This document shows, piece after piece, positions 1 through 64,000 of a DNA stretch of 64,000 nt; the first letter of the stretch is position 1, and the number at the start of each line of letters is the position of its first letter. The notes beneath the pieces are model-generated. The model searched no databases. It was not told the origin of the DNA and worked only from the letters and a program-made list of their open reading frames with translations. A program made the position numbers and the translations under genes. The stretch is taken from NCBI GenBank assembly GCA_016784025.1, contig JADHVL010000017.1:4892-68891 (forward strand). The letters run 5' to 3'. The DNA comes from Fidelibacterota bacterium. Its GTDB lineage: Bacteria > Fidelibacterota > UBA8477 > JABMPR01.

Positions 1-2
1 TG

Positions 3-170
3 GTTTCAGAACGAAAAGAAGGTCGATTCCGAGTGTATAGAGTTAATGCCTTCCAGCTTAAAACTATTCAGCAATGGGTCCTGCAGTTTGAGCAATTCTG
101 GTCAAACAATCTGGATAATCTGGAAGAATATTTGAACGTAATTCAAAAGAAAGAGGTGAATAATGAATAA
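3..170 (+). CDS. ArsR/SmtB-family transcriptional regulator, C-terminal fragment (5' end outside window)
   Basis: Frame 3 is open from the window edge to TAA at 168-170 (VSERKEGRFRVYRVNAFQLKTIQQWVLQFEQFW...). The stop overlaps the ATG of the next gene (ATGAATAA), the common ArsR + SRPBCC pair layout. Too short for the supplied ORF track. Confidence 0.4.
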   Translation, partial: VSERKEGRFRVYRVNAFQLKTIQQWVLQFEQFWSNNLDNLEEYLNVIQKKEVNNE

Positions 171-675
171 ACCCATAGATCAGTCAGTCAAGCCGTCCAT
201 TTTTACCAGAGAGTTTGCTGCACCCAGGCAACTGGTATTTGACGCCTGGACACAGCCTGAACATCTAAGGAACTGGATGTTTCCCATGCCAGGTGTCACG
301 TGTGAATACATGGCTTCCAATATTGTTACAGGAGGATCTTCGCTTCACAAGATGAGCTTTCCTAACGGACATGAAATGTGGCTCTTAACCAAGTATGAAA
401 GCGTGGAATCACCTGAAAAAATTGTATTTCGACAATACAATTCAAATGCAGAGGGAGATATTCTTCCCAATATGCAAATGCCAGACTGGCCTAAAGAGAT
501 GCGGGCAACCGTTCTTTTTGAAGAAGTAAATGGCAATACAAGACTCGAGTTAATCTGGGAGCCTGTGGATGCAAGCCAGGCTGAACGTGATACTTTTGAA
601 GCGTCAAGATCACAACATGGGAATGGTTGGGAAGGTGGCTTTGATCAACTGATCAGCTACCTGAAAACGCTGTAA
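163..675 (+). CDS. SRPBCC-superfamily protein, AHSA1 (activator of Hsp90 ATPase homolog 1-like) domain
   Basis: 170 aa. N-terminal FDAWTQPEHLRNWMFP motif and the overall size are typical of the bacterial AHSA1/SRPBCC family. Followed by a rho-independent terminator. Confidence 0.8.
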   Translation: MNKPIDQSVKPSIFTREFAAPRQLVFDAWTQPEHLRNWMFPMPGVTCEYMASNIVTGGSSLHKMSFPNGHEMWLLTKYESVESPEKIVFRQYNSNAEGDILPNMQMPDWPKEMRATVLFEEVNGNTRLELIWEPVDASQAERDTFEASRSQHGNGWEGGFDQLISYLKTL

Positions 676-711
676 AGCCAATAATCAAACAGCAACACTA
701 TATTCTTACAT

Positions 712-745
712 AAAAACAGCCCCCAGATAAGGGGGCTGTTTTTTT
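712..745. terminator. Bidirectional rho-independent terminator
   Basis: AAAAA-CAGCCCCC-agataa-GGGGGCTG-TTTTTTT: perfect 8-bp GC-rich stem (717-724 / 731-738) flanked by an A-run and a T-run. Lies between the convergent genes 163..675 and htpG. Confidence 0.85.
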
Positions 746-873
746 AAATTATTCTCTAATGTCGTCTGTCTGAGGTGTCATACTGAGCTTGTCGAAGTGT
801 TCTCGAAGGCAGAAGGTGTGTGTTCCCTTCGAGTTTCCTCGTTTCACTCGGCCTCAGGGAGACAATAAAGAGA

Positions 874-2760
874 CTATAGCGACTTGGTAAGCACCTCATT
901 CAAGCGCTTCACAAAGTCTGCAGGATTTTCCAGCTTCATACCTTCCAACAAGAGAGCCTGCTCATACAGCAGCTCAGTGGCATTGTCAAAATCCTTTGAC
1001 TTGCGCATATCCTTCATCTTCTTCAAGATGGGGTGATCCAGGTTGATCTCAAGGATAGGCTTGGCGTCAGGCATCCCTGCTTGACCCATGGCCTTCATCA
1101 TTTCCTGCATCTGGAAGGTGGGATCATCTGCATCGGCCACCAGGACTGAAGGGGAGTCGGTGAGACGGGAAGAGACCTTCACATCTTTGACCTTATCTCC
1201 CAGAACCTTTTTGACCTTTTTGATAAAGGGTTTGACTTCCTTTTCAAGCGTCTCATCATCTGGCTCATCATCCTCCTTCTTCAGTTCATCTCCTGCATTG
1301 CTGCGATTAACTGATTTGAAGTCGTGATCACCATATTTTGCTGCACCTGGAATAATGATTTCATCTATCTCATCATCAGCGATCAAGACTTCGATGTCTT
1401 TCTTGGTGTACATTTCAATGAGGGGTGAGCGCCGCAGGGTAGCTTCGTTATCTCCAGTGATATAGTAGATACCCTTCTGATCTTCCTGCATACGACTTAC
1501 ATAATCTTCCAGTGTGGTGTAGCCTTCGGCTTTGGTGGACTTGAAACGGACCAACTTTTCCAGGATTTCTCGATTGTCACGATCCTGATAATAGCCTTCC
1601 TTTAGTGGACGACCAAATTCCTCATAAAATTTGATATATTCCTTGTCTTTCTTCGCCAGGGTCTGAAAAGACTTCAGGAGTTTTTTAACTGATGCTTTGC
1701 GGATGTTGTCCAAAATACGATTCTGCTGAAGAATCTCGCGACTTACATTCAGGGGCAGATCTTCAGAATCAATAATTCCCTTTACGAAGCGTAGATAAGT
1801 TGGCAGAAGTTCTTTTTCATCATCAGTGATAAATACACGTTTGACATAAAGTTTCACACCGGGTTTGTAATCGGCATAGAAAAGATCCTGAGGTGCTTTT
1901 TCAGGGATGAAAAACAAAGTGGTGTAATCCATGGCCCCTTCAGCCTGGGTGTGGACGTGTAAGGCAGGATCTTTGAAATCGTTGCTGAAGGTTTTATAGA
2001 ACTCGTTATAGTCTTTCTTTTTCAGCTCAGCTTTTGGTTTTTTCCAGAAAGCCGTCGCATCATTGACTTGTTCACTTTTTTGTTCTTTGATTTCTTTTTT
2101 ATCATCACCCTCTCCATCAAAAGTGGTTTCTTCATAATGGAGATAAACAGGAAAGGCGATATGGTTTGAATACTTTTTCAGAATTTCAGTAATTGACCAA
2201 CGGTTGGCATATTCTTTCCCCTCATCATTAAGATGCAGGGTGATTTCAGTACCAGGTTCTTTTTTCTCAGTTTTATCCAGCTCAAAACCAGTCTTGCCAT
2301 CACTGACCCAACGATAAGCCTCTTTCTCACCAGCTTTACGGGTAATTACCTCTACTTGATCAGCAACCATGAAACAGGAATAAAAGCCAACACCGAACTG
2401 TCCAATCAAGTTGGAGTCCTTTTTGGCGTCTCCAGTGAGTTTTCCCAGGAAATTCTTGGTGCCTGATCGCGCAATGGTTCCGAGATGCTCGATGAGATCT
2501 TCCTCATTCATACCAATACCAGAATCTGAAATAGTAATAGAGCGACCATCCGAGGAGTCATTGAAGACAATATCAATTTTTGGATCAAAGGATATTTTCT
2601 TGAACTTGTCTTCAATCAGGGTCAAATATTTTAGTTTATCCAAAGCATCGGATGCATTGGACACCAATTCCCGTAGGAAAATTTCCTTGTGGGAATACAG
2701 CGAATGAACGATGAGGTGTAAAAGTTCATTCACCTCAGTTTGAAATACATGTTTTGTCAT
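874..2760 (-). CDS. htpG: Molecular chaperone HtpG (Hsp90 family)
   Basis: 628 aa with the Hsp90 N-terminal ATPase signature LLHLIVHSLYSHKEIFLRELVSNASDALDK and GQFGVGFYS. Full-length collinear architecture. Confidence 0.97.
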   Translation of the reverse strand: MTKHVFQTEVNELLHLIVHSLYSHKEIFLRELVSNASDALDKLKYLTLIEDKFKKISFDPKIDIVFNDSSDGRSITISDSGIGMNEEDLIEHLGTIARSGTKNFLGKLTGDAKKDSNLIGQFGVGFYSCFMVADQVEVITRKAGEKEAYRWVSDGKTGFELDKTEKKEPGTEITLHLNDEGKEYANRWSITEILKKYSNHIAFPVYLHYEETTFDGEGDDKKEIKEQKSEQVNDATAFWKKPKAELKKKDYNEFYKTFSNDFKDPALHVHTQAEGAMDYTTLFFIPEKAPQDLFYADYKPGVKLYVKRVFITDDEKELLPTYLRFVKGIIDSEDLPLNVSREILQQNRILDNIRKASVKKLLKSFQTLAKKDKEYIKFYEEFGRPLKEGYYQDRDNREILEKLVRFKSTKAEGYTTLEDYVSRMQEDQKGIYYITGDNEATLRRSPLIEMYTKKDIEVLIADDEIDEIIIPGAAKYGDHDFKSVNRSNAGDELKKEDDEPDDETLEKEVKPFIKKVKKVLGDKVKDVKVSSRLTDSPSVLVADADDPTFQMQEMMKAMGQAGMPDAKPILEINLDHPILKKMKDMRKSKDFDNATELLYEQALLLEGMKLENPADFVKRLNEVLTKSL

Positions 2761-3007
2761 TTTTTATCTCTCTCCCAAATATCAAAATTTTGTTGGGTTA
2801 AATGTGTACAAATCGTTTTGGTTCCACGCTTGCAATAACTGTTGGAAAACATATATAAGATGGTTCCACACAATGATTTGTTAAAAAAATTTTAAAAAAG
2901 CCAATCAATTAAAAGCGGGGCAAATATAATCCTGATCGAAGGGGGTTCAAGTTGGTTTTAGGTAGGGGTGGATGTGGTAAATTCGATCGGAGTAAGCCTT
3001 GGATCTG

Positions 3008-3832
3008 CTAACCCAGAGCAACATCCAAAACCATCATCACCGTGAAACCCAGCATGGCACCAATGGTTGGTTGATCCGTATTGCCGGCACGTTGGGATTC
3101 TGGGATGAGTTCTTCCACAACCACAAAAATCATTGCTCCAGCAGCAAAGGCCAGGGCGAATGGCAAAATAGCCGTAGAGGTCATGACGATGAGGGCGCCA
3201 AATACGGCGGCAATGGGTTCTACCATACCTGAAAGTTGTCCATACCAGAAGCTTTTACCTCTAGACATTCCCTCACGGCGGAGGGGCATGGAGATGGCAA
3301 GCCCTTCTGGAAAGTTTTGGATTCCAATACCAATGGCAAGTGCAATAGCGCCCTGTAGATCGGCACCGGGAAGCCCCGCTGAAATCGCACCAAAGGCGAC
3401 ACCCACTGCCAGCCCTTCAGGAATATTATGCAGAGTGATGGCCAGGACCAACAAAGTGGTTCGAGGCCAGGATGTGGGAATTCCCTCAACTTCAGAATCT
3501 TTGGCACCGAGATGAAGATGTGGCAGAATTTTATCGATGCCCCAGAGAACACCTCCACCAGTTAGAAAACCCAGGGAAACGGGGACCCATGGCGGCAATG
3601 AACGACCCTCTGCCATTTCAAGTGCTGGAGCCAGTAGCGACCAGAAACTGGCGGCAATCATCACACCGGCTGCAAAGCCCAACATACCATCCATGTTGGC
3701 AAATGATTTTTTATTATGAAAAAACACACCGGCCGCACCAAGGGCAGTGAGACCCCAGGTGAAAAGTCCAGCAAAAAGAGCTAGAAGGACGGGATGAATA
3801 TTAGCTAACGCTTCCATACTAAGTTCCTTCAA
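3008..3832 (-). CDS. ZIP-family divalent metal (zinc) transporter
   Basis: 274 aa, multi-TM, with the ZIP/ZupT-type motifs HNIPEGLAVG and NFPEGLAIS. Confidence 0.9.
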   Translation of the reverse strand: MKELSMEALANIHPVLLALFAGLFTWGLTALGAAGVFFHNKKSFANMDGMLGFAAGVMIAASFWSLLAPALEMAEGRSLPPWVPVSLGFLTGGGVLWGIDKILPHLHLGAKDSEVEGIPTSWPRTTLLVLAITLHNIPEGLAVGVAFGAISAGLPGADLQGAIALAIGIGIQNFPEGLAISMPLRREGMSRGKSFWYGQLSGMVEPIAAVFGALIVMTSTAILPFALAFAAGAMIFVVVEELIPESQRAGNTDQPTIGAMLGFTVMMVLDVALG

Positions 3833-3934
3833 AAAAAATAAAAGGACCTGTAATAGTCCTCAAGAATTGATCACCAATGTGAAGGATGGGGGCAGATAAG
3901 TCAAGGTTTACCTGCCCCTGTAATAGTTAGGACT

Positions 3935-4831
3935 CTAGATAGAGAAATTAATGCCAGTCAATTCCTCAGATGTGGTCCACAGTTTTTTGGCAATGGTCTC
4001 ATCCTGGGACAGTTTATTGGGGGCCACTATTTTAGGCCAACCCCGTTGCTGGGCAATTCCCGATGGACCATAAAAATTGCTGCTAGAGGCTTCTGGATCA
4101 ATGGCTGCCATAAGGGTAGGCATTGCACCCATAAAACCTGATTGTGCCACGATTACATTCAAAAACTTTAGGAATAGCCCCTTTTGAAGACCTGTGGCAG
4201 CATAGCCAGGGTGTGCTGTAGTTGCTATTACATCAAGTCCAGCCGTTTTCATACGCCTACCCAGTTCATTGGTGAAATACAGGTTCGCGATCTTGCTATC
4301 ACCGTAGGATTTCCAGGGGACATATTTCCTCGATTCCCAATGGATGTCGCCAAAATTAATGTTACCCATGTTATGTGCAGTGCTGCTCACATTCACAATG
4401 CGACTGTCCACTGTACTTTTTAGCAGGGGAAACAACTGGGCTGTCAGGGCAAAGTGACCGAGATGATTTGTGCCCATTTGAGATTCAAATCCATCTTCTG
4501 TCTTGCCATAAGGGGGAATCATGATCCCAGCATTATTAATCAATACATCTAATTGGGTTTGAGATTTTAAAAAGTTTTCAGAGAAATCCTTAACAGATTT
4601 CAGGCTGGACAGATCCAGCAGTGAAACTGTGATCTTGGCTTGTGAATGATCTTTTAGAATCTCGGCTTTAGCCTGATCACCTTTTTTATTATTACGCACT
4701 GCCAATACAACATCGGCACCTTTAAGTGCTAATACTTTGGCTGCTTCAAAACCGATGCCACTGTTGGCACCAGTTACGATGACAACGCGACCTGATTGGT
4801 CTGGAATATTTTCAGTTGTCCATTTGTTCAT
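3935..4831 (-). CDS. Short-chain dehydrogenase/reductase (SDR) family oxidoreductase
   Basis: Rossmann motif VTGANSGIGFEAAK, NNAG, and catalytic YGDSK (YxxxK). Confidence 0.85.
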   Translation of the reverse strand: MNKWTTENIPDQSGRVVIVTGANSGIGFEAAKVLALKGADVVLAVRNNKKGDQAKAEILKDHSQAKITVSLLDLSSLKSVKDFSENFLKSQTQLDVLINNAGIMIPPYGKTEDGFESQMGTNHLGHFALTAQLFPLLKSTVDSRIVNVSSTAHNMGNINFGDIHWESRKYVPWKSYGDSKIANLYFTNELGRRMKTAGLDVIATTAHPGYAATGLQKGLFLKFLNVIVAQSGFMGAMPTLMAAIDPEASSSNFYGPSGIAQQRGWPKIVAPNKLSQDETIAKKLWTTSEELTGINFSI

Positions 4832-5514
4832 TAGAGCTCCCCTTTATCTGATTGTTTTTTTGCCAGTCCGACAATATCCAGCACTTCAATTCTCTGTTTA
4901 TCTGAACCTTCCTGTGCCACCTGTATCATCGCCAGACCAATCTCCTCCAGAGAAGATATTTGTTTTGGAAAGAGTTTCCGCAGCAAGGGGATGATAGGAT
5001 TCATAAGCTTGTAAAACAGGTAGGCATTCCTCAGTCCCTTGGTCGGTTGAATCAATGCAGGTCTGAACATGAAGGCTTCTTTGAAAGGTAATTTCAAAAG
5101 CGCGTTCTCTGTTTTTCCCTTTACACGTGTCCACATCATTCGGCCTTGTTCAGTGTCATCTGTCCCTGCCCCGGAGACATAACATAGTGTCATGTCCGGG
5201 TTTAGCTTCGCCAGGGTTCCAGCCAGGGCCAGTGTCATATCATGGGTTATGCGAGTATATAACTCTTCTGATGCTCTGAATGAGGTGATCCCCATACACA
5301 AAAAGGCGGCTGTATATCCAGAGAGCTCACTTTCAATTGAGGTGAAGTCTGAAAAATCGCTATGAATGATTTCTGTTAATTTGGAATGCTCAACACCACA
5401 AGTGCTGCGGTTGATAACCAGGACTGATTCAACATCTGGATGATTCAGACTCTCATGGAGGACACCTTCGCCAACCATTCCGGTGGAGCCGGTAATTATT
5501 GCTTTTATTGACAT
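4831..5514 (-). CDS. NAD(P)H-binding atypical SDR (NmrA/HTATIP2-like) protein
   Basis: 227 aa with glycine-rich N-terminus IITGSTGMVGEGV. Its stop abuts the start of the downstream SDR gene. Confidence 0.7.
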   Translation of the reverse strand: MSIKAIITGSTGMVGEGVLHESLNHPDVESVLVINRSTCGVEHSKLTEIIHSDFSDFTSIESELSGYTAAFLCMGITSFRASEELYTRITHDMTLALAGTLAKLNPDMTLCYVSGAGTDDTEQGRMMWTRVKGKTENALLKLPFKEAFMFRPALIQPTKGLRNAYLFYKLMNPIIPLLRKLFPKQISSLEEIGLAMIQVAQEGSDKQRIEVLDIVGLAKKQSDKGEL

Positions 5515-5530
5515 GATTTCCTCAGCTCGT

Positions 5531-6709
5531 TTATGGGGTGTCTAATTGCGGTGTTGACCCGGCAAGTGGTTCTGGAGTGGTTTCAGGTAGATAGGGAGCC
5601 CACCATTTTTCAGTTTGCATTCTGCCAGGATACTCAACGACTTGTCCAAAAATAGGTGTTAACAGTCTCACTCCGTTGGCTTCGGCTGCCAGTGTGACTC
5701 GTTTCATGGGGTCAAACCAATCGTGGAGTGCCAGATTAAAGGTACCCCAGTGTATGGGCCAGACATAGTGGGCTTTCAGATCGAGAGAGGCTTGAACTGT
5801 TTCTTCGGGAAACATATGCACCTCAGCCCATTCCAGGTTGTAGGCTCCGCATTCCATAAAAGCGATGTCAAAAGGTCCATATTTTTCACCAATAGTTTTA
5901 AACCCATCAAAATATCCAGAGTCTCCACTGAAATAGATATTGTGATCGAGAGTGGCAATCACATATGAAGTCCATAAGGTTTTATTGCGATCCGTAAGTC
6001 CACGACCAGAAAAATGCTGACTGGGGGTTGATGTGATGGTCAATTTTTCATCGAAATCATAAGAATCCCACCAATCCAGCTCCGTAACCTTCTCACGAGG
6101 GACACCCCATTTCTCTAATTGGGCTCCAACACCAAGAGGGACAATAAAGCGAGTTACTTCAGAATGGATAGTTTTGATGGAGTACTTGTTGAGATGATCA
6201 TAATGATTATGTGAAATGACAACCACATCAATATCTCTCAGTTCTGTTGGATCAATAGGGATTTCATCGTGGAAGCGTGTGGGTCCCACGGGACTGATTT
6301 TCGCTTCATAGACTGGATCAGTGAGAATCCGGTATCCATCCATGTGGATCAAGAGGGATGAATGGCCCGCATTGGTGACTTTTAGATAGGAGCTGTCAGC
6401 AGACTCCAGGAGATTCAGATCAATTTGTTGTTGAGGAAGCGCTTCTTCGGGGGAGCGTTGCTCTTTACCGAAGAGATACTTTTTTATCATTCCGAAAGAT
6501 GGACTCATCTCCAGGATGCGGGGATTGGTAAACCGCCCGTCTTTATATTGAGGTGAAGCTTGAATTTTATTCAAAGGATTCTCTCCTTGATCATATTGAG
6601 CCGCCGATAAGACGGTGTTGATGGTAAAAATGGAGCCCGTAAGGATCAACATCAAGACGATGATGATCTTGCCAGGTCTCCTTAGTGATATATTTAAACG
6701 AATATTCAT
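5531..6709 (-). CDS. MBL-fold metallo-hydrolase (NAPE-PLD-like), membrane anchored
   Basis: 392 aa with an N-terminal TM segment and the HxHxDH metal motif (ISHNHYDHLN). Confidence 0.8.
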   Translation of the reverse strand: MNIRLNISLRRPGKIIIVLMLILTGSIFTINTVLSAAQYDQGENPLNKIQASPQYKDGRFTNPRILEMSPSFGMIKKYLFGKEQRSPEEALPQQQIDLNLLESADSSYLKVTNAGHSSLLIHMDGYRILTDPVYEAKISPVGPTRFHDEIPIDPTELRDIDVVVISHNHYDHLNKYSIKTIHSEVTRFIVPLGVGAQLEKWGVPREKVTELDWWDSYDFDEKLTITSTPSQHFSGRGLTDRNKTLWTSYVIATLDHNIYFSGDSGYFDGFKTIGEKYGPFDIAFMECGAYNLEWAEVHMFPEETVQASLDLKAHYVWPIHWGTFNLALHDWFDPMKRVTLAAEANGVRLLTPIFGQVVEYPGRMQTEKWWAPYLPETTPEPLAGSTPQLDTP

Positions 6710-6731
6710 TCAGTTATCCTTGCAAAATTTT

Positions 6732-7304
6732 TTACAGTTTAATAGCGTCCCAGGCCATAGACATGACAGCTCTGACTTTGTCTGGTGTGGCTTCAAAATC
6801 CGGGTTTAAACGTGGATTCGCTAAACCGAAGATGGGGTAGTAAAGGTGAGAGAAGATGAGCTCGAAGGGGACATCCTTGATGATTTTATCTTTTACACCC
6901 TGGCGTAACACACCAAATAAGGGCAGGAAAGCGGCTTCAATTTTTGCCTTGTCCACCAGATCGTTATAAGGTGAATTGGCAAATTGCTCAGTGAAATAGA
7001 ATAGCTCAGAATTAGCCGAGATGTAATTGAAGAGGTTGACGCCGGTGTTCATCAAGGCATCCTCCACTGGGAGCGACGCATCAAAATCTGCCATCAAAGC
7101 GTCACCGAGGCATGTCTTAATGGTTACATAAGTGGAAACCAGCAAGTCATCCTTATTTTTATAGTAGATGTAAATGGTTGCCGGTGAAACGCCAGCCCGT
7201 TTTGCGATCTTGGACACAGAGCTGGAGGCAAAACCTATTTCATTTACCAGGGCAATAGTGGCACTGATGATGGCTTGTTGCTTATTTTCGTCTTTAACTC
7301 TCAC
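6732..7304 (-). CDS. TetR/AcrR-family transcriptional regulator
   Basis: 190 aa with N-terminal HTH FASSSVSKIAKRAGVSPATIYIYYKNKDDL. First gene of the minus-strand string 7304 to 3935. Confidence 0.85.
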   Translation of the reverse strand: MRVKDENKQQAIISATIALVNEIGFASSSVSKIAKRAGVSPATIYIYYKNKDDLLVSTYVTIKTCLGDALMADFDASLPVEDALMNTGVNLFNYISANSELFYFTEQFANSPYNDLVDKAKIEAAFLPLFGVLRQGVKDKIIKDVPFELIFSHLYYPIFGLANPRLNPDFEATPDKVRAVMSMAWDAIKL

Positions 7305-7450
7305 GTTCTATAATAAACGATCATTCATTTATTGCAATCATTTTTTTGGATTTCTTTTAGTAAAATGTAATTATGCCGACACACTAAATCCTTCTGTAGT
7401 GTATATTGTGATCAATTAAGTCATGATTACAGATCAACTCAGAAGGTGAA

Positions 7451-8461
7451 ATGATGAATGAACGCGTAGAAATGATAGATGGTTTAACTGATACTGGAAG
7501 GTCTGGTGTAAAAGCATTTAGTGGGGGTGGTGATTTTGGTCCTGTTGTCCTATATCAGGTGCAATCCTTTACCCTGGTTGGTTTTGGTTTGTTTGTAGGT
7601 ATCGGTACCTTATTGGCAGTTCTCCATGCCATCTTTTATCTTGGAGCGTACCAGATTGTGCCCCAGAATCTCCAGATAGCTCAACTCGCAATAACCGTAG
7701 CTCTGGTGGCACCCATATCCGGTTACATCATGACCAGACTTCTAGATATAAAGACCTGGCTCTCCGGTGAAAAATCATTTATTGAATATATCCGTACCGT
7801 AAGTTTTGGATTGTGGGGCAGTCTCACCGGGGGATTGATTATCATTACAGCTTTTGCTTCCATTAACAACATCCCCTTACTGGCTCTCCTTGATGCCTTC
7901 GCGCTAGGTGTTCCTCTGGCTCAGGCTTTTGGACGTCTGGGATGCCTGAATTATGGTTGCTGTCATGGCAAAGCATGTACTTCCCATCATCAACTGGGAA
8001 TTCGCTATTTCGATTCTAGAACTAAGGTTTTACGTTTTAGCCCAGAGTTAAGAGGCAAGCGATTGCACCCGACCCAATTGTATTCTGTTCTGGCCAATGC
8101 TGTTATTTATCTAACCATATTAACACTAAGCATATTCTGGGATGAACGTCCTGTTGGTATGCTGATAGCCATCTATATGGGTCTGTATGGAATCAAGCGC
8201 TTTAATGTTGAGTTTTTACGTGGTGAATTTCCCAGAGTGTATTTTTCTGGATTGACCATTTGGCAATGGTTTAGCGTAATATTTATAATCCTGGGTTTAG
8301 GGATCACGACCTATGTACTCACAGGCGGAGTGACTATAGGAGAGCACAGCGTCTCTGGAGGTTTCCAGAGTCTACAAGCCACCCTGGGTGTGCTTATCCT
8401 GGCTCCTGTGATCATGGGATTGGCCTATGGAACCCATGGAAGAAAAATTGGGAGCTGGTGA
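7451..8461 (+). CDS. Prolipoprotein diacylglyceryl transferase (Lgt)-family membrane protein
   Basis: 336 aa, multi-TM. Motifs GRLGCLNYGCCHGK and HPTQLY resemble the Lgt family. RBS AAGGTGA lies upstream of the ATG. Confidence 0.65.
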   Translation: MMNERVEMIDGLTDTGRSGVKAFSGGGDFGPVVLYQVQSFTLVGFGLFVGIGTLLAVLHAIFYLGAYQIVPQNLQIAQLAITVALVAPISGYIMTRLLDIKTWLSGEKSFIEYIRTVSFGLWGSLTGGLIIITAFASINNIPLLALLDAFALGVPLAQAFGRLGCLNYGCCHGKACTSHHQLGIRYFDSRTKVLRFSPELRGKRLHPTQLYSVLANAVIYLTILTLSIFWDERPVGMLIAIYMGLYGIKRFNVEFLRGEFPRVYFSGLTIWQWFSVIFIILGLGITTYVLTGGVTIGEHSVSGGFQSLQATLGVLILAPVIMGLAYGTHGRKIGSW

Positions 8462-8465
8462 TAAT

Positions 8466-9521
8466 ATGATTCCAGTATTAATCGTGGGAGCCGGACCATA
8501 TGGCCTATCCCTGGCGAACTACATGTCCGAATTAGGTTTAGATTTCAAGATTATTGGCAAACCCATGGAACTGTGGAAAAATCACACTTTTACCGATGCC
8601 TCATTACGATCAGAAATGGCGACGTCTGAAATAGCTCATCCCCAAAACGCATATTCTATTCAGAACTTTCGTTCGCAGAATGGTCTCGATAGAGGCAAAC
8701 CAAGCGATAGAATAAATGTGAGAGAATACCGCCAGTACGTGGATTGGGTATTGGGGGCAATACCTTATAATATCCAACCAGAATATCTGGCAAATCTTTC
8801 CCAAATGAGTGACTATTTCGAAGCTAAACTTGAATCTGGTGAAACGCTGAAAGCCAAACAGGTCGTTATTGCCACTGGTGTGGCTCATCATCTGAAGATT
8901 CCTGCTGAATTCTCAAGTGCAAAAGATGTCATTCATAGTTATTACACCCAGGAAATTGAGGCCCTGCAGGGCAAAAAAGTATTGGTTGTTGGCGCAGGAC
9001 AATCAGCCGCTGAGGCCATGGAAATCTGCAGAAAAAATAAAAACCAGGTCCATTGGTATGCCCGTAAAGAACCTCGATTTTATTCTGAACCCCTGGATCT
9101 TCCCAAATGGATATTCAATCTGGTTGTAAAAAGTGCCGGTCTCTTCCGACGACTCCCACATCGTCTTATTCAATATTTGTTCTCAATATTTTCAGCCACA
9201 ACCATGACACCAGATCACAAAATTAAACTGGCTGATCTAAATCGATTTTCAAGCCTACCTGACTTGAGCGTATATGATCATGTCATTTCGGCTACTGGTT
9301 ACAATTACACACTGAATCACATGAATTTTCTGGCAGATGAATTACGAGATAGCCTGGAAATGAGAGCAGCCATGCCTCGCATCGATAAAAATTTCATGAG
9401 TTCTATGCGAGATTTATACTTTATCGGACCCTCTACTGAAATGTTCTTTGGTCCTCCCATGAAATTTATGATTGGGTCTCAATATGTAGCACCAAGGCTT
9501 TCCAAACTATTGGCGAGATGA
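8466..9521 (+). CDS. Flavin-dependent monooxygenase, lysine/ornithine N-hydroxylase-like (K_oxygenase-type)
   Basis: Two dinucleotide motifs: VLIVGAGPYGLSLA and VLVVGAGQSAAE, the latter typical of IucD/PvdA/SidA-type enzymes. The ATG at 8466 follows the upstream stop by 4 nt; the track ORF extends to 8427. Confidence 0.65.
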   Translation: MIPVLIVGAGPYGLSLANYMSELGLDFKIIGKPMELWKNHTFTDASLRSEMATSEIAHPQNAYSIQNFRSQNGLDRGKPSDRINVREYRQYVDWVLGAIPYNIQPEYLANLSQMSDYFEAKLESGETLKAKQVVIATGVAHHLKIPAEFSSAKDVIHSYYTQEIEALQGKKVLVVGAGQSAAEAMEICRKNKNQVHWYARKEPRFYSEPLDLPKWIFNLVVKSAGLFRRLPHRLIQYLFSIFSATTMTPDHKIKLADLNRFSSLPDLSVYDHVISATGYNYTLNHMNFLADELRDSLEMRAAMPRIDKNFMSSMRDLYFIGPSTEMFFGPPMKFMIGSQYVAPRLSKLLAR

Positions 9522-10306
9522 CCACACTAAAAACTCATATCGAGTTTGATACTAATCTGGCTCGTTGGCTCAATGTTCAGGAAGTGGCCCTTGTTCGGGA
9601 GGACTTGCTGCCAAATGGTGGGGGCAAAAAAAGACGAGCGTTGGCACAATTTGTTACAGAGCTTGAGGATGTGAAGCACATCCACTTACTTTCCTATGCA
9701 GGATCACATACGGCCTATACCCTGTCAAGTCTCCTACCTGATGTGATGATTCATCTCTATGGGACTCACTATGGGGGCGGACTTTACGAAAAGGAGATGA
9801 CCTCCATGCTCGATTCCCGCGCGAACATTATTCAAAAGGTATCCTCCTCGTGGACGATGAGTTTGGCGTTTAACCGGCAAAGAAGGGAATCCAGACCTGG
9901 CCACCATTTTATGCGCATCGGGGGTAGTCTTGGATTTGATTTTTCTACCCAATCTGCCGTGGAAGAAACGATCAGGACTGTTGGCGAAGATTTTCATCAT
10001 GTAGTGGCTGTGGCTTCAGGTGACCTTCTGACAAGTGTAGCCAGACAAACCAACCAGGTAACAGGTGTATTAACACAACCCCTGGGCATAAGAATTCTTA
10101 AATATATCAGTCTAAAGAAATCCTCAGGTATTTGGAAATCAGGACTAAACAAGCGTATCAAGACAATGAGAGCTGTACGCGAAATAACGGGTCAAACCTG
10201 GGATCCAATTTTTATGGGTACATTATTCAGTTACTTGATAAAAAAAAAGAAGCTGCCTCCCAAACTATGTATTTGGATTACCTGTCCAGCAGGAATTGAC
10301 TGGTAA
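9518..10306 (+). CDS. PLP-dependent enzyme, ACC deaminase / D-cysteine desulfhydrase-like (short)
   Basis: LPNGGGKKRRAL resembles the GGNKxRKL PLP-lysine motif of this fold-type II family. At 262 aa it is shorter than canonical members. ATGA start/stop overlap with the upstream gene. Confidence 0.45.
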   Translation: MTTLKTHIEFDTNLARWLNVQEVALVREDLLPNGGGKKRRALAQFVTELEDVKHIHLLSYAGSHTAYTLSSLLPDVMIHLYGTHYGGGLYEKEMTSMLDSRANIIQKVSSSWTMSLAFNRQRRESRPGHHFMRIGGSLGFDFSTQSAVEETIRTVGEDFHHVVAVASGDLLTSVARQTNQVTGVLTQPLGIRILKYISLKKSSGIWKSGLNKRIKTMRAVREITGQTWDPIFMGTLFSYLIKKKKLPPKLCIWITCPAGIDW

Positions 10307-10492
10307 AGATTCTATTCAAAAAAAGAGGCTCATTTTGATTTATGAACAAGGAACGCTGATTGAAGATTTAAGAAATTGAATAAACTTCGGTATTCAAAAA
10401 TCGTTAATCCTTGTTCACTATTCGATATACAAAGGAGACTACCTCAGGTTCTGAGACAGCCTCCTTTTATAACTCTTAGCGCTTGAATTTTT

Positions 10493-11107
10493 CTATTCAG
10501 TTGCCTCAGTCTCTTCCATGACTTCCTCAGTTTCCATGGTTTCATCTACTTCTTCTGAGGGTGGTGGGGGAGGATTTCTCAATAATTCAATTTCAGCATT
10601 GATCATAGCGATCATCTTTTTAATGTCAGCATCAGAAACCTGACCATCGACGCTAAATATTACTTTTCCAGTTGGATCAAACACAACCATGTTGTTTGAA
10701 TCATCTGCCAGACCCCATTTTTCGCCAACCAGATTGTCATTGTCGCGTACATAGACTGTACTGGGGTAGTCCTTCTGCTTTCCAGAGAGAATCAGGTTAA
10801 TAGCAAAATTTGGTTTCCAGGTTGCAGCCATATTAATCAGGGCTACTGAACCATAGACATCCTTCGGATAGTCTTCGGCTTTTAAAGCTTCTGTAGCTGC
10901 ATTGTTGGTTTCGCTCTCATCGGGATCTGCATGGACAACCACCCAGACTTTACCAACTAATTCGCTACTGCTCCATGCTGTATCGTCAACTCTACCACCA
11001 GCATCACCAGCGAGTTCTAAGAGGGGAGCATTCTGACCAACGGGGAGACCTGCAGACAAACCAACGCTTAACAAAACAAACAAAATACTAAATGATACTT
11101 TTTTCAT
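10493..11107 (-). CDS. YtfJ-family periplasmic thioredoxin-fold-like protein with Pro/acidic C-terminal tail
   Basis: Signal peptide MKKVSFSILFVLLSVGLSAG. The pattern W.S.EL.GKV.V..H ... YP.S ... VV.D..GKV is collinear with E. coli YtfJ as I recall it. The ATG at 11107 has an AGGAAAG RBS; the track ORF extends to 11146. Confidence 0.55.
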   Translation of the reverse strand: MKKVSFSILFVLLSVGLSAGLPVGQNAPLLELAGDAGGRVDDTAWSSSELVGKVWVVVHADPDESETNNAATEALKAEDYPKDVYGSVALINMAATWKPNFAINLILSGKQKDYPSTVYVRDNDNLVGEKWGLADDSNNMVVFDPTGKVIFSVDGQVSDADIKKMIAMINAEIELLRNPPPPPSEEVDETMETEEVMEETEATE

Positions 11108-11307
11108 ACGCTTTCCTTTTCTTTCTAATTGATCTGAGAAATGCATCTCTCAAATACCTGCTATTAAAAAACCATCTGTAATTTTATTTCATCAGTAGAA
11201 AAATACTGATAGAGTAAATCAATTAGACCTTTATACGATGATTAACGCGTGCTCATATTTTAGGGATGATTGAAAGCTGTGCAAGTATTATCCAATCTAC
11301 AAAAGAC

Positions 11308-11589
11308 TTAGGGGAGAACTTTGACACCCTTCCAGAAGGCGACATGATCTCTGATGGGTTCAGCAGCATCTGATGGGTCGGGGTAGTACCAGGCGGCATC
11401 GCGATTATCCATTCCCTCTACTTCAATATGGTAATAGCTGGCAGTTCCTTTCCAATGGCAGATGGTATGGGTTTGACTATCTCTCAAATATGCTGGGTTT
11501 ACAGAATTAACGGGAAAATAGTGATTCCCCTCAATGACTACGGTTTTGTCACTTTCAGCAATAATTTTATCATTCCAAAGGGCTTTCAT
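11308..11589 (-). CDS. DUF427 domain protein
   Basis: 93 aa. NHYFP and CHWKGTASYY motifs are typical of DUF427. Lies 11 nt downstream of egtD on the same strand. Confidence 0.75.
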   Translation of the reverse strand: MKALWNDKIIAESDKTVVIEGNHYFPVNSVNPAYLRDSQTHTICHWKGTASYYHIEVEGMDNRDAAWYYPDPSDAAEPIRDHVAFWKGVKVLP

Positions 11590-11600
11590 TTGTTGCTCCT

Positions 11601-12623
11601 TTATAGGGCGCGCAACTCAGGCGCGTTATTTTGGGTTTTAAAACAATTCAGGCTGAACCAGCCCTTATCATCCAACCATTGCTGCTCCAGAAAAAAGCCA
11701 GAGGCTTCCGCTAAAGCATTTATTTCATTGTGTGAATACTTATATGAATATTCAGTTAAAATCTTCTCATCCTTTTTAAATGAGATACTCACACCAATAT
11801 TTTTTATTTCAACTTCTTGATCAATATTGCTCACCAGATACATTTCAATGCGTCCTTCTTCTACATTGTAAATGGCCTGGTGGTGGAAATTCTTGCGCTC
11901 AAAAGTACCACCCAATTCGTTGTTGAGGCGATCCAGTAGATTCAAGTTAAAATCTGCAGTGACGCCTCTGGCATCATCATAGGCTGGCTCCAGAATCTCT
12001 GGCCCCTTGCGGAGATCAATACCCAAAAGCAAACTATCCTGAGCGCTAATATTTTTGCGGACTTCTCTTAAAAATTGGGTGGCTTCAACTCGGGTCAAAT
12101 TCCCAATACTGGAGCCTAACCACATAATGCAATTTGAGGTGGTGCTATTTTTTAAAATATACTCCATACCAAATTCATAGCGGCCAGCTACGGCTTCTAA
12201 CTGAAGCTGTGGATAACGATGGTTAAGATCATTCACTGTGTCCGTTAGAATTTCAGCCGATACATCGATAGGCGAATATTGTGTAGTTCCAAAGCGTGCC
12301 ATGGCAGCTTCCAACAAAATTCTAGTTTTGGTTGAGCTACCACTCCCTAATTCCACGAGGTGGGTGTTAAGAGGGAGCTTTGAAATGATTTCTGCAGCTG
12401 ATCGCTGAAGAATTTCAGTTTCTTTTCGTGTGAGATAATACTCTTCCAGTTCACAAATTTCTTCAAACAACTGGGATCCTCGTTCATCATAGAAATAGAC
12501 AGAAGACAAACGTTTCGGTGTATTGTTTAACCCTTTGAGTACGTCCCTGGCGAAAGCCATGGTAGGGCTTTCAAATTGATCCTGAGCCTTAATAATCTGG
12601 GGTGAGGAAAGTGTTTCAGTCAT
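11601..12623 (-). CDS. egtD: L-histidine N-alpha-methyltransferase EgtD (hercynine synthase)
   Basis: 340 aa. DVLKGLNNTPKRLSSVYFYDERGSQLFEEICELEEYYLTRKE and ELGSGSSTKTR match the EgtD family signature. Confidence 0.9.
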   Translation of the reverse strand: MTETLSSPQIIKAQDQFESPTMAFARDVLKGLNNTPKRLSSVYFYDERGSQLFEEICELEEYYLTRKETEILQRSAAEIISKLPLNTHLVELGSGSSTKTRILLEAAMARFGTTQYSPIDVSAEILTDTVNDLNHRYPQLQLEAVAGRYEFGMEYILKNSTTSNCIMWLGSSIGNLTRVEATQFLREVRKNISAQDSLLLGIDLRKGPEILEPAYDDARGVTADFNLNLLDRLNNELGGTFERKNFHHQAIYNVEEGRIEMYLVSNIDQEVEIKNIGVSISFKKDEKILTEYSYKYSHNEINALAEASGFFLEQQWLDDKGWFSLNCFKTQNNAPELRAL

Positions 12624-14131
12624 GAGGTAGATTCCTGTTTCATTTGTAATCCAGGTGAGAGAAAAGTACGTTCAGCAAAATCAAAACTCCATTGAACGAG
12701 GAGCGCCAGAACAGCAGCCGGAATTGCACCTTCGAGAATAAGGCTGGTATCATCCAGTCTTATTCCAGTGAGTATGGGTTGGCCGTATCCGCCAGCACCA
12801 ATCAAAGCCCCCAAAGTTGCCGTACCAACATTAATAACAGCGGATGTTTTTATACCGGCTAGAATTGAACGAGCCGCCAGAGGAAGTTCGATTAATCTTA
12901 GTCGAGCAGCCGCTGGGAGACCAAGGGCTCGAGCTGATTCCTGAACATCTATTGGGAGTCCCGTTAAACCACTCAGGGTATTTCGTACGATGGGCAGCAG
13001 GCTATATAGAAATAAGGCTACAAGTGCAGGTGGCCCGCCGATGCCCAGCAGAGGAATCATAAATACCAGGAGTGCCAGTGAAGGTATGGTCTGGATAATA
13101 CCCACAATACTGAGAATAACCTGGCCCAGGGTTGCATTTCTGGCTCCCCAAATACCCAGGGGAATAGCCACCAGAATGGCTGCTCCCAGAGATAGACAAA
13201 CCAGAAATAAATGTTCTGATGTGGTGGTGATCAATCTGTCCAGTCTTGTTGAGACTTCAATCTTGGAGAGCGTGTTAAATTTGATATTCAAGAAACTCTG
13301 AGCCACTTCAGCTTCACTGAGACCCTCCAGCTTGACATCAGAATTCATCTTAATCATCTCAGTTTCAGAAATGATTCCCCCCAGCTGCGTCAGATGGGTT
13401 TGAACCTCTGGGACACGATCCTTGAGCTCTGTTCGATACAGTATTACCGCTCGGTAATCAGGGAAGTAGCTCTCATCATCTTTGAGAACATTTAATTGAT
13501 AATAGGCAATTTCAGAATCAGTGGAATAAAGATCAATCAGGTCAATGGAGCCTGCCTCCAACCCCTTGTATGCCAGATCATGATCCAAGCCGCGCACTGC
13601 AGTTTGGGGTAGTTGATAATGATCCCTGAGGCTGGGCCAGCCATCCTCTCGATCCATAAATTCATTGGTAAACCCAAATTTGAGCTCAGGATATTGGCGT
13701 AAATCGCTGATTTTCTCCAGCGAGAACCTTCTGGCTGTAGAAGGTGTGATCCCAAGGGCGTAGGTATTGTTAAAACCCAGGGGAGATGTCATGCTCACTC
13801 CATGCCGAGCAAGTGCCGCCTGGATGTCTGCATCCGATGATATCTCCTCCCCTTGAAGAATCTCGTATATAATCGTGCCAGTATAATCCGGGTAAATATC
13901 CAACTCTCCCTGGATCAGAGCCTTCCAGAGTAAACGTGTTCCACCCAGTTGATCCTTGTGAATAGCTGAAATATGGTTGTTTTGGAGATGTTGGGTAATG
14001 ACTTCACTCAAAATCACAGATTCTGTAAACTTCTTTGAACCGATTCGGATCTCTGAAGCAGTTTCTGCCTGTGCAGGATTGGCGATAAGAAGGCTCAGAA
14101 ACAGGTAGGAGTAAAAGATCAGAAGCTTCAT
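12620..14131 (-). CDS. Quaternary-amine ABC transporter, fused substrate-binding (N-terminal, OpuAC-type) and permease (C-terminal) protein
   Basis: 503 aa: a signal peptide, a betaine/choline/carnitine-type binding domain, then a five-to-six-TM BPD-type permease. 4-nt overlaps with both neighbours. Confidence 0.85.
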   Translation of the reverse strand: MKLLIFYSYLFLSLLIANPAQAETASEIRIGSKKFTESVILSEVITQHLQNNHISAIHKDQLGGTRLLWKALIQGELDIYPDYTGTIIYEILQGEEISSDADIQAALARHGVSMTSPLGFNNTYALGITPSTARRFSLEKISDLRQYPELKFGFTNEFMDREDGWPSLRDHYQLPQTAVRGLDHDLAYKGLEAGSIDLIDLYSTDSEIAYYQLNVLKDDESYFPDYRAVILYRTELKDRVPEVQTHLTQLGGIISETEMIKMNSDVKLEGLSEAEVAQSFLNIKFNTLSKIEVSTRLDRLITTTSEHLFLVCLSLGAAILVAIPLGIWGARNATLGQVILSIVGIIQTIPSLALLVFMIPLLGIGGPPALVALFLYSLLPIVRNTLSGLTGLPIDVQESARALGLPAAARLRLIELPLAARSILAGIKTSAVINVGTATLGALIGAGGYGQPILTGIRLDDTSLILEGAIPAAVLALLVQWSFDFAERTFLSPGLQMKQESTS

Positions 14132-14880
14132 TTGATCTGATCCTCTAACTGTTGCCAGGGTTTTCGCTGGGCATTGATAAATTCGGTAACAAAGGGATCT
14201 GCAGGGTGTGACGAAAGGTTTGAAAGGGTATCATATTGAAGCAAATATCCATCTTTCATTATCACAATCAAATCTGCCAGTGAGGCTGCTTCACCCATGT
14301 CGTGGGTCACCAGTACAACGGTTTTCCCGAGTTGGCTAAAAATAGTCTTCATTTCATCCTGCAAACTGACTCTATTGAGTGGATCCAGGGCTCCCAGGGG
14401 TTCATCCAGAAACAGAATCTGGGGATCCAACATGAGGGCGCGCATGAGGGCAACCCGTTGAACCTGACCGCCTGAAAGTTCAGAGGGGTAGCGTCCTAGG
14501 AGGTCTGGAGAAATATGGGTCAAATCACATAATTCAGCGATGCGTTGTTCTGTATTTTGGGGATCATGGTGTAAATAATCTGCCATAAGGCGCATGTTTT
14601 GAACAGCGGTCATATGAGGAAAGAGTCCCCCATCCTGGAGTACAAATCCCACCTGCTGACGTAATTTTTCAACGTTAGCCCTGGATAAGTCCTCTTGGAA
14701 AAGTGAGATATTGCCCGTTTCAGGCCACAACAAACCCACCATGAGCCTCAGTAAGGTTGATTTACCACATCCACTGGGTCCGATGAGAACAACGGTTTTC
14801 CCTTGAGGTATTTCAAGGGAAAGGTCATGAATGACCTCATTTCCGTTAAAGCTTTTACTTATATCCTTGAGTTGAATCAT
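14128..14880 (-). CDS. ABC transporter ATP-binding protein (OpuC/EgtV-like, no CBS tail)
   Basis: Walker A GPSGCGKST, signature LSGGQVQRV, Walker B ILFLDEP. 250 aa. Confidence 0.9.
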   Translation of the reverse strand: MIQLKDISKSFNGNEVIHDLSLEIPQGKTVVLIGPSGCGKSTLLRLMVGLLWPETGNISLFQEDLSRANVEKLRQQVGFVLQDGGLFPHMTAVQNMRLMADYLHHDPQNTEQRIAELCDLTHISPDLLGRYPSELSGGQVQRVALMRALMLDPQILFLDEPLGALDPLNRVSLQDEMKTIFSQLGKTVVLVTHDMGEAASLADLIVIMKDGYLLQYDTLSNLSSHPADPFVTEFINAQRKPWQQLEDQIK

Positions 14881-14885
14881 GTGGA

Positions 14886-15743
14886 TTAGTGGCTGTCTCC
14901 ACTGATGGCTTCAGCATGTTGAATGGTCTGGCGTAGAAATGTTTCCACCATTGATTTTTGTGCTCCAGGTGCATCTTTCTTGACTATTTGATCCATTGTT
15001 AAGACCATGCCAGTCCAACCCTCGGTGTGCCATTTTCCAAAAGTCAGGGGCAGCTCTTTAATTTGATCTTCGGAGGGGTAGGGCCAGACATTTACATAAT
15101 AATATGGAGCTGTATAGCTTGTGTCACCGGGCGACATACCTATGCCAATAGATTTTTCCTCACCAAGACTGAGTAGAATGGCCATATCAAAGTGATGGGG
15201 CCAGGTCAATACGCTTCCTGCTCTACCATCTTTTTTGGAAATTGCCTCAATCAGCGGATAGGCATTTGAATAGGCAGAGGATAGTTGGCCAAATGCTGCC
15301 TGATCCGAGGTATCAAATGGGGTGGACCAGTGATCAGGATAGTCAGGCAATTCAAAATGTCTTTCCATGGTGAATACAGCCTTTGGGAGACCATGGTCTT
15401 CCAGAAAGAATTGTAAATCGGAAGCAACCTGTTTCAGGGTTGATCCCTTTAGTTTCAGCTCTAGTAATAATTCATGATTATGAATGACTTGACAAGTGAG
15501 GTTCTGGGGCGTTAGACCGATCTGAAATTTGAGGTCAGGTCCAAAGGGATGACTCAAAAGCATGTTGGCCTGGGCATCCCAGAGTAGCGATGTATGGCTA
15601 TCATCAGGTTTGTGTTCTACAAAGGATATACCTGCAGCTGTCAGGAGTTGAACGGCCTGGTGCAGTTGTCCACGAGCTTCTAATAGTCGATCATCTCCAA
15701 CTTGTATGAGTTGTTTCCAGTTCGTTTCTTTTATGCTCACCAT
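14886..15743 (-). CDS. Hypothetical protein (no family recognised) inside the egt operon
   Basis: 285-aa ORF with no competing frame. Lies 5 nt upstream of the ABC ATPase gene and 46 nt downstream of egtB on the same strand. Confidence 0.6.
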   Translation of the reverse strand: MVSIKETNWKQLIQVGDDRLLEARGQLHQAVQLLTAAGISFVEHKPDDSHTSLLWDAQANMLLSHPFGPDLKFQIGLTPQNLTCQVIHNHELLLELKLKGSTLKQVASDLQFFLEDHGLPKAVFTMERHFELPDYPDHWSTPFDTSDQAAFGQLSSAYSNAYPLIEAISKKDGRAGSVLTWPHHFDMAILLSLGEEKSIGIGMSPGDTSYTAPYYYVNVWPYPSEDQIKELPLTFGKWHTEGWTGMVLTMDQIVKKDAPGAQKSMVETFLRQTIQHAEAISGDSH

Positions 15744-15789
15744 GACTCCACTTTTTATTTATTCAGTAAGGTACTTTGCAACAGGTCGG

Positions 15790-17070
15790 CTAAACGTCTC
15801 GGGCGAGACGAATTCCCATGAATTGCCAACGTGAATGGGGATAAAAGAAATTCCGGTAGGTGGATCGCAGGTGATCGCTACTGCTGATGCATGAACCTCC
15901 CCGTAAAACCATCTGACTGGACATGAATTTTCCATTGTATTCACCCACAGCACCACTGGCAGATTTAAATCCAGGATAGGGAGTGTAGGGACTGCGGGTC
16001 CACTCCCAGACATCGCCAAACATCTGACTCAATTGTGATGCCGCAGCATGCTCTGCTGGTGCAGGATGAAAGTGTTGTGTCTGGACGAAGTTACCATCAA
16101 TCCTCAGCTTCTGCGCGGCAATCTCCCACTCATGCTCGCTGGGAAGACGCGCTCCACACCAATTTGCGTAGGCATCGGCTTCATAATAACTGAGATGTGT
16201 GACAGGATTTTCAAGATTCAATGGGACCAGACCCGAAAGGGTAAACTCAAACCACTGATTTTCCTGGTGAAGCCAATAGAGGGGTGCAATCCAACCTTCT
16301 TTGTTGATTAAAGCCCATCCGTCTGACAACCAGAGAGCTGGCTGATTGTATCCTCCATCTTTAATAAATGATAGATACTCGCGATTGGTTACCAGGCGAT
16401 TACCTAATTCAAAGGGGTGGAGGAAAACAGCATGTCGCGGTGTTTCATTATCAAAACTAAACTCACTACCAGAGAATCCATGTTGAACCTGTCCACCCTC
16501 AAAAGAGGTCCAGTTGAGCTCTTGATAATTATCAGTACTCTTTGCCGGTTCAGCATCCACATAGGCGGGGTAAATCGGGTTTTGAAAAAAGACATGCTTG
16601 ATATCGGTGAGCATCAACTCCTGATGCTGCTGTTCGTGTTGTAGCCCCAAAACAAAAATTGATTCGAGTTCAGAGATTTTATGCTCATCCAAGGTCTCAA
16701 AAAGACGGATTATTTCATCGTCAACATGATGACGATAAGCAAACACTTCGTCAACGGTAGGACGGCTCAAGTGGCCTCTTTCGTTACGGGGGAATTGCTC
16801 TCCAACGGCATTGTAGTATGAGTTAAACAGATAATTATAAAGCTCATTGGGAGTCTGATAATCCGCAAGCATGGGTTTGAGAATAAAGATCTCAAAAAAC
16901 CAGGCAGTATGTGCAAGATGCCAGCGTGTGGGGCTCACATCCGGCATGGATTGAACCACAAAATCTTCCTTTTCCAGTGGTTCACAAAGCTGTTCAGTAA
17001 ATCTTCGAACCGCTGTGTATTTTTCAAGAAGCTGTGTTTTTAAATCCTGTATTTCCCCTGAATTGGTCAT
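15790..17070 (-). CDS. egtB: Ergothioneine biosynthesis sulfoxide synthase EgtB
   Basis: 426 aa. N-terminal DinB-like domain (RWHLAHTAWFFE, LQHEQQHQELM) and C-terminal FGE-sulfatase-type domain (GDVWEWT, LRGGS). No OvoA-type methyltransferase extension. Confidence 0.9.
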   Translation of the reverse strand: MTNSGEIQDLKTQLLEKYTAVRRFTEQLCEPLEKEDFVVQSMPDVSPTRWHLAHTAWFFEIFILKPMLADYQTPNELYNYLFNSYYNAVGEQFPRNERGHLSRPTVDEVFAYRHHVDDEIIRLFETLDEHKISELESIFVLGLQHEQQHQELMLTDIKHVFFQNPIYPAYVDAEPAKSTDNYQELNWTSFEGGQVQHGFSGSEFSFDNETPRHAVFLHPFELGNRLVTNREYLSFIKDGGYNQPALWLSDGWALINKEGWIAPLYWLHQENQWFEFTLSGLVPLNLENPVTHLSYYEADAYANWCGARLPSEHEWEIAAQKLRIDGNFVQTQHFHPAPAEHAAASQLSQMFGDVWEWTRSPYTPYPGFKSASGAVGEYNGKFMSSQMVLRGGSCISSSDHLRSTYRNFFYPHSRWQFMGIRLARDV

Positions 17071-17132
17071 AACTACTTCAAAGCCTTAAGTGTTCTTTTT
17101 TCTTATACGATTGATTGGTGGTTGAACTTAAC

Positions 17133-17167
17133 AAAAGCACCCTGAATTAGTATTAAAAACAGGGTGC
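17133..17167 (-). terminator. Candidate terminator after the YceI gene
   Basis: On the minus strand: GCACCCTG-(15 nt)-CAGGGTGC followed by TTTT. The loop is large, so only moderate support. Confidence 0.4.
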
Positions 17168-17206
17168 CATCGAACTTACAGAGGAAAAATGCAGCTAAAT
17201 CTTTTG

Positions 17207-17743
17207 CTAGAAACTGACATCCAGGTTCAGATTAACCTTATCCAAAACTTTCATGGGTCCCATCCCAACCAACGGGAGATCAAAATCAGTAGGTACAATG
17301 AGAAAACTTCCTGTGGCGTTCCATTTTCCTGCTGACTGCTTCAAATCCAGCATCAGTGTATAGGGTTTGGTAATTCCATTAACTTGAAGATCTCCAGCCA
17401 GGGAAACATCACCAGCCATTAACTCAGGTAAATTCACGGTGGATTTAAAGGTGATCATAGGATGCTTTTTGCGATCTAAAACTGACAAGCGCATGTGAGA
17501 GTCCCGCATGCGGTTCCCCGTATGAAGATCATTCACAGAGACCTCTACGCTGACTGTCCGATTTCCGCTTGTGTCAGCGTCACTTACAGAGACTGTAAAA
17601 ATCCGAGCTTCTACAGGAAAGTCATGTGTTCGGGCATGCCCCAAACCTTCAAAACTACCGTTTGCTTCAGTGATGGTGATAGTGGCCCAGCTCAACAGTG
17701 GAAGAATGGTGATAGTCATGGCAATCATATTTTTAAGTTTCAA
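17207..17743 (-). CDS. YceI-family (polyisoprenoid-binding) periplasmic protein
   Basis: 178 aa with a signal peptide. VNGITKPYTLMLDL resembles the YceI HG.TKPV.L motif. Confidence 0.8.
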   Translation of the reverse strand: MKLKNMIAMTITILPLLSWATITITEANGSFEGLGHARTHDFPVEARIFTVSVSDADTSGNRTVSVEVSVNDLHTGNRMRDSHMRLSVLDRKKHPMITFKSTVNLPELMAGDVSLAGDLQVNGITKPYTLMLDLKQSAGKWNATGSFLIVPTDFDLPLVGMGPMKVLDKVNLNLDVSF

Positions 17744-17901
17744 AATTAACTCCTTTCAACGAGTTTAAAATTCTGCTGACAGGGTAACTTTTATCATGAC
17801 TAGCTTCTGTCTTGAGTACGACAAAGTCGCCATAATGAACCAGGTCTTGTTGCGTAAAGCAACCTACCTTGAGCTATCATCTAATATGCTCACAATAGTT
17901 A

Positions 17902-18861
17902 TTGCATGTGTTCCGCGGAGAAATAGTTTTTACAAGCTCGCATAATTGGAAGGGATCAACATTGATTCAATGGCTTAACAGGGCATGCTTACTGTTTTTG
18001 GGACTTGTCATGGTGGCCTGTGAAGATGCCACCATTGATTATACCTCAGATATCGTAGGTATCTATATTGTGGAAACTGCCGTTGTGGATGGAATCACTA
18101 CCAGTTATGGTACTTTACCCATTGAAGAAGCCTGGATTATTGATATCACCACTGACAATTTATTGTCCTATGTGAATGAAGTAAATTTATGTGATTCAAC
18201 CTTCATCCTGGATGCCAGGGTCATTGATGTGGTAACTGATACATCAATTGTTTTTACAGATGATACGGACCTGTACTATAGTGTAGAAGATGGGAAACTT
18301 ACGCTCTTTAATGATGACGATGTGATTGTGCTGGTTGGATATGGATCTGATTTCCCGCCCCCAGCATGGTCAGACCCTCAATTCCTAACCAATGACATAT
18401 ATGAACCAGACAGCAGCTTGAGTCTGGCAACCAGAATATCTGCTGCCGGTGCTATTCAAACTCACTATTCGGCTGTCTGTGATGATGAAGATTTTTTTAT
18501 TTTTGAAGCTCTGAGTGGCACTGTATATATCATTGAAGCTGAGGCCGCCGCAGGTACTGGTATTGATTTAACATTATCTCTGTATTCTTCTGACAGCCTT
18601 GTAGCCTATAATGATGATCAGACAACCTCCAATATTGATCCAAAATTGGAGTGGTCCTGTCTGGTCAGTGGTGATTACTATTTTATTGTAAAAAAATATT
18701 GGGATTATCTGGATCCAGGTAATTCAGAAGATGATAAGAAGGGTGCTTACACTGTCAGTGTTGATGTCACAAAAGGATTACTGAAGACACCACCTCCAGA
18801 GATTATCAAGCTTCATCGACCTGTTCAAAAGACGCGACTATTCCACAAATTTTTCGACTAG
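17902..18861 (+). CDS. Secreted lipoprotein with pre-peptidase C-terminal (PPC)-like domain
   Basis: Lipobox LGLVMVAC. The C-terminal half has the PPC pattern DEDFFIFEALSGTVYIIEAE...LTLSLYSSD...GDYYFIV. The real start is probably the TTG at 17962, preceded by GGAAGGGA. Confidence 0.55.
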   Translation: MHVFRGEIVFTSSHNWKGSTLIQWLNRACLLFLGLVMVACEDATIDYTSDIVGIYIVETAVVDGITTSYGTLPIEEAWIIDITTDNLLSYVNEVNLCDSTFILDARVIDVVTDTSIVFTDDTDLYYSVEDGKLTLFNDDDVIVLVGYGSDFPPPAWSDPQFLTNDIYEPDSSLSLATRISAAGAIQTHYSAVCDDEDFFIFEALSGTVYIIEAEAAAGTGIDLTLSLYSSDSLVAYNDDQTTSNIDPKLEWSCLVSGDYYFIVKKYWDYLDPGNSEDDKKGAYTVSVDVTKGLLKTPPPEIIKLHRPVQKTRLFHKFFD

Positions 18862-18954
18862 CCCCATCCTGCTTGCTTACAGAAAAACATACCTGGTAAT
18901 GCGTATACTTTGCATTAAGAATACTTGCTAAGCTATGGTTCATCGACTATCCTG

Positions 18955-18981
18955 AACTCTTTGTCATTTTGACAAAGAGTT
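18955..18981. promoter_or_regulatory. Perfect 12-bp-arm palindrome upstream of RND operon 1 (operator or terminator hairpin)
   Basis: AACTCTTTGTCA-TTT-TGACAAAGAGTT. Lies 94 nt after the stop at 18861 and 57 nt before the ATG at 19038. No T-run follows. Confidence 0.4.
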
Positions 18982-19037
18982 GTGAAGATGTTTTACACTG
19001 ATAATTGGCACCTCTTATTCAGGGGCGAAGGAAATAT

Positions 19038-20177
19038 ATGAAAAGAAAAGCTCTGGTACTTACACCCCTGGTTCTCCTGGTTGGTGGATTTATAATTATG
19101 AAAATTTTATTCTCTTTTAAAGCAGAAAAACCCAAGCGCAATGCTCAGATTACCCCACGAATTGTGGTTACAACTGTTGTTTCTCTGGGAGAGGTACCTG
19201 CAAAGTTGACCACATATGGAACGTTGGCCAGCAGTCAACCCGTCTCATTGATAAGTGAAGTCTCCGGAACCCTTCAAGCCGGTGATATTCCCTTTCAACC
19301 TGCACAATCCTTTAAAAGGGGTGATCTTCTACTAAAAGTGGATAATCGTCAGATAAATCTGGAACTAAACAGCACCAAAAGTGATTTATTAACGGCCATG
19401 TCTTCGCTCATGCCCGAGATTAAAGTCAGTTCGCCTAAAATATTTCAGGTTTGGCAACAGTATTTTGATTCCATCAATTTTGACGAACCCATTGGAAAGT
19501 TACCCACCACGCAAGACCAGAGACTCAAGGCGCTTCTGGCCAGATACAATATCTTCAAACTTTACTTTGCTGTCCAGAATCTGGAAATCAGAGCTTCAAA
19601 ACATTTTTTCTATGCACCTTTTAATGGATCCATCATATCCACCCAGCTTCGCGATGGCAGCACAGCTGCCCCAGGGAGCAGGTTAGGAGAACTCATCAAT
19701 CTTGAAAAACTTGAAGTTGAGATTCAGGTTCCGGCGAAGGATATCGGCTGGATTCACGAGGGTAGCCCCGTCATACTTGAACCAGAAGAAAATGGCATCA
19801 AGTGGATAGGACATATTGAAAGAATCGGGAATATTATTGATGAACGCTCACAATCGGTTCTAGCCTATATCAAGTTGGATGATACAGGTGACGTAAATCC
19901 CCTGGCCGGCGTATTTGTCAAGGCAGATATCGAAGCTCGTATGATTCCAGAAGCCATCAAAGTGAGTCGCCGTGCTGTCTACGAGGAGTCCTATGTATTT
20001 CTCGTAAATGGTGGTGTTTTCGAGAAACGTCCTGTGGGAATTGCTTTTGATGAGGGTGACTATTACATCATCAATAAGGGACTGACTCAAAATGATACTC
20101 TGGTGACTGAACTTCTCCAGGGTGTATCGGCAGGGATGCCAGCTCGATCGCGCAATGCTTCTGAATCCAGAGAGTAA
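19038..20177 (+). CDS. Efflux RND transporter periplasmic adaptor subunit (MFP/HlyD_D23 family)
   Basis: N-terminal TM anchor and a coiled-coil/barrel pattern. The ATG at 19038 follows GAAGGA; the track ORF starts at TTG 19005. The gene sits 8 nt before the RND pump gene. Confidence 0.85.
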   Translation: MKRKALVLTPLVLLVGGFIIMKILFSFKAEKPKRNAQITPRIVVTTVVSLGEVPAKLTTYGTLASSQPVSLISEVSGTLQAGDIPFQPAQSFKRGDLLLKVDNRQINLELNSTKSDLLTAMSSLMPEIKVSSPKIFQVWQQYFDSINFDEPIGKLPTTQDQRLKALLARYNIFKLYFAVQNLEIRASKHFFYAPFNGSIISTQLRDGSTAAPGSRLGELINLEKLEVEIQVPAKDIGWIHEGSPVILEPEENGIKWIGHIERIGNIIDERSQSVLAYIKLDDTGDVNPLAGVFVKADIEARMIPEAIKVSRRAVYEESYVFLVNGGVFEKRPVGIAFDEGDYYIINKGLTQNDTLVTELLQGVSAGMPARSRNASESRE

Positions 20178-20185
20178 TTAATCTA

Positions 20186-23100
20186 ATGCGACGTGTTATA
20201 GAGTTTTTTGCCCGCTATCCTATCTGGACCAATGTGCTATTGGTTACTGTGCTTCTTTTTGGAGGACTTGCTCTATCTAATCTGCGCTACTCCACCTTTC
20301 CCGAAATTGCTCCGAACCGCATTATTATTCAAGTTCTATACCCTGGTGCTTCACCTGATGAGGTAGAAGAAGGGGTCATCCTCAAAATTGAGGAAAACCT
20401 GGATGGTCTTGATGGTATAGAGAGAGTTACATCCACATCCTCAGAAAACGTCGGGTCGGTCAATATTGAAGCCATTCGTGGTGCTGATATGGATAAAGTC
20501 CTCACCGATGTTAAAAATGCCGTCGATCGAATTGGTTCTTTTCCAGTAAGTGCTGAAAAACCGGTGGTGTACCAGCAAAAATTTAGATCGAGAGCTCTGT
20601 CTATTGTTCTTTTTGGTGAAACTGATTTAAAGACCATGAAGGTTTTTGCCGAGAACATGCGGGACGAGCTCATTGCTTCTCCGGAAATTTCACAGGTCGC
20701 CATACAGGGTTATCCTGGTCTTGAGATTTCTATTGAAGTTTCTGAAGCCAATCTACGGCGCTTCCAACTGACCTTTGATGAAATTTCACGACGCATTCAG
20801 TCAGAAAATGTGAATCTCTCAGGTGGTAAATTTGAAACCCAGGATGAAGAGATTCTTATTCGGGCTTATGGTCGTGAATATGAAGCCACCGAGCTGGCCA
20901 ATCTGGTCATCAGAGGAGATAGTGATGGAAATCTGATTTTCCTTAAGGATGTGGCTACCATTCGTGAAAGATGGGCTGATTCTCCCAATAAATCCTATTA
21001 CAATGGCCATACAGCAGTGGTCTTAAATGTTAGTAAAACCCGTGAAGAGAATGTCATTACTGTTGCAGATTTATCCAAAGAGCTGGTTGAGAAATTCAAT
21101 TCGGAGAACTCTGTAATTCAAGCTATGGTTCTGGCTGACAACACCATCAGCTTACGCCAACGACTCGACCTCTTGATCAATAATGGATTTATCGGGTTGA
21201 TGCTGGTAATCCTCAGTCTCAGTTTCTTTTTGAACTTGAGGATTTCCTTCTGGGTGGCCATAGGTATTCCATTCTCATTTGCTGGGATGTTTCTGGTCTT
21301 GAGTTTTGCCGGGATCACCCTGAATGTTATATCCTTGTTTGGCATGATCATCGTCATCGGAATTCTTGTGGATGATGCAATTGTGGTTTCTGAAAGCATT
21401 TTTAGCGAGTTTGAAAAGGGTAAAAAAGGCATTCGAGCTGCCATTGATGGAACCCTTATCATGCTGGGACCAGTAACCACTTCGGTCATGACCACAATAC
21501 TCGTTTTTCTCCCCTTCTTCTTCCTGGATGGCTTCTTAGGGCGTTTTATCTGGAATTTGGCTGCAGTTGTAGTGGCAGCCCTGGTCTTTTCGCTTGTAGA
21601 GTCTTTTCTCATTCTCCCTGCCCACCTTGCCCATTCCAAAGGTTTGCACGCTCACAGTAAAGATTCAAAGATACGCAAGCGAATCGAGAAGATCATTCAT
21701 TTCATGACTCACCGCATGTACGCCCCTTCATTGAAGTATGCCTTACGATATAAATGGGTCACGGTAACCATGCCCGTCGTCTTTGTATTAATCACTGCCG
21801 GTCTCTTTGGAGGCGGATTCATAGGTTTTACTTTTTTCCCATTTATTGATGGAGATACACTGCCAATTAATGTCAGTCTTGTAGCAGGACGACAGGAGGC
21901 AGATGTAGATAAATTTCTGGCCGAAATCGAAGGTGTGGTTTGGTCAGTCAATGAAGAGATGAGCGCTGATAGGGAAGATAACCTCAAATACATTTTGGGG
22001 ATAAAGAGGGATATTGGTAGTAATGATTTTGGTGATGCTGGAAGCCATGCCGGTAAGTTGACACTTCAACTTTTGGATGGTGAATTACGAGGTATGGACA
22101 GCTTTGTTTTAGCCAACAAAATTCGGAAAGCTGTGGGACCCCAGCCAGAAGCTCAAAAGATCTCATTTGGTCGAGCCAGTATGTTTGGAAAACCTGTCTC
22201 TGTCAGTCTGTTGGGCAGCAATATGGATGAACTGAGAAAAGCCAGCGATCTTCTCACTGCAGAATTGCAGCAATTTTCCACTTTAAGAGATGTGTCTCTG
22301 GGTACCAAAGAGGGGCGACGGGAAATTGATATCACTTTAAAGCCCCTGGCCTATTCCTTGGGTCTTACCCTCAGGGATGTCGCCGGTCAGGTTCGTCAGG
22401 GGTTTTTTGGACAGGAAGTCCAGCGAATTCAGCGTGGACGTGATGAAATTCGAGTCTGGGTGCGCTATTCACCAGAGGATCGTTCCTCATTGGGATATCT
22501 AGATCGCATGCTTATTCGAACTCAAAATGGCCAGGAGTACCCCTTTGGGGAACTGGCAACCTATACCCTCAAACGCGGGATTACATCCATCAGCCATCTT
22601 GATAAAAAACGTGAATTGACAGTTGAGGCTGATCTGGCAGATGGAAGTCTGGATTTACCTCCGATCCTGGCAGAGATTCGGGAAGAGGTAATACCTCGTG
22701 TCCTATCTCAGGTCCAGGGTGTGCAAGTCTCGTATGAAGGTCAATCCAGGGATCAGGCTAAAACCGGTGCAAGTTTCCGCAGGACCTTCCCGTTGGCCTT
22801 TATGGGTATGTTTATTTTACTGATCCTTGTTTTCAGATCTTATGTACAAGCCTTGCTTATTTTTGGACTGATACCTTTTGGTGTGATTGGTGCATTCTGG
22901 GGGCATGGCTTACACGGTATCCAGGTGAACACGCTTTCTGTATATGGGATTCTTGCACTCACAGGTATTATCGTAAATGATAGTATTGTATTGGTGGATA
23001 AAATTAATCGGAATCTAAAAGAGGGCATGAAGCTATACGATGCTGTCTTTGATGCCGGTGTCAGTCGCCTGCGCCCCATCCTGTTGACAACTTTCACTAC

Positions 23101-23371
23101 AGCCTTTGGATTGGCTCCTTTGATTTTCGAGACGAGTCGACAGGCACAGTTCCTGATTCCCATGGCCATTTCTCTGGCCTATGGTTTACTCTTTGGAACC
23201 TTCCTCATCCTGGTGGTATTGCCATCAAGTTATCTCGTGACCAATCGAGCACGAGTGATGTGGATGAAGTTATACCATGGCATGAATGTGAGTCCAGAAG
23301 ATATTGAGCCCGCCATGCAGGAGTTAAAGGCGAGTGCCCCAATAAATCATGTTGACCCTGAGGCTGCTTAG
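20186..23371 (+). CDS. Efflux RND transporter permease (AcrB/AcrD/AcrF family)
   Basis: 1061 aa with the 12-TM / two large periplasmic loop architecture typical of HAE-type RND pumps. Confidence 0.95.
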   Translation: MRRVIEFFARYPIWTNVLLVTVLLFGGLALSNLRYSTFPEIAPNRIIIQVLYPGASPDEVEEGVILKIEENLDGLDGIERVTSTSSENVGSVNIEAIRGADMDKVLTDVKNAVDRIGSFPVSAEKPVVYQQKFRSRALSIVLFGETDLKTMKVFAENMRDELIASPEISQVAIQGYPGLEISIEVSEANLRRFQLTFDEISRRIQSENVNLSGGKFETQDEEILIRAYGREYEATELANLVIRGDSDGNLIFLKDVATIRERWADSPNKSYYNGHTAVVLNVSKTREENVITVADLSKELVEKFNSENSVIQAMVLADNTISLRQRLDLLINNGFIGLMLVILSLSFFLNLRISFWVAIGIPFSFAGMFLVLSFAGITLNVISLFGMIIVIGILVDDAIVVSESIFSEFEKGKKGIRAAIDGTLIMLGPVTTSVMTTILVFLPFFFLDGFLGRFIWNLAAVVVAALVFSLVESFLILPAHLAHSKGLHAHSKDSKIRKRIEKIIHFMTHRMYAPSLKYALRYKWVTVTMPVVFVLITAGLFGGGFIGFTFFPFIDGDTLPINVSLVAGRQEADVDKFLAEIEGVVWSVNEEMSADREDNLKYILGIKRDIGSNDFGDAGSHAGKLTLQLLDGELRGMDSFVLANKIRKAVGPQPEAQKISFGRASMFGKPVSVSLLGSNMDELRKASDLLTAELQQFSTLRDVSLGTKEGRREIDITLKPLAYSLGLTLRDVAGQVRQGFFGQEVQRIQRGRDEIRVWVRYSPEDRSSLGYLDRMLIRTQNGQEYPFGELATYTLKRGITSISHLDKKRELTVEADLADGSLDLPPILAEIREEVIPRVLSQVQGVQVSYEGQSRDQAKTGASFRRTFPLAFMGMFILLILVFRSYVQALLIFGLIPFGVIGAFWGHGLHGIQVNTLSVYGILALTGIIVNDSIVLVDKINRNLKEGMKLYDAVFDAGVSRLRPILLTTFTTAFGLAPLIFETSRQAQFLIPMAISLAYGLLFGTFLILVVLPSSYLVTNRARVMWMKLYHGMNVSPEDIEPAMQELKASAPINHVDPEAA

Positions 23372-23577
23372 TAGATTTTTTCCCTGATAAGGGACAGTTT
23401 CATTTATGTGTCAAATGATTTCCAGGATTGCTTCATTGTTAAGTCGAAATAGTTATCCCTATTTAATTCAACAAATATAAGTCTTTACCAAAACAATTAT
23501 TCCCCTTCAAGGGTGTAAGAAGGCTTGCTATCCCACAATCATTTTCTATATTTGAAATATACCAAACGCAGGATGTT

Positions 23578-24054
23578 ATGAATATGGATGAATTAAAACA
23601 CGAATTTGTGAATCGCTTTGGCGACGCTTATAAAGATTTTGGTCTCCCAGTTCTGATGGGGAGAATTGTAGGCTTGCTCTTGTACTGGGATGAGCCCATG
23701 TCTCTGGACACCATGACCGATGAGCTACATGTAAGTAAGGGTCCAGTGAGCCAGATATTGAGACGCTTGAGAGATCACAATCTAGTGAAACGAATCTGGG
23801 TTGGCGGTGACCGCAAAGATTATTACCAGGTGGTGGATCACGTATTCCTTCAGGCTTTTATTAATCAGGCCGAGCTATTGCGTAGAAACCTGACCCTGGC
23901 AAAAGAGTTTGAACGGAAACTCCGGAACAATGACAAACCTGAAAATGCAAAATTTAAATCTCGCATGAAAGAAATGGTTCAATTCAACTCGCAGATGCAG
24001 GAATACCTGAACTCATTTATTGATAAGTGGCGAGAGGAACAAACTGACCTGTAG
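23578..24054 (+). CDS. GbsR/OpuAR-type MarR-superfamily transcriptional regulator
   Basis: FGLPVLMGRIVGLLLYWDEPMSLDTMTDELHVSKGPVSQILRRLRDHNLVKRIWVGGDRKDYY is collinear with the B. subtilis GbsR core (GLPRTTGRIYGYLLL.DEP..LD...L..SKG..S..R.L....I.KVW..GERKDYF). Confidence 0.7.
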   Translation: MNMDELKHEFVNRFGDAYKDFGLPVLMGRIVGLLLYWDEPMSLDTMTDELHVSKGPVSQILRRLRDHNLVKRIWVGGDRKDYYQVVDHVFLQAFINQAELLRRNLTLAKEFERKLRNNDKPENAKFKSRMKEMVQFNSQMQEYLNSFIDKWREEQTDL

Positions 24055-24071
24055 ATCAGATTGAGGAAAGC

Positions 24072-24815
24072 ATGAATAAACTCAAAGCAAAAGTTACAAT
24101 CATTACTGGAGGTGCTGCTGGAATCGGTATGGCCACCGTAGAAAAATTCCTGGCAGAAGGAGCTATCGTATCTGCCTGGGATATTAATCAGGAGATGGGT
24201 GATGCTCTCATTGCGAATCTCCAAACTCCCGACAATAGACTTGAATTTCGGGCAGTGGATGTGACTGACGAGAGTTCAGTTAACGCTGCTGTGGCAGCCA
24301 TCGTTGAAAAATATGGTCAGCTTGATGTGTTGATCAATAACGCTGGCATCACCAGAGATGCCACCCTCCTCAAAATGGAAGGGGCTGCTTTTGACCAGGT
24401 CATCGATGTGAATTTAAAAGCCGTATTTGTTTGTGGCCAAGCCGCAGCCAAACAAATGGTTCCCCAGGGCTCAGGGGTCATCCTGAATGCCAGCTCGGTT
24501 GTGGGACTCTATGGGAATTTTGGTCAGACTAATTATGTCGCTTCAAAGGCTGGTGTTATTGGAATGACTCAAGTATGGGCCAGAGAGCTGGGGCGCAAGG
24601 GCGTGCGTGTAAATGCGGTCGCCCCTGGATTTATTGCCACAGAGATGGTTAAAAAAATGCCCGAAAAGGTCATTGAGATGATGGCGGGTAAAGCACCCAT
24701 GCAACGTATCGGTGAACCCTCGGAAGTCGCGTCGGCCTACGCGTTTCTGGCCTCAGACGAAGCCTCCTTTATTCATGGCACCACACTCTCAGTAGATGGA
24801 GGTTTGATTTCCTGA
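24072..24815 (+). CDS. fabG: 3-oxoacyl-[ACP] reductase-like SDR (FabG family)
   Basis: TGGAAGIG Rossmann motif, NNAG, and a Ser...YVASK catalytic set. 247 aa. Confidence 0.8.
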   Translation: MNKLKAKVTIITGGAAGIGMATVEKFLAEGAIVSAWDINQEMGDALIANLQTPDNRLEFRAVDVTDESSVNAAVAAIVEKYGQLDVLINNAGITRDATLLKMEGAAFDQVIDVNLKAVFVCGQAAAKQMVPQGSGVILNASSVVGLYGNFGQTNYVASKAGVIGMTQVWARELGRKGVRVNAVAPGFIATEMVKKMPEKVIEMMAGKAPMQRIGEPSEVASAYAFLASDEASFIHGTTLSVDGGLIS

Positions 24816-25810
24816 TGCCAGAACTCCGCAACGCACGAATTCTATCAACAGGTACAGCTGTACCTGATCGCATACTCCCGAACTCATATTTTGATGACAT
24901 CCTGGGCGAGAATGTTTCGGAATGGTTGGAAGATAACCTCACTATAAAGGAACGTCGCTGGTTATCAGATGGTGAAAGCGTAGCCGAGCTTATTGAATCA
25001 TCTGCACGAACCATTTTGGCAAATGCCAAGGTGATGCCAGAAGAACTCGATCTCATCATTATTTCAACTGATACACCAGAATATATTTCACCATCAACTG
25101 CCTCAGTCATTCAGGACCGCCTGGGGGCTTCTGGAGCTGGAACATTTGATTTGAATGCCGCCTGCGCAGGATTTGTAACTGCAATTGATATGGGTGCTAA
25201 ATACATCCAATCTGATCCCAAGTATAAATACATACTGGTCATCGGAGCCTATGGGATGTCACGCTATCTGGATTTGCATGACAAAAAGACTGTAACTCTA
25301 TTTGCCGATGGTGCTTCTGGTGTTTTGCTGGGAGTCGACCCAAAGGGAGTTGGTCATCTCCAGGGATTGCTGCACACAGAAGGACAGTATGCAGACTGGA
25401 TGGGGATCTATGCAGGTGGAGTGAAAACTCCTGTAACTGAAAAAGTGCTGGAGAATAAAGATCATCTCCTGAAATTTGTTAAAAAGTTCCCCAAAGAACT
25501 CAATCCCATCACCTGGGAAAAAATGGTACGCAAAGTTGTTGCAGATGGGGGCTACGAACTGTCTGATGTGGAGCAGATCTTTTTTACCCAGATCAATATC
25601 AACAGTATTAGGGCTACCATGGAAGCACTTGATCTACCCATGGCAAAAGCTCAGACCGTTATGTCTAATTATGGGTATACAGGTTCAGCGTGTATTCCAA
25701 TGGCTTTGAATGAAGCTCACAAGCAAGGCAAACTGAGCCGAGGCGATCTGGTTGTATTTATGGGTTCAGGTGGCGGACTGGCTTTTGCGTGCTCAGCGTG
25801 GATATGGTAA
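24815..25810 (+). CDS. KAS III (FabH)-like protein with non-canonical active site
   Basis: 331 aa. The nucleophile motif NAACAGF is present. The positions aligning to FabH PHQAN and GNTSAAS read FFTQIN and GYTGSAC, so His becomes Thr and Asn becomes Tyr by my manual alignment (30-residue spacing conserved). Confidence 0.8.
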   Translation: MPELRNARILSTGTAVPDRILPNSYFDDILGENVSEWLEDNLTIKERRWLSDGESVAELIESSARTILANAKVMPEELDLIIISTDTPEYISPSTASVIQDRLGASGAGTFDLNAACAGFVTAIDMGAKYIQSDPKYKYILVIGAYGMSRYLDLHDKKTVTLFADGASGVLLGVDPKGVGHLQGLLHTEGQYADWMGIYAGGVKTPVTEKVLENKDHLLKFVKKFPKELNPITWEKMVRKVVADGGYELSDVEQIFFTQININSIRATMEALDLPMAKAQTVMSNYGYTGSACIPMALNEAHKQGKLSRGDLVVFMGSGGGLAFACSAWIW

Positions 25811-25820
25811 GGAGTAAACC

Positions 25821-27326
25821 ATGAATTCGAACACAGATATGGTCTTATACAGTTGGATTCTGATGATTCTACTGGCTAGCGGTATTCTTGTGCTGGTTGT
25901 CAGGGGAGCTCGGAAAACCAAGAGTATGCATGATTACGCTCTGGGATCGTTTTTGTTTTCACCTGCTGCTGTAGGAATTTCACTGGCAGCTTCCATGACC
26001 AGTGCAGCCACCTTTATTATCAATCCTGGCTTTATTGCCATTTATGGTATCTCAGCTGTGATTTCATATGCCGTGGTGTTGCCTCTAGCAGCCATGGTTT
26101 CGCTGGTGATCCTCAGTAAGGGATTTCGTAAATTCGGAGCAACGGTAAAGGTGATTACCTTGTCGCAATGGATGGGCGTACGCTACAACAGTAAGGGCTA
26201 TCAGACCTTTTTTGCCATTTTGTCACTGCTTCTGATCACATTTATCGTTCTTATTGTTGTGGGTCTTACTAAAGTATTGTCAAGCACTCTGGCCATATCA
26301 GAAATGGCTGCCTTGCTGGGGATAGTCATTTTTATTTTTGGTTATATGATGTTCGGTGGCGCAAACTCAATGGTCTATACCAACACCATACAGGGCTCTA
26401 TCATGTTGGTGGTGGCTTTCCTGTTATTGGGCTCCGGATATGAACATTTTAGTGCCGGCATCCATGGATTTTTAGACAAGCTATCCAGTATTGATCCTGA
26501 TCTGGTGGGCACCACAAACACCAATAGTTTCCTCTTCAGGGACTGGTTTGAAATTGGAATCGTTCAAATAGTTGTGGGTGTGGCTATCGTCTGTCAACCT
26601 CATATCATCACAAAAAGTCTGCTGCTCAAGGATGACAAAAGTGTCAATCGCTTTTTAGTGGTCGCAGTAGTCACGGAGCTGATTTTCTTTAGTGTGGTGA
26701 TTGCAGGGCTGTACGCCAGGATTGCTTTCCCAGATTTGGCCGTGGGAGGTACAGCCTTAAAAATGGATGGTATCATTCCAGCCTATGTTCTCCATGAATT
26801 TCCTGTATTCATCGGTTTATTTGTGGTTCTGGGTTTGATAGCGGCTGGTTTGAGTACCCTGGAGGGATTGATTCAGAGTATATCAACAACAATGACTGAA
26901 GATCTGATTAAACCAGCAATAAGCAAATTTCGAGGGGAATATCCTGATGATGGTATGATGATAAAGATTAATCGTCTTGTCATTGTCATTTTGGCTATAG
27001 TCGCAATTATTCTATCACGACAACAACTCCTGTTTCCAAAACTATCTGTGGCAATTTTTGCCCAGAATGGGGTTTATGCTTTCTTTGCAGCAGCCTTTTT
27101 CCCCATTCTCTTTGGTATGTTTTCGAAAAGGACACCCCAATTGGCCGCTATTGTTGCCAGTGTCACTGCTGTTGTTGTCCACTTTTCCATGTATTATGGA
27201 AAAATATCTGTTCCATTTACCCTGGCGACAGGTGAAAACCCAGGTGTAGCCGCTGCAGTGGCCATTGTTTTATCACTTATGGTGGGATCTATCATTTTCC
27301 AATTAAAGAAGGAGCCCCTGTCTTGA
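25821..27326 (+). CDS. Sodium:solute symporter (SSS) family transporter
   Basis: 501 aa, about 13 TM segments, with SSS-type organisation. Confidence 0.8.
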   Translation: MNSNTDMVLYSWILMILLASGILVLVVRGARKTKSMHDYALGSFLFSPAAVGISLAASMTSAATFIINPGFIAIYGISAVISYAVVLPLAAMVSLVILSKGFRKFGATVKVITLSQWMGVRYNSKGYQTFFAILSLLLITFIVLIVVGLTKVLSSTLAISEMAALLGIVIFIFGYMMFGGANSMVYTNTIQGSIMLVVAFLLLGSGYEHFSAGIHGFLDKLSSIDPDLVGTTNTNSFLFRDWFEIGIVQIVVGVAIVCQPHIITKSLLLKDDKSVNRFLVVAVVTELIFFSVVIAGLYARIAFPDLAVGGTALKMDGIIPAYVLHEFPVFIGLFVVLGLIAAGLSTLEGLIQSISTTMTEDLIKPAISKFRGEYPDDGMMIKINRLVIVILAIVAIILSRQQLLFPKLSVAIFAQNGVYAFFAAAFFPILFGMFSKRTPQLAAIVASVTAVVVHFSMYYGKISVPFTLATGENPGVAAAVAIVLSLMVGSIIFQLKKEPLS

Positions 27327-28846
27327 CGCAGCATGCACATGATTGGCTGGCTCGCTGGGCTTTCTACACCCCGGATAAAAAGTTCCTGCGCGAACATGTT
27401 AGTGATAGATCCTGGACCTATGGCCAATTCAATGAGGCTTCAAGACGCTGTGCCCGATATCTCCAAGATGAGATGAACTTATCTAAGGGTGACCGACTGG
27501 CTATTTACTCCAGCAATCGCATAGAATATTTCATGCTGTATTTTGCAGCCATTAAACTGGGAGTCATCGTTGTACCCTTGAACTTCCGATTGACCCCCAT
27601 CGAATTAGATGTGCTTTTGAAGGATGCAGAACCACAGCTAATGGTGTTTGAAGGGGAGTATTCTGAGCAGATAGCCATGCTGCATTCTTTACTGGAGAGT
27701 TGCCAGAAAGTGGATATCGAATCACTCAGCTCCCTTCTTTTCGTGGATGAAAATACTTCTCCAATTGAGTTCACTAATGTGGAAACTGAATCTGAGGATC
27801 TGGTGATGATCCTCTACACTTCTGGAACCACTGGAGTCCCTAAGGGTGCTATGATCACCCACAAAATGCTTTTCTGGAATTCAGTCAATACAGCGCTGCG
27901 TCTGGATATTAATTCCAGTGATCATACCCAGGCCTATGCTCCTCTCTTCCACACTGGCGGCTGGAATGTGTTGTTCACCCCCTTTCTCCAGCATGGGGCT
28001 TCACATACCATTCTGGAAGGTTTTGATCCAGATCTTATTCTGGAGCTCATCGAGAAGGAGGGTTCTACGATTTTATTTGGCGTGCCCACCATGATGCAGA
28101 TGTTGGCAGATTCCCCGCGATTTAAGAGCGCGGATTTATCGAGTATTCGCTATGCTGTGGTTGGCGGTGCTCCCATGCCCATCCCACTCATCGAAATCTG
28201 GCATGCTAAGAATATCCCTATTCGCCAGGGCTATGGTCTCACCGAAGTGGGACCCAATTGTTTCTCCCTGAACCAGGATGCCGCCATCAGTAAACAAGGA
28301 AGTATTGGTTTTCCAAACTTCTACATGGATGCCTGCGTCCTGTCTGAATCTGGAGCAGAAGTTGATGTCGATGAGGCAGGAGAACTGTGTCTGCGTTCAC
28401 CAGTTGTTACACCTGGTTACTGGAGGAAGTCTGCGGACACACAAAAGGCTATCATTGATGGCTGGTTTCACACTGGTGATATGGCCCGCAAAGATAAAGA
28501 TGGCTATTTTTACATCGTAGATCGTAAGAAAAACATGTTCATCAGTGGGGGTGAAAATGTGTATCCAGCTGAAGTGGAAGCCACTCTGATCCAACACCTC
28601 CATATCAGTGATGCAGCCGTTATTGGAATTCCTGATGAAAAATGGGGTGAGGTGGGTCTGGCATTCATCGTGGCTGACAGGCCAGTCGATATTGCTGAAG
28701 TCAGAGAGTTCTGTTTAGAGTCTCTGGCAAAATACAAAATACCAAAACAGGTTTGTTTGATCGAAGCTCTACCATTGAACGACTCTGGTAAGCTGGATCG
28801 CAAACAATTAATAGAAATCTACAAACAACAAAAGGAGACAAGATGA
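27323..28846 (+). CDS. AMP-dependent acyl-CoA synthetase/ligase
   Basis: AMP-binding motifs YTSGTTGVPKGA, GYGLTE, WFHTGD and a C-terminal GKLDRK. TTG start overlaps the upstream stop (TTGA). Confidence 0.9.
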   Translation: MTQHAHDWLARWAFYTPDKKFLREHVSDRSWTYGQFNEASRRCARYLQDEMNLSKGDRLAIYSSNRIEYFMLYFAAIKLGVIVVPLNFRLTPIELDVLLKDAEPQLMVFEGEYSEQIAMLHSLLESCQKVDIESLSSLLFVDENTSPIEFTNVETESEDLVMILYTSGTTGVPKGAMITHKMLFWNSVNTALRLDINSSDHTQAYAPLFHTGGWNVLFTPFLQHGASHTILEGFDPDLILELIEKEGSTILFGVPTMMQMLADSPRFKSADLSSIRYAVVGGAPMPIPLIEIWHAKNIPIRQGYGLTEVGPNCFSLNQDAAISKQGSIGFPNFYMDACVLSESGAEVDVDEAGELCLRSPVVTPGYWRKSADTQKAIIDGWFHTGDMARKDKDGYFYIVDRKKNMFISGGENVYPAEVEATLIQHLHISDAAVIGIPDEKWGEVGLAFIVADRPVDIAEVREFCLESLAKYKIPKQVCLIEALPLNDSGKLDRKQLIEIYKQQKETR

Positions 28847-29331
28847 TGAAAAGATACTCAATCCTGATGGTCCTCATTCTGGGACTGCTCTTGGTAATGG
28901 GTTGTGAAGATGACTCTGACAATGACATCAATGGCAACGAGGTAGATGTGTGGGTTGGTAACTGGCTGAGTGCTGGAGATAATGTTGCAGTTATACTGTC
29001 AACATATTTTCTGTATGACAGTGTCAAAGTTGAACTTACTGAAGACAACACTGTAACTCTTGAGACCCATGTGATTGATGGTGCCTGGACCACACTCGAA
29101 GGTACCTATGTACTCACAGAATCCAGTGACTCTGACCTCGATATAATCCAGCTCATTTATACCGCTTTTGAGCAAGAAGGTATTATAGAGATCGATGGAA
29201 ACACCATGAGACTGGAAGCAGTACAAACTGTACCAGATATTGCTGCAACCGTTCCAACACCCGCAGCAGGTTTTGGTGCAGATCCAACTCTGGGAACCAT
29301 AAATATCCAGACCTATATCCGTCAGGACTAG
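28843..29331 (+). CDS. Small lipoprotein, unknown function
   Basis: 162 aa with signal plus lipobox LLLVMGC. ATGATG start overlaps the ligase stop. Confidence 0.6.
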   Translation: MMKRYSILMVLILGLLLVMGCEDDSDNDINGNEVDVWVGNWLSAGDNVAVILSTYFLYDSVKVELTEDNTVTLETHVIDGAWTTLEGTYVLTESSDSDLDIIQLIYTAFEQEGIIEIDGNTMRLEAVQTVPDIAATVPTPAAGFGADPTLGTINIQTYIRQD

Positions 29332-29341
29332 GATTTTCAAA

Positions 29342-29378
29342 TATCGGGGTGTGTTTTTTCACACCCCGATAACATTTT
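29342..29378 (+). terminator. Strong intercistronic hairpin (attenuating terminator or mRNA-stabilising stem)
   Basis: TATCGGGGTGTG-TTTTTT-CACACCCCGATA: perfect 12-bp stem, followed 3 nt later by TTTT. Lies between the lipoprotein and outer-membrane protein genes. Confidence 0.5.
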
Positions 29379-29390
29379 AGGGAGAATGAA

Positions 29391-30953
29391 ATGCGGAGGA
29401 TTCTTACGCGTGCATTGCTCGTGATGGTCTTTGCTCTGACGAGCTTCAGCCAGGCGCTTCCCATATGGCCTGAAGGCAAAGAAACCATCAGAGATAAGAA
29501 TGAATTAAGCTTTATCGGGTATTATCTGACTCGGTATGAAGCTATTAATGTGGCACCTACCAATGAGTTTCTAAAAGGTCAAGTTGTGGGCCGTTTTTAT
29601 GGTGGCAACACAACCAAAAGTTATTCCGATAAATATGCCAACTATGTGGAGCAACGCTTTTTAGGCATGATGTCTTATTCGCCACGCTTGTTTGATGGCT
29701 GGGCTCGCATGCGTATGTCCTTCGAGCTGGACTGGACCTGGGGTGATGCCAACTATGGGGCTGGGGGTAATTTTGGTGGTGCTTTTGGAGCCGATTTTGT
29801 GAATCTGCAAACTCAGAATCTGTTTATGGAATTCCACCCGAATAAAAAGTGGTATATCAATATGGGCTTGCTGCGGTTTTACGATAACACATCGGTTCCT
29901 TATTATACTGGAACCAGTGAATTGTTAACCACAGGGTATCGACTTTCCTTGTTCGCCTCGGATGCTACTGGTTTGTCAGGTCACTATTCTCCCAATACTT
30001 ATCAGCATTTCAAAGCTGGTGCCTATCAGCTCTATGAAAACAACGTTGAGCAAAACGATGATGTCTTCCTGTTTGAGTTTGATGCAGAGCAGGATGTCTC
30101 AATCAAGACCACACTCGGACTCACATTATATCATCTCCGTGATTATGGAAGTTCTCAGAGCGGAGCCGGTGAAGGTGGTGTATCTATATTGGGGCAGGGT
30201 TTGAATTCATTACTGGCGCCTTATAATGGTGTTTTCCAATTCAATCTTGGCAACGAAACCTATACTGCAAAGCTATGGTGGTTCGGGACACACTTTGATA
30301 GTGATCCCATGTTGGAGCAGGGAAGATTTGGGGCCAGTGGGTTTGCCTATACCACACGTGGTCTTGTGAAGACAGCCACCAGGGAGATCGATGTGGCGGG
30401 ATATGCAGCCAATCTTCGTCTTGCCTACAAGTATGGGAAGACCTCACGGGACAACATTGTTCTGGATGGAATATTTTCAACAGGGGATACTGAAAACGTA
30501 GACGATGGGAAATATACTGGTGTGCTTACTGGGAATAACTGGACAGCTCCAGGTGCGGTATTCTTTGGAACCGGTTTGTACCTGTTACTGCCTCACGGTG
30601 ATGTGGTAAATCGGTACTATGCTTCGACCATTGATATTCAGAATATGGGATACGGTCTTGCAGCAGGTGTGGGTCGACTCTCATATGATGTGGTACCCTA
30701 CAAGCTGAAGGTTGAAGGAAATCTTGGGTATGCCATAGCTCCTGTTGCACCTTTTGGCGGAGGGAACACCATGGGGTTTGAGGCAAATATTGGTGTGACC
30801 TATACACCCAAAGTATTCTTCGATATTGAAATGCATGCAGCTCATTTAAGTCTGGGAGATTTCTATGATTCTCCTTTGACCAATGGTAGTATTGCTGAGC
30901 GTCCTGCGGATCCCTGGACGGTAATTTTGCTCCTTAAGTGGATCATGTTTTAG
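29391..30953 (+). CDS. Outer-membrane beta-barrel protein (porin-like), family not recognised
   Basis: 520 aa with signal peptide ...TSFSQA, alternating aromatic/Gly-rich strands, and a C-terminal aromatic residue (...LLLKWIMF) as in OMP beta-signals. Confidence 0.55.
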   Translation: MRRILTRALLVMVFALTSFSQALPIWPEGKETIRDKNELSFIGYYLTRYEAINVAPTNEFLKGQVVGRFYGGNTTKSYSDKYANYVEQRFLGMMSYSPRLFDGWARMRMSFELDWTWGDANYGAGGNFGGAFGADFVNLQTQNLFMEFHPNKKWYINMGLLRFYDNTSVPYYTGTSELLTTGYRLSLFASDATGLSGHYSPNTYQHFKAGAYQLYENNVEQNDDVFLFEFDAEQDVSIKTTLGLTLYHLRDYGSSQSGAGEGGVSILGQGLNSLLAPYNGVFQFNLGNETYTAKLWWFGTHFDSDPMLEQGRFGASGFAYTTRGLVKTATREIDVAGYAANLRLAYKYGKTSRDNIVLDGIFSTGDTENVDDGKYTGVLTGNNWTAPGAVFFGTGLYLLLPHGDVVNRYYASTIDIQNMGYGLAAGVGRLSYDVVPYKLKVEGNLGYAIAPVAPFGGGNTMGFEANIGVTYTPKVFFDIEMHAAHLSLGDFYDSPLTNGSIAERPADPWTVILLLKWIMF

Positions 30954-30961
30954 GAGGCATC

Positions 30962-31909
30962 ATGAAGAAAATTATACAAATAGTTGTTTTTTTGTTAGTG
31001 ATTGGAACGCTTATGGGTGCTGGAACAGGATCGTACTATAAACTTCCCAGTATCGAATTTGATGAATTAGAATATGGCTTCCCCGTTAAAAACATTCAGT
31101 TGGGAAATGTTGACCTGGCCTATATCGAGCAGGGGGATGGTCCGCAGACGATACTGCTGATCCATGGCTTAGGTAGTTATGCCCGAGCATGGACTAAAAA
31201 TATTGAAGTTCTGGCAAAAACCCATCGAGTCATTGCTATTGATTTACCCGGTTATGGTCATTCCAGTAAGGGCTATTACGATTACTCTATGTCCTTTAAT
31301 GCAGATGTGTTGAGGCATTTTATTCACGAATTGGGCTTGGGGAGCGTGATTGTGGCTGGACATTCTATGGGTGGTCAAATTGCCATGACTCTGGCTCTTG
31401 AGAGTCCAGAATTGGTTGAAAAATTGATTTTGATTTCTCCTGCAGGTTTTGAACGCTTCAATGAAGGTGAATCCGCCTGGATGAAGAACATTATGACTCC
31501 GGAATTGGTGAGAGATACACCAGTACGGGCCATTGCAAAAAACGTTAGCATCAATTTTTATGATTTCCCAAAAGATGCAGCCTGGATGATCACCGATCGC
31601 ATCCAGCTGAGAAGCGCCACAGACTTCTATGATTATTGCTATGCAGTATCAAAAAATGTTGAAGGCATGTTACGGGGAATTGTGTGGGACAAACTGGATC
31701 AGATCAGTCAACCCACCCTGGTTTTGTTTGGTGCAAATGATGCACTCATCCCCAACCGTTTTTTACATCCGGGTTGGACCAGAGATATTGCTGAAATCGC
31801 TAAGGAAATACCAAATAGTACTGTGACAGTTATTCCAAAGTGTGGACACTTTATCCAGTTGGATGCACCGGAGGCGGCCAATAAAGCTATTATTGATTTT
31901 GTAAAATAA
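30962..31909 (+). CDS. Alpha/beta-fold hydrolase
   Basis: HGLGS oxyanion motif and GHSMGG nucleophile elbow, plus an N-terminal signal/anchor. The ATG at 30962 follows AGGAGG; the track ORF begins at 30938. Confidence 0.85.
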   Translation: MKKIIQIVVFLLVIGTLMGAGTGSYYKLPSIEFDELEYGFPVKNIQLGNVDLAYIEQGDGPQTILLIHGLGSYARAWTKNIEVLAKTHRVIAIDLPGYGHSSKGYYDYSMSFNADVLRHFIHELGLGSVIVAGHSMGGQIAMTLALESPELVEKLILISPAGFERFNEGESAWMKNIMTPELVRDTPVRAIAKNVSINFYDFPKDAAWMITDRIQLRSATDFYDYCYAVSKNVEGMLRGIVWDKLDQISQPTLVLFGANDALIPNRFLHPGWTRDIAEIAKEIPNSTVTVIPKCGHFIQLDAPEAANKAIIDFVK

Positions 31910-31929
31910 TAAGAACCATATCTGGAATG

Positions 31930-31965
31930 AAGCCACGTCAGTTTTGATTGACGTGGCTTTTTTTT
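31930..31965. terminator. Bidirectional rho-independent terminator
   Basis: AAGCCACGTCA-gttttgat-TGACGTGGCTT followed by a T-run. Shared by the convergent genes ending at 31909 and 31964. Confidence 0.85.
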
Positions 31966-32500
31966 ATTTACGTGAGTTCGAGGGCCAGGGTCGCTGACTT
32001 TCAGCTGCTATCCAGGCATGCACCCAGTCAGGCAATTCACCGCTCCAGTCTTCATCTGGAAATTCCTGCATGACATCTGCAGCAGGAACCAAACCATTTT
32101 TCGAAACAACACCAGCTTTAATAAGTGCCGAGGAGCAGATCGTGTCTCCCAGACACATCTTCTGGAGAAAATAGAACCAGCGTCCATCGTGACCGATCAA
32201 CTGACTATGTAATTGAAATTTATTCCAGAGTGTAATCCTGCGTCGATAGCGAATACTGGAGCCACCCACGGCAAAGCCCCATTTCTTTTCTGAAATAAGC
32301 TTCATCAACCCACCCCGAACTCCAAGATCATAACGGCCCAGATCCATGAGTGTTAACTGTCTCCCATTATTGATTTCACCATAGTGATCAATATCTGTAA
32401 TTCCTGCTCGGAGATTTAGAATTCCGGTATCTCCAAATTTAAGTGAGCTGCGGTATTTGGCAGATAGAATGGTTTTTATGGTTCTGAGATAGGGGTACAT
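31964..32500 (-). CDS. Hotdog-fold thioesterase-like protein (4HBT_2-like)
   Basis: 178 aa. DIDHYGEINNGRQLTLMDLGRYD resembles the GHMNNGRYL..MDLGR motif of this thioesterase family. Confidence 0.6.
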   Translation of the reverse strand: MYPYLRTIKTILSAKYRSSLKFGDTGILNLRAGITDIDHYGEINNGRQLTLMDLGRYDLGVRGGLMKLISEKKWGFAVGGSSIRYRRRITLWNKFQLHSQLIGHDGRWFYFLQKMCLGDTICSSALIKAGVVSKNGLVPAADVMQEFPDEDWSGELPDWVHAWIAAESQRPWPSNSRK

Positions 32501-32606
32501 GCAGACATCCTTTGCTAGAGCTTCTGTGTTAGGGTCATGCTAACCCCACTGGCTTGTTTACAAAGAAATATTTATTCCCATCGATAATATGTAGCATATT
32601 GCATAA

Positions 32607-32626
32607 TTATGTAATATATTACATAA
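32607..32626. promoter_or_regulatory. Candidate MarR operator (perfect 9-2-9 palindrome)
   Basis: TTATGTAAT-AT-ATTACATAA lies immediately upstream of the MarR gene. The likely start is the ATG at 32640, with GGAGA 7 nt upstream. Confidence 0.45.
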
Positions 32627-32627
32627 A

Positions 32628-33095
32628 ATGGAGAAATCTATGTCGACAAAAGAAGTAGGTGATGAAAAAAAAGAGTTGTTTGGGATGATATTTCTGCTGG
32701 CCCAACGCTGGCAATACATTGGGGATCGGGAGCTCAAAGATTCAGGCGTTACCACCAAACAATGGTTCTTATTGGTTTCATTACACGCCTTGTTTGATAC
32801 ACCACCTAATCTGAATGATCTGGCTCTGGCTATGGGGAGTACACGACAAAATGTAAAGCAACTGGCATTGAATCTTGAGAGACAGGGGTTTCTTAAAATT
32901 TATCAAGACAAAGAAGATCGGAGAGTGCAACGTTTCAAATTAACACCAAAAAATCAAGCCTTTTGGGATAAACGTGCTGAAAACGATGAACGCTTCATCG
33001 CATCCCTTTTTGGGGAATTGCCATCAACGGCTGTAACCATTACTCGCACAACGATTAATTCGCTATTAAACCTCACTGATAAATTTCTGAAATAA
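32628..33095 (+). CDS. MarR-family transcriptional regulator
   Basis: 155 aa with a winged-helix core: LNDLALAMGSTRQNVKQLALNLERQGFLKIYQDKEDRRVQRFKLT. The start may be 32640. Confidence 0.85.
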   Translation: MEKSMSTKEVGDEKKELFGMIFLLAQRWQYIGDRELKDSGVTTKQWFLLVSLHALFDTPPNLNDLALAMGSTRQNVKQLALNLERQGFLKIYQDKEDRRVQRFKLTPKNQAFWDKRAENDERFIASLFGELPSTAVTITRTTINSLLNLTDKFLK

Positions 33096-33116
33096 TAAGT
33101 AGTGCGAGGAAGTCGG

Positions 33117-33920
33117 ATGAATAATGATCAAAATCTGAAGGTAAGGTGGGATTGTTTAATAGCCATGACTATGCTGATTTCCTTAGGCCTACCTCACCAA
33201 TTCCTAGGAGCCCAGTCCATGGAGACAAAATTAATTACTCAGGAGGATATCCAAAATCTGCCCCAGCCGATTCAACGCTTTCTTGATTATAGCGGTGTGG
33301 TTGGAACCCCCAGAATCACTATGGTCTCTCTTGAGCAGACCGGTCGATTTATGACAGCCCCAGATCGTCCCTGGGTTCCATTTACAGCAACACAGATCTA
33401 CAACATTGAAAAAGCATCATTTAAGTGGAAGGTCCACATGAAAATGGCACCACTAATGATTGTCAAGGGGGTGGATAGACTTGAAGAGGGTCGGGGGAGT
33501 ATGAGAATTAAACTTTTCGGGTTAATTCCACTGGTTAGCGCTGACGGCCCTGAAATTGATCAGGGGGCCATGACGCGATATCTATCAGAAACAATCTGGT
33601 TCCCCCAGGCGTTCCTGGATGACCATATCCACTGGGAAGCCATCGACTCACTCTCTGCTAAAGCAATTTTCACTATTCAAGATAAATCAGTTGAGGGCAT
33701 ATTTCACTTTGATGATGAAGGCAAAGTCACTCTTTTTGAATGTGAACGCTATGCGAGTGAAGGTAAAGAGATGGTCTTGAGAACCTGGCATACTCCAATT
33801 GATGAGTATGGTGAATTAGGCGGTCTACAATTAGGTATTAGAGGACGCGCGATTTGGAAAAAACCTGAGAGTGACTACACATACATCGATGTAAAGATTA
33901 CTAATATTATTTATGAGTAA
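33117..33920 (+). CDS. Conserved hypothetical secreted protein
   Basis: Long ORF with a signal-like N-terminus, directly after marR. I recognise no catalytic motif; a possible DUF6544-like relationship is recollection only. The track ORF begins at GTG 33102. Confidence 0.55.
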   Translation: MNNDQNLKVRWDCLIAMTMLISLGLPHQFLGAQSMETKLITQEDIQNLPQPIQRFLDYSGVVGTPRITMVSLEQTGRFMTAPDRPWVPFTATQIYNIEKASFKWKVHMKMAPLMIVKGVDRLEEGRGSMRIKLFGLIPLVSADGPEIDQGAMTRYLSETIWFPQAFLDDHIHWEAIDSLSAKAIFTIQDKSVEGIFHFDDEGKVTLFECERYASEGKEMVLRTWHTPIDEYGELGGLQLGIRGRAIWKKPESDYTYIDVKITNIIYE

Positions 33921-33947
33921 AGCACGGAATGCAAATTTGCTCGCCGG

Positions 33948-34448
33948 CTAAATCATCGCCAGCAGCTTATTCTTTTGTTTCTTGAACTCTTTTTCTGTAA
34001 TGAGTTGTCTGGAGTACATCTGGTGCAAAGCTTCGATTTGCCCAATCAGTTCTTCTGTAGTTGCTTCCTGGGCATCTGGATTCATGGACATACCAATACG
34101 ATTGAGTAGTGTCTTTTTGGCTCTTTCATAATTCTTTTCACTAATAACACCACGTGACATCATACGATTCAAGACAACAATATCTTCTGCCACACTTTCG
34201 GCTGTGATAGTAACCAGGTTAGTAGGATAAGTGGTGGTCGATATGGTGTTGACCATGGTAGGTCTATATGAGTAGCGATAATATCCATAAGCTGAATAGT
34301 AATTATTGTAATGGTAGGGGTAATATGAGGAATGATGGTTTCTGACAGGATGGTGATGATTTCTTCTTGAACGGGGGCCTGCCTGTAGCGTGACTGAAAG
34401 GATAAGTAGTAGGATAATAAGTTTGCTAAATTTCATAATGCACCTCAT
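33948..34448 (-). CDS. Secreted protein with His/Tyr-rich region and two SHOCT domains
   Basis: Signal peptide, low-complexity RRNHHHPVRNHHSSYYPYHYNNYYSAYGYYRYSYR, then two SHOCT-like modules (GVISEKNYERAKKTLLNRI and QLITEKEFKKQKNKLLAMI). Confidence 0.65.
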   Translation of the reverse strand: MRCIMKFSKLIILLLILSVTLQAGPRSRRNHHHPVRNHHSSYYPYHYNNYYSAYGYYRYSYRPTMVNTISTTTYPTNLVTITAESVAEDIVVLNRMMSRGVISEKNYERAKKTLLNRIGMSMNPDAQEATTEELIGQIEALHQMYSRQLITEKEFKKQKNKLLAMI

Positions 34449-34486
34449 TCTATTTATTCCCTTTGACCTTATAAGTTCCTGATTGG

Positions 34487-35296
34487 TTAATTTGTGGGTG
34501 ACTCAAGATTACTTTGATAAGCTCGACGGGCAATATGAGCCCCTCCCAGGGCACCCACAGTTTGTGGGTTTTCTGGAATATTCAAAGTCAGCCCCAGCTT
34601 TTCCTCCAACAATGCCACCAGACCCTTATTATGGGCAACACCACCAGTTAGTGTGACTTCGCCTTCAACACCAATTGATGTGACCATGCTCCAAATTCGG
34701 TTCACGATAGAACGCTGCAATCCATGTACGATTTCTTCACGAGGGGTGTTTTTGGCCAGGAGAGAAATGACTTCACTCTCGGCAAATACGGTACAGGTAC
34801 TGCTAATGGGTGCTGATTCGCCCTTGATATTCAAGGGGCTGCTCAATTCATCCAGGTCCAGTTCCAGACGGTTGGCCATGACTTCCAGAAAACGACCAGT
34901 CCCAGCAGCACATTTATCATTCATGGTGAAATCAAGCATGCGACCATGTGAATCGATTTGAATCACTTTGCTATCCTGACCACCAATATCTATCACCGTT
35001 CCTGTCCTGGGAAAGAGTTGATGTGCCCCGACACCATGGCAACTGATCTCAGTCGTTTTTCCAGTGGCAAAAGCCACTGAAGCACGTCCATAACCTGTAG
35101 CAGTGATTGCGGTGATGCCTTCCCTTGTTAGGTCGGCCAGGTTTAGAGCGGAACCAAAAGCCTCTTCAGCTGCCTCAGAACCATTCACGCCAGTAGGGAT
35201 TACAATTTCAGACAGGACTTTTCCTGAATGATCAATAATGGATACATCGGTGCTAAGGGAGCCTACATCTACACCGGCGAAATAGAGATCAGCCAT
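34487..35296 (-). CDS. 2-hydroxyacyl-CoA dehydratase / benzoyl-CoA reductase-type activase (BcrAD_BadFG ATPase)
   Basis: VDVGSLSTD, DIGGQDSKVI and NDKCAAGTGRFLE motifs. The ATG at 35296 overlaps the upstream stop by 8 nt; the track ORF extends to 35386. Confidence 0.9.
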   Translation of the reverse strand: MADLYFAGVDVGSLSTDVSIIDHSGKVLSEIVIPTGVNGSEAAEEAFGSALNLADLTREGITAITATGYGRASVAFATGKTTEISCHGVGAHQLFPRTGTVIDIGGQDSKVIQIDSHGRMLDFTMNDKCAAGTGRFLEVMANRLELDLDELSSPLNIKGESAPISSTCTVFAESEVISLLAKNTPREEIVHGLQRSIVNRIWSMVTSIGVEGEVTLTGGVAHNKGLVALLEEKLGLTLNIPENPQTVGALGGAHIARRAYQSNLESPTN

Positions 35297-36611
35297 GTTT
35301 TGATCCTTCCAGGGTTTCACAAAAGGCTTCAAGTCGAGTGTGGATCTGCTGCTCTGACCAGACCCGTTCATCGGCAATGTCCGCATCTAGAATAACGGCA
35401 GGCAGATCAAGATCAGCGGTGATGGTCTTGCGTAGATCAAATTGCCCTACTGAATAAGGTTTACAGCTCCGGGTTGAATGCATGACCATCCCATCCACTG
35501 AATAGGTTTTGATCATCTTTTTCATCAGATCAAGCCGGTGCTTCAAATTGTTATTCAAGATGATCTGTCCATAGGTTTTGGCCATGGAGGTCCAGGGATT
35601 TTTTACATCAAGATATCCTGTGGTTTCAGCCCAGGCATTGGTATAAGTAGCAGTCACAAAGTTCATTTTTCTCTCGGCAAAAAAAGTAGCCAGAAATCGG
35701 ACCTTATACCAGATGGCGATATTGTCCCAGATCAATCGGTAACGTTCATCACTGATAGCGCCAATTCCCTGAGTAACTCGCGTGTCAATCTCATCCATCA
35801 AAAAATGGTAGTAATCTTGGGCCACAGGTAACCCACGAAGGGATACGATGGGAGCAAGATGACCAAAGGCATCAAAGATGGTCATGGGTGCAGGTTGAGC
35901 TTTCATGGCATCCAGGATGGCACCCCAGGTCTTGGATGTCTCCATGGAGCGTTTGAGGATGTCTTCAAAAATATTGAGATAAAAGATCCGTCCTGATACC
36001 CGCTCAAGGATGGGAATCATATCCTGTAATTGCTGTGCCATGTAATTGATATCAGCTTCAGTCTGCTCTGTAGTGACAAAAGGAGCGTCAAAATGAATCA
36101 GGGGAATATTCAGCTCATGGGCGATGGCTTTATACCAGTAGAGGACGGTCTGACAGATATTGTTTGAACAAAACAACAGATCTGGTTTGGGAAGCTTCCC
36201 AGCAGGTGTTTTCCCAGACAGCATGTGTCCCAGATCGATACGGGCATAGGAACACAGATCCTGACTGAAGCCACTCCCTTCAGCGATTCCACAGTAATCA
36301 GCGCCTTGTTTTTTGGCTCCTACCAGGGCGGAATGATTCTCCGGATAAATGGTATAGAAATCAAAAGCCCGCAGGAGTTCGACGGGAGCCCCACTGGTGA
36401 CCCAGGCTACTTTTTTTACACCAGGGGTGTATCTGGAGAGGAAATAATGACGACTTAGAATTTCCTTAAGGCGCTTATTGGATTCCAGAGGTGGTCCGAA
36501 TGCCTCCGGAATGGGACGCGGTTTCCGCCTTTTGAAATCCTGAAGCACCATGAGAGCTGGAGCTCCATAATCTTTCATAATTTTATACTTTAATTCTGCT
36601 CTGATACTCAT
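35289..36611 (-). CDS. 2-hydroxyacyl-CoA dehydratase family (HGD-D) subunit
   Basis: 440 aa with conserved Cys contexts LCSYARID and HSTRSCKPYSVGQ, typical of the HgdA/HgdB/BcrBC family. Confidence 0.85.
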   Translation of the reverse strand: MSIRAELKYKIMKDYGAPALMVLQDFKRRKPRPIPEAFGPPLESNKRLKEILSRHYFLSRYTPGVKKVAWVTSGAPVELLRAFDFYTIYPENHSALVGAKKQGADYCGIAEGSGFSQDLCSYARIDLGHMLSGKTPAGKLPKPDLLFCSNNICQTVLYWYKAIAHELNIPLIHFDAPFVTTEQTEADINYMAQQLQDMIPILERVSGRIFYLNIFEDILKRSMETSKTWGAILDAMKAQPAPMTIFDAFGHLAPIVSLRGLPVAQDYYHFLMDEIDTRVTQGIGAISDERYRLIWDNIAIWYKVRFLATFFAERKMNFVTATYTNAWAETTGYLDVKNPWTSMAKTYGQIILNNNLKHRLDLMKKMIKTYSVDGMVMHSTRSCKPYSVGQFDLRKTITADLDLPAVILDADIADERVWSEQQIHTRLEAFCETLEGSKHG

Positions 36612-37765
36612 GCTGAAGCCATCTCAAATAGAATTTCAGTAAATGCTTCAATACGCGTTTTGTCTTGTCCTGAGATGTGGCTGTCCAGCTCTGTTTCCAG
36701 GGTTAAAACCGGAATATTTTTTTCCCGAAGCGTTTTCACCAGAAGACGATGATCGAATAACTCAGGCTCACAGAATTTTATCATATCAAAGAGCATTCCT
36801 TGAGCTTGACTTGCATCCATTAGTTTACTTAGATGGTGCAAGCGTTCATCCAGATCACCCCCGCGTGTTGAGCAAGGTGGCAAAACGAAGAATCGATCTG
36901 TTAAGTAATCCAGAGGTGAAACAGGGGTATCCATAGGAAACTTGGGGATGCGTCGGCTACCGGCAAGTAAATCATCTGCAACGATGCCAACCCCCAATTC
37001 ATCGAGAAACCTCAGTATCTCTGAAGTGGGTGGCAGGATGCCCGACACCATCAAGCGGGCTCTTGGAGATTCGGAGGGCTGATCCAAAATATCTACCTGC
37101 TCAAGCAAGCTCAAATAGTCAGAGGGGAGCAGGTACTCCTGAGCTCGCATGAGTTTGAAATAATCTAGATTATTCATGGCGAGGTGATCTGTCATGCGGG
37201 CTTGTTGGATTGCCAATAAATATGAATCGATTTTGTGACTCAACACGCAGGCAGCCAGGAGTTTCTCTGGATTTAGGGGTCCATAAATTGTTTCCAGGGT
37301 CAATTGGTAATTTTGGAGAATATCCCGGTAATATTTTGTGGTCATTTTGTTGAAACTACCCTTGGGATTGTAAAAGGTGTAAACAGGGAGGGACACACCA
37401 ATGAGATCCTTGACTTGAGTCCCCAGATTTTGCAGAGAATCACAGGTATGTGGGAAGAGATATCCTGCATTGATGATATCAGGTTCCTTGAGGATGAACT
37501 CCAGGCTTTTTTTTACAATGGGGCAAATGGTAGTCTGTAGATGTGCATTGGCGTGGAGTATTTCTCCAGGTGGATCCCAGATTTCAGTGGCATGGATATC
37601 AAAGGCCCAGAGCAGCTCTCGGGGATAGAGCGCAGGCAGGACACCCATGATTTTTTGCCCGGATTGAGCAAGGGTTTTGAGATATTCTGATCGGTCTGGT
37701 ATAGAGATGTTCATATTCTTGGTTATTTCATTGAAGGTGGTCTCATGCTTCGAGAACCTCAGCAT
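36608..37765 (-). CDS. 2-hydroxyacyl-CoA dehydratase family (HGD-D) subunit
   Basis: 385 aa with FPHTCDSLQNLG and IKFCEPELFD motifs of the HGD-D family. 4-nt overlap with the partner subunit. Confidence 0.85.
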   Translation of the reverse strand: MLRFSKHETTFNEITKNMNISIPDRSEYLKTLAQSGQKIMGVLPALYPRELLWAFDIHATEIWDPPGEILHANAHLQTTICPIVKKSLEFILKEPDIINAGYLFPHTCDSLQNLGTQVKDLIGVSLPVYTFYNPKGSFNKMTTKYYRDILQNYQLTLETIYGPLNPEKLLAACVLSHKIDSYLLAIQQARMTDHLAMNNLDYFKLMRAQEYLLPSDYLSLLEQVDILDQPSESPRARLMVSGILPPTSEILRFLDELGVGIVADDLLAGSRRIPKFPMDTPVSPLDYLTDRFFVLPPCSTRGGDLDERLHHLSKLMDASQAQGMLFDMIKFCEPELFDHRLLVKTLREKNIPVLTLETELDSHISGQDKTRIEAFTEILFEMASA

Positions 37766-37829
37766 GACGCAGGGTAAAAAGTTCGTCTCCCTGAGGCTCT
37801 CGAAGGGTTAATAGACCAATAGTCACCGA

Positions 37830-39215
37830 CTATTTCCTGAATTTGCGGACAAAACCTTCCACCTCAGGAACGCCACCTTGATAAACAAGGTAACCATTGT
37901 AGGGCTCTCTTTCAGTAATATCATCGTTAATAGGTGTGAGCATGATTTCTTTGATCTTTTTAGGATCGTCTGTCTGCCCCAGAGTCCAGCCCAATTTAAC
38001 CCAGGCAACTTCAGGGAGCATATTGCCAAGGGGAGTAACACCCAGAGCCATCATGTCCCGACCTGTATCATAAACGAACATGTGGGCATACCCCCAGATA
38101 GTCTGAAGGGTCATAAAGACAGAGACGCCCTTGTCTCTTGCCCTTTCAAGTGCAGGATACAATTCCCTGTTCACATGTCCAAGACCAGTTCCCACAATTA
38201 CAATTCCTTTGTACCCTGCATCTACCAGGGAATCTACAATGTCAGCCTGCATGTGAGGGTAGTAGTAGAGCATGGTAACCTTCTCATTGAACGTGGGAAC
38301 AATTTTTACAGTCTTGTCCTTCCGACGATGTTTGTATTCTGTTTTGATGATTTTGAGACCTTTACGAGTCACTGTCGCTGCAGGAGTATCACCAATAGTG
38401 CGAAAAGTAGATCGGTAGGAACTATGCATTTTCCGGACACGGGTGCCGCGATGCAGGAAGCCATATTCATCAGAGGTAGGACCAAACATACACACCAACG
38501 TTTCTGCAATATCACCATGCCCGGCAGCATAAGAGGCGTGGATCAAATTCAGGGCCGCATCTGAAGATGGCCTATCGGAGGAGCGTTGTGATCCCACAAG
38601 AATGATGGGGATGGGTGAATCCTGAACCATATAGGAAAGGGCTGCAGCCGTATGATGGAGGGTGTCTGTCCCATGACCGATCACAATACCATCTGTGCCG
38701 TTGGCGATTTCTTTGCCAATGCTTTCTGCCAGGATTTTGTACTGATCTGGCCCCATGTTTTCACTAAAAACCGCGAATAGTTTTTCAGTATCGATGTTGC
38801 AAATATCAGCCAATTCAGGGACAGCACCATACAACTCACCTGGAGAAAAAGCGGGGATGACGGCACCAGTCCGATAATCCAGACGGGAAGCAATAGTTCC
38901 ACCGGTTCCAAATAATTTCACATTGGGTTTATCATCTGAATAGGGGAAGGCTTTTTCGGGAATTTTGTAATTGGCTTTTTGATAGCCCGTTTCAACCATT
39001 ATTTTAATGGTCACAATATCGATTCCAATATTGTAGCCGGTTTGAATTTTCAATACGATATGCTGATCATCATCATTTTCTGAACGAGGGAGAACCGTGC
39101 CATCAAAGGTGCCCCTGGTGGTGTGGATTTCAGCTTGACCCCAGACTCTCACACTGAATTTCTTTAGTGTGGCGAGAGCATCCCCTTTATATCCTTGAAA
39201 AATGTCATCACTCAT
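37830..39215 (-). CDS. gatD: Glu-tRNA(Gln) amidotransferase subunit D (archaeal-type GatD)
   Basis: 461 aa. A GatD-type N-terminal domain is followed by an asparaginase-like domain with GTGGTIASR and GHGTDTLHHTA catalytic motifs. Confidence 0.85.
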   Translation of the reverse strand: MSDDIFQGYKGDALATLKKFSVRVWGQAEIHTTRGTFDGTVLPRSENDDDQHIVLKIQTGYNIGIDIVTIKIMVETGYQKANYKIPEKAFPYSDDKPNVKLFGTGGTIASRLDYRTGAVIPAFSPGELYGAVPELADICNIDTEKLFAVFSENMGPDQYKILAESIGKEIANGTDGIVIGHGTDTLHHTAAALSYMVQDSPIPIILVGSQRSSDRPSSDAALNLIHASYAAGHGDIAETLVCMFGPTSDEYGFLHRGTRVRKMHSSYRSTFRTIGDTPAATVTRKGLKIIKTEYKHRRKDKTVKIVPTFNEKVTMLYYYPHMQADIVDSLVDAGYKGIVIVGTGLGHVNRELYPALERARDKGVSVFMTLQTIWGYAHMFVYDTGRDMMALGVTPLGNMLPEVAWVKLGWTLGQTDDPKKIKEIMLTPINDDITEREPYNGYLVYQGGVPEVEGFVRKFRK

Positions 39216-41211
39216 GGGATTGATTCTCTTTTTTTAATTTCTGATCAATTTCAGCGTGCAACTCTGACAATGCCACATTTCCAATGGCCTGATGATGTAT
39301 CTGACCCATGAGCCAATTGATGTCATTACCCGTTTCAGGTTTTGGAGTATTTTCTTGATATTTTTCGTATAGAAATTCTATGGGAGCAGCAATTTCAGCC
39401 ATATCGCGTTTCCTGAAATGGATACTGGTGAGAACAGAGCTGAACTGCATGTCAGGAAATTCATATATCACTGGCATCATATATTTGGCAATGCCTGGTT
39501 CCAGCTTCTTCTCCTTGATATAACGGAAAAGCTCATAGATTTTTTCATAGAAGAAGTTTTTATGTAATTTACACTTGCCCTCAATGTTTTTGAAGGTATG
39601 CCCCAGAAAAGAACCAATAGTCTTATGAGTGAAGCCATGATCGCTACAAATATTTTCAATCAGGGGGATCATGTTTTTGCTCAGGAGATACTTCCAGGTG
39701 TCCTCAGGAATGCCCCACTTTTTCATCTGTGCATAACGATCAGCAATATCTGGAGGTAATTGTTTCCCAAGGCTATCGATGAACTCAACGGTCAAAGGGA
39801 TGGGCGCAGAATCTGTGTCGGGATACATGCGATCACTTCCTGGAAGCACCCTTTCAAAAATAGTGGTGCCATCTGGAAAAGATTTCCGCGTTTCTTCAGG
39901 AACACCGTCAAAAGCCATTCGGATTCGTTCTTCCACGGTTTCCATAGCGGTTGGGATGTCCTCTGCTGGTCCCCAGAGAATGATCTGAGCGTCGTTTTTC
40001 TTAGCTCCCAGCGACTTAGATATTTTGCCCAACTCCTCATCACTCAAGAGGGGATCAAAAGTTTCAGAATGGGTCATGTTGGGTCGTTCAATACAGGCAA
40101 TTACCTTCAGGCGATGACTTATCTCATGGGCAAAACTGTGCCCGGGTTGCATGAAGTGAGAAAGGATTCCCTTTAATTTCGGAAGATTAATTGATATGAC
40201 TTTCATCCTCTGATTCAGCTTTTCTCTGAGGGGAGTTGCCAGTAGCTCTGGCATGGATAAATCGATTTCCTTGTGACTCATTTTCCATGTGCCGGGCTGG
40301 ATACCACGTTCATGAATGAGCTTTTTAATGTGCAGCAGCGCCCATTGACGAAATGCTTCATTATGGGAGAGTTCAGGGATCCATTTGTTATGGGCGACAC
40401 CTTTTATCTCAACTCGGCTTCCACCTGCACAACTCACATTGACATCTTCGCGACCAGCACCCATACCCGTACGTACTTTACCAGTACTGCGATTCAAAAA
40501 TCGTATGTATTCTGCAGCTTCTGCCAGTTCATCAGGTGTGGTCATGTCAGGGTGGGTTACTGTTTCGATGAGAGGCATGCCGAGTCGATCGGTTTTGTAA
40601 ATTCGCTCATGGCCAATATCAGATATTTCACGACAGGAATCTTCCTCAATACTGAGTTGAATCAGACGCACTTTCTTATTTTTTAATTGAAGCTCACCCT
40701 CGACGCCAAGAATGGCTGTTCTTTGGAAACCTGTTGGAATACTGCCATCCAGGTATTGTTTACGGGTGATGTGGACTTCACCCACGATATTAAGCTTGGA
40801 GAGCAGTGAAATTTCAATAGCGATCTCCAATGCTTCCGGATCAATGTGAAAAGGGGGTGTGTCATCGACTTCATAGGTGCAAGCGTTCTGATTATTGAGT
40901 CGATAGGTAATGTTTTTGCGCGTCTTAAATTCCATGAGGGCAGTACCATCATACTCACCCAGTTCACTCAATGTGGGGCGCATATGACGGATAACTTCTG
41001 CGTCAAAATCATCATCAGAATGATAGATACCAGCAGGACAGCGACAAAATAGTTTACTCCTGGTTTTGAGCTGCTGATGGACTTCCAGACCTGACTTAAA
41101 ACCAATGCGCTTATAGTCACTTGGTTTGGCTTTTTGGCGCTCCACATACCCAATGGCTTTGCGGGTCGCCATGAAATTTTTTAATGCTTCAGCTTGTTTC
41201 ATCTTCACCAA
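39208..41211 (-). CDS. gatE: Glu-tRNA(Gln) amidotransferase subunit E (archaeal-type GatE)
   Basis: 667 aa. GFKSGLEVHQQL..SKLFCRCP, LDGSIPTGFQRTA, DRLGMPLIETVTHPD, MYPDTDSAPIP and a YqeY-like tail (NWLMGQI) are collinear with GatE. 8-nt overlap with gatD. Start uncertain: TTG 41211, GTG 41208 or ATG 41202. Confidence 0.85.
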   Translation of the reverse strand: MVKMKQAEALKNFMATRKAIGYVERQKAKPSDYKRIGFKSGLEVHQQLKTRSKLFCRCPAGIYHSDDDFDAEVIRHMRPTLSELGEYDGTALMEFKTRKNITYRLNNQNACTYEVDDTPPFHIDPEALEIAIEISLLSKLNIVGEVHITRKQYLDGSIPTGFQRTAILGVEGELQLKNKKVRLIQLSIEEDSCREISDIGHERIYKTDRLGMPLIETVTHPDMTTPDELAEAAEYIRFLNRSTGKVRTGMGAGREDVNVSCAGGSRVEIKGVAHNKWIPELSHNEAFRQWALLHIKKLIHERGIQPGTWKMSHKEIDLSMPELLATPLREKLNQRMKVISINLPKLKGILSHFMQPGHSFAHEISHRLKVIACIERPNMTHSETFDPLLSDEELGKISKSLGAKKNDAQIILWGPAEDIPTAMETVEERIRMAFDGVPEETRKSFPDGTTIFERVLPGSDRMYPDTDSAPIPLTVEFIDSLGKQLPPDIADRYAQMKKWGIPEDTWKYLLSKNMIPLIENICSDHGFTHKTIGSFLGHTFKNIEGKCKLHKNFFYEKIYELFRYIKEKKLEPGIAKYMMPVIYEFPDMQFSSVLTSIHFRKRDMAEIAAPIEFLYEKYQENTPKPETGNDINWLMGQIHHQAIGNVALSELHAEIDQKLKKENQSHE

Positions 41212-41436
41212 TTATTTTATTACAGAACTCAACAAGGAGTGTTAAAAATGTTGTATCAATCAAAGCATGGATATAGCCAGTTGGTCACTTTTAAGCGTTG
41301 AAACAAGTTAAGGTATCAAAGACCAAGTGCAATTTGAGTTATGGCCTTTGAGATTAAGCGATGCATCCCATTCTGCGGGGTCTAACTTATTTGGCGATAG
41401 CTGTGACACTAAATCTACAATAATTGAGAAAATCTA

Positions 41437-44400
41437 ATGACCGATCTAGAAAAAACTGAATCGACATCAGGCTATACCACCCGATTTATTAGCCTCATGA
41501 TACTAGTGCTTTTCCTGTGCTCGGGAATGACTGGTTTGTTGTATGAGGTGATTTGGTCCAGGATGATTGTCAAGGTGATTGGAGCCGCTCCATTTGCCAT
41601 TAGCATTGTGCTCACCGTATTCATGGGGGGCCTGGGACTAGGGAGCTATCTGGCAGGAAAATATATTGATCAGATAAAAAAATCCTCGCAACTACTTCAA
41701 CTTTACGGTCTCATGGAAATTGGGATTGGTATATACGCTTTTATGCTAAAAGGAGTGATAGCAGCGAGTCAGCCAATATTTAGCTCTATCTACAACCAGT
41801 CATCAGAGCATCTATTGATTTTCAATGCTGTCATTCTACTGGGAGCATTTGTTCTATTCATCGTCCCCGTGACACTTATGGGCGCCACCTTGCCAATTCT
41901 AATTCGATTTTATGTGGCCAATTTAGGTCACCTCGGAGCCCGGGTTGGTCGACTATATGCCATCAATACAATTGGCGCTGCTGTTGGCTCAATTCTAAGT
42001 GGATTTTTATTGATAAAATTGTGGGGTGTTGATGGTACTCTTCGATTTGCAGTTGTCATAAATTTTCTAATCGGTGGCATCTCATTTGTCCTGGCCAATT
42101 GGGTAGCCAAGCGTTCTGCTCTGGATGAGCAAAATGCCGACAGACATAATGTTGAAGTATCACAACCTGCAGTTGGTATTCAGTATTCCCGTCCTCACCA
42201 GCTGGCCGTACTGGCTATATTTGCTGTTTCTGGATATGCCGCCATGGCCTATGAGGTGATCTGGACAAGATTGTTGGGTCTCATCATTGGACCGACGACG
42301 TATTCCTTCACCATTGTGCTGACTACCTTTATTGTAGGTCTAGCCCTGGGAGCCATGTTCTTTGGATGGCTGGCGGACCGAAGCAAACATCCTTTCCGAC
42401 TCCTGCTTATCACCCAGATGAGTGCAGCTATTCTGGCCCTTGCAGTAAGTCAGTTTTTGGGTAATAGTCAATTTTTCTTCGCCAAGCTGATCTTCAGTTT
42501 CAGAGATGATTTTGTCATGCTCTCCATAGCCAAGGCGACGCTATTATTCTTTTTGCTACTGGGTCCAACCCTTGCGCTGGGAGCCACATTTCCCCTGGTA
42601 GGTAAGATCTACACCAGTTCCATTCGGAAACTGGGCAAGTCCATTGGATTTGCATATGCTATCAATACCATTGGTGCATTACTGGGGGCCTTCTCGGCTG
42701 GTTTTGTTCTGATTCCCCTGTTCGGCAAGGAAAACAGCCTGAGCCTGGTCATCGGTATTCAATTGCTTACCGTCCTGGCTATCGTTGGTCTTCTCTATCC
42801 CAAGGGCGAAAACTCCCGAATCAGACTCATTCTTTTAATTTCTGGAATCCTTGGTCTGCTCCTCACTTTTGCATTCCCCCATTGGGATAGAGAACAATTA
42901 GCGACAGGGAAATATTATAGATTTAGCAGCTATGCTGATATCATAAAAAACACTAGCTGGTGGGATGCCCTGGTGAAGATGCCCAGGGATTTCATGCCCA
43001 ATATCAGTGGCACAGAGGTGGTCTTTTATGGGGATGGCATAGGTGGTTTTACAACAGTGGAGCAGGATATTGACCCACTTGGAAAGCCACAATATGTTCT
43101 ATATAATAGCGGTAAGGCCGACGCGTCTTCAGAATCGGATATGGCTACTCAAACCATGCTGGCTCATCTGCCACTATTGTTTCACCCTCAACCCAAAAAT
43201 GTAATGATTCTAGGCTTGGCCAGTGGGGTTACGGCAGGAGAAGCAATTTATTATGATTTAGATCGGCTGGATATTCTAGAAATTAGTGAACAGGTCGTAG
43301 AAGCCAGTGATTTTTTTAGCGAAACGAATAGTGATGTACTTTCACATCCCGCCACAAATTTGATAATCCAGGATGGTAGAGCCCATCTGGAATTGACGGA
43401 GCAAGTATATGATGTCATTACTTCAGAGCCATCCAATCCGTGGATGGCTGGACTGGCGAACTTATTTACTGAAGAGTTCTTCAGGCTAACCAAAAACAGA
43501 CTGAGCTGGGATGGTGTATTTATTCAGTGGTTGCCATCCTACCAGATGGATTGGACCACATTCTCAATGATAGGAAGAACTTTCACCAAGGTTTTTCCCA
43601 ATAGCTTATTGATGAAGTCATTTCTTGGTGGAAATGATTACTTATTGGTGGGCTTTAATGGCCTGAAACAACTTGACCTTAAAAATGGGCTTAAAAATTT
43701 GCCCAAGCTTCAAAAATCTCCCAATCTCATTGTAGAAGATCCCAGGATATTGTACCGACTCATTGTAAGTGATAATCTACCTGCTTTGTTTGGTTCAGGA
43801 CCAGGACACACTGATGATCACCCCATTCTTGAATTTATGGCACCACAACGAATGCATTTGGTAGATAAAACCGTGGAGAAAACTCTGGCGGAAAGACGAA
43901 CCCTCAGTGATGAGATTATTGAAGTCATGCGGGAAGTCCTTGATGTAGATGGACAGCTCAAATTTGCCAGGTTTATGCTTTCTGTTTATTCCCCCTTTCC
44001 AGATATGGTTGATTTATCCGCCGCAACAGAGGAGCAAAAAGTTGAGTATATCGAGATGTTAATGGAATATGGTAAAAATAACGCGGTTCAGGATTACGAC
44101 ATGTTTGAAAGCACGGGTTTGAGAGATACTGTGATTCAAACACAAATAGCTCAACTTACTCAAAAATTACCAAGTCTCCCGAATCGACTTGCTTCCTTTT
44201 TCATCCTGGCCAATGCTCACGCTGAGTTGGGAGATTTCGATGAGGCTATCAAATATTGTCGGCAAATCATTGAAATGGGCAGTGATCCCATTGAGGCAAA
44301 TCTCAATTTAGGTTTGTTTTGTATGAATGCTGGACGGAATGAAGAAGCAATCGCTGCCTACAATACCGTCTTGGAGCTGGATCCTGAACACAGTCATGCT

Positions 44401-45159
44401 CACAATAATCTGGGGACACTTTTCGAGCAGGCTGGGGAGACAAAAAATGCGAAAACTTCCTATGAACAAGCTGTTCTCATTGATCCAGATCTGGCAATAG
44501 CCCATTTCAATCTGGGTCGCTTACATATGAGCTCAGGGGCTGTGGATTCAGCAATGCTTGCCTATGCTATCGTGCTGAAATTGGACCCTGAATACATTCC
44601 TGCTTATTATCGGATCAGCCAAATCTATCAACTTTCAGGAGATTATGAAAAGGCCATTGCCATCATGGAAGCCCTTCTCAAAATTCGTCCTGATTTAAAA
44701 GAAGCCCAGGTTGAAATAAAAAATCTCACCGTGCGAATGGAACAGAAACAGGAACCACCGAAGGTATCCGTTCAGATGCCCCCTCGTACAGCAAAATCAG
44801 ACAAAAGTACGGATCCCAGATATTTTTATAACCAGGCTGTCATGTTGATTCAGAAGCAAAAATATAGAGAAGCGATGGTTGATTTTGAACGGGCACTTTC
44901 TTTAAAACCAGACTACCTGAACGCTATCATTGGACTTGGAGCCATGTATCAGAACCTGAGTGAGTATGATGCTGCAATCAGCCAGTATAAGCGAGCCCTG
45001 GTTATTGATCCAAATCATAGCGGGACCCACAATAACATAGCCATCAATTATTATACGGTGCGAAAATATAAATTGGCCATTGAACATGCCGATAGGGCCA
45101 AAGCATTGGGTTTTAATGTTCAACAGGCCTTTTTGGATGAATTATCAAAGTATCGATAG
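41437..45159 (+). CDS. Fused polytopic membrane / spermidine-synthase-like / TPR-repeat protein
   Basis: 1240 aa: about 14 N-terminal TM helices, an aminopropyl/methyltransferase-like core (ILGLASGVTAGEA, DVITSEPSNPW), then multiple TPR repeats (...AYNTVLELDPEHSHAHNNLG...). Confidence 0.8.
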   Translation: MTDLEKTESTSGYTTRFISLMILVLFLCSGMTGLLYEVIWSRMIVKVIGAAPFAISIVLTVFMGGLGLGSYLAGKYIDQIKKSSQLLQLYGLMEIGIGIYAFMLKGVIAASQPIFSSIYNQSSEHLLIFNAVILLGAFVLFIVPVTLMGATLPILIRFYVANLGHLGARVGRLYAINTIGAAVGSILSGFLLIKLWGVDGTLRFAVVINFLIGGISFVLANWVAKRSALDEQNADRHNVEVSQPAVGIQYSRPHQLAVLAIFAVSGYAAMAYEVIWTRLLGLIIGPTTYSFTIVLTTFIVGLALGAMFFGWLADRSKHPFRLLLITQMSAAILALAVSQFLGNSQFFFAKLIFSFRDDFVMLSIAKATLLFFLLLGPTLALGATFPLVGKIYTSSIRKLGKSIGFAYAINTIGALLGAFSAGFVLIPLFGKENSLSLVIGIQLLTVLAIVGLLYPKGENSRIRLILLISGILGLLLTFAFPHWDREQLATGKYYRFSSYADIIKNTSWWDALVKMPRDFMPNISGTEVVFYGDGIGGFTTVEQDIDPLGKPQYVLYNSGKADASSESDMATQTMLAHLPLLFHPQPKNVMILGLASGVTAGEAIYYDLDRLDILEISEQVVEASDFFSETNSDVLSHPATNLIIQDGRAHLELTEQVYDVITSEPSNPWMAGLANLFTEEFFRLTKNRLSWDGVFIQWLPSYQMDWTTFSMIGRTFTKVFPNSLLMKSFLGGNDYLLVGFNGLKQLDLKNGLKNLPKLQKSPNLIVEDPRILYRLIVSDNLPALFGSGPGHTDDHPILEFMAPQRMHLVDKTVEKTLAERRTLSDEIIEVMREVLDVDGQLKFARFMLSVYSPFPDMVDLSAATEEQKVEYIEMLMEYGKNNAVQDYDMFESTGLRDTVIQTQIAQLTQKLPSLPNRLASFFILANAHAELGDFDEAIKYCRQIIEMGSDPIEANLNLGLFCMNAGRNEEAIAAYNTVLELDPEHSHAHNNLGTLFEQAGETKNAKTSYEQAVLIDPDLAIAHFNLGRLHMSSGAVDSAMLAYAIVLKLDPEYIPAYYRISQIYQLSGDYEKAIAIMEALLKIRPDLKEAQVEIKNLTVRMEQKQEPPKVSVQMPPRTAKSDKSTDPRYFYNQAVMLIQKQKYREAMVDFERALSLKPDYLNAIIGLGAMYQNLSEYDAAISQYKRALVIDPNHSGTHNNIAINYYTVRKYKLAIEHADRAKALGFNVQQAFLDELSKYR

Positions 45160-45460
45160 TTTCGCACGAATTATTGCAAGTGTAATTAGTAATGAACATT
45201 GCTTGTAATCGCGGAATGTGGGAGCGTTCTAGAATGTACATTGAGCTTGCATGTGGGGCGTAGCTCTTCGAGCGTAGACCTATCGAAATGTACACAAGGA
45301 CCATGGAAGACAGCCTTAGGCTTCGATACTTCGACTTCGCTCAGCACAGGCTTGCTCAGCCTCCGGCGTCCTCGATGCTTCCCTTTGATTCCTTGAGGGA
45401 GTATATACTCAGTATTGCCGATATGCTCGGAATGACTTATCATAACGACATCGTTTAGCA

Positions 45461-46096
45461 TCAACCATTGATAAGTTTCTGGGCAATTGACAGAATTTTT
45501 GCCGTTTCAATTCGTTTGCGATGATTGTTATCACTATGGGCGAAGCGAATTGTCCCCTGCTTATCAATGATGTAGACACTGGGAACCGGGATGAGATGGT
45601 GATCCTGGCCTGAAGCAGTTTCAATGTTCTGATTGTTTAACTTATAGGCAGCTACCTTGACACTTCCAAAACGTTCTGCAATACCCAGAGTTTGAGCACC
45701 CACCATAGTGCTGTCTGACAGTAGTGTATATGTCAATTCATTTGTATCGATAGTTTTTGAGAGTTCAGCAGGACGATCAGGACTCACAGCAACAATGCGG
45801 TATCCCAGCTCAATCATTTCACCTTCAATTTCTAACAGTTGACCCAACTGTAAATTGCAGTATGGTCACCAGCCCCCGCGATAGTAAATCAATACGACAG
45901 GATCAGTTTGCAGGTAATCATATAAATCGATTGATTCGTATTCTGTGGAGGTAAGCTGGAAATGGGGGAAGGCATCGCCAACACCAGGTGATTTATTTGA
46001 CATTTCTTCGGCTGGTAGACTCTGAGCGCAGACACATGTCGCCATGAATGTTGTTAGTAGGACGGATAGGATATAAGATCTTGAAATTTTAAACAT
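45461..46096 (-). CDS. Secreted peroxiredoxin-like (AhpC/TSA-redoxin family) thiol-disulfide oxidoreductase, probable selenoprotein (UGA at 45866..45868 read as Sec)
   Basis: Track ORFs 45866..46096 and 45461..45847 share one frame and are joined by TGA plus 18 stop-free nt. The fused protein reads ...VVLIYYRGGW-U-PYCNLQLGQLLEIEG..., placing TGA at the first Cys of the W-C-P-x-C motif. A SECIS-like hairpin follows. Confidence 0.75.
45827..45856 (-). promoter_or_regulatory. Candidate bacterial SECIS element
   Basis: The mRNA AAUUUACAGUUG-GGU-CAACUGU-(UAG)-AAAUU starts 9 nt after the UGA. It has a 7-bp upper stem, a GGU apical loop, a 3-nt 3' bulge and a 5-bp lower stem. Confidence 0.6.
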
Positions 46097-46236
46097 GAAG
46101 TCTCCGTTAAATTTAATTCTGACCTAAAATATGCATTCCTGGAGTCGGAAGTGTATTCTACCTGACAGTTGTGACAAGAAATAGGGGCTGTTTGACCCAA
46201 CCCCTTTTCTGAGAAGCGTTAAATGTGTCTTGCAGG

Positions 46237-49200
46237 TTAGGCGTTTTTTAATCGTTTCCGTTCAGCTCGTCGAATCCCTGCATCTGCCAGCAGACTGTAT
46301 AGTGAGGGCACCACAAACAAGGTGAGGAAGGTAGCGGCTGTTAATCCACCAATCACGGTGATAGCCATGGGTGCACGCATTTCAGCCCCTTCACTGGAAT
46401 CTAATACCATAGGAAGCATGCCAAAAATAGTAGTCAGCGCAGTAATCAGGACAGGACGAAGTCGCGTTGAACCAGCTTCAATGATTGCAGCGGTTGCTTC
46501 GATTCCCTTCCGTCGTAACTGGTTGATATAATCCACCAGCACAATACCATTATTCACCACAATTCCTGTAAGCATGATGAAACCGATGAAACTGGTAAGA
46601 CTGATGGTGACACCGGAAATAAGAAAACCAATGACAACACCTATCAATGCAAGGGGAATGGTAACCATGATCACTAAGGGATGAATCAATGATTCAAATT
46701 GTGATGCCATGACCATGAAAACCAACAGGATGGCAAGCGCCAGTGCCTGGCCAAGCGTAATGAAGGTATCTATCATCTGTTCGTATTGACCTCCGTATTC
46801 CACAAAATACCCATCCGGTAGTGACGCCTGAATCGGCTTGAGGATTTCGATGATTTCCCCCATCACCGAGCCCATATCTCGATCCAGAATACTGGCTGTA
46901 ACCAGAACCATACGACTCTGGTTATCCCTAACGATTTTAACTGGTCCTTCCTCTTGTGTAATTGAGGCGACCTGAGCCAGTGGAATTTGAGTTTTCATAG
47001 GGGTTGTCAGTTTGATCTGTCCAATATCACGTATTGAATTGCGCTGATCTTCCCTGAATTTGATACGCACATTGGTCTCGTCACCGGCAAAACGATAGCG
47101 GGTTGCTACCTGACCCAGTGTAGAAGCCTTAATGGTGTTGGCAACCTGTCCTGAGACCAGCCCCATACGGTTAATTTCTTCTCGATTGAGAGCAATATGA
47201 TATTCAGGCTTGGCTTCTTCCATGGAGGATTTGATATCCATAACGCCTTCGACGTCTGCGATGATGGCGGCTACTTCTTTGCTGATCTCTTCCAGAATAA
47301 TAAAATCTTTGCCGAAGACCTGAATCTCCACATCAGCTCCACTGCCACCCATGGCTGCTCCAAAGTCAATACTCTGGATGGTAACATCACGCATGGCTGG
47401 AATCTCGCCACGGATTTTTTCACCGATCTTTGTGGTAGAAAGCGATCGCTCAGATTTTGGCTTCATGGCCAACATGATCATTCCTTCATGGGAACCGGCA
47501 TTGGCCATATCTCCACTTTGACCGCGATCCTCTTCATTGACCCCGTTTGATACGATCACGGTCTGGACGGCATCTTCTGAAAGGGCAATTTTCTCCACTT
47601 GTCTCACAGCCTGGTCTGTTTCTTCAAGGGCTGAACCCACTGGAAGTTTGATCTTCATCATAAGCATGGCCTGATCCATCTCCGGCATGAATTCAGTTCC
47701 AACGACAGGTATGAGCGCCATGGAAGCAATAAACAGGACTGTTGCAGCTCCCAGAGTCTTCCAACGATGTTGCAGTATGAAGGTGAGTCCAATTGTATAG
47801 GAAGCCCGCAGTCGAACGATCCAGGACTCATCTGCTTTAAGGGTGTAATCCACTTTGCTTCTCGGTTTAAAAAAGACAGAAGCGATCATAGGCACCATAG
47901 TGAGTGAGACGAAAAGTGAGGCAAGCAGTGAGAAGGAAATCGAAAGCGCAAGCCCTCGAACCAGCTGTCCTGCAGTACCAGAACCCATGGCCATGGGTAG
48001 AAATACAGCCAGGGTTGTCAGTGTGGATGCCGTAATGGCCATTCCAACCTCTGATGCACCCAGGCGGGCGGCTTCCTTACGGCTTTTGCCTTCCTCAAGA
48101 TGTCGAAACACATTTTCAATAACCACAATGGCATTGTCCACCAGCATGCCAATGCCCAGGGCCAAACCTCCCAGCGTGAGGAGGTTGAGTGTATAGCCAA
48201 CGGCATTAAGAGGTATAAAGGTAACGATTATGGATGTGGGAATGGCAATTCCAACTGCCAGGGTGGGACGAATATTTCTTAAGAAAAAATAAATCATGAG
48301 CATAGCCAGAACACCACCCAGCAAGGCGGTTCGTCCAGTACTGTTCACGGTGAGCTTCACACTGGAGGACATATCCATCCCGATGTGCATCTCAATATCC
48401 TTGGGTAATATTTCCTGTAGATCAGCAAGCTCAGCCTTGACTGCATCTGCAACTTGAACGGTGTTGGCCCCGGATTGTTTGGTAACAATCATCATGACCC
48501 CAGGTTTAGACTGGACCCGCATTTCCGTACGTAAATCCGATACTGTGTCCTTGACCTTGGCAACCTGTCTGAGTTTGATGGGATTACCTGTAGGTGATGC
48601 TCCAACAATGAGGTCTTCCAGTTCTGCCAGGGATGCAAATTCAGCCCGGGTCCGAACCAGAAAATCCTTGTGATCTTCGACGATTCGACCTGCTGGCATA
48701 TTCAGGTTTTCAAAACCAATCACCTGAATGATCTGATTCAGTGTAATTCCAGAGGTTTCCAGAGCGTGCTGATCAATTTCAACCTGAATCTCTCTTACCT
48801 CAGGAGATTGAACGATGACAGAGGCCACTCCTTCAATGCGTTCCAGACGATACCCGGCGGTTTCGTCCATATACTCAGCCAACTCATTGAGGGGTCGTTC
48901 TTCACTGGTGACACCATAAAAGAGTAGGGGTAGAGCAGACATGTCAAACTTCATGACCAGGGGCGTTTGGATATCATCAGGGAGGAAATCTGCAAACATG
49001 GCGAGTTGGTCCCGAAGATCCTGGGCAGCAAAATCAAGATTTGATCCACTTTCAAATTCCACAGCAATCATGGACATGCCTTCCACCGTGGTGGAAACGA
49101 CGCCCTTTACTCCTGAAACAGAGGCAATAGCTTGCTCGATGGGTTTAGTAACAATGGATTCAATATCTTCGGGACTGGCTCCACCATAAACGGTGACCAC

Positions 49201-49338
49201 AGACACCATGGGAAACTCAACATCAGGTAGCATGTCCAGACCCAGTTTGGTGAAAGAAATGATTCCTCCCAGGATCACAATCAATGTGATCATGGTGACG
49301 GTAATCTTGCGATCGACGGATAGATCAACAATTTTCAT
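46237..49338 (-). CDS. Efflux RND transporter permease (AcrB family)
   Basis: 1033 aa with canonical 12-TM RND architecture. Confidence 0.95.
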   Translation of the reverse strand: MKIVDLSVDRKITVTMITLIVILGGIISFTKLGLDMLPDVEFPMVSVVTVYGGASPEDIESIVTKPIEQAIASVSGVKGVVSTTVEGMSMIAVEFESGSNLDFAAQDLRDQLAMFADFLPDDIQTPLVMKFDMSALPLLFYGVTSEERPLNELAEYMDETAGYRLERIEGVASVIVQSPEVREIQVEIDQHALETSGITLNQIIQVIGFENLNMPAGRIVEDHKDFLVRTRAEFASLAELEDLIVGASPTGNPIKLRQVAKVKDTVSDLRTEMRVQSKPGVMMIVTKQSGANTVQVADAVKAELADLQEILPKDIEMHIGMDMSSSVKLTVNSTGRTALLGGVLAMLMIYFFLRNIRPTLAVGIAIPTSIIVTFIPLNAVGYTLNLLTLGGLALGIGMLVDNAIVVIENVFRHLEEGKSRKEAARLGASEVGMAITASTLTTLAVFLPMAMGSGTAGQLVRGLALSISFSLLASLFVSLTMVPMIASVFFKPRSKVDYTLKADESWIVRLRASYTIGLTFILQHRWKTLGAATVLFIASMALIPVVGTEFMPEMDQAMLMMKIKLPVGSALEETDQAVRQVEKIALSEDAVQTVIVSNGVNEEDRGQSGDMANAGSHEGMIMLAMKPKSERSLSTTKIGEKIRGEIPAMRDVTIQSIDFGAAMGGSGADVEIQVFGKDFIILEEISKEVAAIIADVEGVMDIKSSMEEAKPEYHIALNREEINRMGLVSGQVANTIKASTLGQVATRYRFAGDETNVRIKFREDQRNSIRDIGQIKLTTPMKTQIPLAQVASITQEEGPVKIVRDNQSRMVLVTASILDRDMGSVMGEIIEILKPIQASLPDGYFVEYGGQYEQMIDTFITLGQALALAILLVFMVMASQFESLIHPLVIMVTIPLALIGVVIGFLISGVTISLTSFIGFIMLTGIVVNNGIVLVDYINQLRRKGIEATAAIIEAGSTRLRPVLITALTTIFGMLPMVLDSSEGAEMRAPMAITVIGGLTAATFLTLFVVPSLYSLLADAGIRRAERKRLKNA

Positions 49339-49347
49339 AGCTGACTC

Positions 49348-50424
49348 CTAGTCCTCAATCTGGACAAGACTGCTGTCAGTGAGGATAAATGCGCCAGAGG
49401 TGACAAAAAGTTCACCCTCAGTGAGCCCTGCACCGATGATGAGTTCTTTTAAACTCTCCTGGAGAACTTCAACGTCTCGTCGATAGGCGTAATTTTCCTC
49501 AACAACAAATATGTGGGATTTATCTATGACAGCGTTTTTCGGTACGACCATCACACCTCCAATTTCTTCAATTGATATATCCACTCGACCAAAAGTTCCA
49601 GCGCGGAGGTTGCCTGAGCTATTGTTGAACTGACATTCTACAAAAAATGTTTTTGAGAGGGGGTCAGCAGCTACGCCAACCAGTGTGACGGCACCTGGGA
49701 CTGGATCATCCAGATAGTCTACTTTCAAGAAGGCATTTTGACCTTTCTTGATGCTCATGATTTCCTGAGAGGTGATCTGAAGCTCAATTTTAATGGATGA
49801 TACATCCTGGAGTGTGAAAACAGGCATCATGAGTGCTGGACTGAACAAATCACCCCTGTTGAAACCCTTCTGGGTTATGACACCATAGAATGGGGCGGTC
49901 AGTGTAGCCTTGTCCAATTGCATTTTGAGAAGATCCAGGCCAGCCTGTGCCTGGCTCATCTGTGCCTGGGCGGCATCCAGACCTAGTTTCATTTTTTCAA
50001 ATTGTTGCTGAGAAACTGCATTTTCGCTGTGGAGAGTTTGAACTCGCTCCCAGTTCTTACGTGCATCCACCAGATTCGCACGGGCGACTGATACCCCGGC
50101 TTCAGCCTGTTTATGCTGTAATGCCATGGTACTGATATCCATTTGTACCAGAGTCATGTCCTTCTGGACATAATCACCGATTTGAACATGGAGCTCTTCA
50201 ATTTTTCCAGGAATCTCAGGAATAATCCGTGCGGTTTGAATGGCCAGCAAAGAGCCATTATAAGATAGGGAGCTGACAAAGTTTTGTGATCGTGCAGTCT
50301 CAACCTGAACTGGAACAGCTTTTCGGATCCAGTCGTCAGGAGTCTCTGTTGCATCGTTTTTACTGCAGCCATTGAAAAGAAAGAGTCCCAGACTGAGTGC
50401 GAAGATGAGTTTTAGTGTTTTCAT
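49348..50424 (-). CDS. Efflux RND transporter periplasmic adaptor lipoprotein
   Basis: 358 aa with lipobox LFLFNGC and a coiled-coil hairpin region (QAQAGLDLLKMQLDKA). Confidence 0.9.
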   Translation of the reverse strand: MKTLKLIFALSLGLFLFNGCSKNDATETPDDWIRKAVPVQVETARSQNFVSSLSYNGSLLAIQTARIIPEIPGKIEELHVQIGDYVQKDMTLVQMDISTMALQHKQAEAGVSVARANLVDARKNWERVQTLHSENAVSQQQFEKMKLGLDAAQAQMSQAQAGLDLLKMQLDKATLTAPFYGVITQKGFNRGDLFSPALMMPVFTLQDVSSIKIELQITSQEIMSIKKGQNAFLKVDYLDDPVPGAVTLVGVAADPLSKTFFVECQFNNSSGNLRAGTFGRVDISIEEIGGVMVVPKNAVIDKSHIFVVEENYAYRRDVEVLQESLKELIIGAGLTEGELFVTSGAFILTDSSLVQIED

Positions 50425-51755
50425 TAATTATTAACTCCTTGTTTATGGAGAGACTCGCCGATAACCTTTTTAATGCTGGCTTCTGCGAGTGTGTAATTGA
50501 ATAGTGCCTGCAAATAGTTTGCCTTGGCCGCGGTCAGATTGATCTGGACCTGATTGGCCTGAAGGTTGGTAATGGTTCCTTCACGAAATTGAATTTTTGC
50601 AAGACGTGCTGCTTCTTCTGCCTGCCCTACGGTTTTTTCTTGAGAAAGGATATTCTTCTCGGCTTCCATGAGTCTTAAATAGACCTGCTCCACCTCAAGC
50701 ATGATGATATCCTTCAGAGCGTCATAGCCATAGTTAACCTGTCGTTCTGCAATCCTGGCCTGGCGCACTTTCGAATACCGGGTGCCACCAGCAAACAATT
50801 CATAACTCATTCCAACAGCCACCATATAGCTATCATCCCAATCTGAATATATATCCAGGTCGTTCCCCGACTTTGAATAGGAATAACTTAATGCGACCAT
50901 GGGCAGAAAATTAGAGCGCGCCATATTGACATTTAGTGAACTTAAAGACTTTGATAGATTCATCTGCTGAATTTCAGCTCTATTTGTAAGGGCTTTGGTC
51001 TTTAGTTGATCCAGATTGTATTCACCAGGATTGTACGTCATGACATCCGTAAGTTTGATGTTAGTTTCTGATTCAATTCCCAATAGCATTTTCAATCCGG
51101 CGGCTGCCATGGTGACGCCATTCTCAGCCTGGGTTTTCTGGGGCAGGAGATTGGCTGACTGTACCTCGGCTTGAAGAAGGTCTAGTTTTGAGATCATTCC
51201 CTGGCCATACAAAAGCTCTGAGATCTCGTAGAATTCCTTGGCCGTGTTGTAACCTTCATCAGCAACAGCTGCAAATTCCTTAGTAACCAGCATGCCTAGA
51301 TAGGCTTGAATCACACTGAAGGAGAGATTGTTTTTTTCTTGTTCATGCTGGGATTGGATAATACTCAAGCCCTTCTTGGCCATAAGTGTTCCTAAGGCGA
51401 TTTTCCCACCAGTAAAAAGTGGTTGAGTCACTCGAATATCATATTGGTAATCCATGGTAAAATCGAGTTCAAGGGGGGGGGCTGTCGGACCGGCAAAGGG
51501 ATTCTGAATGACCTGGACCTTTTCGTCTGTAATTCTGGTTCCCTGCAAATTTATGCTGGGCAATGCGGATCCCATAGCCTGATAGACACTTTGTCGGGCA
51601 TCATTTACCTTTTCCTGGGCAATCTTGATGTTGGGGTTTCTCTCGAGAGCCAACTTGACACTCTGCTCAATGGAGAGATCCATTTGGGGTTGGGCTCCCA
51701 GTAGGACTGGGAGAATAAGCATTGTTCTAAATATTTTCATGGGGAAGTATTCCAT
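50424..51755 (-). CDS. TolC-family outer membrane efflux protein
   Basis: 443 aa with two-repeat OEP architecture and a signal peptide. The start is 51755 or 51740. Confidence 0.9.
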   Translation of the reverse strand: MEYFPMKIFRTMLILPVLLGAQPQMDLSIEQSVKLALERNPNIKIAQEKVNDARQSVYQAMGSALPSINLQGTRITDEKVQVIQNPFAGPTAPPLELDFTMDYQYDIRVTQPLFTGGKIALGTLMAKKGLSIIQSQHEQEKNNLSFSVIQAYLGMLVTKEFAAVADEGYNTAKEFYEISELLYGQGMISKLDLLQAEVQSANLLPQKTQAENGVTMAAAGLKMLLGIESETNIKLTDVMTYNPGEYNLDQLKTKALTNRAEIQQMNLSKSLSSLNVNMARSNFLPMVALSYSYSKSGNDLDIYSDWDDSYMVAVGMSYELFAGGTRYSKVRQARIAERQVNYGYDALKDIIMLEVEQVYLRLMEAEKNILSQEKTVGQAEEAARLAKIQFREGTITNLQANQVQINLTAAKANYLQALFNYTLAEASIKKVIGESLHKQGVNN

Positions 51756-52341
51756 TTATAAATAGTGATGTAAGTTGACTTTTAATATGATCGAGATCGA
51801 TGGTATCGGCTGCCATAAGCCAATTAAGTTGATGGAGATTGACTGCACCAATGATGCTTCCAGCCAGGATAGATGGATCAATTTGAGAGTCTTCGGGCAT
51901 ACCCTCTTTCAATGCTTGAGATAATTGTTCAATATGAGCCTGTTGTTGAGTAATGAGCTTTTCTCTGAGCCCTGAATCAGAACTGTGCATCACTTTACCC
52001 TGTTCTGCTATCACCAGTTGGAAAAAGTGTTTATTCTCAGTGAGAAATTGAAATTGGGCTTCGATAAGCGCGGCAATTTTACCTTTCACGCCCTGGGAGG
52101 TTTTCAACTCATTCAGTAGGGTTTCCGAAAAGCGTTCCATTTTTTCAATGAGAATTGAGAAGAACAGGTCTTCCTTATTTTTGAAATAGAGGTAAAGAGT
52201 TCCCTTACTCCAGCCACATTCCTCAGCAACGGCTTCCATAGTAGTCGTGTGATAACCCTGGCGGGCAAAAACCTGTTCAGCTGTTGATAATATTTCCAGG
52301 CGGTGTTGTTCTCGACGTCGTGCTTTGATAGTGGGTGCCAT
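51727..52341 (-). CDS. TetR/AcrR-family transcriptional regulator of RND operon 2
   Basis: HTH YHTTTMEAVAEECGWSKGTLYLYFKNKEDL. The ATG at 52341 is preferred over the TTG at 52380. Confidence 0.85.
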   Translation of the reverse strand: MAPTIKARRREQHRLEILSTAEQVFARQGYHTTTMEAVAEECGWSKGTLYLYFKNKEDLFFSILIEKMERFSETLLNELKTSQGVKGKIAALIEAQFQFLTENKHFFQLVIAEQGKVMHSSDSGLREKLITQQQAHIEQLSQALKEGMPEDSQIDPSILAGSIIGAVNLHQLNWLMAADTIDLDHIKSQLTSLFINGILPHENI

Positions 52342-52366
52342 GCTAAAAAACCGTCTCCATTGTTTC

Positions 52367-52399
52367 TGACTGACCGGCAATATAATGACTGACCAGTCA
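52367..52399. promoter_or_regulatory. Candidate TetR operator: two direct TGACTGACC(G/A)G copies, the distal one a 6-2-6 palindrome
   Basis: TGACTGACCGG at 52367..52377 and TGACTGACCAG at 52386..52396. TGACTG-AC-CAGTCA lies at 52386..52399, just upstream of the TetR ATG at 52341. Confidence 0.45.
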
Positions 52400-52536
52400 C
52401 AAAAAAGAAATTACTCATATCTTAAGCTTTCGAATTGCTCAAATAATGATTTACATTAGTAGCTAGCCATTAAACACGTTCTTGTTGAGCATAATTAATA
52501 TTGAAGCACAAACACATGCAGGGGAGAAGCATAAAA

Positions 52537-53436
52537 ATGAACTTTAAAACACAGGGAATGCAGATACTGATTACTGCTTTTTTAAGTACGGGACTGATTT
52601 TCGCCCAAGGTATGGGTGGGGGGGGTCATCATGGTGGTGGTCCTGGCGGACCTGGTGCTGGTGGTTGGGGACCTGGTGATAGTACAGGATGTGATTCAAC
52701 AGGGGGTGGTCATCATGGTGGTGGTTGGGGACCTGGCGATAGCACCTGGCATGACAGTTTAGGACATGGTGGACATCATGGACCTGGGCATGGCGGTCCT
52801 GGACATGGTGGACCTGGGCATGGATTCGGTCATGGTGACAGCTTGAGCCTGGATAGTATATTCGTGAGTGGTGTCATCTCCACACTACCTGATACCATGG
52901 ATTTTAACGGCCATGTCCGTATACATGTATCCTATTTCCTTGATGTGGATGGGGACCTGATCGCTGATTATCGTCTAGTTCATCTCAGGGGATTGCAGCA
53001 TGCTGATTCAAACTTTGTTTTGCCCGTTCATGGCAATCTGGTTGAGCTATCCGGACTTTTATTTCCCTCCGATGAGATCCTGGATCGAATCGCTGTTTTA
53101 AGTTTAAGTATTATCGATGAAGACGGTCTATTCGGTACCCTTGGGGTAGTGGATCCGGCATCAACCGGGATGCATTTTGGTCTTCAATCCAGACATTATC
53201 CCAATCCCTTCAATCCCAGTACATCCATCGAATTTTCAATTGAATCAACAGGTCATGTATCTTTAAAGGTATATGATATTACCGGGGTTGAGGTGGCTCA
53301 ACTTATGGATGGAACATATGCTGCAGGTTTACATACGATCCAATTTAACCCAGGTACTTTGAGCGCCGGAACCTACCTCTATGTGATTGAATCAAATGGC
53401 ATGAGAGAAGTAAAACGGGTGGCCTATCTCAAATAA
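52537..53436 (+). CDS. Secreted Gly/His-rich protein with T9SS C-terminal sorting domain
   Basis: Signal peptide MNFKTQGMQILITAFLSTGLIFAQG, low-complexity GGGHHGGGPGGPG...GHGGHHGPGHGGPGHGGPGHGFGHG, and a C-terminal YPNPFNPSTSIEF...YLYVIES...VAYLK sorting domain. The track ORF begins at TTG 52501. Confidence 0.7.
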   Translation: MNFKTQGMQILITAFLSTGLIFAQGMGGGGHHGGGPGGPGAGGWGPGDSTGCDSTGGGHHGGGWGPGDSTWHDSLGHGGHHGPGHGGPGHGGPGHGFGHGDSLSLDSIFVSGVISTLPDTMDFNGHVRIHVSYFLDVDGDLIADYRLVHLRGLQHADSNFVLPVHGNLVELSGLLFPSDEILDRIAVLSLSIIDEDGLFGTLGVVDPASTGMHFGLQSRHYPNPFNPSTSIEFSIESTGHVSLKVYDITGVEVAQLMDGTYAAGLHTIQFNPGTLSAGTYLYVIESNGMREVKRVAYLK

Positions 53437-53461
53437 GCTTTGAACACATTCGTACTTGAAG

Positions 53462-53488
53462 AGCCCTCGGTTTTACTGGGGGCTTTTT
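53462..53488 (+). terminator. Rho-independent terminator
   Basis: AGCCCTCGG-tttta-CTGGGGGCT followed by TTTTT, 26 nt after the stop at 53436. Confidence 0.7.
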
Positions 53489-53570
53489 GTTCTATAGCAG
53501 TAAGAATCGATGGAGATAGCAGTTGGCAGGACTATGGTTGGCGCGTCACGATCAAGACCATTAATAAGTA

Positions 53571-53599
53571 AAAAGGGCTCCAAATCGCGGAGCCCTTTT
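53571..53599. terminator. Bidirectional rho-independent terminator (serves the minus-strand paralog operon)
   Basis: AAAA-GGGCTCC-aaatcgc-GGAGCCC-TTTT, 25 nt beyond the stop at 53624. Confidence 0.8.
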
Positions 53600-53623
53600 G
53601 TCACTAACCAATCGGAGGTCGTA

Positions 53624-55324
53624 TTATTTGATAAGGGTTAGCTTTTGTACATTCATTTTATGACCACTGATGATGCGAACCAGATAAACACCTGAGTTGT
53701 ATCCACTCATATCTATTTGGAGACTATGATTCCCTGCTTCTTCAATCCCATCACTGAGAACCGCCAGCTCTGTCCCAGTCACAGAATAGAGCACAATCTG
53801 AGTATTCATACGTTCAGGTAGTTCATATTGAATGTTTGTAATTGGGTTGAAGGGATTTGGGTAAGCACCCGTGATGGTGAATTCTTTCGGCAAACCTGAA
53901 CCAATCTCATCAACATCAGAAGCAGTCATAATTTCTACCCATTCAGATTCACCTACAGGATTTTCAGAGCGGAGACGATATTCCCATTCCACACCATTGG
54001 CGATGTAGATCTCAGCATCTACATAGGAGGAGTGACTGGAATCAGGATAGGCCAGGGTAGCCCACTCACTGGTTGAATCAGCAATAGTTACGCGTCGTTG
54101 AAGGTGGTAGTTGAATTCGTTATTGCTGGGATCATCCACCCAATTAAGCTCAATCCAGGTTCCTAGTGGGTCATTTGTGATTTGTGATTCTAAATCAGTT
54201 GGAGCAGTAGGGTGGATGAATTCAACTATAAAAGGAGTTATGATTCCGGACAACCCTATGGCTGAGCCAACAATGAATTTTCCATCATCTGAGATTCCGT
54301 TTGCCTGTGGTAAAAACCAATCCTCCAAAAAATCGTCATCATCAACAAGAACCTGGAGACTGTCCTTGAGATAGGAGATCCCATTTTCTGGTGTATATAT
54401 AATTGCATCACGAGTCCAGATCCAGGTCTGTGCTTGTGCAAATCCAACGGACGTTCCATCATCAATGATATCCATGGGGATGACACCTGCTTCAACAGGA
54501 TTATGTCCAGGTGCAAATCCAATATCTTGCATGCCAGTTTCTTCTGTCCAAACAAACATGGCATTTGGGGACCAACCACAGATGTAATTACCACTGGGAC
54601 TGACACCGAAAGCTTCGCCAGCTACCCAGCCACCCTGGTCACCATTATACCCAAGGAAGACAAGCTCATATTCTCCAGTGAGTTCGTTTAGAACCCAGGC
54701 ATGTGCCGAGCGATCAGTATACTGACCATCCACTTCGATGGAAGCCCAGCCCACGATGACACTACCATCAGCACTCATGTCATTGGGACGACTGCTTAGC
54801 AAGAGACCGTTGTCAGGGAGTAATTCACCATCTGGATCTTCAGGTGTCCAGACAAATGCTGTGGTTCTGTAGTTATCATGCCAGTACATTCCGGCCACGA
54901 TGAAGGTATCCGCCGCCACTGCCCAGGCACCCTGGTACATATATGGATCAAAAGGTTGAGTGCCCTGAATGGGACCAATCATGACCCATTCCTCACCATC
55001 ATAATAGCAGGCAGCATCAACATCGGTTATGGTGTCACCCATCATCATGGGGAAGGGAGATTCACCTACAAGCAATCCGTTGTTATCCATAGCACGAATT
55101 GATCGACCTCCTGTGTGCTCCACCCCCTCCTCTGCTGTCCATAGATAGCTACTGCCAAAGTAGTAGGCACCTCCGAGAAGGGAACCATCTTCATTGGTCC
55201 ACCAGAGGGAACCACCCAGGGGATCAGGAAAGTTTTCTATCACTGAGAATCTTACAATTTCGGGATCAGCAAAGAGGACTGTGCTGATAAAGAGAAGCGT
55301 ACTGAGAATTTTTTTAAGTTTCAT
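53624..55324 (-). CDS. Secreted repeat protein (HAF-like beta-propeller repeats + Fn3 + T9SS sorting domain), paralog A
   Basis: 566 aa with a signal peptide. Recurring ..D/N.S.DG..(I/V)VG.. modules (MDNNGLLVGES, MSADGSVIVGWA, ISDDGKFIVGSA), an Fn3-like segment (PTAPTDL...WEYRLRSENPVGES) and a C-terminal YPNPFNPITNIQY...VYLVRIISG...LTLIK. Confidence 0.8.
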   Translation of the reverse strand: MKLKKILSTLLFISTVLFADPEIVRFSVIENFPDPLGGSLWWTNEDGSLLGGAYYFGSSYLWTAEEGVEHTGGRSIRAMDNNGLLVGESPFPMMMGDTITDVDAACYYDGEEWVMIGPIQGTQPFDPYMYQGAWAVAADTFIVAGMYWHDNYRTTAFVWTPEDPDGELLPDNGLLLSSRPNDMSADGSVIVGWASIEVDGQYTDRSAHAWVLNELTGEYELVFLGYNGDQGGWVAGEAFGVSPSGNYICGWSPNAMFVWTEETGMQDIGFAPGHNPVEAGVIPMDIIDDGTSVGFAQAQTWIWTRDAIIYTPENGISYLKDSLQVLVDDDDFLEDWFLPQANGISDDGKFIVGSAIGLSGIITPFIVEFIHPTAPTDLESQITNDPLGTWIELNWVDDPSNNEFNYHLQRRVTIADSTSEWATLAYPDSSHSSYVDAEIYIANGVEWEYRLRSENPVGESEWVEIMTASDVDEIGSGLPKEFTITGAYPNPFNPITNIQYELPERMNTQIVLYSVTGTELAVLSDGIEEAGNHSLQIDMSGYNSGVYLVRIISGHKMNVQKLTLIK

Positions 55325-55339
55325 GTTATTAGTCCTGTT

Positions 55340-57046
55340 TTATTTAATAAGTGTCAATTTTTGAACAGCCATTTTATCACCGCTTATGATCCGTATGAGA
55401 TATACCCCAGAGCTGAAATCACTCATGTCCAACTGTAGAGTATATTTTCCGGCTGCAAACTGTCCTTCGCGAAGGACAGTCAACTCGGAACCTGTCACAG
55501 AATAAAGCGCGATCTTCGTATTCATCTGCTCAGGTATTTCATACTGAATGTTCGTAATTGGATTGAATGGGTTTGGGTATGCGCCTACAATTTTGAATTC
55601 AGTTGGGAGTCCTGAAGCAATGCGGTCAGTACTTGAAGCCGTCATGATCTCTACCCAGGCTGATTCTCCAACAGGGTTTTCAGCCCTGAGACGATATTCC
55701 CATTCCACCCCATTGGCGAAGTAAAGTTCAGTGTCTCTATAAGTATTCTCTGCTGAATCAGGATTGGCAATGGTAGCCCAATCACTGGTAGAGTCGGCGA
55801 TAATTACGCGTCGCTGCAAATTATATGAGAATTCATTATTCACTGGATCATCAGTCCATGTGAGATCAATCCAGGTTCCATCAGCATCGTTGTAAATTTC
55901 AGAGGAAAGATCTGTTGGAGCAGAAGGCGGGATGAACTCAAGTACAAACGGGGCCAATATCCCAGCTAATCCGATAGCACTCCCCACGATGACCCGTCCA
56001 TCTTCCGAGATGGAGTTGGCTTGAAGAAAAGCCCAGTCTTCAAATTGATCTTCCAGCCCCAGGTTTTCCAGGCTGTCTTTAAGGAAGATAATCCCACTTT
56101 CAGTGGTATAAATAATAGCGCTTCTTCCCCATTCATTAAAGATGGGTTGAGCAAAGCCTACGATGGTCGTATCCGAAGAGGCATCCATACCACTTGCACT
56201 CGCCCATGTTGGATCATGTCCTGGTGCGTGACCCAGATTGACCATACCTTCATCTTCTGTCCAGACGAACAACTCTGTATCACCTGATCTTCCGACAATA
56301 ATTTCTCCATTGTCACTGCAGCCATATGCCTCACCACCCATCCAGCCCTCATCAGCGCCAAGTGCGCCGAGAAACACTAGCTCATAATCGCCAGTGATTT
56401 CATCCAAAATCCAGGCATGGGCAGCTCTGCTGACGTAATCAACACCAGCAGTTCCCATGGAAGCGAAACCCACGATCAATTCACCATTGGCACTTATGTC
56501 ATTGGGTCGACTACTATGCTCAAGACCATGGTCGGGCAGGAGCTCACCATCTGGATCTTCTGGCGTCCACACAAATGCGGTGGTCCTTGAGTTTTCATGC
56601 CAGTACATACCAGCAACGATAAAGGTATCTGCTGCAATAGCCCAGGCGCTTTGATAAAAATTTGGATCGTTAGGCAAAGTACCAGCGATGGGTCCTATCA
56701 TGACCCATTCCTCACCATCGAAATATGAGGCGGCGCTGACCTCTGTCAGGGTATCACCCATAATCATTGGGAAGTAGTTATTCCCGATAAAGGTACCTTG
56801 ATTGTCCATTCCTCGGACATTCGTCCCACCGACATCTTGGATGCCATTTTCTTGACTCCAGAGGAATCCTCCTCCCCAATAGTAGGATCCTCCCAAGAGA
56901 TTGCCATTACTATTGGTCCAGTTCATTTGCCCTCCCGCAGGATCTGCAAGGCCTGCGGCAATAGTAAATTTAACAATTTCTGGATCTTCTGCGAAAAGAG
57001 TTGTGCTAAGGAGGGCTAGAGCTGGTATGAGCTTTCTAAATATCAT
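55340..57046 (-). CDS. Secreted repeat protein (HAF-like repeats + Fn3 + T9SS sorting domain), paralog B
   Basis: 568 aa, collinear with paralogs A and C. 15 nt from paralog A. Confidence 0.8.
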   Translation of the reverse strand: MIFRKLIPALALLSTTLFAEDPEIVKFTIAAGLADPAGGQMNWTNSNGNLLGGSYYWGGGFLWSQENGIQDVGGTNVRGMDNQGTFIGNNYFPMIMGDTLTEVSAASYFDGEEWVMIGPIAGTLPNDPNFYQSAWAIAADTFIVAGMYWHENSRTTAFVWTPEDPDGELLPDHGLEHSSRPNDISANGELIVGFASMGTAGVDYVSRAAHAWILDEITGDYELVFLGALGADEGWMGGEAYGCSDNGEIIVGRSGDTELFVWTEDEGMVNLGHAPGHDPTWASASGMDASSDTTIVGFAQPIFNEWGRSAIIYTTESGIIFLKDSLENLGLEDQFEDWAFLQANSISEDGRVIVGSAIGLAGILAPFVLEFIPPSAPTDLSSEIYNDADGTWIDLTWTDDPVNNEFSYNLQRRVIIADSTSDWATIANPDSAENTYRDTELYFANGVEWEYRLRAENPVGESAWVEIMTASSTDRIASGLPTEFKIVGAYPNPFNPITNIQYEIPEQMNTKIALYSVTGSELTVLREGQFAAGKYTLQLDMSDFSSGVYLIRIISGDKMAVQKLTLIK

Positions 57047-57068
57047 TTTGAGAGTCTTTTGTTTATGT

Positions 57069-58778
57069 CTATTTGATCAGAGTAAGTTTTTGAACATCCA
57101 TTTTATCCCCACTGATGATACGAACGAGATAAACACCAGAACTGTACCCGCTCATGTCCACTTGGAGACTATGATTGCCGGCTTCTGCCATGCCATCACT
57201 AAGAACCGCCAACTCGGTACCTGTCACAGAATAGAGTACAATTTTCGTATTCATCTGCTCAGGTGTTTCATACTGAACGTTTGTAATTGGGTTGAAGGGG
57301 TTTGGGTATGCGCCTACAATTTTGAACTCAGTTGGGAGTCCTGAAGCAATGCGGTCCGTACTTGAAGCTGTCATGATCTCCACCCAGTCAGATTCACCCA
57401 CTGGGTTTTCAGCACGAAGACGATATTCCCACTCCACACCATTTGCAAAGTAGAGTTCACTATCTCTATAGGTATTGTCGGCTGAATCAGGATTGGCGAT
57501 AGTTGTCCACTCACTGGTAGAGTCAGCAATGGTCACGCGACGTTGTAGATTATAGGAAAATTCATTATTGGTGGGATCATCAGTCCAGCTAAGATCAATC
57601 CAGGTCCCCAAGGGGTCGTTATATAGCTCAGAAGCCAGGTCTGAAGGTGCTGAGGGGGGGATAAATTCCAGGATGAAAGGAGCCATGATTCCATCAATAC
57701 CAGCACAGCTACCCACGATGAAACGGCCATCATCTGATATATCATTAGCCTGGAAAAAGCCCCAATCTTCTAAAAAGTCATCATCATCTACCAGAATTTG
57801 TAAACTATCTTTTAGAAATTTAATGCCACTTTCGGGAGTGTATATAATTGCTTCACGAGTCCATACCCAGGTTTGATTCTGGGCAAAACCCACAGCTGTC
57901 CCATTATCAATAATATCCATGGGTATAACACCAGCTGACTCTGGATTATGACCAGGGGCATATCCCATATCCTGAATCCCTGTTGCTTCAGACCAAATGA
58001 ACATAGCTGAGGGTGACCAGCCACAAATCAACTCCCCATTGGGACTCACACCATACGCTTCGCCTCCAACCCAGGGTTCATGACCACCCAATGAGCCAAG
58101 AAAAACCAGGTCATATTCTCCAGTAGTTTCATTCAAAAACCAGGCATAGGCAGCTCTATCTGTATATTGACCATCAGTGTCAACGCCTGCCCACCCAACA
58201 ATAACACTGCCATCAGCATTCATATCATTGGGTCTGCTGCTTAGCAAGAGGCCATTATCTGGGAGCAATTCACCATCTGGATCTTCAGGTGTCCAGATAA
58301 AAGCTGTTGTTCGGTAATTATCATGCCAGTACATACCGGCTATGATCATGGTATCAGCCGCAATGGACCAGGCACCTTGATACATATTGGGATCAAAAGG
58401 TAGCGTCCCGGCTATGGGGCCGATCATGACCCATTCTTCACCATCATAATAGCTGGCAGCTTCGACATCAGTCAGGGTATCACCCATGAGCATGGGAAAA
58501 ATAGTCTCACCAACCATAATACCATTATTATCCATTCCACGGATGTAATAACCACCTATGTTATCAATACCATCTTCTTCGGTCCAGGTAAAACCACCAC
58601 CAAAATAGTTGGCACCACCGAATATGGAGCCGTCACTATTTGAGTAGTACAGGCCGCCACCCCATTGATCTAAGAGGCCATCCACCACCGTAAATTTTAC
58701 TATTTCTGGATCAGCAAAGCCTAAAGAAACGAGCAGGAGTAGACTAATAGTAATAAGCTTAATAAGATTTGATTTCAT
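57069..58778 (-). CDS. Secreted repeat protein (HAF-like repeats + Fn3 + T9SS sorting domain), paralog C
   Basis: 569 aa, collinear with paralogs A and B. 22 nt from paralog B. Confidence 0.8.
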   Translation of the reverse strand: MKSNLIKLITISLLLLVSLGFADPEIVKFTVVDGLLDQWGGGLYYSNSDGSIFGGANYFGGGFTWTEEDGIDNIGGYYIRGMDNNGIMVGETIFPMLMGDTLTDVEAASYYDGEEWVMIGPIAGTLPFDPNMYQGAWSIAADTMIIAGMYWHDNYRTTAFIWTPEDPDGELLPDNGLLLSSRPNDMNADGSVIVGWAGVDTDGQYTDRAAYAWFLNETTGEYDLVFLGSLGGHEPWVGGEAYGVSPNGELICGWSPSAMFIWSEATGIQDMGYAPGHNPESAGVIPMDIIDNGTAVGFAQNQTWVWTREAIIYTPESGIKFLKDSLQILVDDDDFLEDWGFFQANDISDDGRFIVGSCAGIDGIMAPFILEFIPPSAPSDLASELYNDPLGTWIDLSWTDDPTNNEFSYNLQRRVTIADSTSEWTTIANPDSADNTYRDSELYFANGVEWEYRLRAENPVGESDWVEIMTASSTDRIASGLPTEFKIVGAYPNPFNPITNVQYETPEQMNTKIVLYSVTGTELAVLSDGMAEAGNHSLQVDMSGYSSGVYLVRIISGDKMDVQKLTLIK

Positions 58779-59104
58779 GATCGACCTCTTTAATAGTATT
58801 CATACAAAAGTTCTTATAGCGTCAAAGTAAATACCTGAAATCTCGCTTTGCAAGTAATAGTTCCCCCAAGGGGGACACATCATGTTACAAAAGAATAAAA
58901 ATATTAGGATAGGGCCTTTGCAGAAATGATGAATTCAATTCTGGTGAAGGCAAAAAATGAAAATGATTCAACCTATAAATACATATATATTAATACTATA
59001 GATGGAATATTATGTGAAGAAAATGATGTTGGCTTAATTAAATATTGGCCAAAACGCAAAGTGAGCTGAACTGTAGATTTTTTTAAAAATGAACAAAATA
59101 ATAG

Positions 59105-59133
59105 TTGTTACCCCCTTGGTGGGGACATATAAT
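59105..59133 (+). promoter_or_regulatory. Sigma70-like promoter TTGTTA-N17-TATAAT with a C5/G4 palindrome in the spacer
   Basis: TTGTTA at 59105..59110, a 17-nt spacer CCCCCTTGGTGGGGACA, and TATAAT at 59128..59133. Lies about 65 nt upstream of the ATG at 59199. Confidence 0.5.
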
Positions 59134-59198
59134 GTCATCATGTAATAAATCATTTTTGGTTTGATTAAGAAAGAACAGTAACAAAGAGGAGTTTACGC

Positions 59199-61655
59199 AT
59201 GAAAAGAACGCAACCATGGTTGGTAATCGTATTTTTATTGATTGCCTCCGTGAGCCTTCAGGCTCAACTGGTGGAAGCAATTGATATTACAAACATGATC
59301 TACGTTCCAGATGATGGACAATATGGTCCCTGGAAAATGGATGCGGGTGGGAAATACATCCTTGGTAATAAAATGCCGGGAGAATGGGATCTGCATCGAG
59401 TTGTCCGACACGAGACTGCAAACTTTGTGAATGGGGATAATTACTGGCCAGGATCATACGGAAGTATAAATTGGCAGGGCAGCGGTGGCCAAATAAGCCA
59501 GGCAAATGCCATAGCCAGCAACGGAGCTGTCGTCGGTAGTTTTACCTGGGATTATTTTGAATATGATGCTGACGGTGACACACTCCCAGATACACTATTT
59601 AACGCAACAATTGCTTCTATTGCAGACCCTGCTCTGTGGGGTGAATGGAAAACTCTGGGTGGAATCCTCGATGATTCCCTGGCTTATGGTAGCACTAGTT
59701 TTAGTAAAGCTTCACTTATCAGTGATGATGGCAACGTTATCTTCGGTACGATGGCTTACGCCGATACCAATGAGTGGGGTGGTGATCAAAATTTTGATGT
59801 TCCCTTTATATATCATCTCGACAGTATGCATCTTGACATGGATTTGCCAGGACGAAGTGGCGGATCCATAATTAGCACTATGAGTGGTGATGGTTCAATA
59901 CTTATAGGTTCAAGCAAGGTGGGCTGGACAAGCTATCCCTTTATCTGGAGACAGAATGCTGAGGGTGGTTATGATTCAACAGCTGTCGATTCTCCTATTG
60001 TAGATATGGGACAGGCTCGTATCAGTGTTAATGGAAAACACATAACCGGTAATGGTCCTTTCAATTTCAATGGTCAGGCTGCCTATATGATGACTGAGAT
60101 CGATGGCGTGGACACACTCATGCAAATGGCTGGTCTTCCTGGAATGCTTGGTGGTCCTGGTGCAAAATCCGTATCAAATGATGGTACTGCTTTTGGTTTA
60201 TTCCAAGAAGTTGGCGGTCCCTGGGGCGGTCCCATGCATCCATGGATGTGGCACGCAGAAGGTGGCGCTAAAGATGTTGCTTATGCTCTTGAATCTCTGG
60301 GTATGGAAATACCAACTGGAGAACAGGCACCTTTTGATCAGGGTCAGATTATCTCAGCAGATTCAACTGGTAAAAAACTTTTCGTCAACTGGACAAATGC
60401 TAACTGGGAAGCTGCCTATTCATGGGTAATCCTTCCTGATGTCGCTCCTCCAACTCATCTTGAGATAGCCTATGATAACGACAATCATGTCGTTCCTGCT
60501 ACACTGGAACTTGAGTGGGAAAACGTACTTCCATATGCCTACACCTATCGCTTAGAGGTCAGCTATATGCCTTATGGCGGTACTTGGGGTACCTGGACAG
60601 AGTTGGCTAATAACTATGATGATGATGACTTTGATCACGCCATCACAGAAGGTGGATACTATAAATATCAGATCGTTTCACTCTATGGTGCTGATGAATC
60701 CATGGCAACAGAATCCATGCCTTATGAAGTCCGTCGTCTTATGGACGAACCAGCCATCATTGCCGTGACGGATGTTCCTGAAGATCAGGGTGGTAAAGTG
60801 GTTGTAAGCTTTGCAGCCAGTGGCTTTGATATTCTTGGTGACATGACCAATGAGCTCTACACTGTTGAATCTTATATCGCTGATCAGTGGGTAGCAGTTG
60901 GAAACACAGCAGCCTACGGATCAAACGAATATTCAGTTCTGGTAAACACAATTCATGATTCCATGGATGAAGGTGTAACCAATGCACAGGATTATCGTAT
61001 TGTGGCTGCACTGGGTGAAGATGCCTTTATCAGTGCCACCGCATCAGGTTATTCAACTGACGATATTGCGCCGCCCGTCCCAACTGGTCTGGCAGGCGAG
61101 ATTCTTGACGGGACTGGAATTGCTCTCTCCTGGGATCCAGTGAACATCAATGATCTTGGTCTGTATGAAGTGTATCGTGGCAGCAATCCTGAAATGACTG
61201 ATGGCGTTGTTATCGGTCAGACCGCATCAACTGATTATACCGATTCTGATGTGGATTTCGTGAATGGAGCTACTTACTACTATGCAGTAGCAGGTCTGGA
61301 TATTCATGAGAATCTTGGAGAGGCTACCAGTAGTTTTGTAATGACAGTCGTGAATATTGATCTTCAGGGTTTGCCAGAAGAATTCGCACTGAATCAGAAC
61401 TATCCCAATCCTTTCAACCCAAGCACCTCCATCAACTTCAGTCTTCCTGAGGCCTCAGAGATGACCCTCACAGTCTACGACTTGAGTGGACGTGAAGTTG
61501 CTCGTCTGGTTGATGCTTCCATGAATGCCGGATTTCATCAGGTGATCTGGAATGGGTTGACTGCTCAGGGAGAGACCCTTTCCACAGGTATGTATATCTA
61601 CCGCATGCAGGCAGGTACTTATACTGAAACTAGAAAGATGACCTACCTCAGGTAG
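59199..61655 (+). CDS. Large secreted repeat protein (HAF-like repeats, Fn3-like domains, T9SS sorting domain)
   Basis: 818 aa with a signal peptide and an AGGAG RBS. Repeats IASNGAVVGSF, ISDDGNVIFGTM, MSGDGSILIGSS and VSNDGTAFGLF; Fn3-like IAPPVPTGL...YEVYRG...YYYAVAGLD; C-terminal YPNPFNPSTSINF...MYIYRMQAG...MTYLR. Confidence 0.8.
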   Translation: MKRTQPWLVIVFLLIASVSLQAQLVEAIDITNMIYVPDDGQYGPWKMDAGGKYILGNKMPGEWDLHRVVRHETANFVNGDNYWPGSYGSINWQGSGGQISQANAIASNGAVVGSFTWDYFEYDADGDTLPDTLFNATIASIADPALWGEWKTLGGILDDSLAYGSTSFSKASLISDDGNVIFGTMAYADTNEWGGDQNFDVPFIYHLDSMHLDMDLPGRSGGSIISTMSGDGSILIGSSKVGWTSYPFIWRQNAEGGYDSTAVDSPIVDMGQARISVNGKHITGNGPFNFNGQAAYMMTEIDGVDTLMQMAGLPGMLGGPGAKSVSNDGTAFGLFQEVGGPWGGPMHPWMWHAEGGAKDVAYALESLGMEIPTGEQAPFDQGQIISADSTGKKLFVNWTNANWEAAYSWVILPDVAPPTHLEIAYDNDNHVVPATLELEWENVLPYAYTYRLEVSYMPYGGTWGTWTELANNYDDDDFDHAITEGGYYKYQIVSLYGADESMATESMPYEVRRLMDEPAIIAVTDVPEDQGGKVVVSFAASGFDILGDMTNELYTVESYIADQWVAVGNTAAYGSNEYSVLVNTIHDSMDEGVTNAQDYRIVAALGEDAFISATASGYSTDDIAPPVPTGLAGEILDGTGIALSWDPVNINDLGLYEVYRGSNPEMTDGVVIGQTASTDYTDSDVDFVNGATYYYAVAGLDIHENLGEATSSFVMTVVNIDLQGLPEEFALNQNYPNPFNPSTSINFSLPEASEMTLTVYDLSGREVARLVDASMNAGFHQVIWNGLTAQGETLSTGMYIYRMQAGTYTETRKMTYLR

Positions 61656-61730
61656 CAATCAAATAATGAAGGTCCTCACCTGGAATTAGCAAGACGCCAC
61701 ATCTTCCTCCTGGGTTGAGAGAGACCGTTC

Positions 61731-61754
61731 GAGGGGGGCTTTATTGCCCCCCTC
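61731..61754 (+). terminator. GC-rich hairpin after the 818-aa gene (terminator-like, no T-run)
   Basis: GAGGGGGGC-tttatt-GCCCCCCTC: perfect 9-bp stem. Lies 76 nt after the stop and 22 nt before the next ATG. Confidence 0.45.
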
Positions 61755-61775
61755 ATCATAACATCGGAAATCAGC

Positions 61776-62633
61776 ATGACTCAAGTAGATATACGGGACA
61801 TAGTAGAGCTAGGGATCTCAGAACGAGAAGCAAAGCTTTATGTTGTCATGCTTGAATATGATGAAGTAAACGCACATGATTTGCACCGACTAACAGGTGT
61901 TCAGCGCTCCAAAATGTACTCGATCCTGAGTCGCATGGTGGTACACGGTTTATGTACTGAGCGGATAGAGGGGCGAAATCGTTTTTTTACGGCGCTTAGT
62001 CCAAAAACTGTGAAAGAAACACTGGTTAGAGAGTGGGATGCAATTCACTCCAATAAGATTGAAAAAGCGGATCTCTTGTTTGAAAAACTTTCTGCAAGGT
62101 TCAATTCGACTACTTCAGCTCCCTCCCTGAACTCCGTGGAACTCATCCGAAATGCAGCCAATATTCATAACCGCTACCTCCAATTGGTTAATGAGAGTAC
62201 AACTGAAATATTAGGTTATATGCGTCCACCCATTGCAGCCACTACAAAACGTTCCCATGACCTTCAGATGAAAGCCCAGATAGAGGCACTTTCACGAGGG
62301 GTTGTTCAACGCGGCATATTTAGCTTGAAACATTTATCAGGATTAAGCCATGTGTGGAAAACCCTGGGTGAAAATGATCAAATGAGGGTCGTAGAGAGTC
62401 TGCCAGTTAAGATGTTTCTTTTCGACAGACGTATTGCCTATATCGGGATGCCCACGTCAGCAGAGAATGCCAACTCCACTTTTTTTATGATGTACATCGA
62501 GGATCCAGGCTTTTGTCAGATCCTGGTGGAAAGCTTTGAGGAAGTATGGCAGAGAGCAATTCCTGTGGAAAATTTCCGGGGCACTGAGATCAATTCAGAA
62601 ACCCCACAGTATCAATCCAACACGACTTCTTAA
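61776..62633 (+). CDS. TrmB-like winged-helix transcriptional regulator, copy 1
   Basis: 285 aa with an N-terminal TrmB-type HTH: LGISEREAKLYVVMLEYDEVNAHDLHRLTGVQRSKMYSILSRMVVHGL. Confidence 0.7.
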   Translation: MTQVDIRDIVELGISEREAKLYVVMLEYDEVNAHDLHRLTGVQRSKMYSILSRMVVHGLCTERIEGRNRFFTALSPKTVKETLVREWDAIHSNKIEKADLLFEKLSARFNSTTSAPSLNSVELIRNAANIHNRYLQLVNESTTEILGYMRPPIAATTKRSHDLQMKAQIEALSRGVVQRGIFSLKHLSGLSHVWKTLGENDQMRVVESLPVKMFLFDRRIAYIGMPTSAENANSTFFMMYIEDPGFCQILVESFEEVWQRAIPVENFRGTEINSETPQYQSNTTS

Positions 62634-62761
62634 TAATCTTAATACAATTGGGTAGGCTACGCTTGCTGGTTTGGTGAGGAAGAGTCATCCTTGTTGAATA
62701 TTGAGAATTTTTACTTATTCTATGGCGCAAAATAACTACAGTACTGTTAAAGGACCCTGGT

Positions 62762-63607
62762 GTGACTGATATTGATAATAATTTAAGAGAATTGACCGAC
62801 CTGGGTATCTCAGAGCGAGAAGCAAAACTTTATCTGGTTATGCTTGAATATGGTGAGGTCACTGCTAATCAAATGCATCGCCTTACTGGGGTACAGAGAT
62901 CAAAAATATATTCAATTTTAAGTCGCATGGTCGTCCATGGATTATGTAACGAACGCATCGAGGGTCGTAATCGCTTTTTTACAGCATTAAACCCAAAGAA
63001 TGTTAAGGCCACCTTGCAACGTGAGTGGGATTCAGAGCATTTGAATCGGGTTGAAAAAGCAAATGGTATATTTGACACTCTGGAAGATAAATATATCGCC
63101 GGCAAAGCTGGACCTGCTCTAAACTCCGTAGAAATTATTCGGAATGCGGCCAATATTCATAACCGCTACCTTCAATTGATGAACGAGGTTCAGAAGGAAG
63201 TTCTCGCTTTTGTGAGACCACCTATCGCCGCGACCACAAAGAAGACCCGGGAAGTACAGTTTGAGGCACAACAGAATGCTCTGGATCGCGGGGTTACCTT
63301 ACGGTCAATATTTAGCTTAAAACATCTTGGTGGAGTCAACCAACAATGGGATAAGCTTAGTGAAAACGATCTCATGCGGGTGACAGATAGTCTCCCCATG
63401 AAGATGTTTATCTTTGATGGATATAAAGTGTTGGCAGGCTTGCCGACAAACTCAGAAAACAACAACAATTTCTTTATGCTCTATGTGGAGGACCAGGGGT
63501 TTTGTGAAGTATTAGCCAACTCCTTTGAAGAAACCTGGAAAAAAGCTATACGGGTCGAGGCCTTAAAGGGAAATTCTATAGAGTGGGATTCAAATCAATC
63601 TAATTAA
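62762..63607 (+). CDS. TrmB-like winged-helix transcriptional regulator, copy 2 (tandem paralog)
   Basis: 281 aa, GTG start, collinear with copy 1 throughout (LGISEREAKLYLVMLEYGEVTANQMHRLTGVQRSKIYSILSRMVVHGL...). Confidence 0.7.
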   Translation: MTDIDNNLRELTDLGISEREAKLYLVMLEYGEVTANQMHRLTGVQRSKIYSILSRMVVHGLCNERIEGRNRFFTALNPKNVKATLQREWDSEHLNRVEKANGIFDTLEDKYIAGKAGPALNSVEIIRNAANIHNRYLQLMNEVQKEVLAFVRPPIAATTKKTREVQFEAQQNALDRGVTLRSIFSLKHLGGVNQQWDKLSENDLMRVTDSLPMKMFIFDGYKVLAGLPTNSENNNNFFMLYVEDQGFCEVLANSFEETWKKAIRVEALKGNSIEWDSNQSN

Positions 63608-63630
63608 TCACAAAGATTCATAAAAAAAAA

Positions 63631-63660
63631 GAGGGCTCCTTTTCGGGAGCCCTCTTTTTT
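63631..63660. terminator. Bidirectional rho-independent terminator
   Basis: A-run, then GAGGGCTCC-ttttcg-GGAGCCCTC, then TTTTTT. Lies 24 nt after the stop at 63607. Confidence 0.85.
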
Positions 63661-63889
63661 AGCGAAGGTTTCGGGCTCCATTCTATGGGCTGTGTTTAAA
63701 TAGGGAGGAGTTTAAATAGTTATTTTTCCAGTTACCCCGCCTTTTAAGGCAGGAATAAGCGATCAGAAAAAAAAGGGTTTTAACCCTAGTTTGGGCTGAA
63801 GCCCTGCTACTTTTCGATGGAAAAACCCTGGCCTAAAGGCCAGGGTAATTAAGCCACCAAATATTTAGTGTCCCTTTCTGAAGGTCATC

Positions 63890-64000
63890 TTATTTGAGCA
63901 GAAGCATCTTGATAGATTGGGTATGAACGCCAGCGTTGAGTTTGGCCATATAGACACCCGCTGAAACCAGTTGGCCATCATTATCTTTACCATCCCACAT
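63890..64000 (-). CDS. C-terminal fragment of a T9SS-sorted secreted protein (5' part outside window)
   Basis: The reverse strand reads (M)WDGKDNDGQLVSAGVYMAKLNAGVHTQSIKMLLLK-stop (TAA at 63890..63892), a classic T9SS C-terminal sorting domain ending. Too short for the ORF track. Confidence 0.6.
   Translation of the reverse strand: MWDGKDNDGQLVSAGVYMAKLNAGVHTQSIKMLLLK

What the first reader, a model, noticed from the sequence alone, without database searches (positions are those of the whole stretch)
11308..17070. Ergothioneine biosynthetic operon (egtB ... egtD) that encloses a betaine-type ABC importer
Seen: egtB (15790..17070) and egtD (11601..12623) are clear. Three genes sit between them on the same strand with 4-nt overlaps or gaps of 5-46 nt:
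- an unknown 285-aa ORF;
- an ABC ATPase without a CBS tail;
- a fused OpuAC-type binding domain plus permease, here with the binding domain N-terminal.
A DUF427 gene follows egtD by 11 nt. No egtA, egtC or egtE is present in the window.

Established: EgtD and EgtB make hercynine and its sulfoxide. The dedicated ergothioneine importers EgtUV (H. pylori, S. pneumoniae) are OpuC/ProU-like systems with a fused permease-binding protein, and they were described in non-producers.

Inference: a producer-encoded, translationally coupled EgtUV-like system could recapture ergothioneine or hercynine, or import a trimethylammonium precursor. This biosynthesis-plus-uptake arrangement, with the reversed domain order, deserves a look.
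Basis: partly seen in the sequence, partly recalled or inferred. Interest (0 to 1): 0.6.

Follow-up and report, generated by a model that had tools for sequence, protein, structure and literature searches.

The report
Ergothioneine operon with built-in betaine importer
A marine Marinimicrobia bacterium keeps its two ergothioneine-making genes in one operon with a betaine-type uptake pump. The same pump family travels with the hercynine-making gene egtD in many phyla, so it probably salvages histidine betaines, yet its binding pocket is not that of the known ergothioneine importer EgtU.

Summary
On the minus strand lie egtB, a 285-aa ORF, a 250-aa ABC ATPase without CBS domains, a 503-aa binding-domain/permease fusion, egtD and DUF427, with junctions of 46, 5, -4, -4 and 11 nt.

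- **Pathway:** EgtB is the cysteine-dependent type II enzyme. The assembly (86% complete) has no EgtA, EgtC or EgtE over cut-off.
- **Pump family:** it belongs to a very conserved clade with relatives in at least 597 species. The N-terminal binding domain is the norm there.
- **Link to egtD:** 22 of 80 loci have egtD within 10 kb (0.4 expected). It is followed by EgtB-II, the selenoneine synthase SenA, the anaerobic synthase MES, or nothing.
- **Co-occurrence:** betaine-type ABC pumps matching the clade profile and EgtD co-occur in 35 of 37 pump-bearing Marinisomatota genomes. Clade pumps co-occur with EgtD in 16 of 19 Gammaproteobacteria.
- **Pocket:** it is invariant and AfProX-like (F35, Y83, F120) plus a clade-specific His184. 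It lacks the EgtU thione determinants.

Best reading (about 0.45): an importer of hercynine-class betaines for salvage or recapture by producers. A generic glycine-betaine importer remains a serious rival.

A 2026 paper tabulates the co-localisation without study. This scan has found the same pairing before on at least 13 other genomes. The substrate is untested.

The parts
17125..17172 (-). Hairpin plus U-tract after yceI. It is the likely terminator that sets the upstream edge of the egt operon.
   Evidence: A 9-bp G+C-rich stem followed by UUUUGUU, -18.2 kcal/mol, z = -3.55 against shuffles. The sequence was read.
15790..17070 (-). egtB, a type II (cysteine-dependent) hercynine sulfoxide synthase.
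   Evidence: TIGR03440 584 bits; SenA 349 bits, below its cut-off of 420. The best solved relatives are Chloracidobacterium thermophilum EgtB 6qki/6o6l/8qf6 at 501 bits, against 145 bits for mycobacterial type I 4x8b. The FNSYY motif is kept.
14886..15743 (-). ORF285, a distant DUF5996-like protein of unknown function, inserted between egtB and the ATPase gene.
   Evidence: No family at E<=0.001. DUF5996 gives E=0.0019 and 17.8 bits, below the cut-off of 25. 440 homologues were found, many with precomputed PF19459. The AF2 model has pLDDT 95 and no PDB fold match at E<=0.001. Conserved residues include R24, H28, DDSH47-50, WPHHFD181-186, PGD205-207 and W238-H239.
14128..14880 (-). ABC ATPase subunit, 250 aa, without a CBS regulatory module.
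   Evidence: PF00005 at residues 18-162. It is closest to the ProV/PotA/CysA-type importer ATPases, and every NCBIfam hit is below its cut-off. It overlaps the next gene by 4 nt.
12620..14131 (-). Fused substrate-binding domain and permease, 503 aa. Signal peptide at about aa 1-22, subcluster F-III betaine-binding domain at about aa 25-285 (13277-14059), and MetI-type transmembrane domain at about aa 296-490 (12662-13246).
   Evidence: OpuAC at 27-281 and BPD_transp_1 at 322-485. In the AF2 model the binding domain has pLDDT about 90 and matches Lmo1422, HpEgtU and SpEgtU at TM 0.78-0.89. Pocket residues: K33, F35, E37, G64, T65, Y83, T86, F120, N122, Y124, E157, R161, H184, Y202, Y226.
11601..12623 (-). 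egtD, the L-histidine N-alpha-methyltransferase that makes hercynine.
   Evidence: TIGR03438 equivalog at 367 bits (cut-off 290.9) and PF10017 at 2e-110. It is the only copy in the genome. Its start overlaps the transporter stop by 4 nt.
11308..11589 (-). DUF427 protein, 93 aa, the last gene of the string.
   Evidence: PF04248 at 6e-33. The only solved relative is 3djm, of unknown function. DUF427 recurs beside the transporter in L018, L031, L036, L058 and L076 and beside 5.7% of EgtB-type genes in PMC13674229.

Best explanation
The six genes form one transcription unit that starts after the yceI terminator.

**Biosynthesis.** EgtD trimethylates histidine to hercynine. The type II EgtB couples hercynine to free cysteine with O2. 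An unlinked housekeeping C-S lyase would finish ergothioneine.

**Uptake.** The ATPase and the binding-domain/permease fusion would assemble as a type I ABC importer, with two ATPase subunits and two fusion subunits. The binding domain is exported by an N-terminal signal peptide and tethered to a five-helix MetI-type core.

**Binding.** The domain holds a trimethylammonium group in a four-tyrosine box (Y83, Y124, Y202, Y226, floor N122). It holds an alpha-carboxylate with K33, R161 and T86.

**Proposed substrate.** This clade tracks EgtD whichever sulfur- or selenium-inserting enzyme follows, and its pocket does not change with that enzyme. I therefore propose that its substrate is the histidine-betaine core: hercynine itself, and possibly ergothioneine and selenoneine with lower selectivity. 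The pump would then let producers salvage environmental or leaked hercynine-class betaines, including hercynine formed when ergothioneine is oxidised, and so save three SAM per molecule.

**Shown:** gene identities, architecture, conservation of linkage, co-occurrence and pocket residues.

**Inferred:** substrate, import direction (from the type I architecture), co-transcription and physiological role.
For: **1. Linkage**
- The same string is kept in Marinimicrobia relatives down to 48% ORF285 identity.
- Outside the phylum, 22 of 80 species have EgtD within 10 kb of a 53-63% identical transporter, mostly within 2 kb and in varied gene orders. About 0.4 are expected; P is about 5e-32, though related genomes are not independent.
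- On the transporter tree the adjacency is scattered. It needs 16 changes, at least 7 of them forced by well-supported branches.

**2. Common denominator**
- The neighbouring enzyme is EgtB-II in 13 loci, SenA (435-495 bits, cut-off 420) in L015, L016, L071 and L077, MES in L011, L058 and L087, and EgtD alone in L026, L043 and L049.
- The commonest 18-site pocket string, which is the window's own, occurs in all of these classes. H184 is invariant in 80 of 80 loci.

**3. Phylogenetic profile**
- In 201 Marinisomatota genomes: 35 have both, 2 only a transporter matching the clade profile at E<=1e-20 (any architecture), 5 only EgtD and 159 neither. For clade-level matches (>=650 bits) the counts are 21, 1, 19 and 160.
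- In 250 Gammaproteobacteria, 16 of 19 transporter genomes have EgtD against 72 of 231 others, and the two genes are mostly unlinked there.
- All 10 further transporter genomes tested have EgtD somewhere.

**4. No other recurrent neighbour.** A Pfam tally of 105 flanking genes at 57 loci without egt genes shows no repeated family.

**5. Other pumps in the same place.** Other Marinisomatota families carry different F-III betaine ABC systems beside egtD, in TMD-SBD order in L091 and L092.

**6. Closest solved relatives.** By sequence and by fold these are the three validated EgtU binding domains.

**7. No CBS osmosensing module on the ATPase**.
Against: - At the 16 mapped sites the pocket equals that of AfProX, a glycine-betaine/proline-betaine binder, except for K34, N122 and H184. 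Nothing in it positively demands an imidazole.
- E157 and T65, which contact the ergothioneine ring in SpEgtU, are also present in AfProX.
- SpEgtU binds hercynine 10^4-fold worse than ergothioneine. Relatedness to EgtU therefore does not predict hercynine binding.
- This is the only OpuAC-type system in the assembly, and no BCCT carrier was found. It could simply be the cell's betaine importer.
- Most EgtD-bearing Gammaproteobacteria lack the pump (72 of 88).
- About 70% of clade loci are not next to egt genes.
- No clear case of a genome with the pump and a sulfur-inserting enzyme but no EgtD was found. G211 is a 1.5-Mb assembly.
- No binding, transport or transcript data exist.
Confidence: 0.45

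Rival explanations
1. It is a generic compatible-solute importer for glycine betaine, proline betaine or similar. It is merely co-regulated with ergothioneine synthesis, for example because both serve stress protection or because ergothioneine and hercynine themselves act as betaine osmolytes.
For: - The pocket matches AfProX at 13 of 16 mapped sites. These include the three positions (F35, Y83, F120) that Zhang et al. use to separate glycine-betaine binders from EgtU.
- It is the only OpuAC-type system in the assembly, and no BCCT carrier was found.
- The TMD-SBD pump beside egtD in L091 has AfProX as its best solved hit, at 197 bits.
- PMC13674229 files these genes under housekeeping transporters.
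Against: - A general osmoprotectant pump should not be confined to EgtD-bearing genomes: 35 of 37, 16 of 19 and 10 of 10.
- It should not stay next to egtD in more than ten phyla with shuffled gene order.
- There are no glycine-betaine catabolic or osmoregulatory neighbours.
- The ATPase has no CBS module.
- An invariant clade-specific His184 replaces the Pro found in both AfProX and EgtU.
Confidence: 0.3
2. It is a true functional equivalent of EgtUV: a high-affinity, thione-specific ergothioneine importer that producers use to recapture secreted ergothioneine.
For: - The validated EgtU domains are the closest solved relatives by sequence and fold.
- N122, the cage floor, is shared with EgtU and not with AfProX.
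- G64 equals the HpEgtU residue G327.
- Pocket determinants depend on context: the Hp-like double mutant of SpEgtU does not regain HpEgtU affinity.
- Recapture by producers fits the co-occurrence data.
Against: - G244 is F, F293 is Y, Y337 is F, P401 is H and I243 is variable.
- G244F alone lowers ergothioneine affinity about 100-fold and F293Y about 10-fold in SpEgtU.
- The same unchanged pocket accompanies SenA (selenoneine) clusters and EgtD-only clusters.
Confidence: 0.15
3. There is no functional link. The adjacency is inherited synteny within Marinimicrobia and coincidence elsewhere.
For: - Wider synteny is also conserved in the Marinimicrobia relatives: yceI, ytfJ and the Lgt operon.
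- About 70% of clade loci have no egt gene in reach.
Against: - 22 of 80 adjacencies are seen against 0.4 expected.
- The adjacencies are scattered over the tree and the phyla, in different gene orders.
- Co-occurrence holds even where the genes are unlinked.
Confidence: 0.03

Closest known systems
EgtUV / EgtU ergothioneine ABC importer (S. pneumoniae SPD_1642-1643, L. monocytogenes BilEB/Lmo1422, H. pylori EgtU; PDB 7TXK, 4Z7E, 8DP6)
   Same: - A two-gene ABC importer with the binding domain fused to the permease.
- A subcluster F-III binding fold; these are the best sequence hits (37% identity) and the best fold hits (TM 0.78-0.89).
- An aromatic cage with an Asn floor.
- A K/R/T carboxylate clamp.
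- E375 and T275 equivalents are kept.
   Different: - The domain order is SBD-TMD, not TMD-SBD.
- G244 is Phe, F293/Y337 reads Tyr/Phe, P401 is His and I243 is variable.
- It is found almost only in genomes that make hercynine, whereas EgtUV was described in non-producers.
- No binding data exist.
Archaeoglobus fulgidus ProX (PDB 1SW1/1SW2), a glycine-betaine/proline-betaine binding protein
   Same: A four-Tyr box, F15 and F107 equivalents, K13/T66/R149 carboxylate contacts and an E145 equivalent. It matches at 13 of 16 mapped pocket positions.
   Different: - Only 32% identical, and a lower score than EgtU (112 against 164 bits).
- D109 is Asn, P172 is His and P14 is Lys or variable.
- ProX is a free lipoprotein of an osmoprotectant system, not fused to a permease and not linked to egt genes.
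Producer-encoded recapture importers of compatible solutes (TeaABC for ectoine in Halomonas elongata, GgtABCD for glucosylglycerol in Synechocystis, OpuE for proline in B. subtilis; from my own knowledge)
   Same: The design logic is shared: a cell that synthesises a zwitterionic solute also encodes a high-affinity importer for it, to recover what leaks out.
   Different: They belong to different transporter families and carry different solutes. Recapture has not been shown here.
Two-gene egtB(type II)-egtD ergothioneine clusters (Chloracidobacterium thermophilum, Methylobacterium)
   Same: A cysteine-dependent EgtB (501 bits to CthEgtB) together with EgtD, with no EgtA or EgtC.
   Different: Here three genes (ORF285, ATPase, SBD-TMD) are inserted between egtB and egtD, and DUF427 follows.

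Membership tests
EgtU (ergothioneine-specific binding domain) | Subcluster F-III fold with an aromatic cage (F293, Y341, Y419, Y443) on an N339 floor | tested here: met
   Y83, Y124, Y202, Y226 and N122. The fold matches 4z7e, 8dp6 and 7txl at TM 0.78-0.89. The cage residue at position 293 is Tyr, not Phe.
EgtU (ergothioneine-specific binding domain) | Carboxylate clamp K242, R379, T296 | tested here: met
   K33, R161 and T86 are invariant in the clade.
EgtU (ergothioneine-specific binding domain) | Invariant G244, which makes room for the ordered water chain around the thione | tested here: not met
   F35 is found in the window and in 79 of 80 clade loci. G244F lowers ergothioneine affinity about 100-fold in SpEgtU.
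EgtU (ergothioneine-specific binding domain) | F-Y switch: F293 with Y337, where glycine-betaine binders have Y with F | tested here: not met
   Y83 with F120, the glycine-betaine-binder state. F293Y costs about 10-fold.
EgtU (ergothioneine-specific binding domain) | CH-S donors to the thione: I243 (Pro in Hp), T274 (Gly in Hp) and P401 | tested here: not met
   K34 (variable across the clade), G64 and H184 (invariant). Only G64 agrees, and it agrees with HpEgtU.
EgtU (ergothioneine-specific binding domain) | TMD-SBD fusion order | tested here: not met
   OpuAC at 27-281 precedes BPD_transp_1 at 322-485.
EgtU (ergothioneine-specific binding domain) | Tight, selective binding and uptake of L-ergothioneine | not testable with these tools
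   This needs ITC or uptake assays.
AfProX-type glycine-betaine/proline-betaine binding proteins | Four-Tyr box plus K13, T66, R149, with F15 and F107 | tested here: met
   All are present when aligned to the 1sw2 sequence obtained.
AfProX-type glycine-betaine/proline-betaine binding proteins | D109 and P172 environment; closest overall relationship to AfProX | tested here: not met
   N122 and H184 take those places. AfProX scores 112 bits against 164 for Lmo1422.
EgtB type II (cysteine-dependent sulfoxide synthase) | Closest to CthEgtB, with the adjacent Tyr-Tyr pair of the alternative active site; EgtB equivalog rather than SenA or OvoA | tested here: met
   501 bits to 6qki/6o6l/8qf6 against 145 to type I 4x8b. 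FNSYYNAVG aligns with FNSYYEAVG. TIGR03440 scores 584 (over 360) and SenA 349 (under 420).
EgtD (histidine N-alpha-methyltransferase) | TIGR03438 equivalog over its curated cut-off | tested here: met
   367 bits against 290.9. It is a single copy in the genome.
Type I ABC importer | MetI-type permease domain, a cognate ATPase and an extracytoplasmic binding domain | tested here: met
   BPD_transp_1, ABC_tran and OpuAC domains, plus an N-terminal signal peptide. The model shows long helices at residues 296-490.
DUF5996 (for ORF285) | Pfam PF19459 over the gathering score | tested here: inconclusive
   The window protein scores 17.8 bits against a cut-off of 25. Many homologues carry a precomputed PF19459 hit.

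The most novel reading that the evidence does not exclude
The clade is a dedicated hercynine importer that closes a salvage loop. When ergothioneine or selenoneine is destroyed by oxidants it leaves hercynine. The pump takes this up, or hercynine released by neighbours, and EgtB, MES or SenA re-charge it with sulfur or selenium. The invariant His184 and Phe35 would then read the bare imidazole C2 position. Hercynine would be a traded public good in marine and soil communities.
Probability: 0.25. Interest if true: 0.7.

Novelty: new variant of a known kind. Interest (0 to 1): 0.5.

Why it matters
Bacterial ergothioneine uptake is so far known only from non-producing, host-associated bacteria, through EgtUV. 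Here a separate, very conserved and widespread clade of betaine-type ABC importers is tied to hercynine-making genomes. These use aerobic, anaerobic and selenium routes.

If the substrate is hercynine or its thio and seleno derivatives, several things follow:
- Producers would be shown to salvage these costly betaines.
- A second molecular solution for recognising them would be defined.
- Annotation could separate these pumps from osmoprotectant systems.
- Strain engineers would gain a handle on product re-uptake in ergothioneine fermentations.

If the substrate is plain glycine betaine, the tight coupling to EgtD would itself need an explanation.

Tried and rejected
- **Promoter and terminator scan of 10300-18000:** counts were at the shuffle level and uninformative. 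Only the yceI hairpin stands out on folding. There is no convincing terminator after DUF427.
- **Fold comparison of the transporter model:** EgtU, choline, nicotine-sensor and glycine-betaine binders all match at E 1e-18 to 1e-21. Fold does not decide the ligand.
- **ORF285:** no PDB sequence hit and no fold hit. A distant homologue in Imperialibacter is not near egt genes. I therefore do not assign it the missing C-S lyase step.
- **Search for hercynine auxotrophs** (pump plus a sulfur-inserting enzyme, no EgtD): only G211, a 1.5-Mb assembly, fits, which is ambiguous. G345, G430, G031 and G160 show neither enzyme.
- **Neighbour tally at loci without egt genes:** no recurrent family and no betaine catabolism genes.
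- **Literature:** the Cell 2022 H. pylori EgtUV paper is not held. I could not map the HpEgtU residues at positions 244, 293, 337 and 401.
- **Rejected: exporter role.** The architecture, with a binding domain and a MetI-type permease, is that of importers.
- **Rejected: selenoneine cluster for this window.** SenA scores 349 bits, below its cut-off of 420.

Full report
**Observation**

On the minus strand lie:
- egtB, 15790-17070 (TIGR03440, 584 bits);
- a 285-aa ORF with no family, 14886-15743;
- a 250-aa ABC ATPase whose only transporter domain is ABC_tran, 14128-14880;
- a 503-aa protein with OpuAC at residues 27-281 followed by BPD_transp_1 at 322-485, 12620-14131;
- egtD, 11601-12623 (TIGR03438, 367 bits);
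- DUF427, 11308-11589.

The junctions are 46, 5, -4, -4 and 11 nt.

A 9-bp G+C-rich hairpin with a U-tract (-18.2 kcal/mol, z -3.55) follows the upstream yceI gene. The string therefore probably has its own promoter. No convincing terminator follows DUF427. The consensus promoter and terminator scan was at chance level.

**Organism and pathway**

Names attached to ORF285 homologues place the window in Candidatus Marinimicrobia, that is Marinisomatota.

EgtB is the type II, cysteine-dependent enzyme. It scores 501 bits against the Chloracidobacterium thermophilum EgtB structures and 145 bits against the mycobacterial type I enzyme, and it keeps the FNSYY motif. The SenA model stays below its cut-off.

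The assembly is 3.5 Mb and 86% complete. It has one EgtD and no EgtA, EgtC or EgtE over cut-off. This is the known two-enzyme route, and its C-S lyase step is left to an unlinked PLP enzyme.

**The transporter as a protein**

By sequence, the best solved relatives of the binding domain are as follows:
- Lmo1422/BilEB, 3e-47;
- S. pneumoniae EgtUC, about 1e-42;
- H. pylori EgtU, 2e-35;
- AfProX, 3e-31;
- OpuCC and OpuBC further down.

BLASTP gives 37% identity to Lmo1422, 37% to SpEgtU and 32% to AfProX.

An AlphaFold model has a binding domain with pLDDT about 90. Its best fold matches are the same three EgtU domains (TM 0.78-0.89). Choline, nicotine-sensor and glycine-betaine binders follow within two orders of magnitude of E-value, so fold does not decide the ligand.

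**Mapping the EgtU determinants**

Zhang et al. (bioRxiv 10.1101/2022.05.02.490363) define the ergothioneine site as follows:
- a cage of F293, Y341, Y419 and Y443 on N339;
- a carboxylate clamp of K242, R379 and T296;
- ring contacts E375 and T275;
- thione contacts I243, T274 and P401;
- an invariant G244 that makes room for a water chain;
- an F293/Y337 pair that is swapped to Y/F in glycine-betaine binders.

I aligned the window protein with the PDB sequences printed by the tools. Residues read in the order 242, 243, 244, 246, 274, 275, 293, 296, 337, 339, 341, 375, 379, 401, 419, 443:

| Protein | Residues |
|---|---|
| Window | K K F E G T Y T F N Y E R H Y Y |
| SpEgtU | K I G E T T F T Y N Y E R P Y Y |
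| AfProX | K P F E G T Y T F D Y E R P Y Y |

- The cage and the clamp are kept.
- The three positions said to separate EgtU from glycine-betaine binders are in the glycine-betaine state.
- P401 is replaced by His.
- In SpEgtU, G244F costs about 100-fold and F293Y about 10-fold in ergothioneine affinity.
- SpEgtU binds hercynine 10^4-fold worse than ergothioneine.

One caution applies. Legg et al. could not transplant the H. pylori pocket into SpEgtU. Residue rules in this family therefore depend on context.

**A large, uniform clade**

The word-index search returned 8000 hits. Proteins of about 500 aa with the same SBD-TMD order and about 60% identity occur in Scalindua, Kuenenia, Nitrospinaceae, Thermodesulfobacteriota, KSB1, Calditrichota, Poribacteria and others.

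Cultured carriers include Archangium, Myxococcus, Pyxidicoccus, Maioricimonas, Thiorhodococcus fuscus, Novilysobacter antarcticus and Rhodanobacter thiooxydans.

In 21 members spanning 58-88% identity, all the pocket residues listed above except position 34 and N122 (nearly invariant) are invariant. So is the motif G-L-D-H-D-L-A-Y around H184. In the 80 best loci H184 is invariant, and only position 34 and the N/D at 122 vary notably.

**Linkage to egt genes**

- Within Marinimicrobia the six-gene string is kept in contigs whose ORF285 is 79% and 48% identical. An extra SDR gene precedes egtB in the latter.
- Outside the phylum, three of the first four contexts I opened had an EgtD-type gene beside the pump. 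In Scalindua it is followed by a 1135-aa molybdopterin/aminotransferase-V protein. That is the architecture of the metallopterin-dependent ergothioneine synthase MES of PMC9516567.
- I ran a tblastn survey of the 80 species loci. It found EgtD within 10 kb in 22, mostly within 2 kb and on either side. L058 has MES, DUF427 and an EgtD fragment.
- With one EgtD per 4-Mb genome, about 0.4 such cases are expected.
- On a tree of the transporters the adjacent cases are scattered. They need 16 changes, at least 7 of them forced by well-supported branches.
- The immediate neighbours at the 57 loci without egt genes show no recurrent family.

**Which enzyme follows EgtD**

NCBIfam classifies the EgtB-like neighbours as follows:
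- true EgtB in L010 (595 bits) and L091 (423 bits);
- SenA, the selenoneine synthase, in L015, L016, L071 and L077 (435-495 bits, cut-off 420), and in L094.

L094 comes from another Marinisomatota family, and its pump is only 41% identical to the window's.

The commonest pocket string, which is the window's own, occurs beside EgtB-II, SenA, MES and EgtD alone. The one constant partner is EgtD, whose product is hercynine.

**Co-occurrence**

- In an even sample of 201 Marinisomatota genomes, 37 have a match to the transporter profile and 40 have EgtD. 35 have both, 2 have only the transporter (one of these is 69% complete) and 5 have only EgtD.
- Counting only clade-level matches (>=650 bits), 21 of 22 such genomes have EgtD.
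- The weaker matches are different F-III systems in TMD-SBD order. Some also lie beside egtD: L091 has egtD, ATPase and TMD-SBD with AfProX as its best PDB hit, and L092 is similar.
- In 250 Gammaproteobacteria, 16 of 19 transporter genomes have EgtD against 72 of 231 others. The genes there are mostly on different contigs or megabases apart.
- Ten further transporter genomes, chosen because egtD was not adjacent or only a fragment was, all have EgtD. Four of the five tested have EgtB and the fifth has MES.
- Related genomes are not independent, so the Fisher values (2e-31 and 7e-6) overstate the case. The direction is nonetheless consistent in two distant groups.

**Interpretation**

The pump is a type I ABC importer of a carboxylate-bearing trimethylammonium compound. 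That much follows from the domains and the pocket. What it carries is inferred.

A histidine-betaine substrate, with hercynine as the common denominator, best explains four things:
- confinement to EgtD genomes;
- repeated adjacency to egtD;
- indifference to the downstream chemistry (sulfur, selenium, aerobic or anaerobic);
- the absence of a CBS osmosensing module.

The generic glycine-betaine reading is kept alive by three points:
- the AfProX-like pocket;
- this being the only OpuAC-type system in the assembly;
- no BCCT carrier being found.

A strictly ergothioneine-specific, EgtU-like function is the least favoured of the three, because every thione determinant is changed.

I found no clear 'hercynine auxotroph', which would have favoured hercynine decisively.

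**Comparison with what is known**

- EgtUV was described in bacteria that cannot make ergothioneine.
- PMC13674229 (JACS 2026) lists the genes co-encoded with EgtB-type enzymes: EgtD 69.9%, OpuBA-type ATPase 13.6%, DUF427 5.7% and OpuBB/PBP2_AfProX_like permease 5.4%. It treats transporters as housekeeping genes. The co-localisation is thus on record but unexplained.
- The MES paper does not mention the pump.
- I found no paper on DUF427 or DUF5996 in this pathway.
- This scan has noted the same pairing on at least 13 other genomes, with the same partial verdict. One of those notes led me to the SenA check.

**Other genes in the string**

- ORF285 gives a very confident model (pLDDT 95) with no PDB fold match. 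It has a conserved His/Asp-rich set of residues. It is part of the operon only in Marinimicrobia, although homologues lie next to the pump in L050 and L054. A distant homologue elsewhere has unrelated neighbours. Its role is open.
- DUF427 recurs beside the pump in five other loci. It has only an uncharacterised solved relative, 3djm.

**Verdict**

- The system is a new variant of a known kind of transporter.
- It is tied to hercynine-making genomes, and its substrate is untested.

Noticed in passing
window 14886-15743 (-): ORF285 folds with very high confidence (pLDDT 95, pTM 0.92) into an alpha/beta fold with no PDB match. It carries conserved R24, H28, DDSH47-50, WPHHFD181-186, PGD205-207 and W238-H239, which looks like a metal or active site. 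Homologues lie next to the same transporter clade in L050 (4515-5357) and L054 (6225-7034).
   Followed up: partly
L091 5445-10896; L092 4151-12338: Other Marinisomatota families keep a different betaine ABC system beside egtD. It is in TMD-SBD (EgtU-like) order, and in L091 the binding domain is closest to AfProX. In L092 egtD is followed by a SufS-family cysteine desulfurase (556 bits).
   Followed up: partly
L094 2528-7791: A Marinisomatota genome (G064) has ATPase, SBD-TMD (41% identical to the window's), a 216-aa ORF, egtD and SenA. This is a selenoneine-type cluster with the same kind of pump, and its pocket also has His at the P401 position.
   Followed up: partly
L087 9078-17424: One locus carries the ATPase, SBD-TMD, an EgtB-II-like gene (47%), egtD and a MES-like gene (59%) in a row. 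Oxygen-dependent and anaerobic ergothioneine synthases sit in a single cluster.
   Followed up: no
L093 3840-6421; L096 3112-5648: These are TMD-SBD fusions in which the two lobes of the binding domain align in swapped order (query 153-281 before 27-147). That suggests a circularly permuted binding domain. They are paired with a longer, 323-aa ATPase and have no egt gene in reach.
   Followed up: no
L002 6040-6717; L003 393-1070: In the more distant Marinimicrobia relatives a short-chain dehydrogenase gene overlaps the start of egtB, so it has joined the operon.
   Followed up: no
whole assembly G000: No BCCT-family carrier was found, and there is only one OpuAC-type binding domain in the 86%-complete genome. 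That is sparse osmoprotectant uptake for a marine bacterium.
   Followed up: partly
G184:C1:447417-448847; G367:C1:1509180-1510640; G346:C724:480-1964: Three transporter matches in other genomes each contain a single in-frame TGA. They may be broken copies or sequencing errors.
   Followed up: no

Follow-up and report, generated by a model that had tools for sequence, protein, structure and literature searches.

A GatDE-type amidotransferase and a HadBC-like radical dehydratase module lie side by side in one genus of marine Fidelibacterota

A string of six genes in a metagenome-assembled genome (MAG, 86% complete) of a marine bacterium of the Candidatus Neomarinimicrobiota/Fidelibacterota (SAR406) in all likelihood consists of two unrelated modules that happen to be neighbors and is not a new pathway. 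The two gene sets were never found together outside one genus, so their order is best regarded as accidental. The first module, gatE-gatD, belongs to the bacterial branch of archaeal-type Glu-tRNA(Gln) amidotransferases and was probably gained laterally by the ancestor of the genus from a Bacteroidales-like donor. The second is a HadBC/HadI-type enzyme, with alpha-like and beta-like HGD-D subunits and one ATP-dependent [4Fe-4S] activase (together, the trio), after which comes a genus-specific SHOCT protein gene. A plastic spacer bearing a REP-like element divides the two modules, and nothing indicates a shared substrate, a complex or an ammonia channel of GatDE and the dehydratase. The features are as follows.

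39208..41211, minus strand: gatE, GatE-type kinase/transamidase subunit, bacterial-clade GatDE
37830..39215, minus strand: gatD, asparaginase-type glutaminase subunit
37739..37817, minus strand: REP-like palindromic element in the gatD-S1 spacer, from fold and repeat search
36608..37714, minus strand: HGD-D subunit 1 (S1), HadC-like beta subunit; probable start, corrected from 37765
35289..36611, minus strand: HGD-D subunit 2 (S2), HadB-like alpha subunit (PF06050)
34487..35296, minus strand: ATP-dependent [4Fe-4S] activase, BcrAD/BadFG family, HgdC/HadI type (TIGR00241)
33948..34448, minus strand: SHOCT protein, His/Tyr-rich, two SHOCT-like modules (SHOCT and SHOCT_2 matches)

A first-pass annotation had described six co-directional minus-strand open reading frames here; all six lie where it placed them, and profile matches bear out the identities it gave them. 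Its overlaps (gatE/gatD, 8 nt; S1/S2, 4 nt; S2/activase, 8 nt) and gaps (38 nt from the activase to the SHOCT gene, and 64 nt from gatD to S1 if S1 starts at ATG 37765) are arithmetically correct for the start codons that it used. Overlaps of 4-8 nt recur within the modules, here and in relatives, while an overlap between the modules (gatD/S1) was never seen.

To assess the distribution of the adjacency, we surveyed gatED loci and trio loci from both directions. Ten of 11 sister loci within the genus (GatD identity 90-99%) carry gatE-gatD-S1-S2. Among 69 further gatED loci (GatD identity 77-85%), which come from Bacteroidales MAGs, from Marinifilum and, in a few cases, from genomes with other labels, S1, S2, the activase and the SHOCT gene were absent from every fetched flank of up to 8 kb. 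The gatED neighbours there are themselves conserved and, named from sequence alone, are a polytopic membrane-protein gene upstream and a short gene downstream, with FtsZ-, FtsA- and FtsQ-like genes beyond. Similarly, neither gatD nor gatE was found at any of 64 S1-S2(-activase) loci from beyond the genus (S2 identity 51-64%), most of which belong to Fidelibacterota or Desulfobacterota MAGs while a few carry other labels. Genome-wide searches with S2, a query that finds its targets within the genus, returned no homologue from five gatDE-bearing Bacteroidales genomes or from 11 gatD-bearing Fidelibacterota genomes of three other families. The adjacency is thus not repeated in independent lineages (0/69 gatED loci, 0/64 trio loci, 0/16 gatDE genomes outside the genus), and a literature search found no paper on a link between gatDE and HGD-D proteins.

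These comparisons bear on the proposal of the first-pass annotation that the amidotransferase and the radical dehydratase/reductase form a functional pair, for which it had suggested a neighbourhood survey. In a true functional coupling, the GatDE-like pair would supply ammonia or amidation to a substrate or product of the radical enzyme, or would form a complex with it. Co-directional adjacency and its conservation in one genus speak for such a coupling, and nothing else does; we consider it very improbable, as the modules are never together outside the genus in either direction of search, GatD and GatE retain the motifs of a tRNA-dependent enzyme, the Bacteroidales copies (GatD 77-85% and GatE 60-69% identical) work without an HGD-D gene, and two members of the genus have the dehydratase genes without gatDE. 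The survey therefore shows an adjacency that is not conserved beyond one genus and is dispensable within it, and the evidence favors the fall-back reading of the same annotation, operon packing of unrelated functions. A tempting false lead is thereby removed: genes that are adjacent in one genus alone give no evidence of a pathway, and every wider comparison fails here.

Within the genus, gatD was identified in 16 of 22 genomes, none of which has gatD without S2, and three genomes are without both modules. Two further genomes, G004 and G007, keep S1-S2 with other genes upstream and no gatD in the assembly. In G004, an alpha/beta hydrolase, a beta-eliminating lyase and an S8 peptidase lie upstream of S1-S2, and the activase, the SHOCT gene and a DUF6544 gene lie downstream; the G007 contig ends within S2. 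In the S2 tree, the species without gatDE fall inside the clade of the genus (weak support), which suggests that gatDE was lost within the genus. A search by flanking genes gave no clean empty site, because the flanks are variable and the genomes lacking both modules also lack those flanks. Against a reading of pure chance, the two modules co-occur in most species of the genus, and the block is kept despite a changing upstream flank. Shared descent explains the co-occurrence within the genus; selection for linkage would give the same pattern.

The variability of the surrounding region, including an upstream 1240-aa gene present in 10 of 23 genus genomes, and the three genomes without both modules might also be explained if gatED, the trio and the SHOCT gene had arrived as one transferred island. 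We find this barely credible: the nearest GatD relatives are in Bacteroidales, and the five Bacteroidales genomes checked are without an S2 homologue, whereas the nearest S2 relatives are in other Fidelibacterota and Desulfobacterota without gatDE. Moreover, there is no step in GC content along the six-gene string, and no tRNA gene was found in the window, by which we mean the whole 64,000-nt stretch of DNA that was analyzed.

The best-supported reading, of two separate modules, begins with gatE-gatD. GatD exceeds the cut-offs of TIGR02153 (482 bits, cut-off 324) and NF003217 (483 bits, cut-off 310) and matches 2d6f_A with E 2.8e-111; its TGGTIAS, HGTDT and VRKMH motifs, which include the nucleophile Thr, Thr-Asp and Lys of the catalytic site (PMC2330236), are conserved in that chain and also align with 1zq1_A. 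GatE, a single-copy gene product in this genome, scores 392 bits against TIGR00134 (cut-off 320) and a marginal 466 bits against NF003107 (cut-off 456), and matches 2d6f_C (E 1.1e-87) in an alignment that takes in the stretches GLEVHQQL, EED and VEIKGV. The start of gatE is ambiguous between TTG 41211, GTG 41208 and ATG 41202. Like the archaeal GatDE of Methanothermobacter thermautotrophicus (2D6F) and Pyrococcus abyssi (1ZQ1), the pair has adjacent genes that overlap, its subunits both align almost from end to end and score above the NCBIfam equivalog cut-offs, and the GatD Thr, Thr-Asp and Lys motifs and conserved core stretches of GatE are kept; unlike in those enzymes, the C-terminal part of GatE matches the solved archaeal chains weakly. 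By homology, we infer that GatD would release ammonia from Gln or Asn and that GatE would phosphorylate and then amidate tRNA-bound Glu.

The host also differs from the classical setting of GatDE, an archaeon without GlnRS: it is a bacterium with GlnRS (760 bits) and AsnRS (493 bits), and GatCAB was not found in its genome, a complement that points to an accessory role for the GatDE pair. In the host tRNA(Gln) genes, U1 pairs with A72. With two archaeal GatD sequences as the root, the GatD trees group the bacterial sequences in a separate clade that sits on a long branch. Other Fidelibacterota GatD (64-72% identity) branch at the base of this clade, while the GatD of the genus is nested deep inside Bacteroidota with several well-supported nodes between, which indicates that the genus acquired gatDE laterally, from Bacteroidota. 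Bacteroidales loci (for example L083 and L089, from Marinifilum fragile and M. breve) share the gatE-gatD order, its coupling and the co-existence with GlnRS, but there the genes lie near ftsZ/ftsA/ftsQ-like genes and here upstream of the dehydratase trio. The bacterial context and the lateral origin of gatDE are both absent from the first-pass reading. A 2021 review describes GatDE as restricted to archaea, and our literature search found no paper on bacterial GatDE; the locus is thus of descriptive value as an example of a bacterial GatDE that has apparently moved between phyla, from Bacteroidota to one SAR406 genus.

The spacer between gatD and S1, which had been described as a 64-nt gap with no convincing hairpin, contains a palindrome with a 15-bp main stem (37791-37805 pairs with 37748-37762). 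The fold of 37714-37835 reaches -44.4 kcal/mol (z -6.0), and none of 200 shuffles was as stable; a second hairpin, of 7 bp at 37818-37834, begins within the gatD stop codon. The left arm of the palindrome has 29 copies genome-wide (≤3 mismatches), one of them in the window. ATG 37765 falls inside the palindrome and abuts the 3' arm of the hairpin, which codons 2-6 would form. Of ten sister loci, seven have no open frame upstream and show conservation of S1 from residue 20-22 onward; in an eighth locus it begins at residue 10. Because of the position of ATG 37765 and this later onset of conservation, S1 probably starts at ATG 37714 (MNISIPDRSEYLK), and the spacer is then 115 nt long; the 64 nt hold as arithmetic from ATG 37765.

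Among sister loci this spacer is hypervariable, ranging from 41 to 974 nt. Related palindromes occur in it at three of them (L013, L016 and L017), and in L016, from a sister species, it also contains an IS200-like Y1 transposase gene (Y1_Tnp). A dispersed imperfect palindrome of ~60-80 nt in tens of copies, together with a Y1_Tnp gene in the equivalent spacer of a sister species, resembles the REP elements that accompany RAYT (IS200-like Y1) transposases, although the family is uncharacterized in Fidelibacterota. The corrected S1 start and this REP-like repeat family with its associated Y1 transposase have descriptive value of their own.

The hairpin has no T run on its 3' side and therefore does not qualify as a canonical intrinsic terminator. 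Pattern scans, which carry no information in this phylum, gave fewer sigma-70-like and terminator-like sites than shuffled sequence did, and none within the spacer; genes of the host genome show no upstream enrichment of the Bacteroidetes -7 motif TAnnTTTG, which is thus unusable as a promoter rule here. Given a short spacer with no canonical terminator and no recognizable promoter, co-transcription is plausible, and we infer that gatED transcripts may read through into the dehydratase module in this species.

Such read-through could reflect selected co-expression without shared chemistry, in which gatED joined the dehydratase transcription unit after transfer and both functions are wanted together, for example when peptides or amino acids are fermented under anoxic conditions and amide nitrogen is in surplus. 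In addition to the spacer of this species, with neither a T-tract terminator nor a clear promoter, the persistence of the block on single contigs in 14 genus genomes with changing upstream flanks is consistent with this explanation, and REP elements occur inside operons in other bacteria. We nevertheless judge it unlikely, as the spacer varies over its full range and can accommodate a transposase gene, several of the sister spacers are long, AT-rich and roomy enough for a separate S1 promoter, and two species have S1-S2 without gatDE, with the whole trio visible in one. A stricter version, for which we hold out little hope, is that the dehydratase operon of this SAR406 genus has taken in the Bacteroidales-derived GatDE and expresses it from one regulated mRNA that runs through the REP hairpin. 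If so, an "archaeal" tRNA-amidation enzyme in a GlnRS-bearing cell would be expressed specifically during anoxic amino-acid fermentation, which would suggest that bacterial GatDE serves under particular conditions and not in housekeeping, for example in the rescue of mischarged Glu-tRNA(Gln) or the handling of amide nitrogen.

The second of the two modules consists of side-by-side HGD-D paralogues and their activase. S2 (PF06050, 228 bits) and S1 (PF06050, 176 bits) match the alpha and beta chains of 3o3m (3o3m_A, E 1.6e-64; 3o3m_B, E 9.7e-22), and HadBC are the best structural-database matches for the two subunits. The DLCSYAR, NNICQ and RSCK stretches of S2 are aligned, and the Cys-containing stretches of both subunits, which may hold the ligands of one [4Fe-4S] cluster per subunit, align with HadB and HadC at the level of stretches. 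The activase (TIGR00241, 260 bits; 9gai_D, E 9.5e-66; 4eht_A, E 5e-61; 1hux_A, E 1.5e-56) is a single ASKHA ATPase with cluster-bridging Cys that retains the NDKCAAGTGRF and TCTVFAE stretches and matches HadI and HgdC. The module thus shares with HadBC/HadI of Clostridioides difficile (3O3M, 4EHT) an alpha-like and a beta-like HGD-D subunit with one HgdC-type ATPase, overlapping genes and alignable Cys-containing stretches, but its scores are far under the equivalog cut-offs (NF052455, 284 bits against 750 for S2; NF052456, 100 against 700) and no CoA-transferase or 2-hydroxyacid dehydrogenase gene adjoins it; a family III CoA-transferase (PF02515) had no match in the 86%-complete host genome. 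Class I benzoyl-CoA reductases of the Bzd/Mbd type (8S02, 9G87/9GAI) are also strongly similar, S2 to MbdO/BzdO and the activase to MbdQ; they differ in having two different ATPase subunits, against one ATPase gene here, and ring-pathway genes are absent nearby. By analogy, the activase would inject one electron so that a 2-hydroxyacyl thioester is dehydrated via a ketyl radical; the fermentation of amino acids is the most likely setting.

The trio adds one orphan lineage of HadBC-type radical enzymes, common to SAR406 and sulfate-reducer MAGs, to those on record, and a search for literature on uncharacterized 2-hydroxyacyl-CoA dehydratase modules found nothing relevant. Outside the genus, 11 loci have an aminotransferase-like gene 3' of the trio and four have an acyl-CoA-dehydrogenase-like gene near it, both named by reading the sequences; as a hint of function these neighbors are inconsistent among loci and suggestive only. 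The SHOCT gene, which is missing at all 64 trio loci from beyond the genus, lies 3' of the trio in genus members, the gatDE-less G004 included, and encodes a protein of 166 aa (SHOCT, 31.9 bits; SHOCT_2, 27.7 bits) with a hydrophobic N-terminus that is probably exported.

The six-gene string is a real gene order but a lineage-specific juxtaposition of two modules, gatE-gatD (gatED) and a trio of two HGD-D proteins (S1 and S2) with their activase. ORF listing and family scans bore out the six co-directional minus-strand genes of the first-pass annotation, and its junction lengths hold for the start codons as first called, with overlaps of 8, 4 and 8 nt and gaps of 64 and 38 nt:

39208-41211, minus strand, gatE
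37830-39215, minus strand, gatD
36608-37765 as first called (probable start 37714), minus strand, S1, HGD-D protein
35289-36611, minus strand, S2, HGD-D protein
34487-35296, minus strand, BcrAD/BadFG-type activase
33948-34448, minus strand, 166-aa His/Tyr-rich protein with two SHOCT-like modules

Genes within a module overlap by 4-8 nt, and gatED never overlaps the trio.

Among solved structures, GatD matches archaeal 2D6F (E 1e-111) and 1ZQ1 (E 1e-107), and its TGGT, HGTDT and VRKMH motifs of the asparaginase type are retained. GatE matches their partner chains (E 1e-87 and 1e-81) with its conserved core stretches kept; judged from sequence, the GatDE enzyme looks intact. Loci at 90-99% identity carry the label Candidatus Neomarinimicrobiota (SAR406; GTDB Fidelibacterota). 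The host assembly (3.5 Mb, 86% complete) carries one gatD and one gatE, and gatA and gatB are absent from this 86% complete genome. Since a complete GlnRS (760 bits) and an AsnRS (493 bits) are encoded as well, this is a bacterial GatDE in a cell without an obvious need for it. Both host tRNA(Gln) genes (anticodons CTG and TTG) pair U1 with A72, the bacterial type; archaeal GatDE reads A1-U72. The combination of an intact archaeal-type GatDE with GlnRS and AsnRS, and without GatCAB, maps to window 37830-41211, C9:107664-109238 and C45:35537-36808 of the host genome.

The second module resembles 2-hydroxyisocaproyl-CoA dehydratase, whose alpha chain is matched by S2 (E 1.6e-64) and beta chain by S1 (E 9.7e-22), and the activase matches MbdQ, HadI and HgdC with both Cys-containing stretches kept. 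A class I benzoyl-CoA reductase architecture fits less well than a dehydratase, as the trio has a single ATPase gene. The trio scores far under the cut-offs of the HadB and HadC equivalog models, and a search of the 86% complete host genome turned up no family III CoA-transferase. We regard the trio as a probable orphan HadBC-type radical enzyme module. It occurs in the same tight gene order at 64 loci outside the host's genus (S2 identity 51-64%), mostly in MAGs assigned to other Fidelibacterota or to Desulfobacterota, a few loci carrying different labels, and its neighbours there are inconsistent; the SHOCT gene follows it only inside the genus. In a Desulfobacterota subset (L112, L116, L121, L126, L129, L150, L153, L154 and others) the trio lies between a conserved upstream set, comprising CobU-like, MBL-fold, M20 peptidase and acyltransferase genes as read by eye, and an aminotransferase-like downstream gene, and these neighbours are a possible handle on substrate.

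The neighbourhood survey did not recover the suggested recurrence of gatDE beside HGD-D and activase genes anywhere outside the genus. Among the best 80 loci kept from the gatD survey, S1, S2, the activase and the SHOCT gene were absent from the fetched flanks (up to 8 kb) of all 69 Bacteroidota-type gatED loci. The same four genes were missing at all five gatED loci from other Fidelibacterota families, and neither gatD nor gatE was near the trio at any of the 64 non-genus loci. Genome-wide, an S2 homologue was found in none of five gatDE-bearing Bacteroidales, all five of which have GlnRS, and in none of 11 gatD-bearing non-genus Fidelibacterota genomes. Of the 22 other genomes in the genus, 16 carry gatD, each of them together with S2, and in 14 of these 16 the two genes share a contig, 1.2-2.1 kb apart. 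Two further genus genomes, G004 and G007, keep S1-S2 with other genes upstream, and no gatD was found in either assembly; the G007 contig ends inside S2. In G004, S1-S2 is preceded by genes of the alpha/beta hydrolase, beta-eliminating lyase and S8 peptidase types, and downstream come the activase, the SHOCT gene and a DUF6544 gene. In the S2 tree both species group, with weak support, inside the genus clade, a placement suggesting tentatively that gatED was lost secondarily. Never together at the loci and genomes surveyed outside the genus and separable inside it, the modules lend no support to the proposed functional pairing of GatDE with a radical dehydratase; the fall-back reading, operon packing of unrelated functions, is the one supported.

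At the G004 locus (L093, G004:C8, 4303-8231), the lyase belongs to the tryptophanase / tyrosine phenol-lyase family and the S8 peptidase carries a T9SS sorting tail; the trio directly follows this peptidase set, the peptidase stop codon overlapping the S1 start. This context hints at amino-acid catabolism.

The 69 further loci among the best 80 (GatD 77-85% and GatE 60-69% identical) come mainly from Bacteroidales MAGs, together with Marinifilum fragile and M. breve, and have a recurrent neighbourhood of their own, read by eye as a LolE/FtsX-like permease upstream and a NUDIX hydrolase downstream, then ftsZ, ftsA and ftsQ. In an even sample, gatD exceeded the curated cut-off in 8 of 151 Bacteroidota (~5%). 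Across a 201-genome Fidelibacterota sample it was confined to the genus and three other families (9/30, 1/5 and 1/1 genomes). GatD trees were rooted on two archaeal sequences, their letters copied from the structure-match alignments. Other Fidelibacterota GatD (64-72% identity) form the basal branches of the bacterial clade, diverging before any of the Bacteroidota copies. The genus GatD nests deep within Bacteroidota, several intervening nodes having at least 95/80 support. From this nesting we infer that the genus acquired gatED laterally from a Bacteroidales-like donor; the gained pair would then have landed upstream of the orphan HadBC-type module. A 2021 review places GatDE in archaea only, and our literature search found no paper describing a bacterial GatDE or a gatDE/HGD-D link. 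The divergent gatE-gatD pairs of the three other families (G220, G241, G244, G265, G268, G274, G277, G280, G283, G305 and G348; loci L173-L177) may help to place the origin of bacterial GatDE.

The gatD-S1 spacer had been described as free of any convincing hairpin, which is incorrect: the fold of 37714-37835 yields a long hairpin whose main stem spans 15 bp (-44.4 kcal/mol, z -6.0, equalled by 0 of 200 shuffles). The left arm recurs at 29 dispersed sites in the genome (≤3 mismatches), many of them with the matching right arm, and these matching arms across the genome identify the hairpin as a REP-like element. The palindrome family (left arm CCCTTCGAGAGCCTCAGGGAGAC, right arm CTGAGGYTCTCGAAG) has 29 sites in the host genome, including window 37739-37817, C22:6171, C8:129554 and C25:39098. 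The S1 ATG at 37765 adjoins the hairpin 3' arm, and the following five codons are arm sequence; in seven of ten loci of the genus the frame is closed upstream and similarity begins at residue 20-22, and in an eighth at residue 10. S1 therefore probably starts at ATG 37714, leaving a spacer of 115 nt. Lacking a T-tract on its 3' side, the hairpin does not qualify as a canonical intrinsic terminator. Consensus scans of the spacer for promoters and terminators gave no matches, and the genome shows no enrichment of the Bacteroidetes-type -7 motif ahead of its genes, so there is no promoter rule to apply. Putative read-through from gatD to S1 across the hairpin is plausible in this species. The inter-module spacer ranges from 41 to 974 nt across the genus loci, and the orthologous spacer of L016 holds a gene for an IS200-like Y1 transposase (PF01797, 81 bits), possibly a RAYT.

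Gene content upstream of gatE varies across the genus: just 10 of 23 genomes have the divergent 1240-aa gene (41437-45159). Its product fuses an MFS-like membrane domain, a spermidine-synthase-like domain and TPR repeats. Records L016, L019, L101, L107 and L039 include "uncultured Lentisphaeria bacterium" entries, whose genes are 83-97% identical to, and group with, those of Neomarinimicrobiota (S2 83-94%, GatD 94-97%), and a "Chlorobiota" MAG contig with a Bacteroidales-type GatD; the entries under both labels look mislabelled or mis-binned.

Follow-up and report, generated by a model that had tools for sequence, protein, structure and literature searches.

GatDE is described as archaea-specific and is treated as an archaeal signature (PMC2330236, PMC8007984, PMC9499178), and bacteria usually fulfil the same task with GatCAB. 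The two enzymes are related through GatB, a paralogue of GatE, and GatB and GatE perform the same kinase and amidation chemistry on mis-acylated tRNA (PMC2330236). They recognise different identity elements. In tRNA(Gln), archaeal GatDE reads A1-U72 and bacterial GatCAB U1-A72 (PMC2330236, PMC9499178), so an unmodified archaeal-type enzyme would be expected to perform poorly on a typical bacterial tRNA(Gln). Mutation of His15, Glu157 and Glu184 of M. thermautotrophicus GatE is reported to abolish both kinase and transamidase activity (PMC2330236).

In the window, which is the whole 64-kb stretch of DNA analysed here and comes from a member of the Bacteroidota/FCB group, we identified two overlapping ORFs that comprise a gatE-gatD pair (Table 1). 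Both are on the minus strand, which a preliminary description of this DNA had left unstated, and transcription runs from gatE into gatD. The ORFs, their overlap and all the motifs that had been quoted for them were recovered. The GatD translation contains GTGGTIASR and GHGTDTLHHTA, and the GatE translation contains GFKSGLEVHQQL..SKLFCRCP, LDGSIPTGFQRTA, DRLGMPLIETVTHPD and MYPDTDSAPIP. The overlap of stop and start codons suggests that gatE and gatD are translationally coupled. Distant bacterial members of the family (L066, L068 and L075), all of which have bacterial gene contexts, show such overlaps too, of 8-17 nt. The flanks of the pair in the window are also bacterial, as had been noted, and encode HtpG, an Lgt-like protein, RND/OEP efflux components, TetR and several T9SS Por_Secre_tail proteins.

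Table 1. Coordinates of the gatE-gatD pair and its domains in the window
Feature	Position	Strand	Remarks
gatE	39208..41211	minus	ORF from TTG 41211, 667 codons; probable start ATG 41202 (664 aa), as placed by gene callers in independent assemblies; stop 39208-39210
gatD	37830..39215	minus	461 aa; predicted asparaginase-type glutaminase subunit, ammonia supply
gatE-gatD overlap	39208..39215	minus	8 nt, ATGAGTGA; gatE stop over gatD start (...CAT GAG TGA over ATG AGT GA)
GatE cradle (catalytic) domain, N-terminal part	40312..41118	minus	residues ~32-300; H45, E189, E216 and most of the 21 clade signature positions
GatE insertion domain, AspRS/GAD-like	39892..40311	minus	residues ~301-440; GAD match sub-threshold, confident AF2 model, Foldseek matches to AspRS chains
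GatE C-terminal helical tail, putative diverged YqeY-like domain	39211..39777	minus	residues ~479-667
GatD_N domain	38997..39128	minus	residues 30-73; PF18195, 46.2 bits (gathering score 25.7)
GatD asparaginase N- and C-terminal domains	37941..38924	minus	residues 98-425; PF00710, 182 bits; PF17763, 105 bits

Family membership was evaluated with the NCBI curated equivalog HMMs for GatD, GatE and GatB, each of which has its own cut-offs. GatD scored 483 bits against NF003217 (cut-off 310) and 482 bits against TIGR02153 (cut-off 324), and its core also passes the cut-off of the TIGR00519 asparaginase subfamily (362 vs 260.5). All three GatD Pfam matches (PF18195, PF00710 and PF17763) exceed their gathering scores, and GatD_N is the feature that sets GatD apart from free asparaginases. 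The best phmmer match of GatD in the PDB was 2D6F_A (2.8e-111 over residues 8-437). For GatE, the score against TIGR00134 was 392.1 bits (cut-off 319.55), and that against NF003107 was 466.1 bits, a small margin of only 10 bits over the cut-off of 456. With phmmer, GatE matched 2D6F_C at 1.1e-87 and the other archaeal GatDE structure, 1ZQ1, at 3.8e-81, and the best Foldseek matches of its predicted structure were 1ZQ1_C and 2D6F_C/D. The GatB models gave the same protein only 42-121 bits against cut-offs of 315-680 (at best 121.4 vs 338), and with these equivalogs failed and no gatA in the window or flanks, assignment to GatCAB was rejected. By sequence and fold comparison we thus confirm the earlier assignment of the two ORFs to GatD and GatE, rather than to GatB and an ordinary asparaginase; scores of this size lie well outside chance expectation.

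The domain structure of GatE is consistent with this assignment. The GatB_N match covers residues 40-478 but the model has 277 positions, which indicates an insert of ~160 residues in the cradle. This insertion scored 18.9 bits against Pfam GAD, below the gathering score of 23.4. It retrieved AspRS chains with Foldseek at E ~1e-2 and is collinear with that of relatives carrying PF02938. The window GatE thus has the AspRS-like (GAD) insertion that is without counterpart in GatB. The YqeY-like tail proposed earlier is sub-threshold in the window protein itself (12.7 bits against GatB_Yqey, E = 0.11), but the proposal gains indirect support from hhalign, in which the tail aligns end to end and in register with bacterial GatE tails that do pass Pfam (39.2 and 27.4 bits). 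In the AF2 model the tail is all-helical, with block pLDDT mostly 75-94. A profile alignment showed that the GatE domains are kept and are collinear with those of bacterial relatives over 636 columns.

The catalytic residues are preserved in both subunits. In the phmmer alignment to 2D6F, GatE residues H45, E189 and E216 fall on His15, Glu157 and Glu184 of the M. thermautotrophicus protein. Among 42 bacterial, 82 archaeal and 3 GatB sequences, no aligned sequence departs from these residues; one bacterial and one archaeal sequence are gapped in the H45 column (41 bacterial and 81 archaeal aligned). GatD shows no variation at T107, T183, D184 or K262 across 58 sequences. We take K262 to be the lysine of the asparaginase triad, based on motif alignment and general knowledge of asparaginases.

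An identical GatD protein is encoded on 23 contigs of independent assemblies, with unchanged neighbours and junctions. A scan of genome contigs yielded 65 related species genomes, none from a cultivated strain, and gatE lies next to gatD in 61 of them, including the complete chromosome OY775914.1 and contigs of 1.4-1.7 Mb. The pair also occurs on a 5.98-Mb circular contig. Given the identical junctions in independent assemblies and this synteny, the worry that the locus is an assembly chimera could be dismissed without read mapping. At most of the Bacteroidales loci a lolCE-like gene lies on one side of the pair and mltF-ftsZ-ftsA-ftsQ-murC on the other, with valS nearby, and relatives that keep it in the syntenic position have GatE proteins only 55-80% identical. 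HGD-D/activase genes adjoin the pair in the window, and are linked to it only in ~11 close relatives. No gatA, gatC, glnS or second gatB was detected within the 64-kb window or in the flanks up to 10 kb from the pair (68 loci), and the same regions held no gltX or tRNA genes. The GC content, GC3 and codon usage of the pair are typical of the window. The dN/dS of gatD (0.012-0.025) is the lowest of all neighbouring genes, and that of gatE is 0.03-0.06. The pair thus consists of genuine, long-resident chromosomal genes that are compositionally ameliorated and under strong purifying selection.

A library-wide search revealed that the bacterial GatE clade has members in Bacteroidales, Calditrichia, KSB1, Latescibacteria, Krumholzibacteria, Aminicenantes and Desulfobacterota-type MAGs, with Desulfaltia, Deltaproteobacteria and CSSED10-310 records among its members. 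GatDE is not confined to archaea, as the context is bacterial both here and in every clade member sampled. To call it an archaeal signature is to describe where the family is found among taxa; this is not a structural criterion and has no bearing on family membership. The pair is widespread in several bacterial phyla and lineage-wide among relatives of the window genome. The preliminary description had allowed that GatDE might already be common and documented in this lineage. It is common, and databases already auto-annotate the bacterial pair by the GatD and GatE names, but we found no paper documenting bacterial GatDE in the searchable literature (2008-2022), which still calls the enzyme archaea-specific.

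Bacterial GatE sequences were monophyletic in 93 of 100 and 58 of 60 bootstrap replicates (all trees are neighbour-joining only). The clade is nested in archaeal diversity, next to Asgard sequences: the root defined by the GatB outgroup fell inside the archaeal set in 93/100 replicates, and in 48 of 58 replicates at least one named Asgard sequence belonged to the sister group of the bacterial clade. The GatD tree is concordant, with bacteria grouping with Loki and Heimdall in 196 of 200 replicates, although archaeal GatD was sampled by four sequences. The cradle carries a further trace of this relationship. Twenty-one positions that are fixed throughout the bacterial GatE clade have other residues in nearly all archaeal GatE outside the Asgard group; these positions cluster at 76-121, 152-159 and 193-201 (for example, archaeal DGSNT to DGSIP). 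One Heimdallarchaeota GatE shares 14 of the 21 signature residues and other Asgard proteins share 5-9, whereas the remaining 73 archaeal representatives have 0-3. In Lokiarchaeum ossiferum gatE precedes gatD, the same order as in the bacterial pair. Together, the sequences support an inter-domain origin of bacterial GatDE, one of the two options proposed earlier. The idea of an isolated or recent transfer does not hold, given that the pair is lineage-wide, occurs in several phyla, is ameliorated and is under strong purifying selection.

The best reading of these data is that the locus encodes a Glu-tRNA(Gln) amidotransferase that is functional and whose origin is ancient and Asgard-like. The pair would be no recent import but part of one bacterial GatDE clade, descended from an Asgard-like archaeal gatE-gatD pair. 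This clade would now be represented in many genomes of the FCB group, the Acidobacteriota (Aminicenantes) and the Desulfobacterota type, with vertical inheritance of the pair within the Bacteroidales-like lineage of the window. By analogy with the archaeal enzyme, a GatD dimer would hydrolyse Gln or Asn via a Thr nucleophile and a Thr-Lys-Asp triad (T107, T183, K262 and D184), and the ammonia released would be handed on to GatE. GatE would bind tRNA(Gln) at its acceptor arm and D-loop, activate the mis-attached glutamate by phosphorylating its gamma-carboxyl with ATP and Mg2+ (coordinated by H45, E189 and E216), and amidate the resulting intermediate to give Gln-tRNA(Gln). The family assignment, catalytic residues, operon layout, selection, distribution and phylogenetic placement are direct results of this analysis. 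We infer the enzymatic activity and tRNA substrate, together with a role as the main route: most likely, GatDE is the main Glu-tRNA(Gln) amidotransferase of the cell, having taken over from GatCAB. For the reading as a whole, i.e., a functional gatE-gatD operon of Asgard-like descent that encodes a GatDE-type tRNA-dependent amidotransferase and provides the main Glu-tRNA(Gln) route, we estimate a probability of roughly 0.55.

The enzyme and its substrate may be as described, yet GlnRS and/or GatCAB may still be intact, with GatDE as a second, auxiliary route to Gln-tRNA(Gln) that is used, for instance, in certain nitrogen or stress conditions. Bacteroidales in culture usually have GlnRS, AsnRS and GatCAB, so a further Glu-AdT would be redundant unless one of these had been lost, and GatDE occurs only in a subset of environmental Bacteroidales (the 65 species genomes, none cultivated). 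Some bacteria are known to keep GatCAB along with GlnRS and AsnRS (PMC4206432), which also favours this view. However, the dN/dS values of both genes fit an indispensable translation factor better than a back-up, synteny of the pair persists across relatives whose GatE proteins have diverged considerably, and GlnRS together with a discriminating GluRS would leave the enzyme without substrate. We consider an auxiliary role unlikely, but a serious competitor.

A change of function is less probable again. The 21 clade-fixed cradle positions or the sub-threshold tail could mean an altered substrate, and GatDE may have kept its kinase and amidase chemistry while acting on another acyl-tRNA (e.g., Asp-tRNA(Asn)) or another carboxylate. 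The YqeY-like tail and GAD insertion both fall below Pfam thresholds in the subclade of the window, and the tRNA(Gln) identity elements of the host domain differ from those of archaea (PMC2330236); both points favour such a shift. On the other hand, the Mg2+ ligands and the asparaginase triad are all invariant, the predicted tRNA-binding modules are all still there, in collinear order over the aligned columns, and the YqeY tail is still recognisable in other bacterial members. There is no conserved neighbour pointing to secondary metabolism, with the HGD-D/activase linkage limited to those few close relatives, and the signature residues are partly common with Asgard GatE, whose product is presumably Gln-tRNA(Gln). 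We also considered an artefact, either an archaeal fragment that was mis-assembled or mis-binned or an over-interpreted GatB and type I asparaginase. The NCBI taxon labels of the closest MAGs do disagree (Neomarinimicrobiota, Lentisphaeria and Bacteroidales), but the shared junctions in independent runs and assemblies, the synteny that extends to closed and circular sequences, the typical composition, and the passing of GatD and GatE equivalogs where GatB models fall far short refute this explanation, to which we assign a negligible probability.

A more specific history can be tentatively proposed, although we consider it somewhat doubtful. The entire bacterial GatDE clade may stem from a Heimdall-like Asgard archaeon and have spread across the FCB group, Aminicenantes and Desulfobacterota, displacing GatCAB and/or making GlnRS unnecessary as the source of Gln-tRNA(Gln). 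Its cradle and tail would have adapted to the U1-A72 tRNA(Gln) of bacteria, and the 21 substitutions and the diverged tail would be the trace of this adaptation. Such an Asgard-derived displacement, if true, would overturn GatDE as an archaeal signature, and would represent a natural experiment in the co-evolution of amidotransferase and tRNA identity.

Compared with archaeal GatDE (M. thermautotrophicus 2D6F and P. abyssi 1ZQ1), the pair has the same two subunits, the same domain order and all known catalytic residues. As in those enzymes, GatD consists of GatD_N and the asparaginase N- and C-terminal domains, and GatE of the cradle, an AspRS-like insertion and a helical, putatively YqeY-like tail. 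The window GatD shares 44% identity with the GatD of both M. thermautotrophicus and P. abyssi, and the window GatE 28-30% with the 2D6F and 1ZQ1 proteins (Foldseek alignments). Unlike archaeal GatDE, the pair has a bacterial host, 21 clade-specific cradle substitutions and an overlapping gatE-gatD operon, and in the subclade of the window the tail and insertion score below Pfam thresholds. The presumed tRNA(Gln) partner here is of the bacterial type, normally U1-A72, vs the A1-U72 of archaea (PMC2330236). In the GatE tree and the GatD tree alike, the closest archaeal proteins come from Asgard archaea (Heimdallarchaeota TET29438.1, Hodarchaeales MHA2245723.1 and Lokiarchaeum ossiferum), which have 6-14 of the 21 signature residues in common with bacteria. 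Asgard GatD is only 47-48% identical to the window GatD, and the window GatE shares 38% identity with the Heimdall (P0158) and 36% with the Loki (P0270) GatE representative. The Heimdall gatE/gatD pair is divergent, unlike the operon in the window, and Asgard pairs occur in archaeal contexts, for example beside genes for ribosomal proteins S13, S4 and S11 and a TFIIB-type zinc-ribbon gene.

The GatB of bacterial GatCAB has the cradle, the three Mg2+ ligands and a YqeY-like tail in common with GatE. It lacks the AspRS-like insertion and is ~190 residues shorter, and its partners are the amidase GatA and GatC, whereas that of GatE is the asparaginase-type GatD. Type I L-asparaginases (AnsA-like) have their fold and catalytic residues in common with the GatD core. 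The window GatD differs from them in having GatD_N, in its higher scores on the GatD equivalogs and in the translational coupling to gatE that the overlap suggests, and it is only ~31% identical to free asparaginases.

Both genes of the pair lie on the minus strand of the window, gatE being transcribed before gatD. The ORF coordinates given in the preliminary description, which had read the genes as an archaeal-type GatD/GatE pair in a bacterial context, are correct, and all the motifs that it quoted were found in the translations. The 8-nt overlap also holds, as the gatD start and the gatE stop both fall within ATGAGTGA. The pair and the other features of the window discussed here are listed in the table.

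Features of the window, and of one related locus
Feature	Position	Strand	Remarks
EgtD and EgtB genes	11601-17070	minus	Ergothioneine biosynthesis; EgtD (TIGR03438, 367 bits) and EgtB (TIGR03440, 584 bits) lie on either side of a betaine-type ABC transporter (an OsmF/ProW-like fusion) with its ATPase
Two HGD-D genes and activase	34487-37765	minus	2-hydroxyacyl-CoA dehydratase D-component-like genes and BcrAD/BadFG activase, directly downstream of gatD
gatD	39215->37830	minus	
gatE	41211->39208	minus	Start at ATG 41202 (664 aa) per gene callers in independent assemblies
MFS/TPR gene	41437-45159	plus	1240 aa: MFS transporter region, spermine/spermidine-synthase domain and long TPR array; divergent from gatE
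T9SS-sorted protein	52501-53436		Flanks the tandem trio
Three tandem ORFs	53624-58778	minus	566-569 aa, each ending in a type IX secretion sorting domain, with no other Pfam match
T9SS-sorted protein	59199-61655		Flanks the tandem trio
Two TrmB-family regulators	61776-63607	plus	Adjacent transcriptional regulators, one with a DUF7436 C-terminal domain
Glutamine-synthetase-like gene	Bacteroidales locus L036: 9795-11324		Example of a gene present in about 15 loci

GatD scored 483 bits against NF003217 (cut-off 310) and 482 bits against TIGR02153 (cut-off 324). It contains the Pfam domains GatD_N, Asparaginase and Asparaginase_C, and residues 8-437 align to the Methanothermobacter thermautotrophicus subunit (PDB 2D6F_A, 2.8e-111). 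GatE scored 466.1 bits against NF003107 (cut-off 456) and 392 bits against TIGR00134 (cut-off 319.55), and aligns to PDB 2D6F_C at 1.1e-87 and to 1ZQ1_C at 3.8e-81. The view that this protein is GatE and not GatB is borne out by the GatB models, which gave at most 121 bits against cut-offs of at least 315. The GatB_N Pfam match covers residues 40-478 on a model of only 277 positions, and thus GatE carries a large insertion that is absent from GatB. Pfam matches to the GAD insertion (18.9 bits) and to the C-terminal YqeY-like tail (12.7 bits on PF02637) are weak; the tails of other bacterial GatE proteins pass PF02637 with 39.2 and 27.4 bits. Profile-profile alignment of the window group with other bacterial GatE runs end to end (636 columns, probability 100).

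An AlphaFold2 model of GatE, built on a shallow alignment of 43 sequences with at least 67% identity, has a mean pLDDT of 66.7, with a poor cradle domain and a good insertion and tail, and was used solely for the insertion, the tail and Foldseek ranking. The top Foldseek matches were 1ZQ1_C and 2D6F_D/C (1.7e-23 to 1.7e-20), followed by GatB chains, and AspRS chains match the insertion. In archaeal GatE, mutation of the Mg2+ ligands His15, Glu157 and Glu184 abolishes kinase and transamidase activity (PMC2330236). By alignment, their counterparts in the window protein are H45, E189 and E216, which are conserved in all aligned sequences (42 bacterial, 82 archaeal and three GatB), the H45 column having a gap in one bacterial and one archaeal sequence. 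The Thr nucleophile and Thr-Lys-Asp triad of GatD (T107, T183, K262, D184) are invariant in 58 sequences. On every sequence criterion that could be assessed, the window pair belongs to the GatD and GatE families; the one trait of GatDE that it clearly lacks is taxonomic, restriction to Archaea.

The surroundings of the pair are bacterial, as originally proposed. Among the products of the window are HtpG, an Lgt-like protein, RND/OEP efflux systems, TetR regulators and EgtB/EgtD, and at least five of its proteins carry a type IX secretion sorting domain. Relative to the window, z-scores for gatD and gatE are +0.5 and -0.4 for GC and +0.35 and +0.13 for GC3, and the two genes rank 8th and 11th in codon usage typicality among 49 ORFs. 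Independent runs and assemblies provided 23 contigs with the exact GatD protein, and the neighbours are identical on all of them (divergent TPR/MFS gene, gatE, gatD, two HGD-D genes and activase). Scanning GTDB with each species represented by a single genome gave 65 loci, among them a complete chromosome (OY775914.1) and contigs of 1.4-1.7 Mb, and gatE is followed by gatD in 61 of the 65. The closest loci (GatE identity 77-95%) are from MAGs labelled Neomarinimicrobiota and the remaining ones (52-81%) carry the label Bacteroidales or Rikenellaceae. Most Bacteroidales loci have the pair among housekeeping genes whose arrangement is conserved, flanked on one side by a lolCE-like permease, a PLP aminotransferase and valS, and on the other by an mltF-like gene, ftsZ, ftsA, ftsQ and murC. 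The repeated junctions, typical composition and shared synteny rule out an assembly chimera or mis-binning.

Several features of these genomes deserve mention in their own right. NCBI taxon labels of the closest MAGs (loci L001-L013) conflict, ranging over Neomarinimicrobiota, Lentisphaeria, "bacterium" and Bacteroidales; these loci nest within the Bacteroidales-labelled set (L014-L065) in the GatE tree, and T9SS cargo is abundant in the window. One MAG, SI053_bin30, has two gatE contigs, L003 (JABIFX010000160.1) and L007 (JABIFX010000060.1), 92% and 86% identical to the window, so that either two strains were mixed in the bin or the locus is duplicated. In three Microflora Danica MAGs (L059, L060 and L063) gatE is split into several ORFs and gatD is intact; our guess is that assembly indel errors are likelier than pseudogenes.

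Searching all of 1.84 billion cluster representatives with HMMER gave 610 proteins with E <= 1e-30. A tree was built from the best full-length matches, and in it the window falls within a clade of 42 representatives, of which all that could be checked are bacterial; in the trees as a whole, most representatives lack a taxonomic label. Some are bacterial by name (Deltaproteobacteria, CSSED10-310) and three distant members by context: L066 lies with a sigma-54 activator, HisKA and RND/OEP genes, L068 with Lnt, MurC/MurD, MraZ and RsmH, and L075 on the 5.98-Mb circular contig ctg13255c (ERZ25042269), which also encodes SecA, an ECF sigma factor and RND proteins. All three have gatE followed by gatD, with overlaps of 8-17 nt. 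A profile of the non-Bacteroidales members retrieved named records from Calditrichia, KSB1, Aminicenantes, Latescibacteria, Krumholzibacteria and Desulfaltia, and one further record labelled Clostridiales.

The phylogenies called for in the preliminary description support its suggestion of inter-domain transfer. Neighbour-joining trees of GatE were rooted on three GatB sequences, the incomplete Natrinema GatE from a plasmid record being left out. They recovered the bacterial clade in 93 of 100 replicates using Kimura distances and in 58 of 60 using gamma distances. The GatB root fell inside the archaeal set in 93 of 100 replicates, and a Bacteroidales-like subclade with a long stem appeared in all 60. 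The nearest named archaeal sequences are all Asgard (Heimdallarchaeota, Hodarchaeales and Lokiarchaeum ossiferum), with Thorarchaeota and Odinarchaeota near the root, and the immediate sister group of the bacterial clade holds a named Asgard sequence in 48 of 58 replicates. The GatD tree, which is small and distance-based with four archaeal sequences, united bacterial with Loki/Heimdall GatD in 196 of 200 replicates using asparaginase outgroups, M. thermautotrophicus and Pyrococcus abyssi falling outside.

At 21 GatE positions the bacterial clade is almost invariant for a residue that archaea seldom have. Most of these lie in the cradle domain (76-121, 152-159 and 193-201), with others at 418 and 453; for example, archaeal DGSNT is DGSIP in bacteria. 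Heimdall GatE has 14 of the 21 bacterial states, other Asgard-group sequences 5-9, and the remaining 73 archaeal representatives 0-3. These residues and the GatD tree agree with the GatE tree, and together the three support an Asgard-like origin. Gene order in Lokiarchaeum (gatE then gatD) is that of the window pair, unlike Heimdall, where the two genes are divergent. The phage and plasmid records searched contained no bacterial-type GatDE; matches there were to GatB, ordinary asparaginases (at most 32% identity) and one haloarchaeal megaplasmid GatE. The most economical reading, from trees that are distance-based only, is that a gatE-gatD cassette passed once, long ago, from an Asgard-like archaeon to bacteria; it would afterwards have spread among phyla and then descended vertically in the Bacteroidales-like lineage.

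Among relatives with unsaturated dS, dN/dS was 0.012-0.025 for gatD, the lowest of all shared neighbouring genes in every comparison, and 0.03-0.06 for gatE. By this measure both are genes in use and under tight constraint. Homology with the archaeal enzyme (PMC2330236, PMC9499178) suggests that a GatD dimer binds two GatE subunits and hydrolyses Gln or Asn, and that the ammonia moves through a tunnel to the GatE active site. There, GatE would hold the acceptor arm and D-loop of Glu-tRNA(Gln), and phosphorylate and then amidate the gamma-carboxyl. We observed the residues, domains, pairing and constraint of the window proteins directly; the activity and substrate are predictions from homology.

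Because the constraint on both genes is so strong, we favour GatDE as the main Glu-tRNA(Gln) amidotransferase of these cells, with a probability of about 0.55. An auxiliary role beside GlnRS or GatCAB seems unlikely, though less so than a changed substrate, which we regard as distinctly doubtful. A tblastn search with GlnRS of E. coli and GatA and GatB of Enterococcus/Bacillus detected no glnS, gatA or second gatB in the window and 68 loci with 10-kb flanks, a result that speaks for these regions and not for the rest of the genomes; the only matches were the gatE genes themselves. Neither the window nor 44 related loci contain a tRNA gene, including tRNA(Gln), and Rfam gave no match.

No terminator-like site was seen between gatD and the HGD-D genes, and sigma-70-type promoters, intrinsic terminators and the Bacteroidetes -7 motif (TAnnTTTG) occurred at or below chance, with nothing usable around the operon. 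The HGD-D/activase genes adjoin gatD solely in about 11 close relatives and not in the other roughly 50 loci, and we therefore rejected a conserved functional link. The divergent MFS/TPR gene is conserved in eight related loci. Roughly 15 Bacteroidales loci have a glutamine-synthetase-like gene (214.7 bits, below the GlnA cut-off of 429) about five genes from gatED; glutamine is the GatD amide donor, yet the distance and orientation of this gene provide no evidence of co-regulation. Elsewhere in the window, the Egt genes and ABC transporter may form a synthesis-plus-transport module, and the three tandem T9SS ORFs are presumed paralogous from size and architecture alone.

The preliminary description had allowed that GatDE might already be common and documented in this bacterial lineage. 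This is so for databases, where NCBI and JGI pipelines already name bacterial proteins GatE; the searchable full-text literature, subscription-only papers lying outside that search, yielded no report. Bacterial GatDE is thus present in databases and apparently not discussed in print. Some pipelines for genome quality and taxonomy use the GatD and GatE HMMs as markers of Archaea, and matches in FCB-group genomes could then be misread as contamination. The Archaea-only status given to GatDE in the literature is also the basis for arguments on its co-evolution with archaeal tRNA(Gln) and on why GlnRS never entered Archaea. A large, monophyletic and constrained bacterial clade of Asgard-like origin shows that an enzyme at the core of translation supply has passed from one domain to the other and been retained there. 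Should the pair simply duplicate GatCAB or GlnRS, it would be of less interest, but still a clean ancient inter-domain transfer.

As an enzyme the pair is unremarkable; what stands out is its host range, its evolutionary origin and the problem of tRNA recognition. Recognition by archaeal GatDE depends on A1-U72 and the D-loop, and that by bacterial GatCAB on U1-A72 (PMC2330236, PMC9499178). The bacterial pair poses the question of how an A1-U72-reading enzyme works where tRNA(Gln) normally starts U1-A72; the answer would lie in a retuned enzyme or in a different host tRNA. Candidates for such retuning are the 21 cradle substitutions, as possible specificity-switch residues, and the diverged tail.

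Follow-up and report, generated by a model that had tools for sequence, protein, structure and literature searches.

A predicted selenocysteine codon in the redox motif of a probably exported peroxiredoxin-like protein of a Fidelibacterota bacterium

Results and Discussion

An in-frame UGA within a single redoxin gene

We analyzed a 64,000-nucleotide stretch of DNA, hereafter the window, and conclude with high confidence that its minus strand carries one gene for a probably exported thiol:disulfide oxidoreductase of peroxiredoxin (Prx) fold, with the active site Sec-Pro-Tyr-Cys, in which the UGA at codon 77 is a predicted selenocysteine (Sec) codon. As reported in a preliminary description of this DNA, two minus-strand ORFs lie in one frame, and the gap between them consists of 18 stop-free nucleotides (Table 1). 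Reading through the TGA yields a protein of 211 residues, MFKISRSYILSVLLTTFMATCVCAQS...VVLIYYRGGW[TGA]PYCNLQLGQLLEIEGEM..., with the residues YYRGGW[TGA]PYCNLQLGQLL around the stop. With Cys replacing the stop, the Pfam model AhpC-TSA (PF00578) matches residues 39 to 185 of the fused protein (E = 3.9e-25, 88.6 bits versus a cut-off of 26), and the Redoxin model also matches it (E = 1.4e-12). Because the AhpC-TSA match covers residues on either side of the TGA, a single domain crosses the stop, and the single AhpC/TSA protein proposed earlier is borne out. The tryptic peptide across the junction would be GGW[U]PYCNLQLGQLLEIEGEMIELGYR, where U is the predicted Sec. For the terminal TGA, the best downstream helix has 4 bp, and an in-frame TAA follows one codon on.

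The N-terminal region has the features of a signal peptide, namely a basic n-region, a hydrophobic core and a V-x-A sequence ahead of the predicted cut after VCA, and orthologues show the same pattern (IYA|Q, LCA|E). As the N terminus reads as a signal peptide, the protein is probably exported and periplasmic.

Table 1. Coordinates of the features discussed in the text (window coordinates unless a locus is named)
Feature	Position	Strand	Basis or remark
Complete Prx-like gene, predicted selenoprotein	45461..46096	-	211 codons plus terminal TGA 45463..45461
Upstream ORF, 76 aa	46096..45866	-	ORF reading; ends at TGA 45868..45866
Downstream ORF, 128 aa	45847..45461	-	ORF reading; begins at TTG
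Shine-Dalgarno-like GGAG	46102..46105	-	5 nt 5′ of ATG 46096
Predicted signal peptide, residues 1-24	46025..46096	-	Read from sequence; MFKISRSYILSVLLTTFMATCVCA then QS
In-frame UGA, codon 77	45866..45868	-	Predicted Sec, first residue of U-P-Y-C redox motif
Codon 80 (TGC)	45857..45859	-	Resolving Cys of UxxC; invariant column
Full bulged hairpin, CAAUUU-ACAGUUG-GGU-CAACUGU-(UAG)-AAAUUG	45857..45826	-	MFE fold
Upper stem-loop, 17 nt, ACAGUUG-GGU-CAACUGU	45835..45851	-	Predicted SECIS core (SelB-binding hairpin)
Lower helix	45857..45852 paired with 45831..45826	-	3-nt bulge UAG
Terminator-like hairpin of the upstream RND efflux gene	46205..46183	-	Consensus scan, weak evidence
Promoter-like TTGTCA-16-TACACT	46177..46150	-	Consensus scan, weak evidence
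AhpD-like split gene of the sister clade	L034 651..100; L035 1941..1402; L031 9570..9031	-	

The TGA occupies a catalytic Cys column and is conserved

Searches of public collections returned 28 protein clusters with at least 63% identity to the window protein, from approximately 171 contigs of oxygen-minimum-zone, hydrothermal-vent and other metagenomes and of metagenome-assembled genomes (MAGs); all are C-terminal fragments of 117 to 131 residues. Where the relatives are named, they are Candidatus Neomarinimicrobiota MAGs (SAR406/Marinimicrobia, now Fidelibacterota). Public gene calls in this orthologue group bear the name “redoxin domain-containing protein,” accompanied in some records by a stray ORF of 76 aa. 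The close relatives returned are truncated calls throughout, and none is annotated as a selenoprotein.

More distant matches, of 37 to 50% identity, are full-length proteins of approximately 200 residues. Homologues with Cys align continuously across the TGA column, and W76, C77, P78 and C80 (W-C-P-x-C) are invariant in 42 full-length homologues (35 to 43% identity). Cys thus stands exactly in the TGA column, as expected from the earlier placement of the TGA at the first Cys of this motif. Homologues ending or starting here as two separate proteins had been named as grounds for rejecting recoding; none genuinely does so, and the close relatives represent split calls. One gene call (P0021) shows Trp in the TGA column, most probably because the caller used a table in which TGA encodes Trp.

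We collected orthologue DNA from JGI, NCBI, ENA and Logan (loci L001-L013, L016-L020 and L031-L035). TGA is present at codon 77, within YYRGGW-TGA-PYC, in 13/13 distinct orthologue sequences, down to approximately 63% protein identity, and the part upstream of it is kept as conserved protein in all 13.

A conserved stem-loop follows the UGA

The minimum free energy (MFE) fold of the segment 45875..45800 contains a bulged hairpin shortly 3′ of the UGA. Numbered from the U of the UGA (position 1), the upper helix joins 18-24 to 28-34 around a GGU loop, and the lower helix, with the bulge UAG, joins 12-17 to 38-43. The upper stem-loop begins 14 nt, and its loop 21 nt, 3′ of the UGA. The hairpin of the preliminary description is therefore present, one C-G pair longer than it was drawn; its upper 17 nt are kept among relatives, but its lower helix is kept only in part. 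The folding energy of 45875..45800 is no better than that of shuffled sequences (z = -0.9).

In the bacterial SECIS search criteria of the bSECISearch type, the apical loop lies 16 to 37 nt from the UGA and has a G among its first two bases. The hairpin described here, with its 7-bp helix and GGU loop, falls within these limits. A comparable helix, defined as at least 7 Watson-Crick bp with a loop that starts 16 to 37 nt 3′ and has G in its first two bases, follows 23 of the 3147 TGA trinucleotides of the window (0.7%).

The SECIS of Escherichia coli fdhF is a hairpin within the coding sequence, just 3′ of the UGA. Its upper stem-loop of 17 nt starts 11 nt after the UGA and has a GGU(C) apex and a bulged U in the stem, with an asymmetric bulge below. 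The window hairpin resembles it in its location in the coding sequence, the 17-nt upper stem-loop, the GGU(C) apex and the asymmetric lower bulge, but differs in starting at 14 rather than 11 nt, in having a 3-nt loop and in lacking the bulged U. The U of the loop is replaced by C in three relatives.

Comparison of the orthologues showed that the upper helix (7 bp) is paired in 100% of cells over the 13 distinct sequences, with the consensus ACAGYUG-GGY-CARCUGU. Pair 22-30 is U-A in nine of them and C-G in four, with no intermediates; the change from one to the other amounts to two synonymous substitutions, in a Leu codon (TTG/CTG) and a Gln codon (CAA/CAG). The sequences with C-G include L020, whose protein is 64% identical to that of the window, and the L010 group (approximately 85%). 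The observed covariation was matched by 1 of 500 shuffles, and control helices slid along the alignment were paired in 14 to 54% of cells. The covariation concerns a single pair and may reflect one or two independent events. The lower helix is paired in 92% of cells (10 sequences); pair A13-U42 is broken in five of these 10, and further changes occur in the sister clade described below. With this AAUUU/AAAUU helix broken in many relatives, the conserved part of the hairpin is the 17-nt upper stem-loop only. A TGA found in every distinct orthologue, followed by a conserved hairpin with a compensatory change, favors the proposal made at the outset of a Sec-recoded gene that gene callers split.

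The upper helix is encoded by the peptide Q-L-G-Q-L, whose Gly codon supplies the G's of the loop. Since CAR (Gln) is the reverse complement of YUG (Leu), a codon choice that forms a hairpin is always available to this peptide. However, a Cys homologue with the same NLQLGQL sequence (L026) uses the codons AAC CTT CAA CTT GGT CAG TTA and has no hairpin; this one control argues that selection acts on the hairpin itself in the TGA clade, rather than on the peptide with the hairpin as a side effect. The nearest Cys homologues (P0025, P0027 and P0029) already have QLGQL, and the consensus of the wider family is HLGQL. The Q-L-G-Q-L peptide may have pre-adapted the lineage for conversion of Cys to Sec.

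The covariance-model check suggested earlier gave no support: Rfam searches of the whole window at gathering score, and of 45100..46300 at E ≤ 10, returned no SECIS or other relevant family. This result carries little weight since bacterial SECIS elements are short and lineage-specific. We also considered a different hairpin, at 45840..45868 on the minus strand, that pairs the UGA itself (UGACC/GGUCA plus ACUG/CAGU) and is the MFE structure in some folds. It is mutually exclusive with the predicted SECIS. It has seven uncompensated breaks over the 13 sequences and shows no covariation, and so is probably not functional, although a regulatory switch is conceivable.

Decoding of the UGA and alternative readings

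Of the 49 long ORFs of the window, 10 close with TGA, 21 with TAA and 18 with TAG. Since TGA serves as a normal stop in the rest of the window, genome-wide reassignment is excluded and recoding is site-specific. The Prx-like gene is the only convincing case of a split by an in-frame TGA in the window. Scans of the window, of intergenic gaps and of all loci for further genes with in-frame TGA codons returned noise, with one exception in loci L031-L035.

Those loci represent a sister clade whose Prx-like orthologue, at 63 to 65% identity, also contains the TGA. A short distance upstream of it lies a divergently transcribed split gene of the AhpD-like/CMD type (Table 1), called as fragments of 72 aa and 69 to 109 aa. 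PF02627 matches across its stop (E = 1.8e-13), and its in-frame TGA lies in ENECHY[U]IxHHG, a CxxU motif. A hairpin of the type CGGAGC-GGG-GCUUCG, with a G-rich loop, is found 13 nt 3′ of this TGA. The AhpD-like split gene is absent from the 64-kb window. A presumed pair of leucyl-tRNA synthetase (LeuRS) genes, considered as a marker of relatedness to the L031 clade, was discarded, as the 818-aa ORF of the window encodes a T9SS-sorted protein and not LeuRS.

Genes for selA, selB, selD or tRNA-Sec were not found in the window or in approximately 267 kb of related loci. ARAGORN detected no tRNA-Sec in the window and 22 related loci; it did report ordinary tRNAs (Pro, Gln, Glu and Arg) in L031-L033. 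A tblastn search of the 267 kb of DNA with an E. coli SelD query gave no match. Two SAR406 single-cell genomes are among the organisms listed as Sec-utilizing (PMC5029168, Table S2), and a literature search for selenoproteins in Marinimicrobia found nothing specific beyond Peng et al. 2016. That listing and the AhpD-like gene of the sister clade provide indirect support, at the level of the lineage, for a capacity to decode Sec.

The best-surviving alternative to Sec insertion, though a very improbable one, is read-through of the UGA in which a suppressor tRNA, a near-cognate tRNA or a selC-like tRNA charged with Cys inserts Cys, Trp or Gly, and the hairpin does no more than stimulate the event. 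It could draw on the Sec machinery not being seen in the DNA surveyed and on the Trp of the P0021 call. Against it, TGA is an ordinary stop for long ORFs of the window, which have no other in-frame TGA codons, and the site falls in the column of the catalytic Cys in a family with known Sec forms. Furthermore, genomes of the phylum are listed as Sec users, and a CxxU AhpD-like gene, a classic type of selenoprotein gene, adjoins the sister-clade orthologue. We give equally little credence to the related idea of a clade devoid of canonical Sec machinery, in which the UGA and its hairpin would be decoded otherwise, for example with a selC-like tRNA inserting Cys or with read-through that the hairpin stimulates. 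If it were so, the signal would recode this one site and only resemble that of a selenoprotein gene. The pre-adaptation of the Q-L-G-Q-L peptide suggested above is a milder point and a likelier one.

Even less probable is a pseudogene created by a nonsense mutation, or a TGA resulting from a sequencing or assembly error. Annotation pipelines do take the TGA as a stop, and a decayed copy of the gene exists in another genome (L014). However, the TGA is found in 13 distinct sequences that differ at approximately 65% of synonymous sites. We determined pN/pS by segment for 10 distinct orthologues, in which synonymous sites are near saturation (pS 0.63 to 0.70), and obtained 0.25 for the signal peptide, 0.34 for the remaining N-terminal part, 0.11 for the first 20 codons 3′ of the TGA and 0.18 for the remainder downstream. 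As purifying selection acts on every segment, both “fragments” are maintained as coding sequence, and the stop between them is unchanged. In the same 10 orthologues, pS drops to 0.49 across the 20 codons 3′ of the TGA, as expected for a superimposed RNA structure. Moreover, two separate Logan read-set assemblies and the MAG contig GCA_014382565.1 JACNJK010000069.1 carry the same 636-nt gene letter for letter, TGA included, which makes an error peculiar to one assembly unlikely. The true pseudogene of L014 looks different, with an internal deletion that fuses ...PVELI with RKRI... and several stops in the signal peptide. The reading as a pseudogene or an error is effectively refuted already.

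Least probable of all are two separately translated genes, one for a secreted peptide of 76 aa and the other for a cytoplasmic redoxin fragment of 128 aa: this is the arrangement of all public gene calls, but the Pfam domain and the predicted fold cross the junction, the downstream piece would be left without CxxC, no Shine-Dalgarno sequence precedes its TTG “start,” four orthologues (L010, L016, L018 and L020) have the non-start codon CTG in place of this TTG, and homologues are single chains of approximately 200 residues.

A predicted oxidoreductase of the CxxC type with a peroxiredoxin-like fold

The solved structures closest in sequence belong to peroxiredoxins of the BCP/PrxQ type (2cx3, E = 7e-9). 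In the alignment to 2cx3, Cys80 corresponds to the peroxidatic Cys, and Arg73 and Sec77 replace the Pro and the Thr/Ser of the canonical PxxxT/SxxC motif, of which C80 alone is retained. Evidence on the fold came from the AlphaFold model of a Cys homologue, P0028, standing in for the window protein. The model (pLDDT 93.5) has a peroxiredoxin/thioredoxin-like fold, and the first Cys of the motif lies at the start of helix 82-92. Its best matches in the PDB are Bcp4, BcpB, PrxQ and ResA, at 14 to 22% identity (Foldseek E = 6e-13 to 3hjp). The fold of this homologue is thus that of canonical BCP/PrxQ peroxiredoxins (2cx3, 3hjp). Based on this model and the motif, the protein is predicted to be a thioredoxin-like oxidoreductase of the CxxC type on a peroxiredoxin scaffold rather than a canonical peroxidase. 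As the motif is thioredoxin-like, peroxidase chemistry is not implied. In the TxxU selenoproteins of the Prx class, Sec occupies the peroxidatic position, unlike in the window protein.

Sub-threshold NCBIfam matches were obtained to thiol peroxidase, SelL-related redox protein and ResA. We rejected membership in the SelL-related family (NF040769), for which the score was 45.2 bits versus a cut-off of 120 (E = 7e-12). The likeness to these proteins is a weak similarity over the whole domain, with a Prx-like fold and a redox motif in the same place. A literature search on SelL found nothing further that bears on the gene.

The family to which the gene conforms is a known one. The “Prx-like 1” group (pfam00578, UxxC) of the GOS ocean metagenome comprised 225 selenoprotein sequences and 2,740 Cys homologues (PMC2398784), and 28 sequenced bacteria have members of the Prx-like thiol:disulfide oxidoreductase selenoprotein family (PMC5029168). 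The passage of PMC13188914 that cites its ref. 12 attributes the first prediction of the Prx-like family to prokaryotic selenoproteome work of 2004. Reviews of selenoproteins also cover the Prx-like thiol:disulfide oxidoreductase (PF00578, UxxC/UxxU). The window gene shares with this family PF00578, the UxxC motif with Sec first, numerous Cys homologues and a marine habitat. A Prx-like/AhpD-like neighborhood has been reported from GOS reads, and the same neighborhood occurs in the sister clade. The window clade differs from the family in belonging to SAR406/Marinimicrobia (Fidelibacterota) and in having a signal peptide. By the operational definition of PF00578 with W-U-P-Y-C, the gene is a predicted member of the Prx-like UxxC family, whose reference member is WP_010940744.1.

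Proposed mechanism and significance

In the mechanism that we propose, translation would start at ATG 46096, and the UGA at codon 77 would be decoded as Sec instead of stop. The 17-nt stem-loop in the Q-L-G-Q-L codons, 14 nt downstream, would hold SelB-GTP-Sec-tRNA(Sec) at the ribosome. Translation would then end at the real stop, 45463..45461, where no such hairpin follows. The mature protein would have approximately 187 residues, with Sec77 where the first helix of the thioredoxin-like fold begins, which is the attacking (nucleophilic) position of a CxxC-type motif. The enzyme would cycle between the selenol/thiol form and a Sec77-Cys80 selenenylsulfide, and we infer that it would thereby reduce an oxidized periplasmic substrate.

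SAR406/Marinimicrobia is an abundant, almost wholly uncultured lineage of the deep ocean. The main value of the reading as a selenoprotein gene is a correction of annotation, since the public calls lack both the active site and the signal peptide. If correct, it places an exported selenoenzyme among the redox proteins of SAR406/Marinimicrobia and implies a selenium requirement for the lineage. It leaves knowledge of Sec decoding and of the Prx-like protein family unchanged. That family has been known as a predicted marine selenoprotein family since 2004-2008, and the gene is unsurprising to a specialist. What is new is the lineage-specific exported SAR406/Marinimicrobia clade and the truncation of all close relatives returned, and nothing beyond.

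Genomic context and gene loss

Upstream on the same strand is a TetR-OEP-HlyD-RND efflux cluster, and downstream is a convergent gene for a 1240-aa MFS/spermine-synthase/TPR protein. The terminator-like and promoter-like sites between the efflux cluster and the Prx-like gene (Table 1) suggest that the latter forms its own transcription unit, and it looks monocistronic. The upstream neighbor varies among orthologues and is either an RND pump or an S8 peptidase; as the S8 peptidase takes this place in other orthologues, a link with efflux is not conserved.

A decayed remnant of the Prx-like gene is present at L014 9990..10240, flanked by the same neighbors, an S8 peptidase gene and a 1237-aa SpeE/TPR gene, and others are present in L022 and L023. 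In the MAG SI053_bin30, a decayed copy lies on a second contig binned there, in addition to an intact copy (L011). These remnants show that some Marinimicrobia genomes have lost the gene.

The spacer between the Prx-like gene and the convergent gene (45160..45460) measures approximately 300 nt in the window, 26 nt in L001 and approximately 157 nt in L005. In the window it includes a stretch of locally high GC content and an ORF of 91/92 aa (NCBI call) that has no Pfam match, and a 21-nt imperfect direct repeat (at 45198 and 45414) flanks most of it. A repeat search of this spacer found nothing convincing. The spacer may be a small insertion; the window holds no other copy of it.

Elsewhere in the window, three ORFs (52501..53436, 57069..58778 and 59199..61655) encode proteins with a Por_Secre_tail, the C-terminal sorting domain of type IX secretion, which fits an organism of the FCB group. 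Three tandem paralogous ORFs of approximately 568 aa (53624..58778, minus strand) lie ahead of the Por_Secre_tail proteins.
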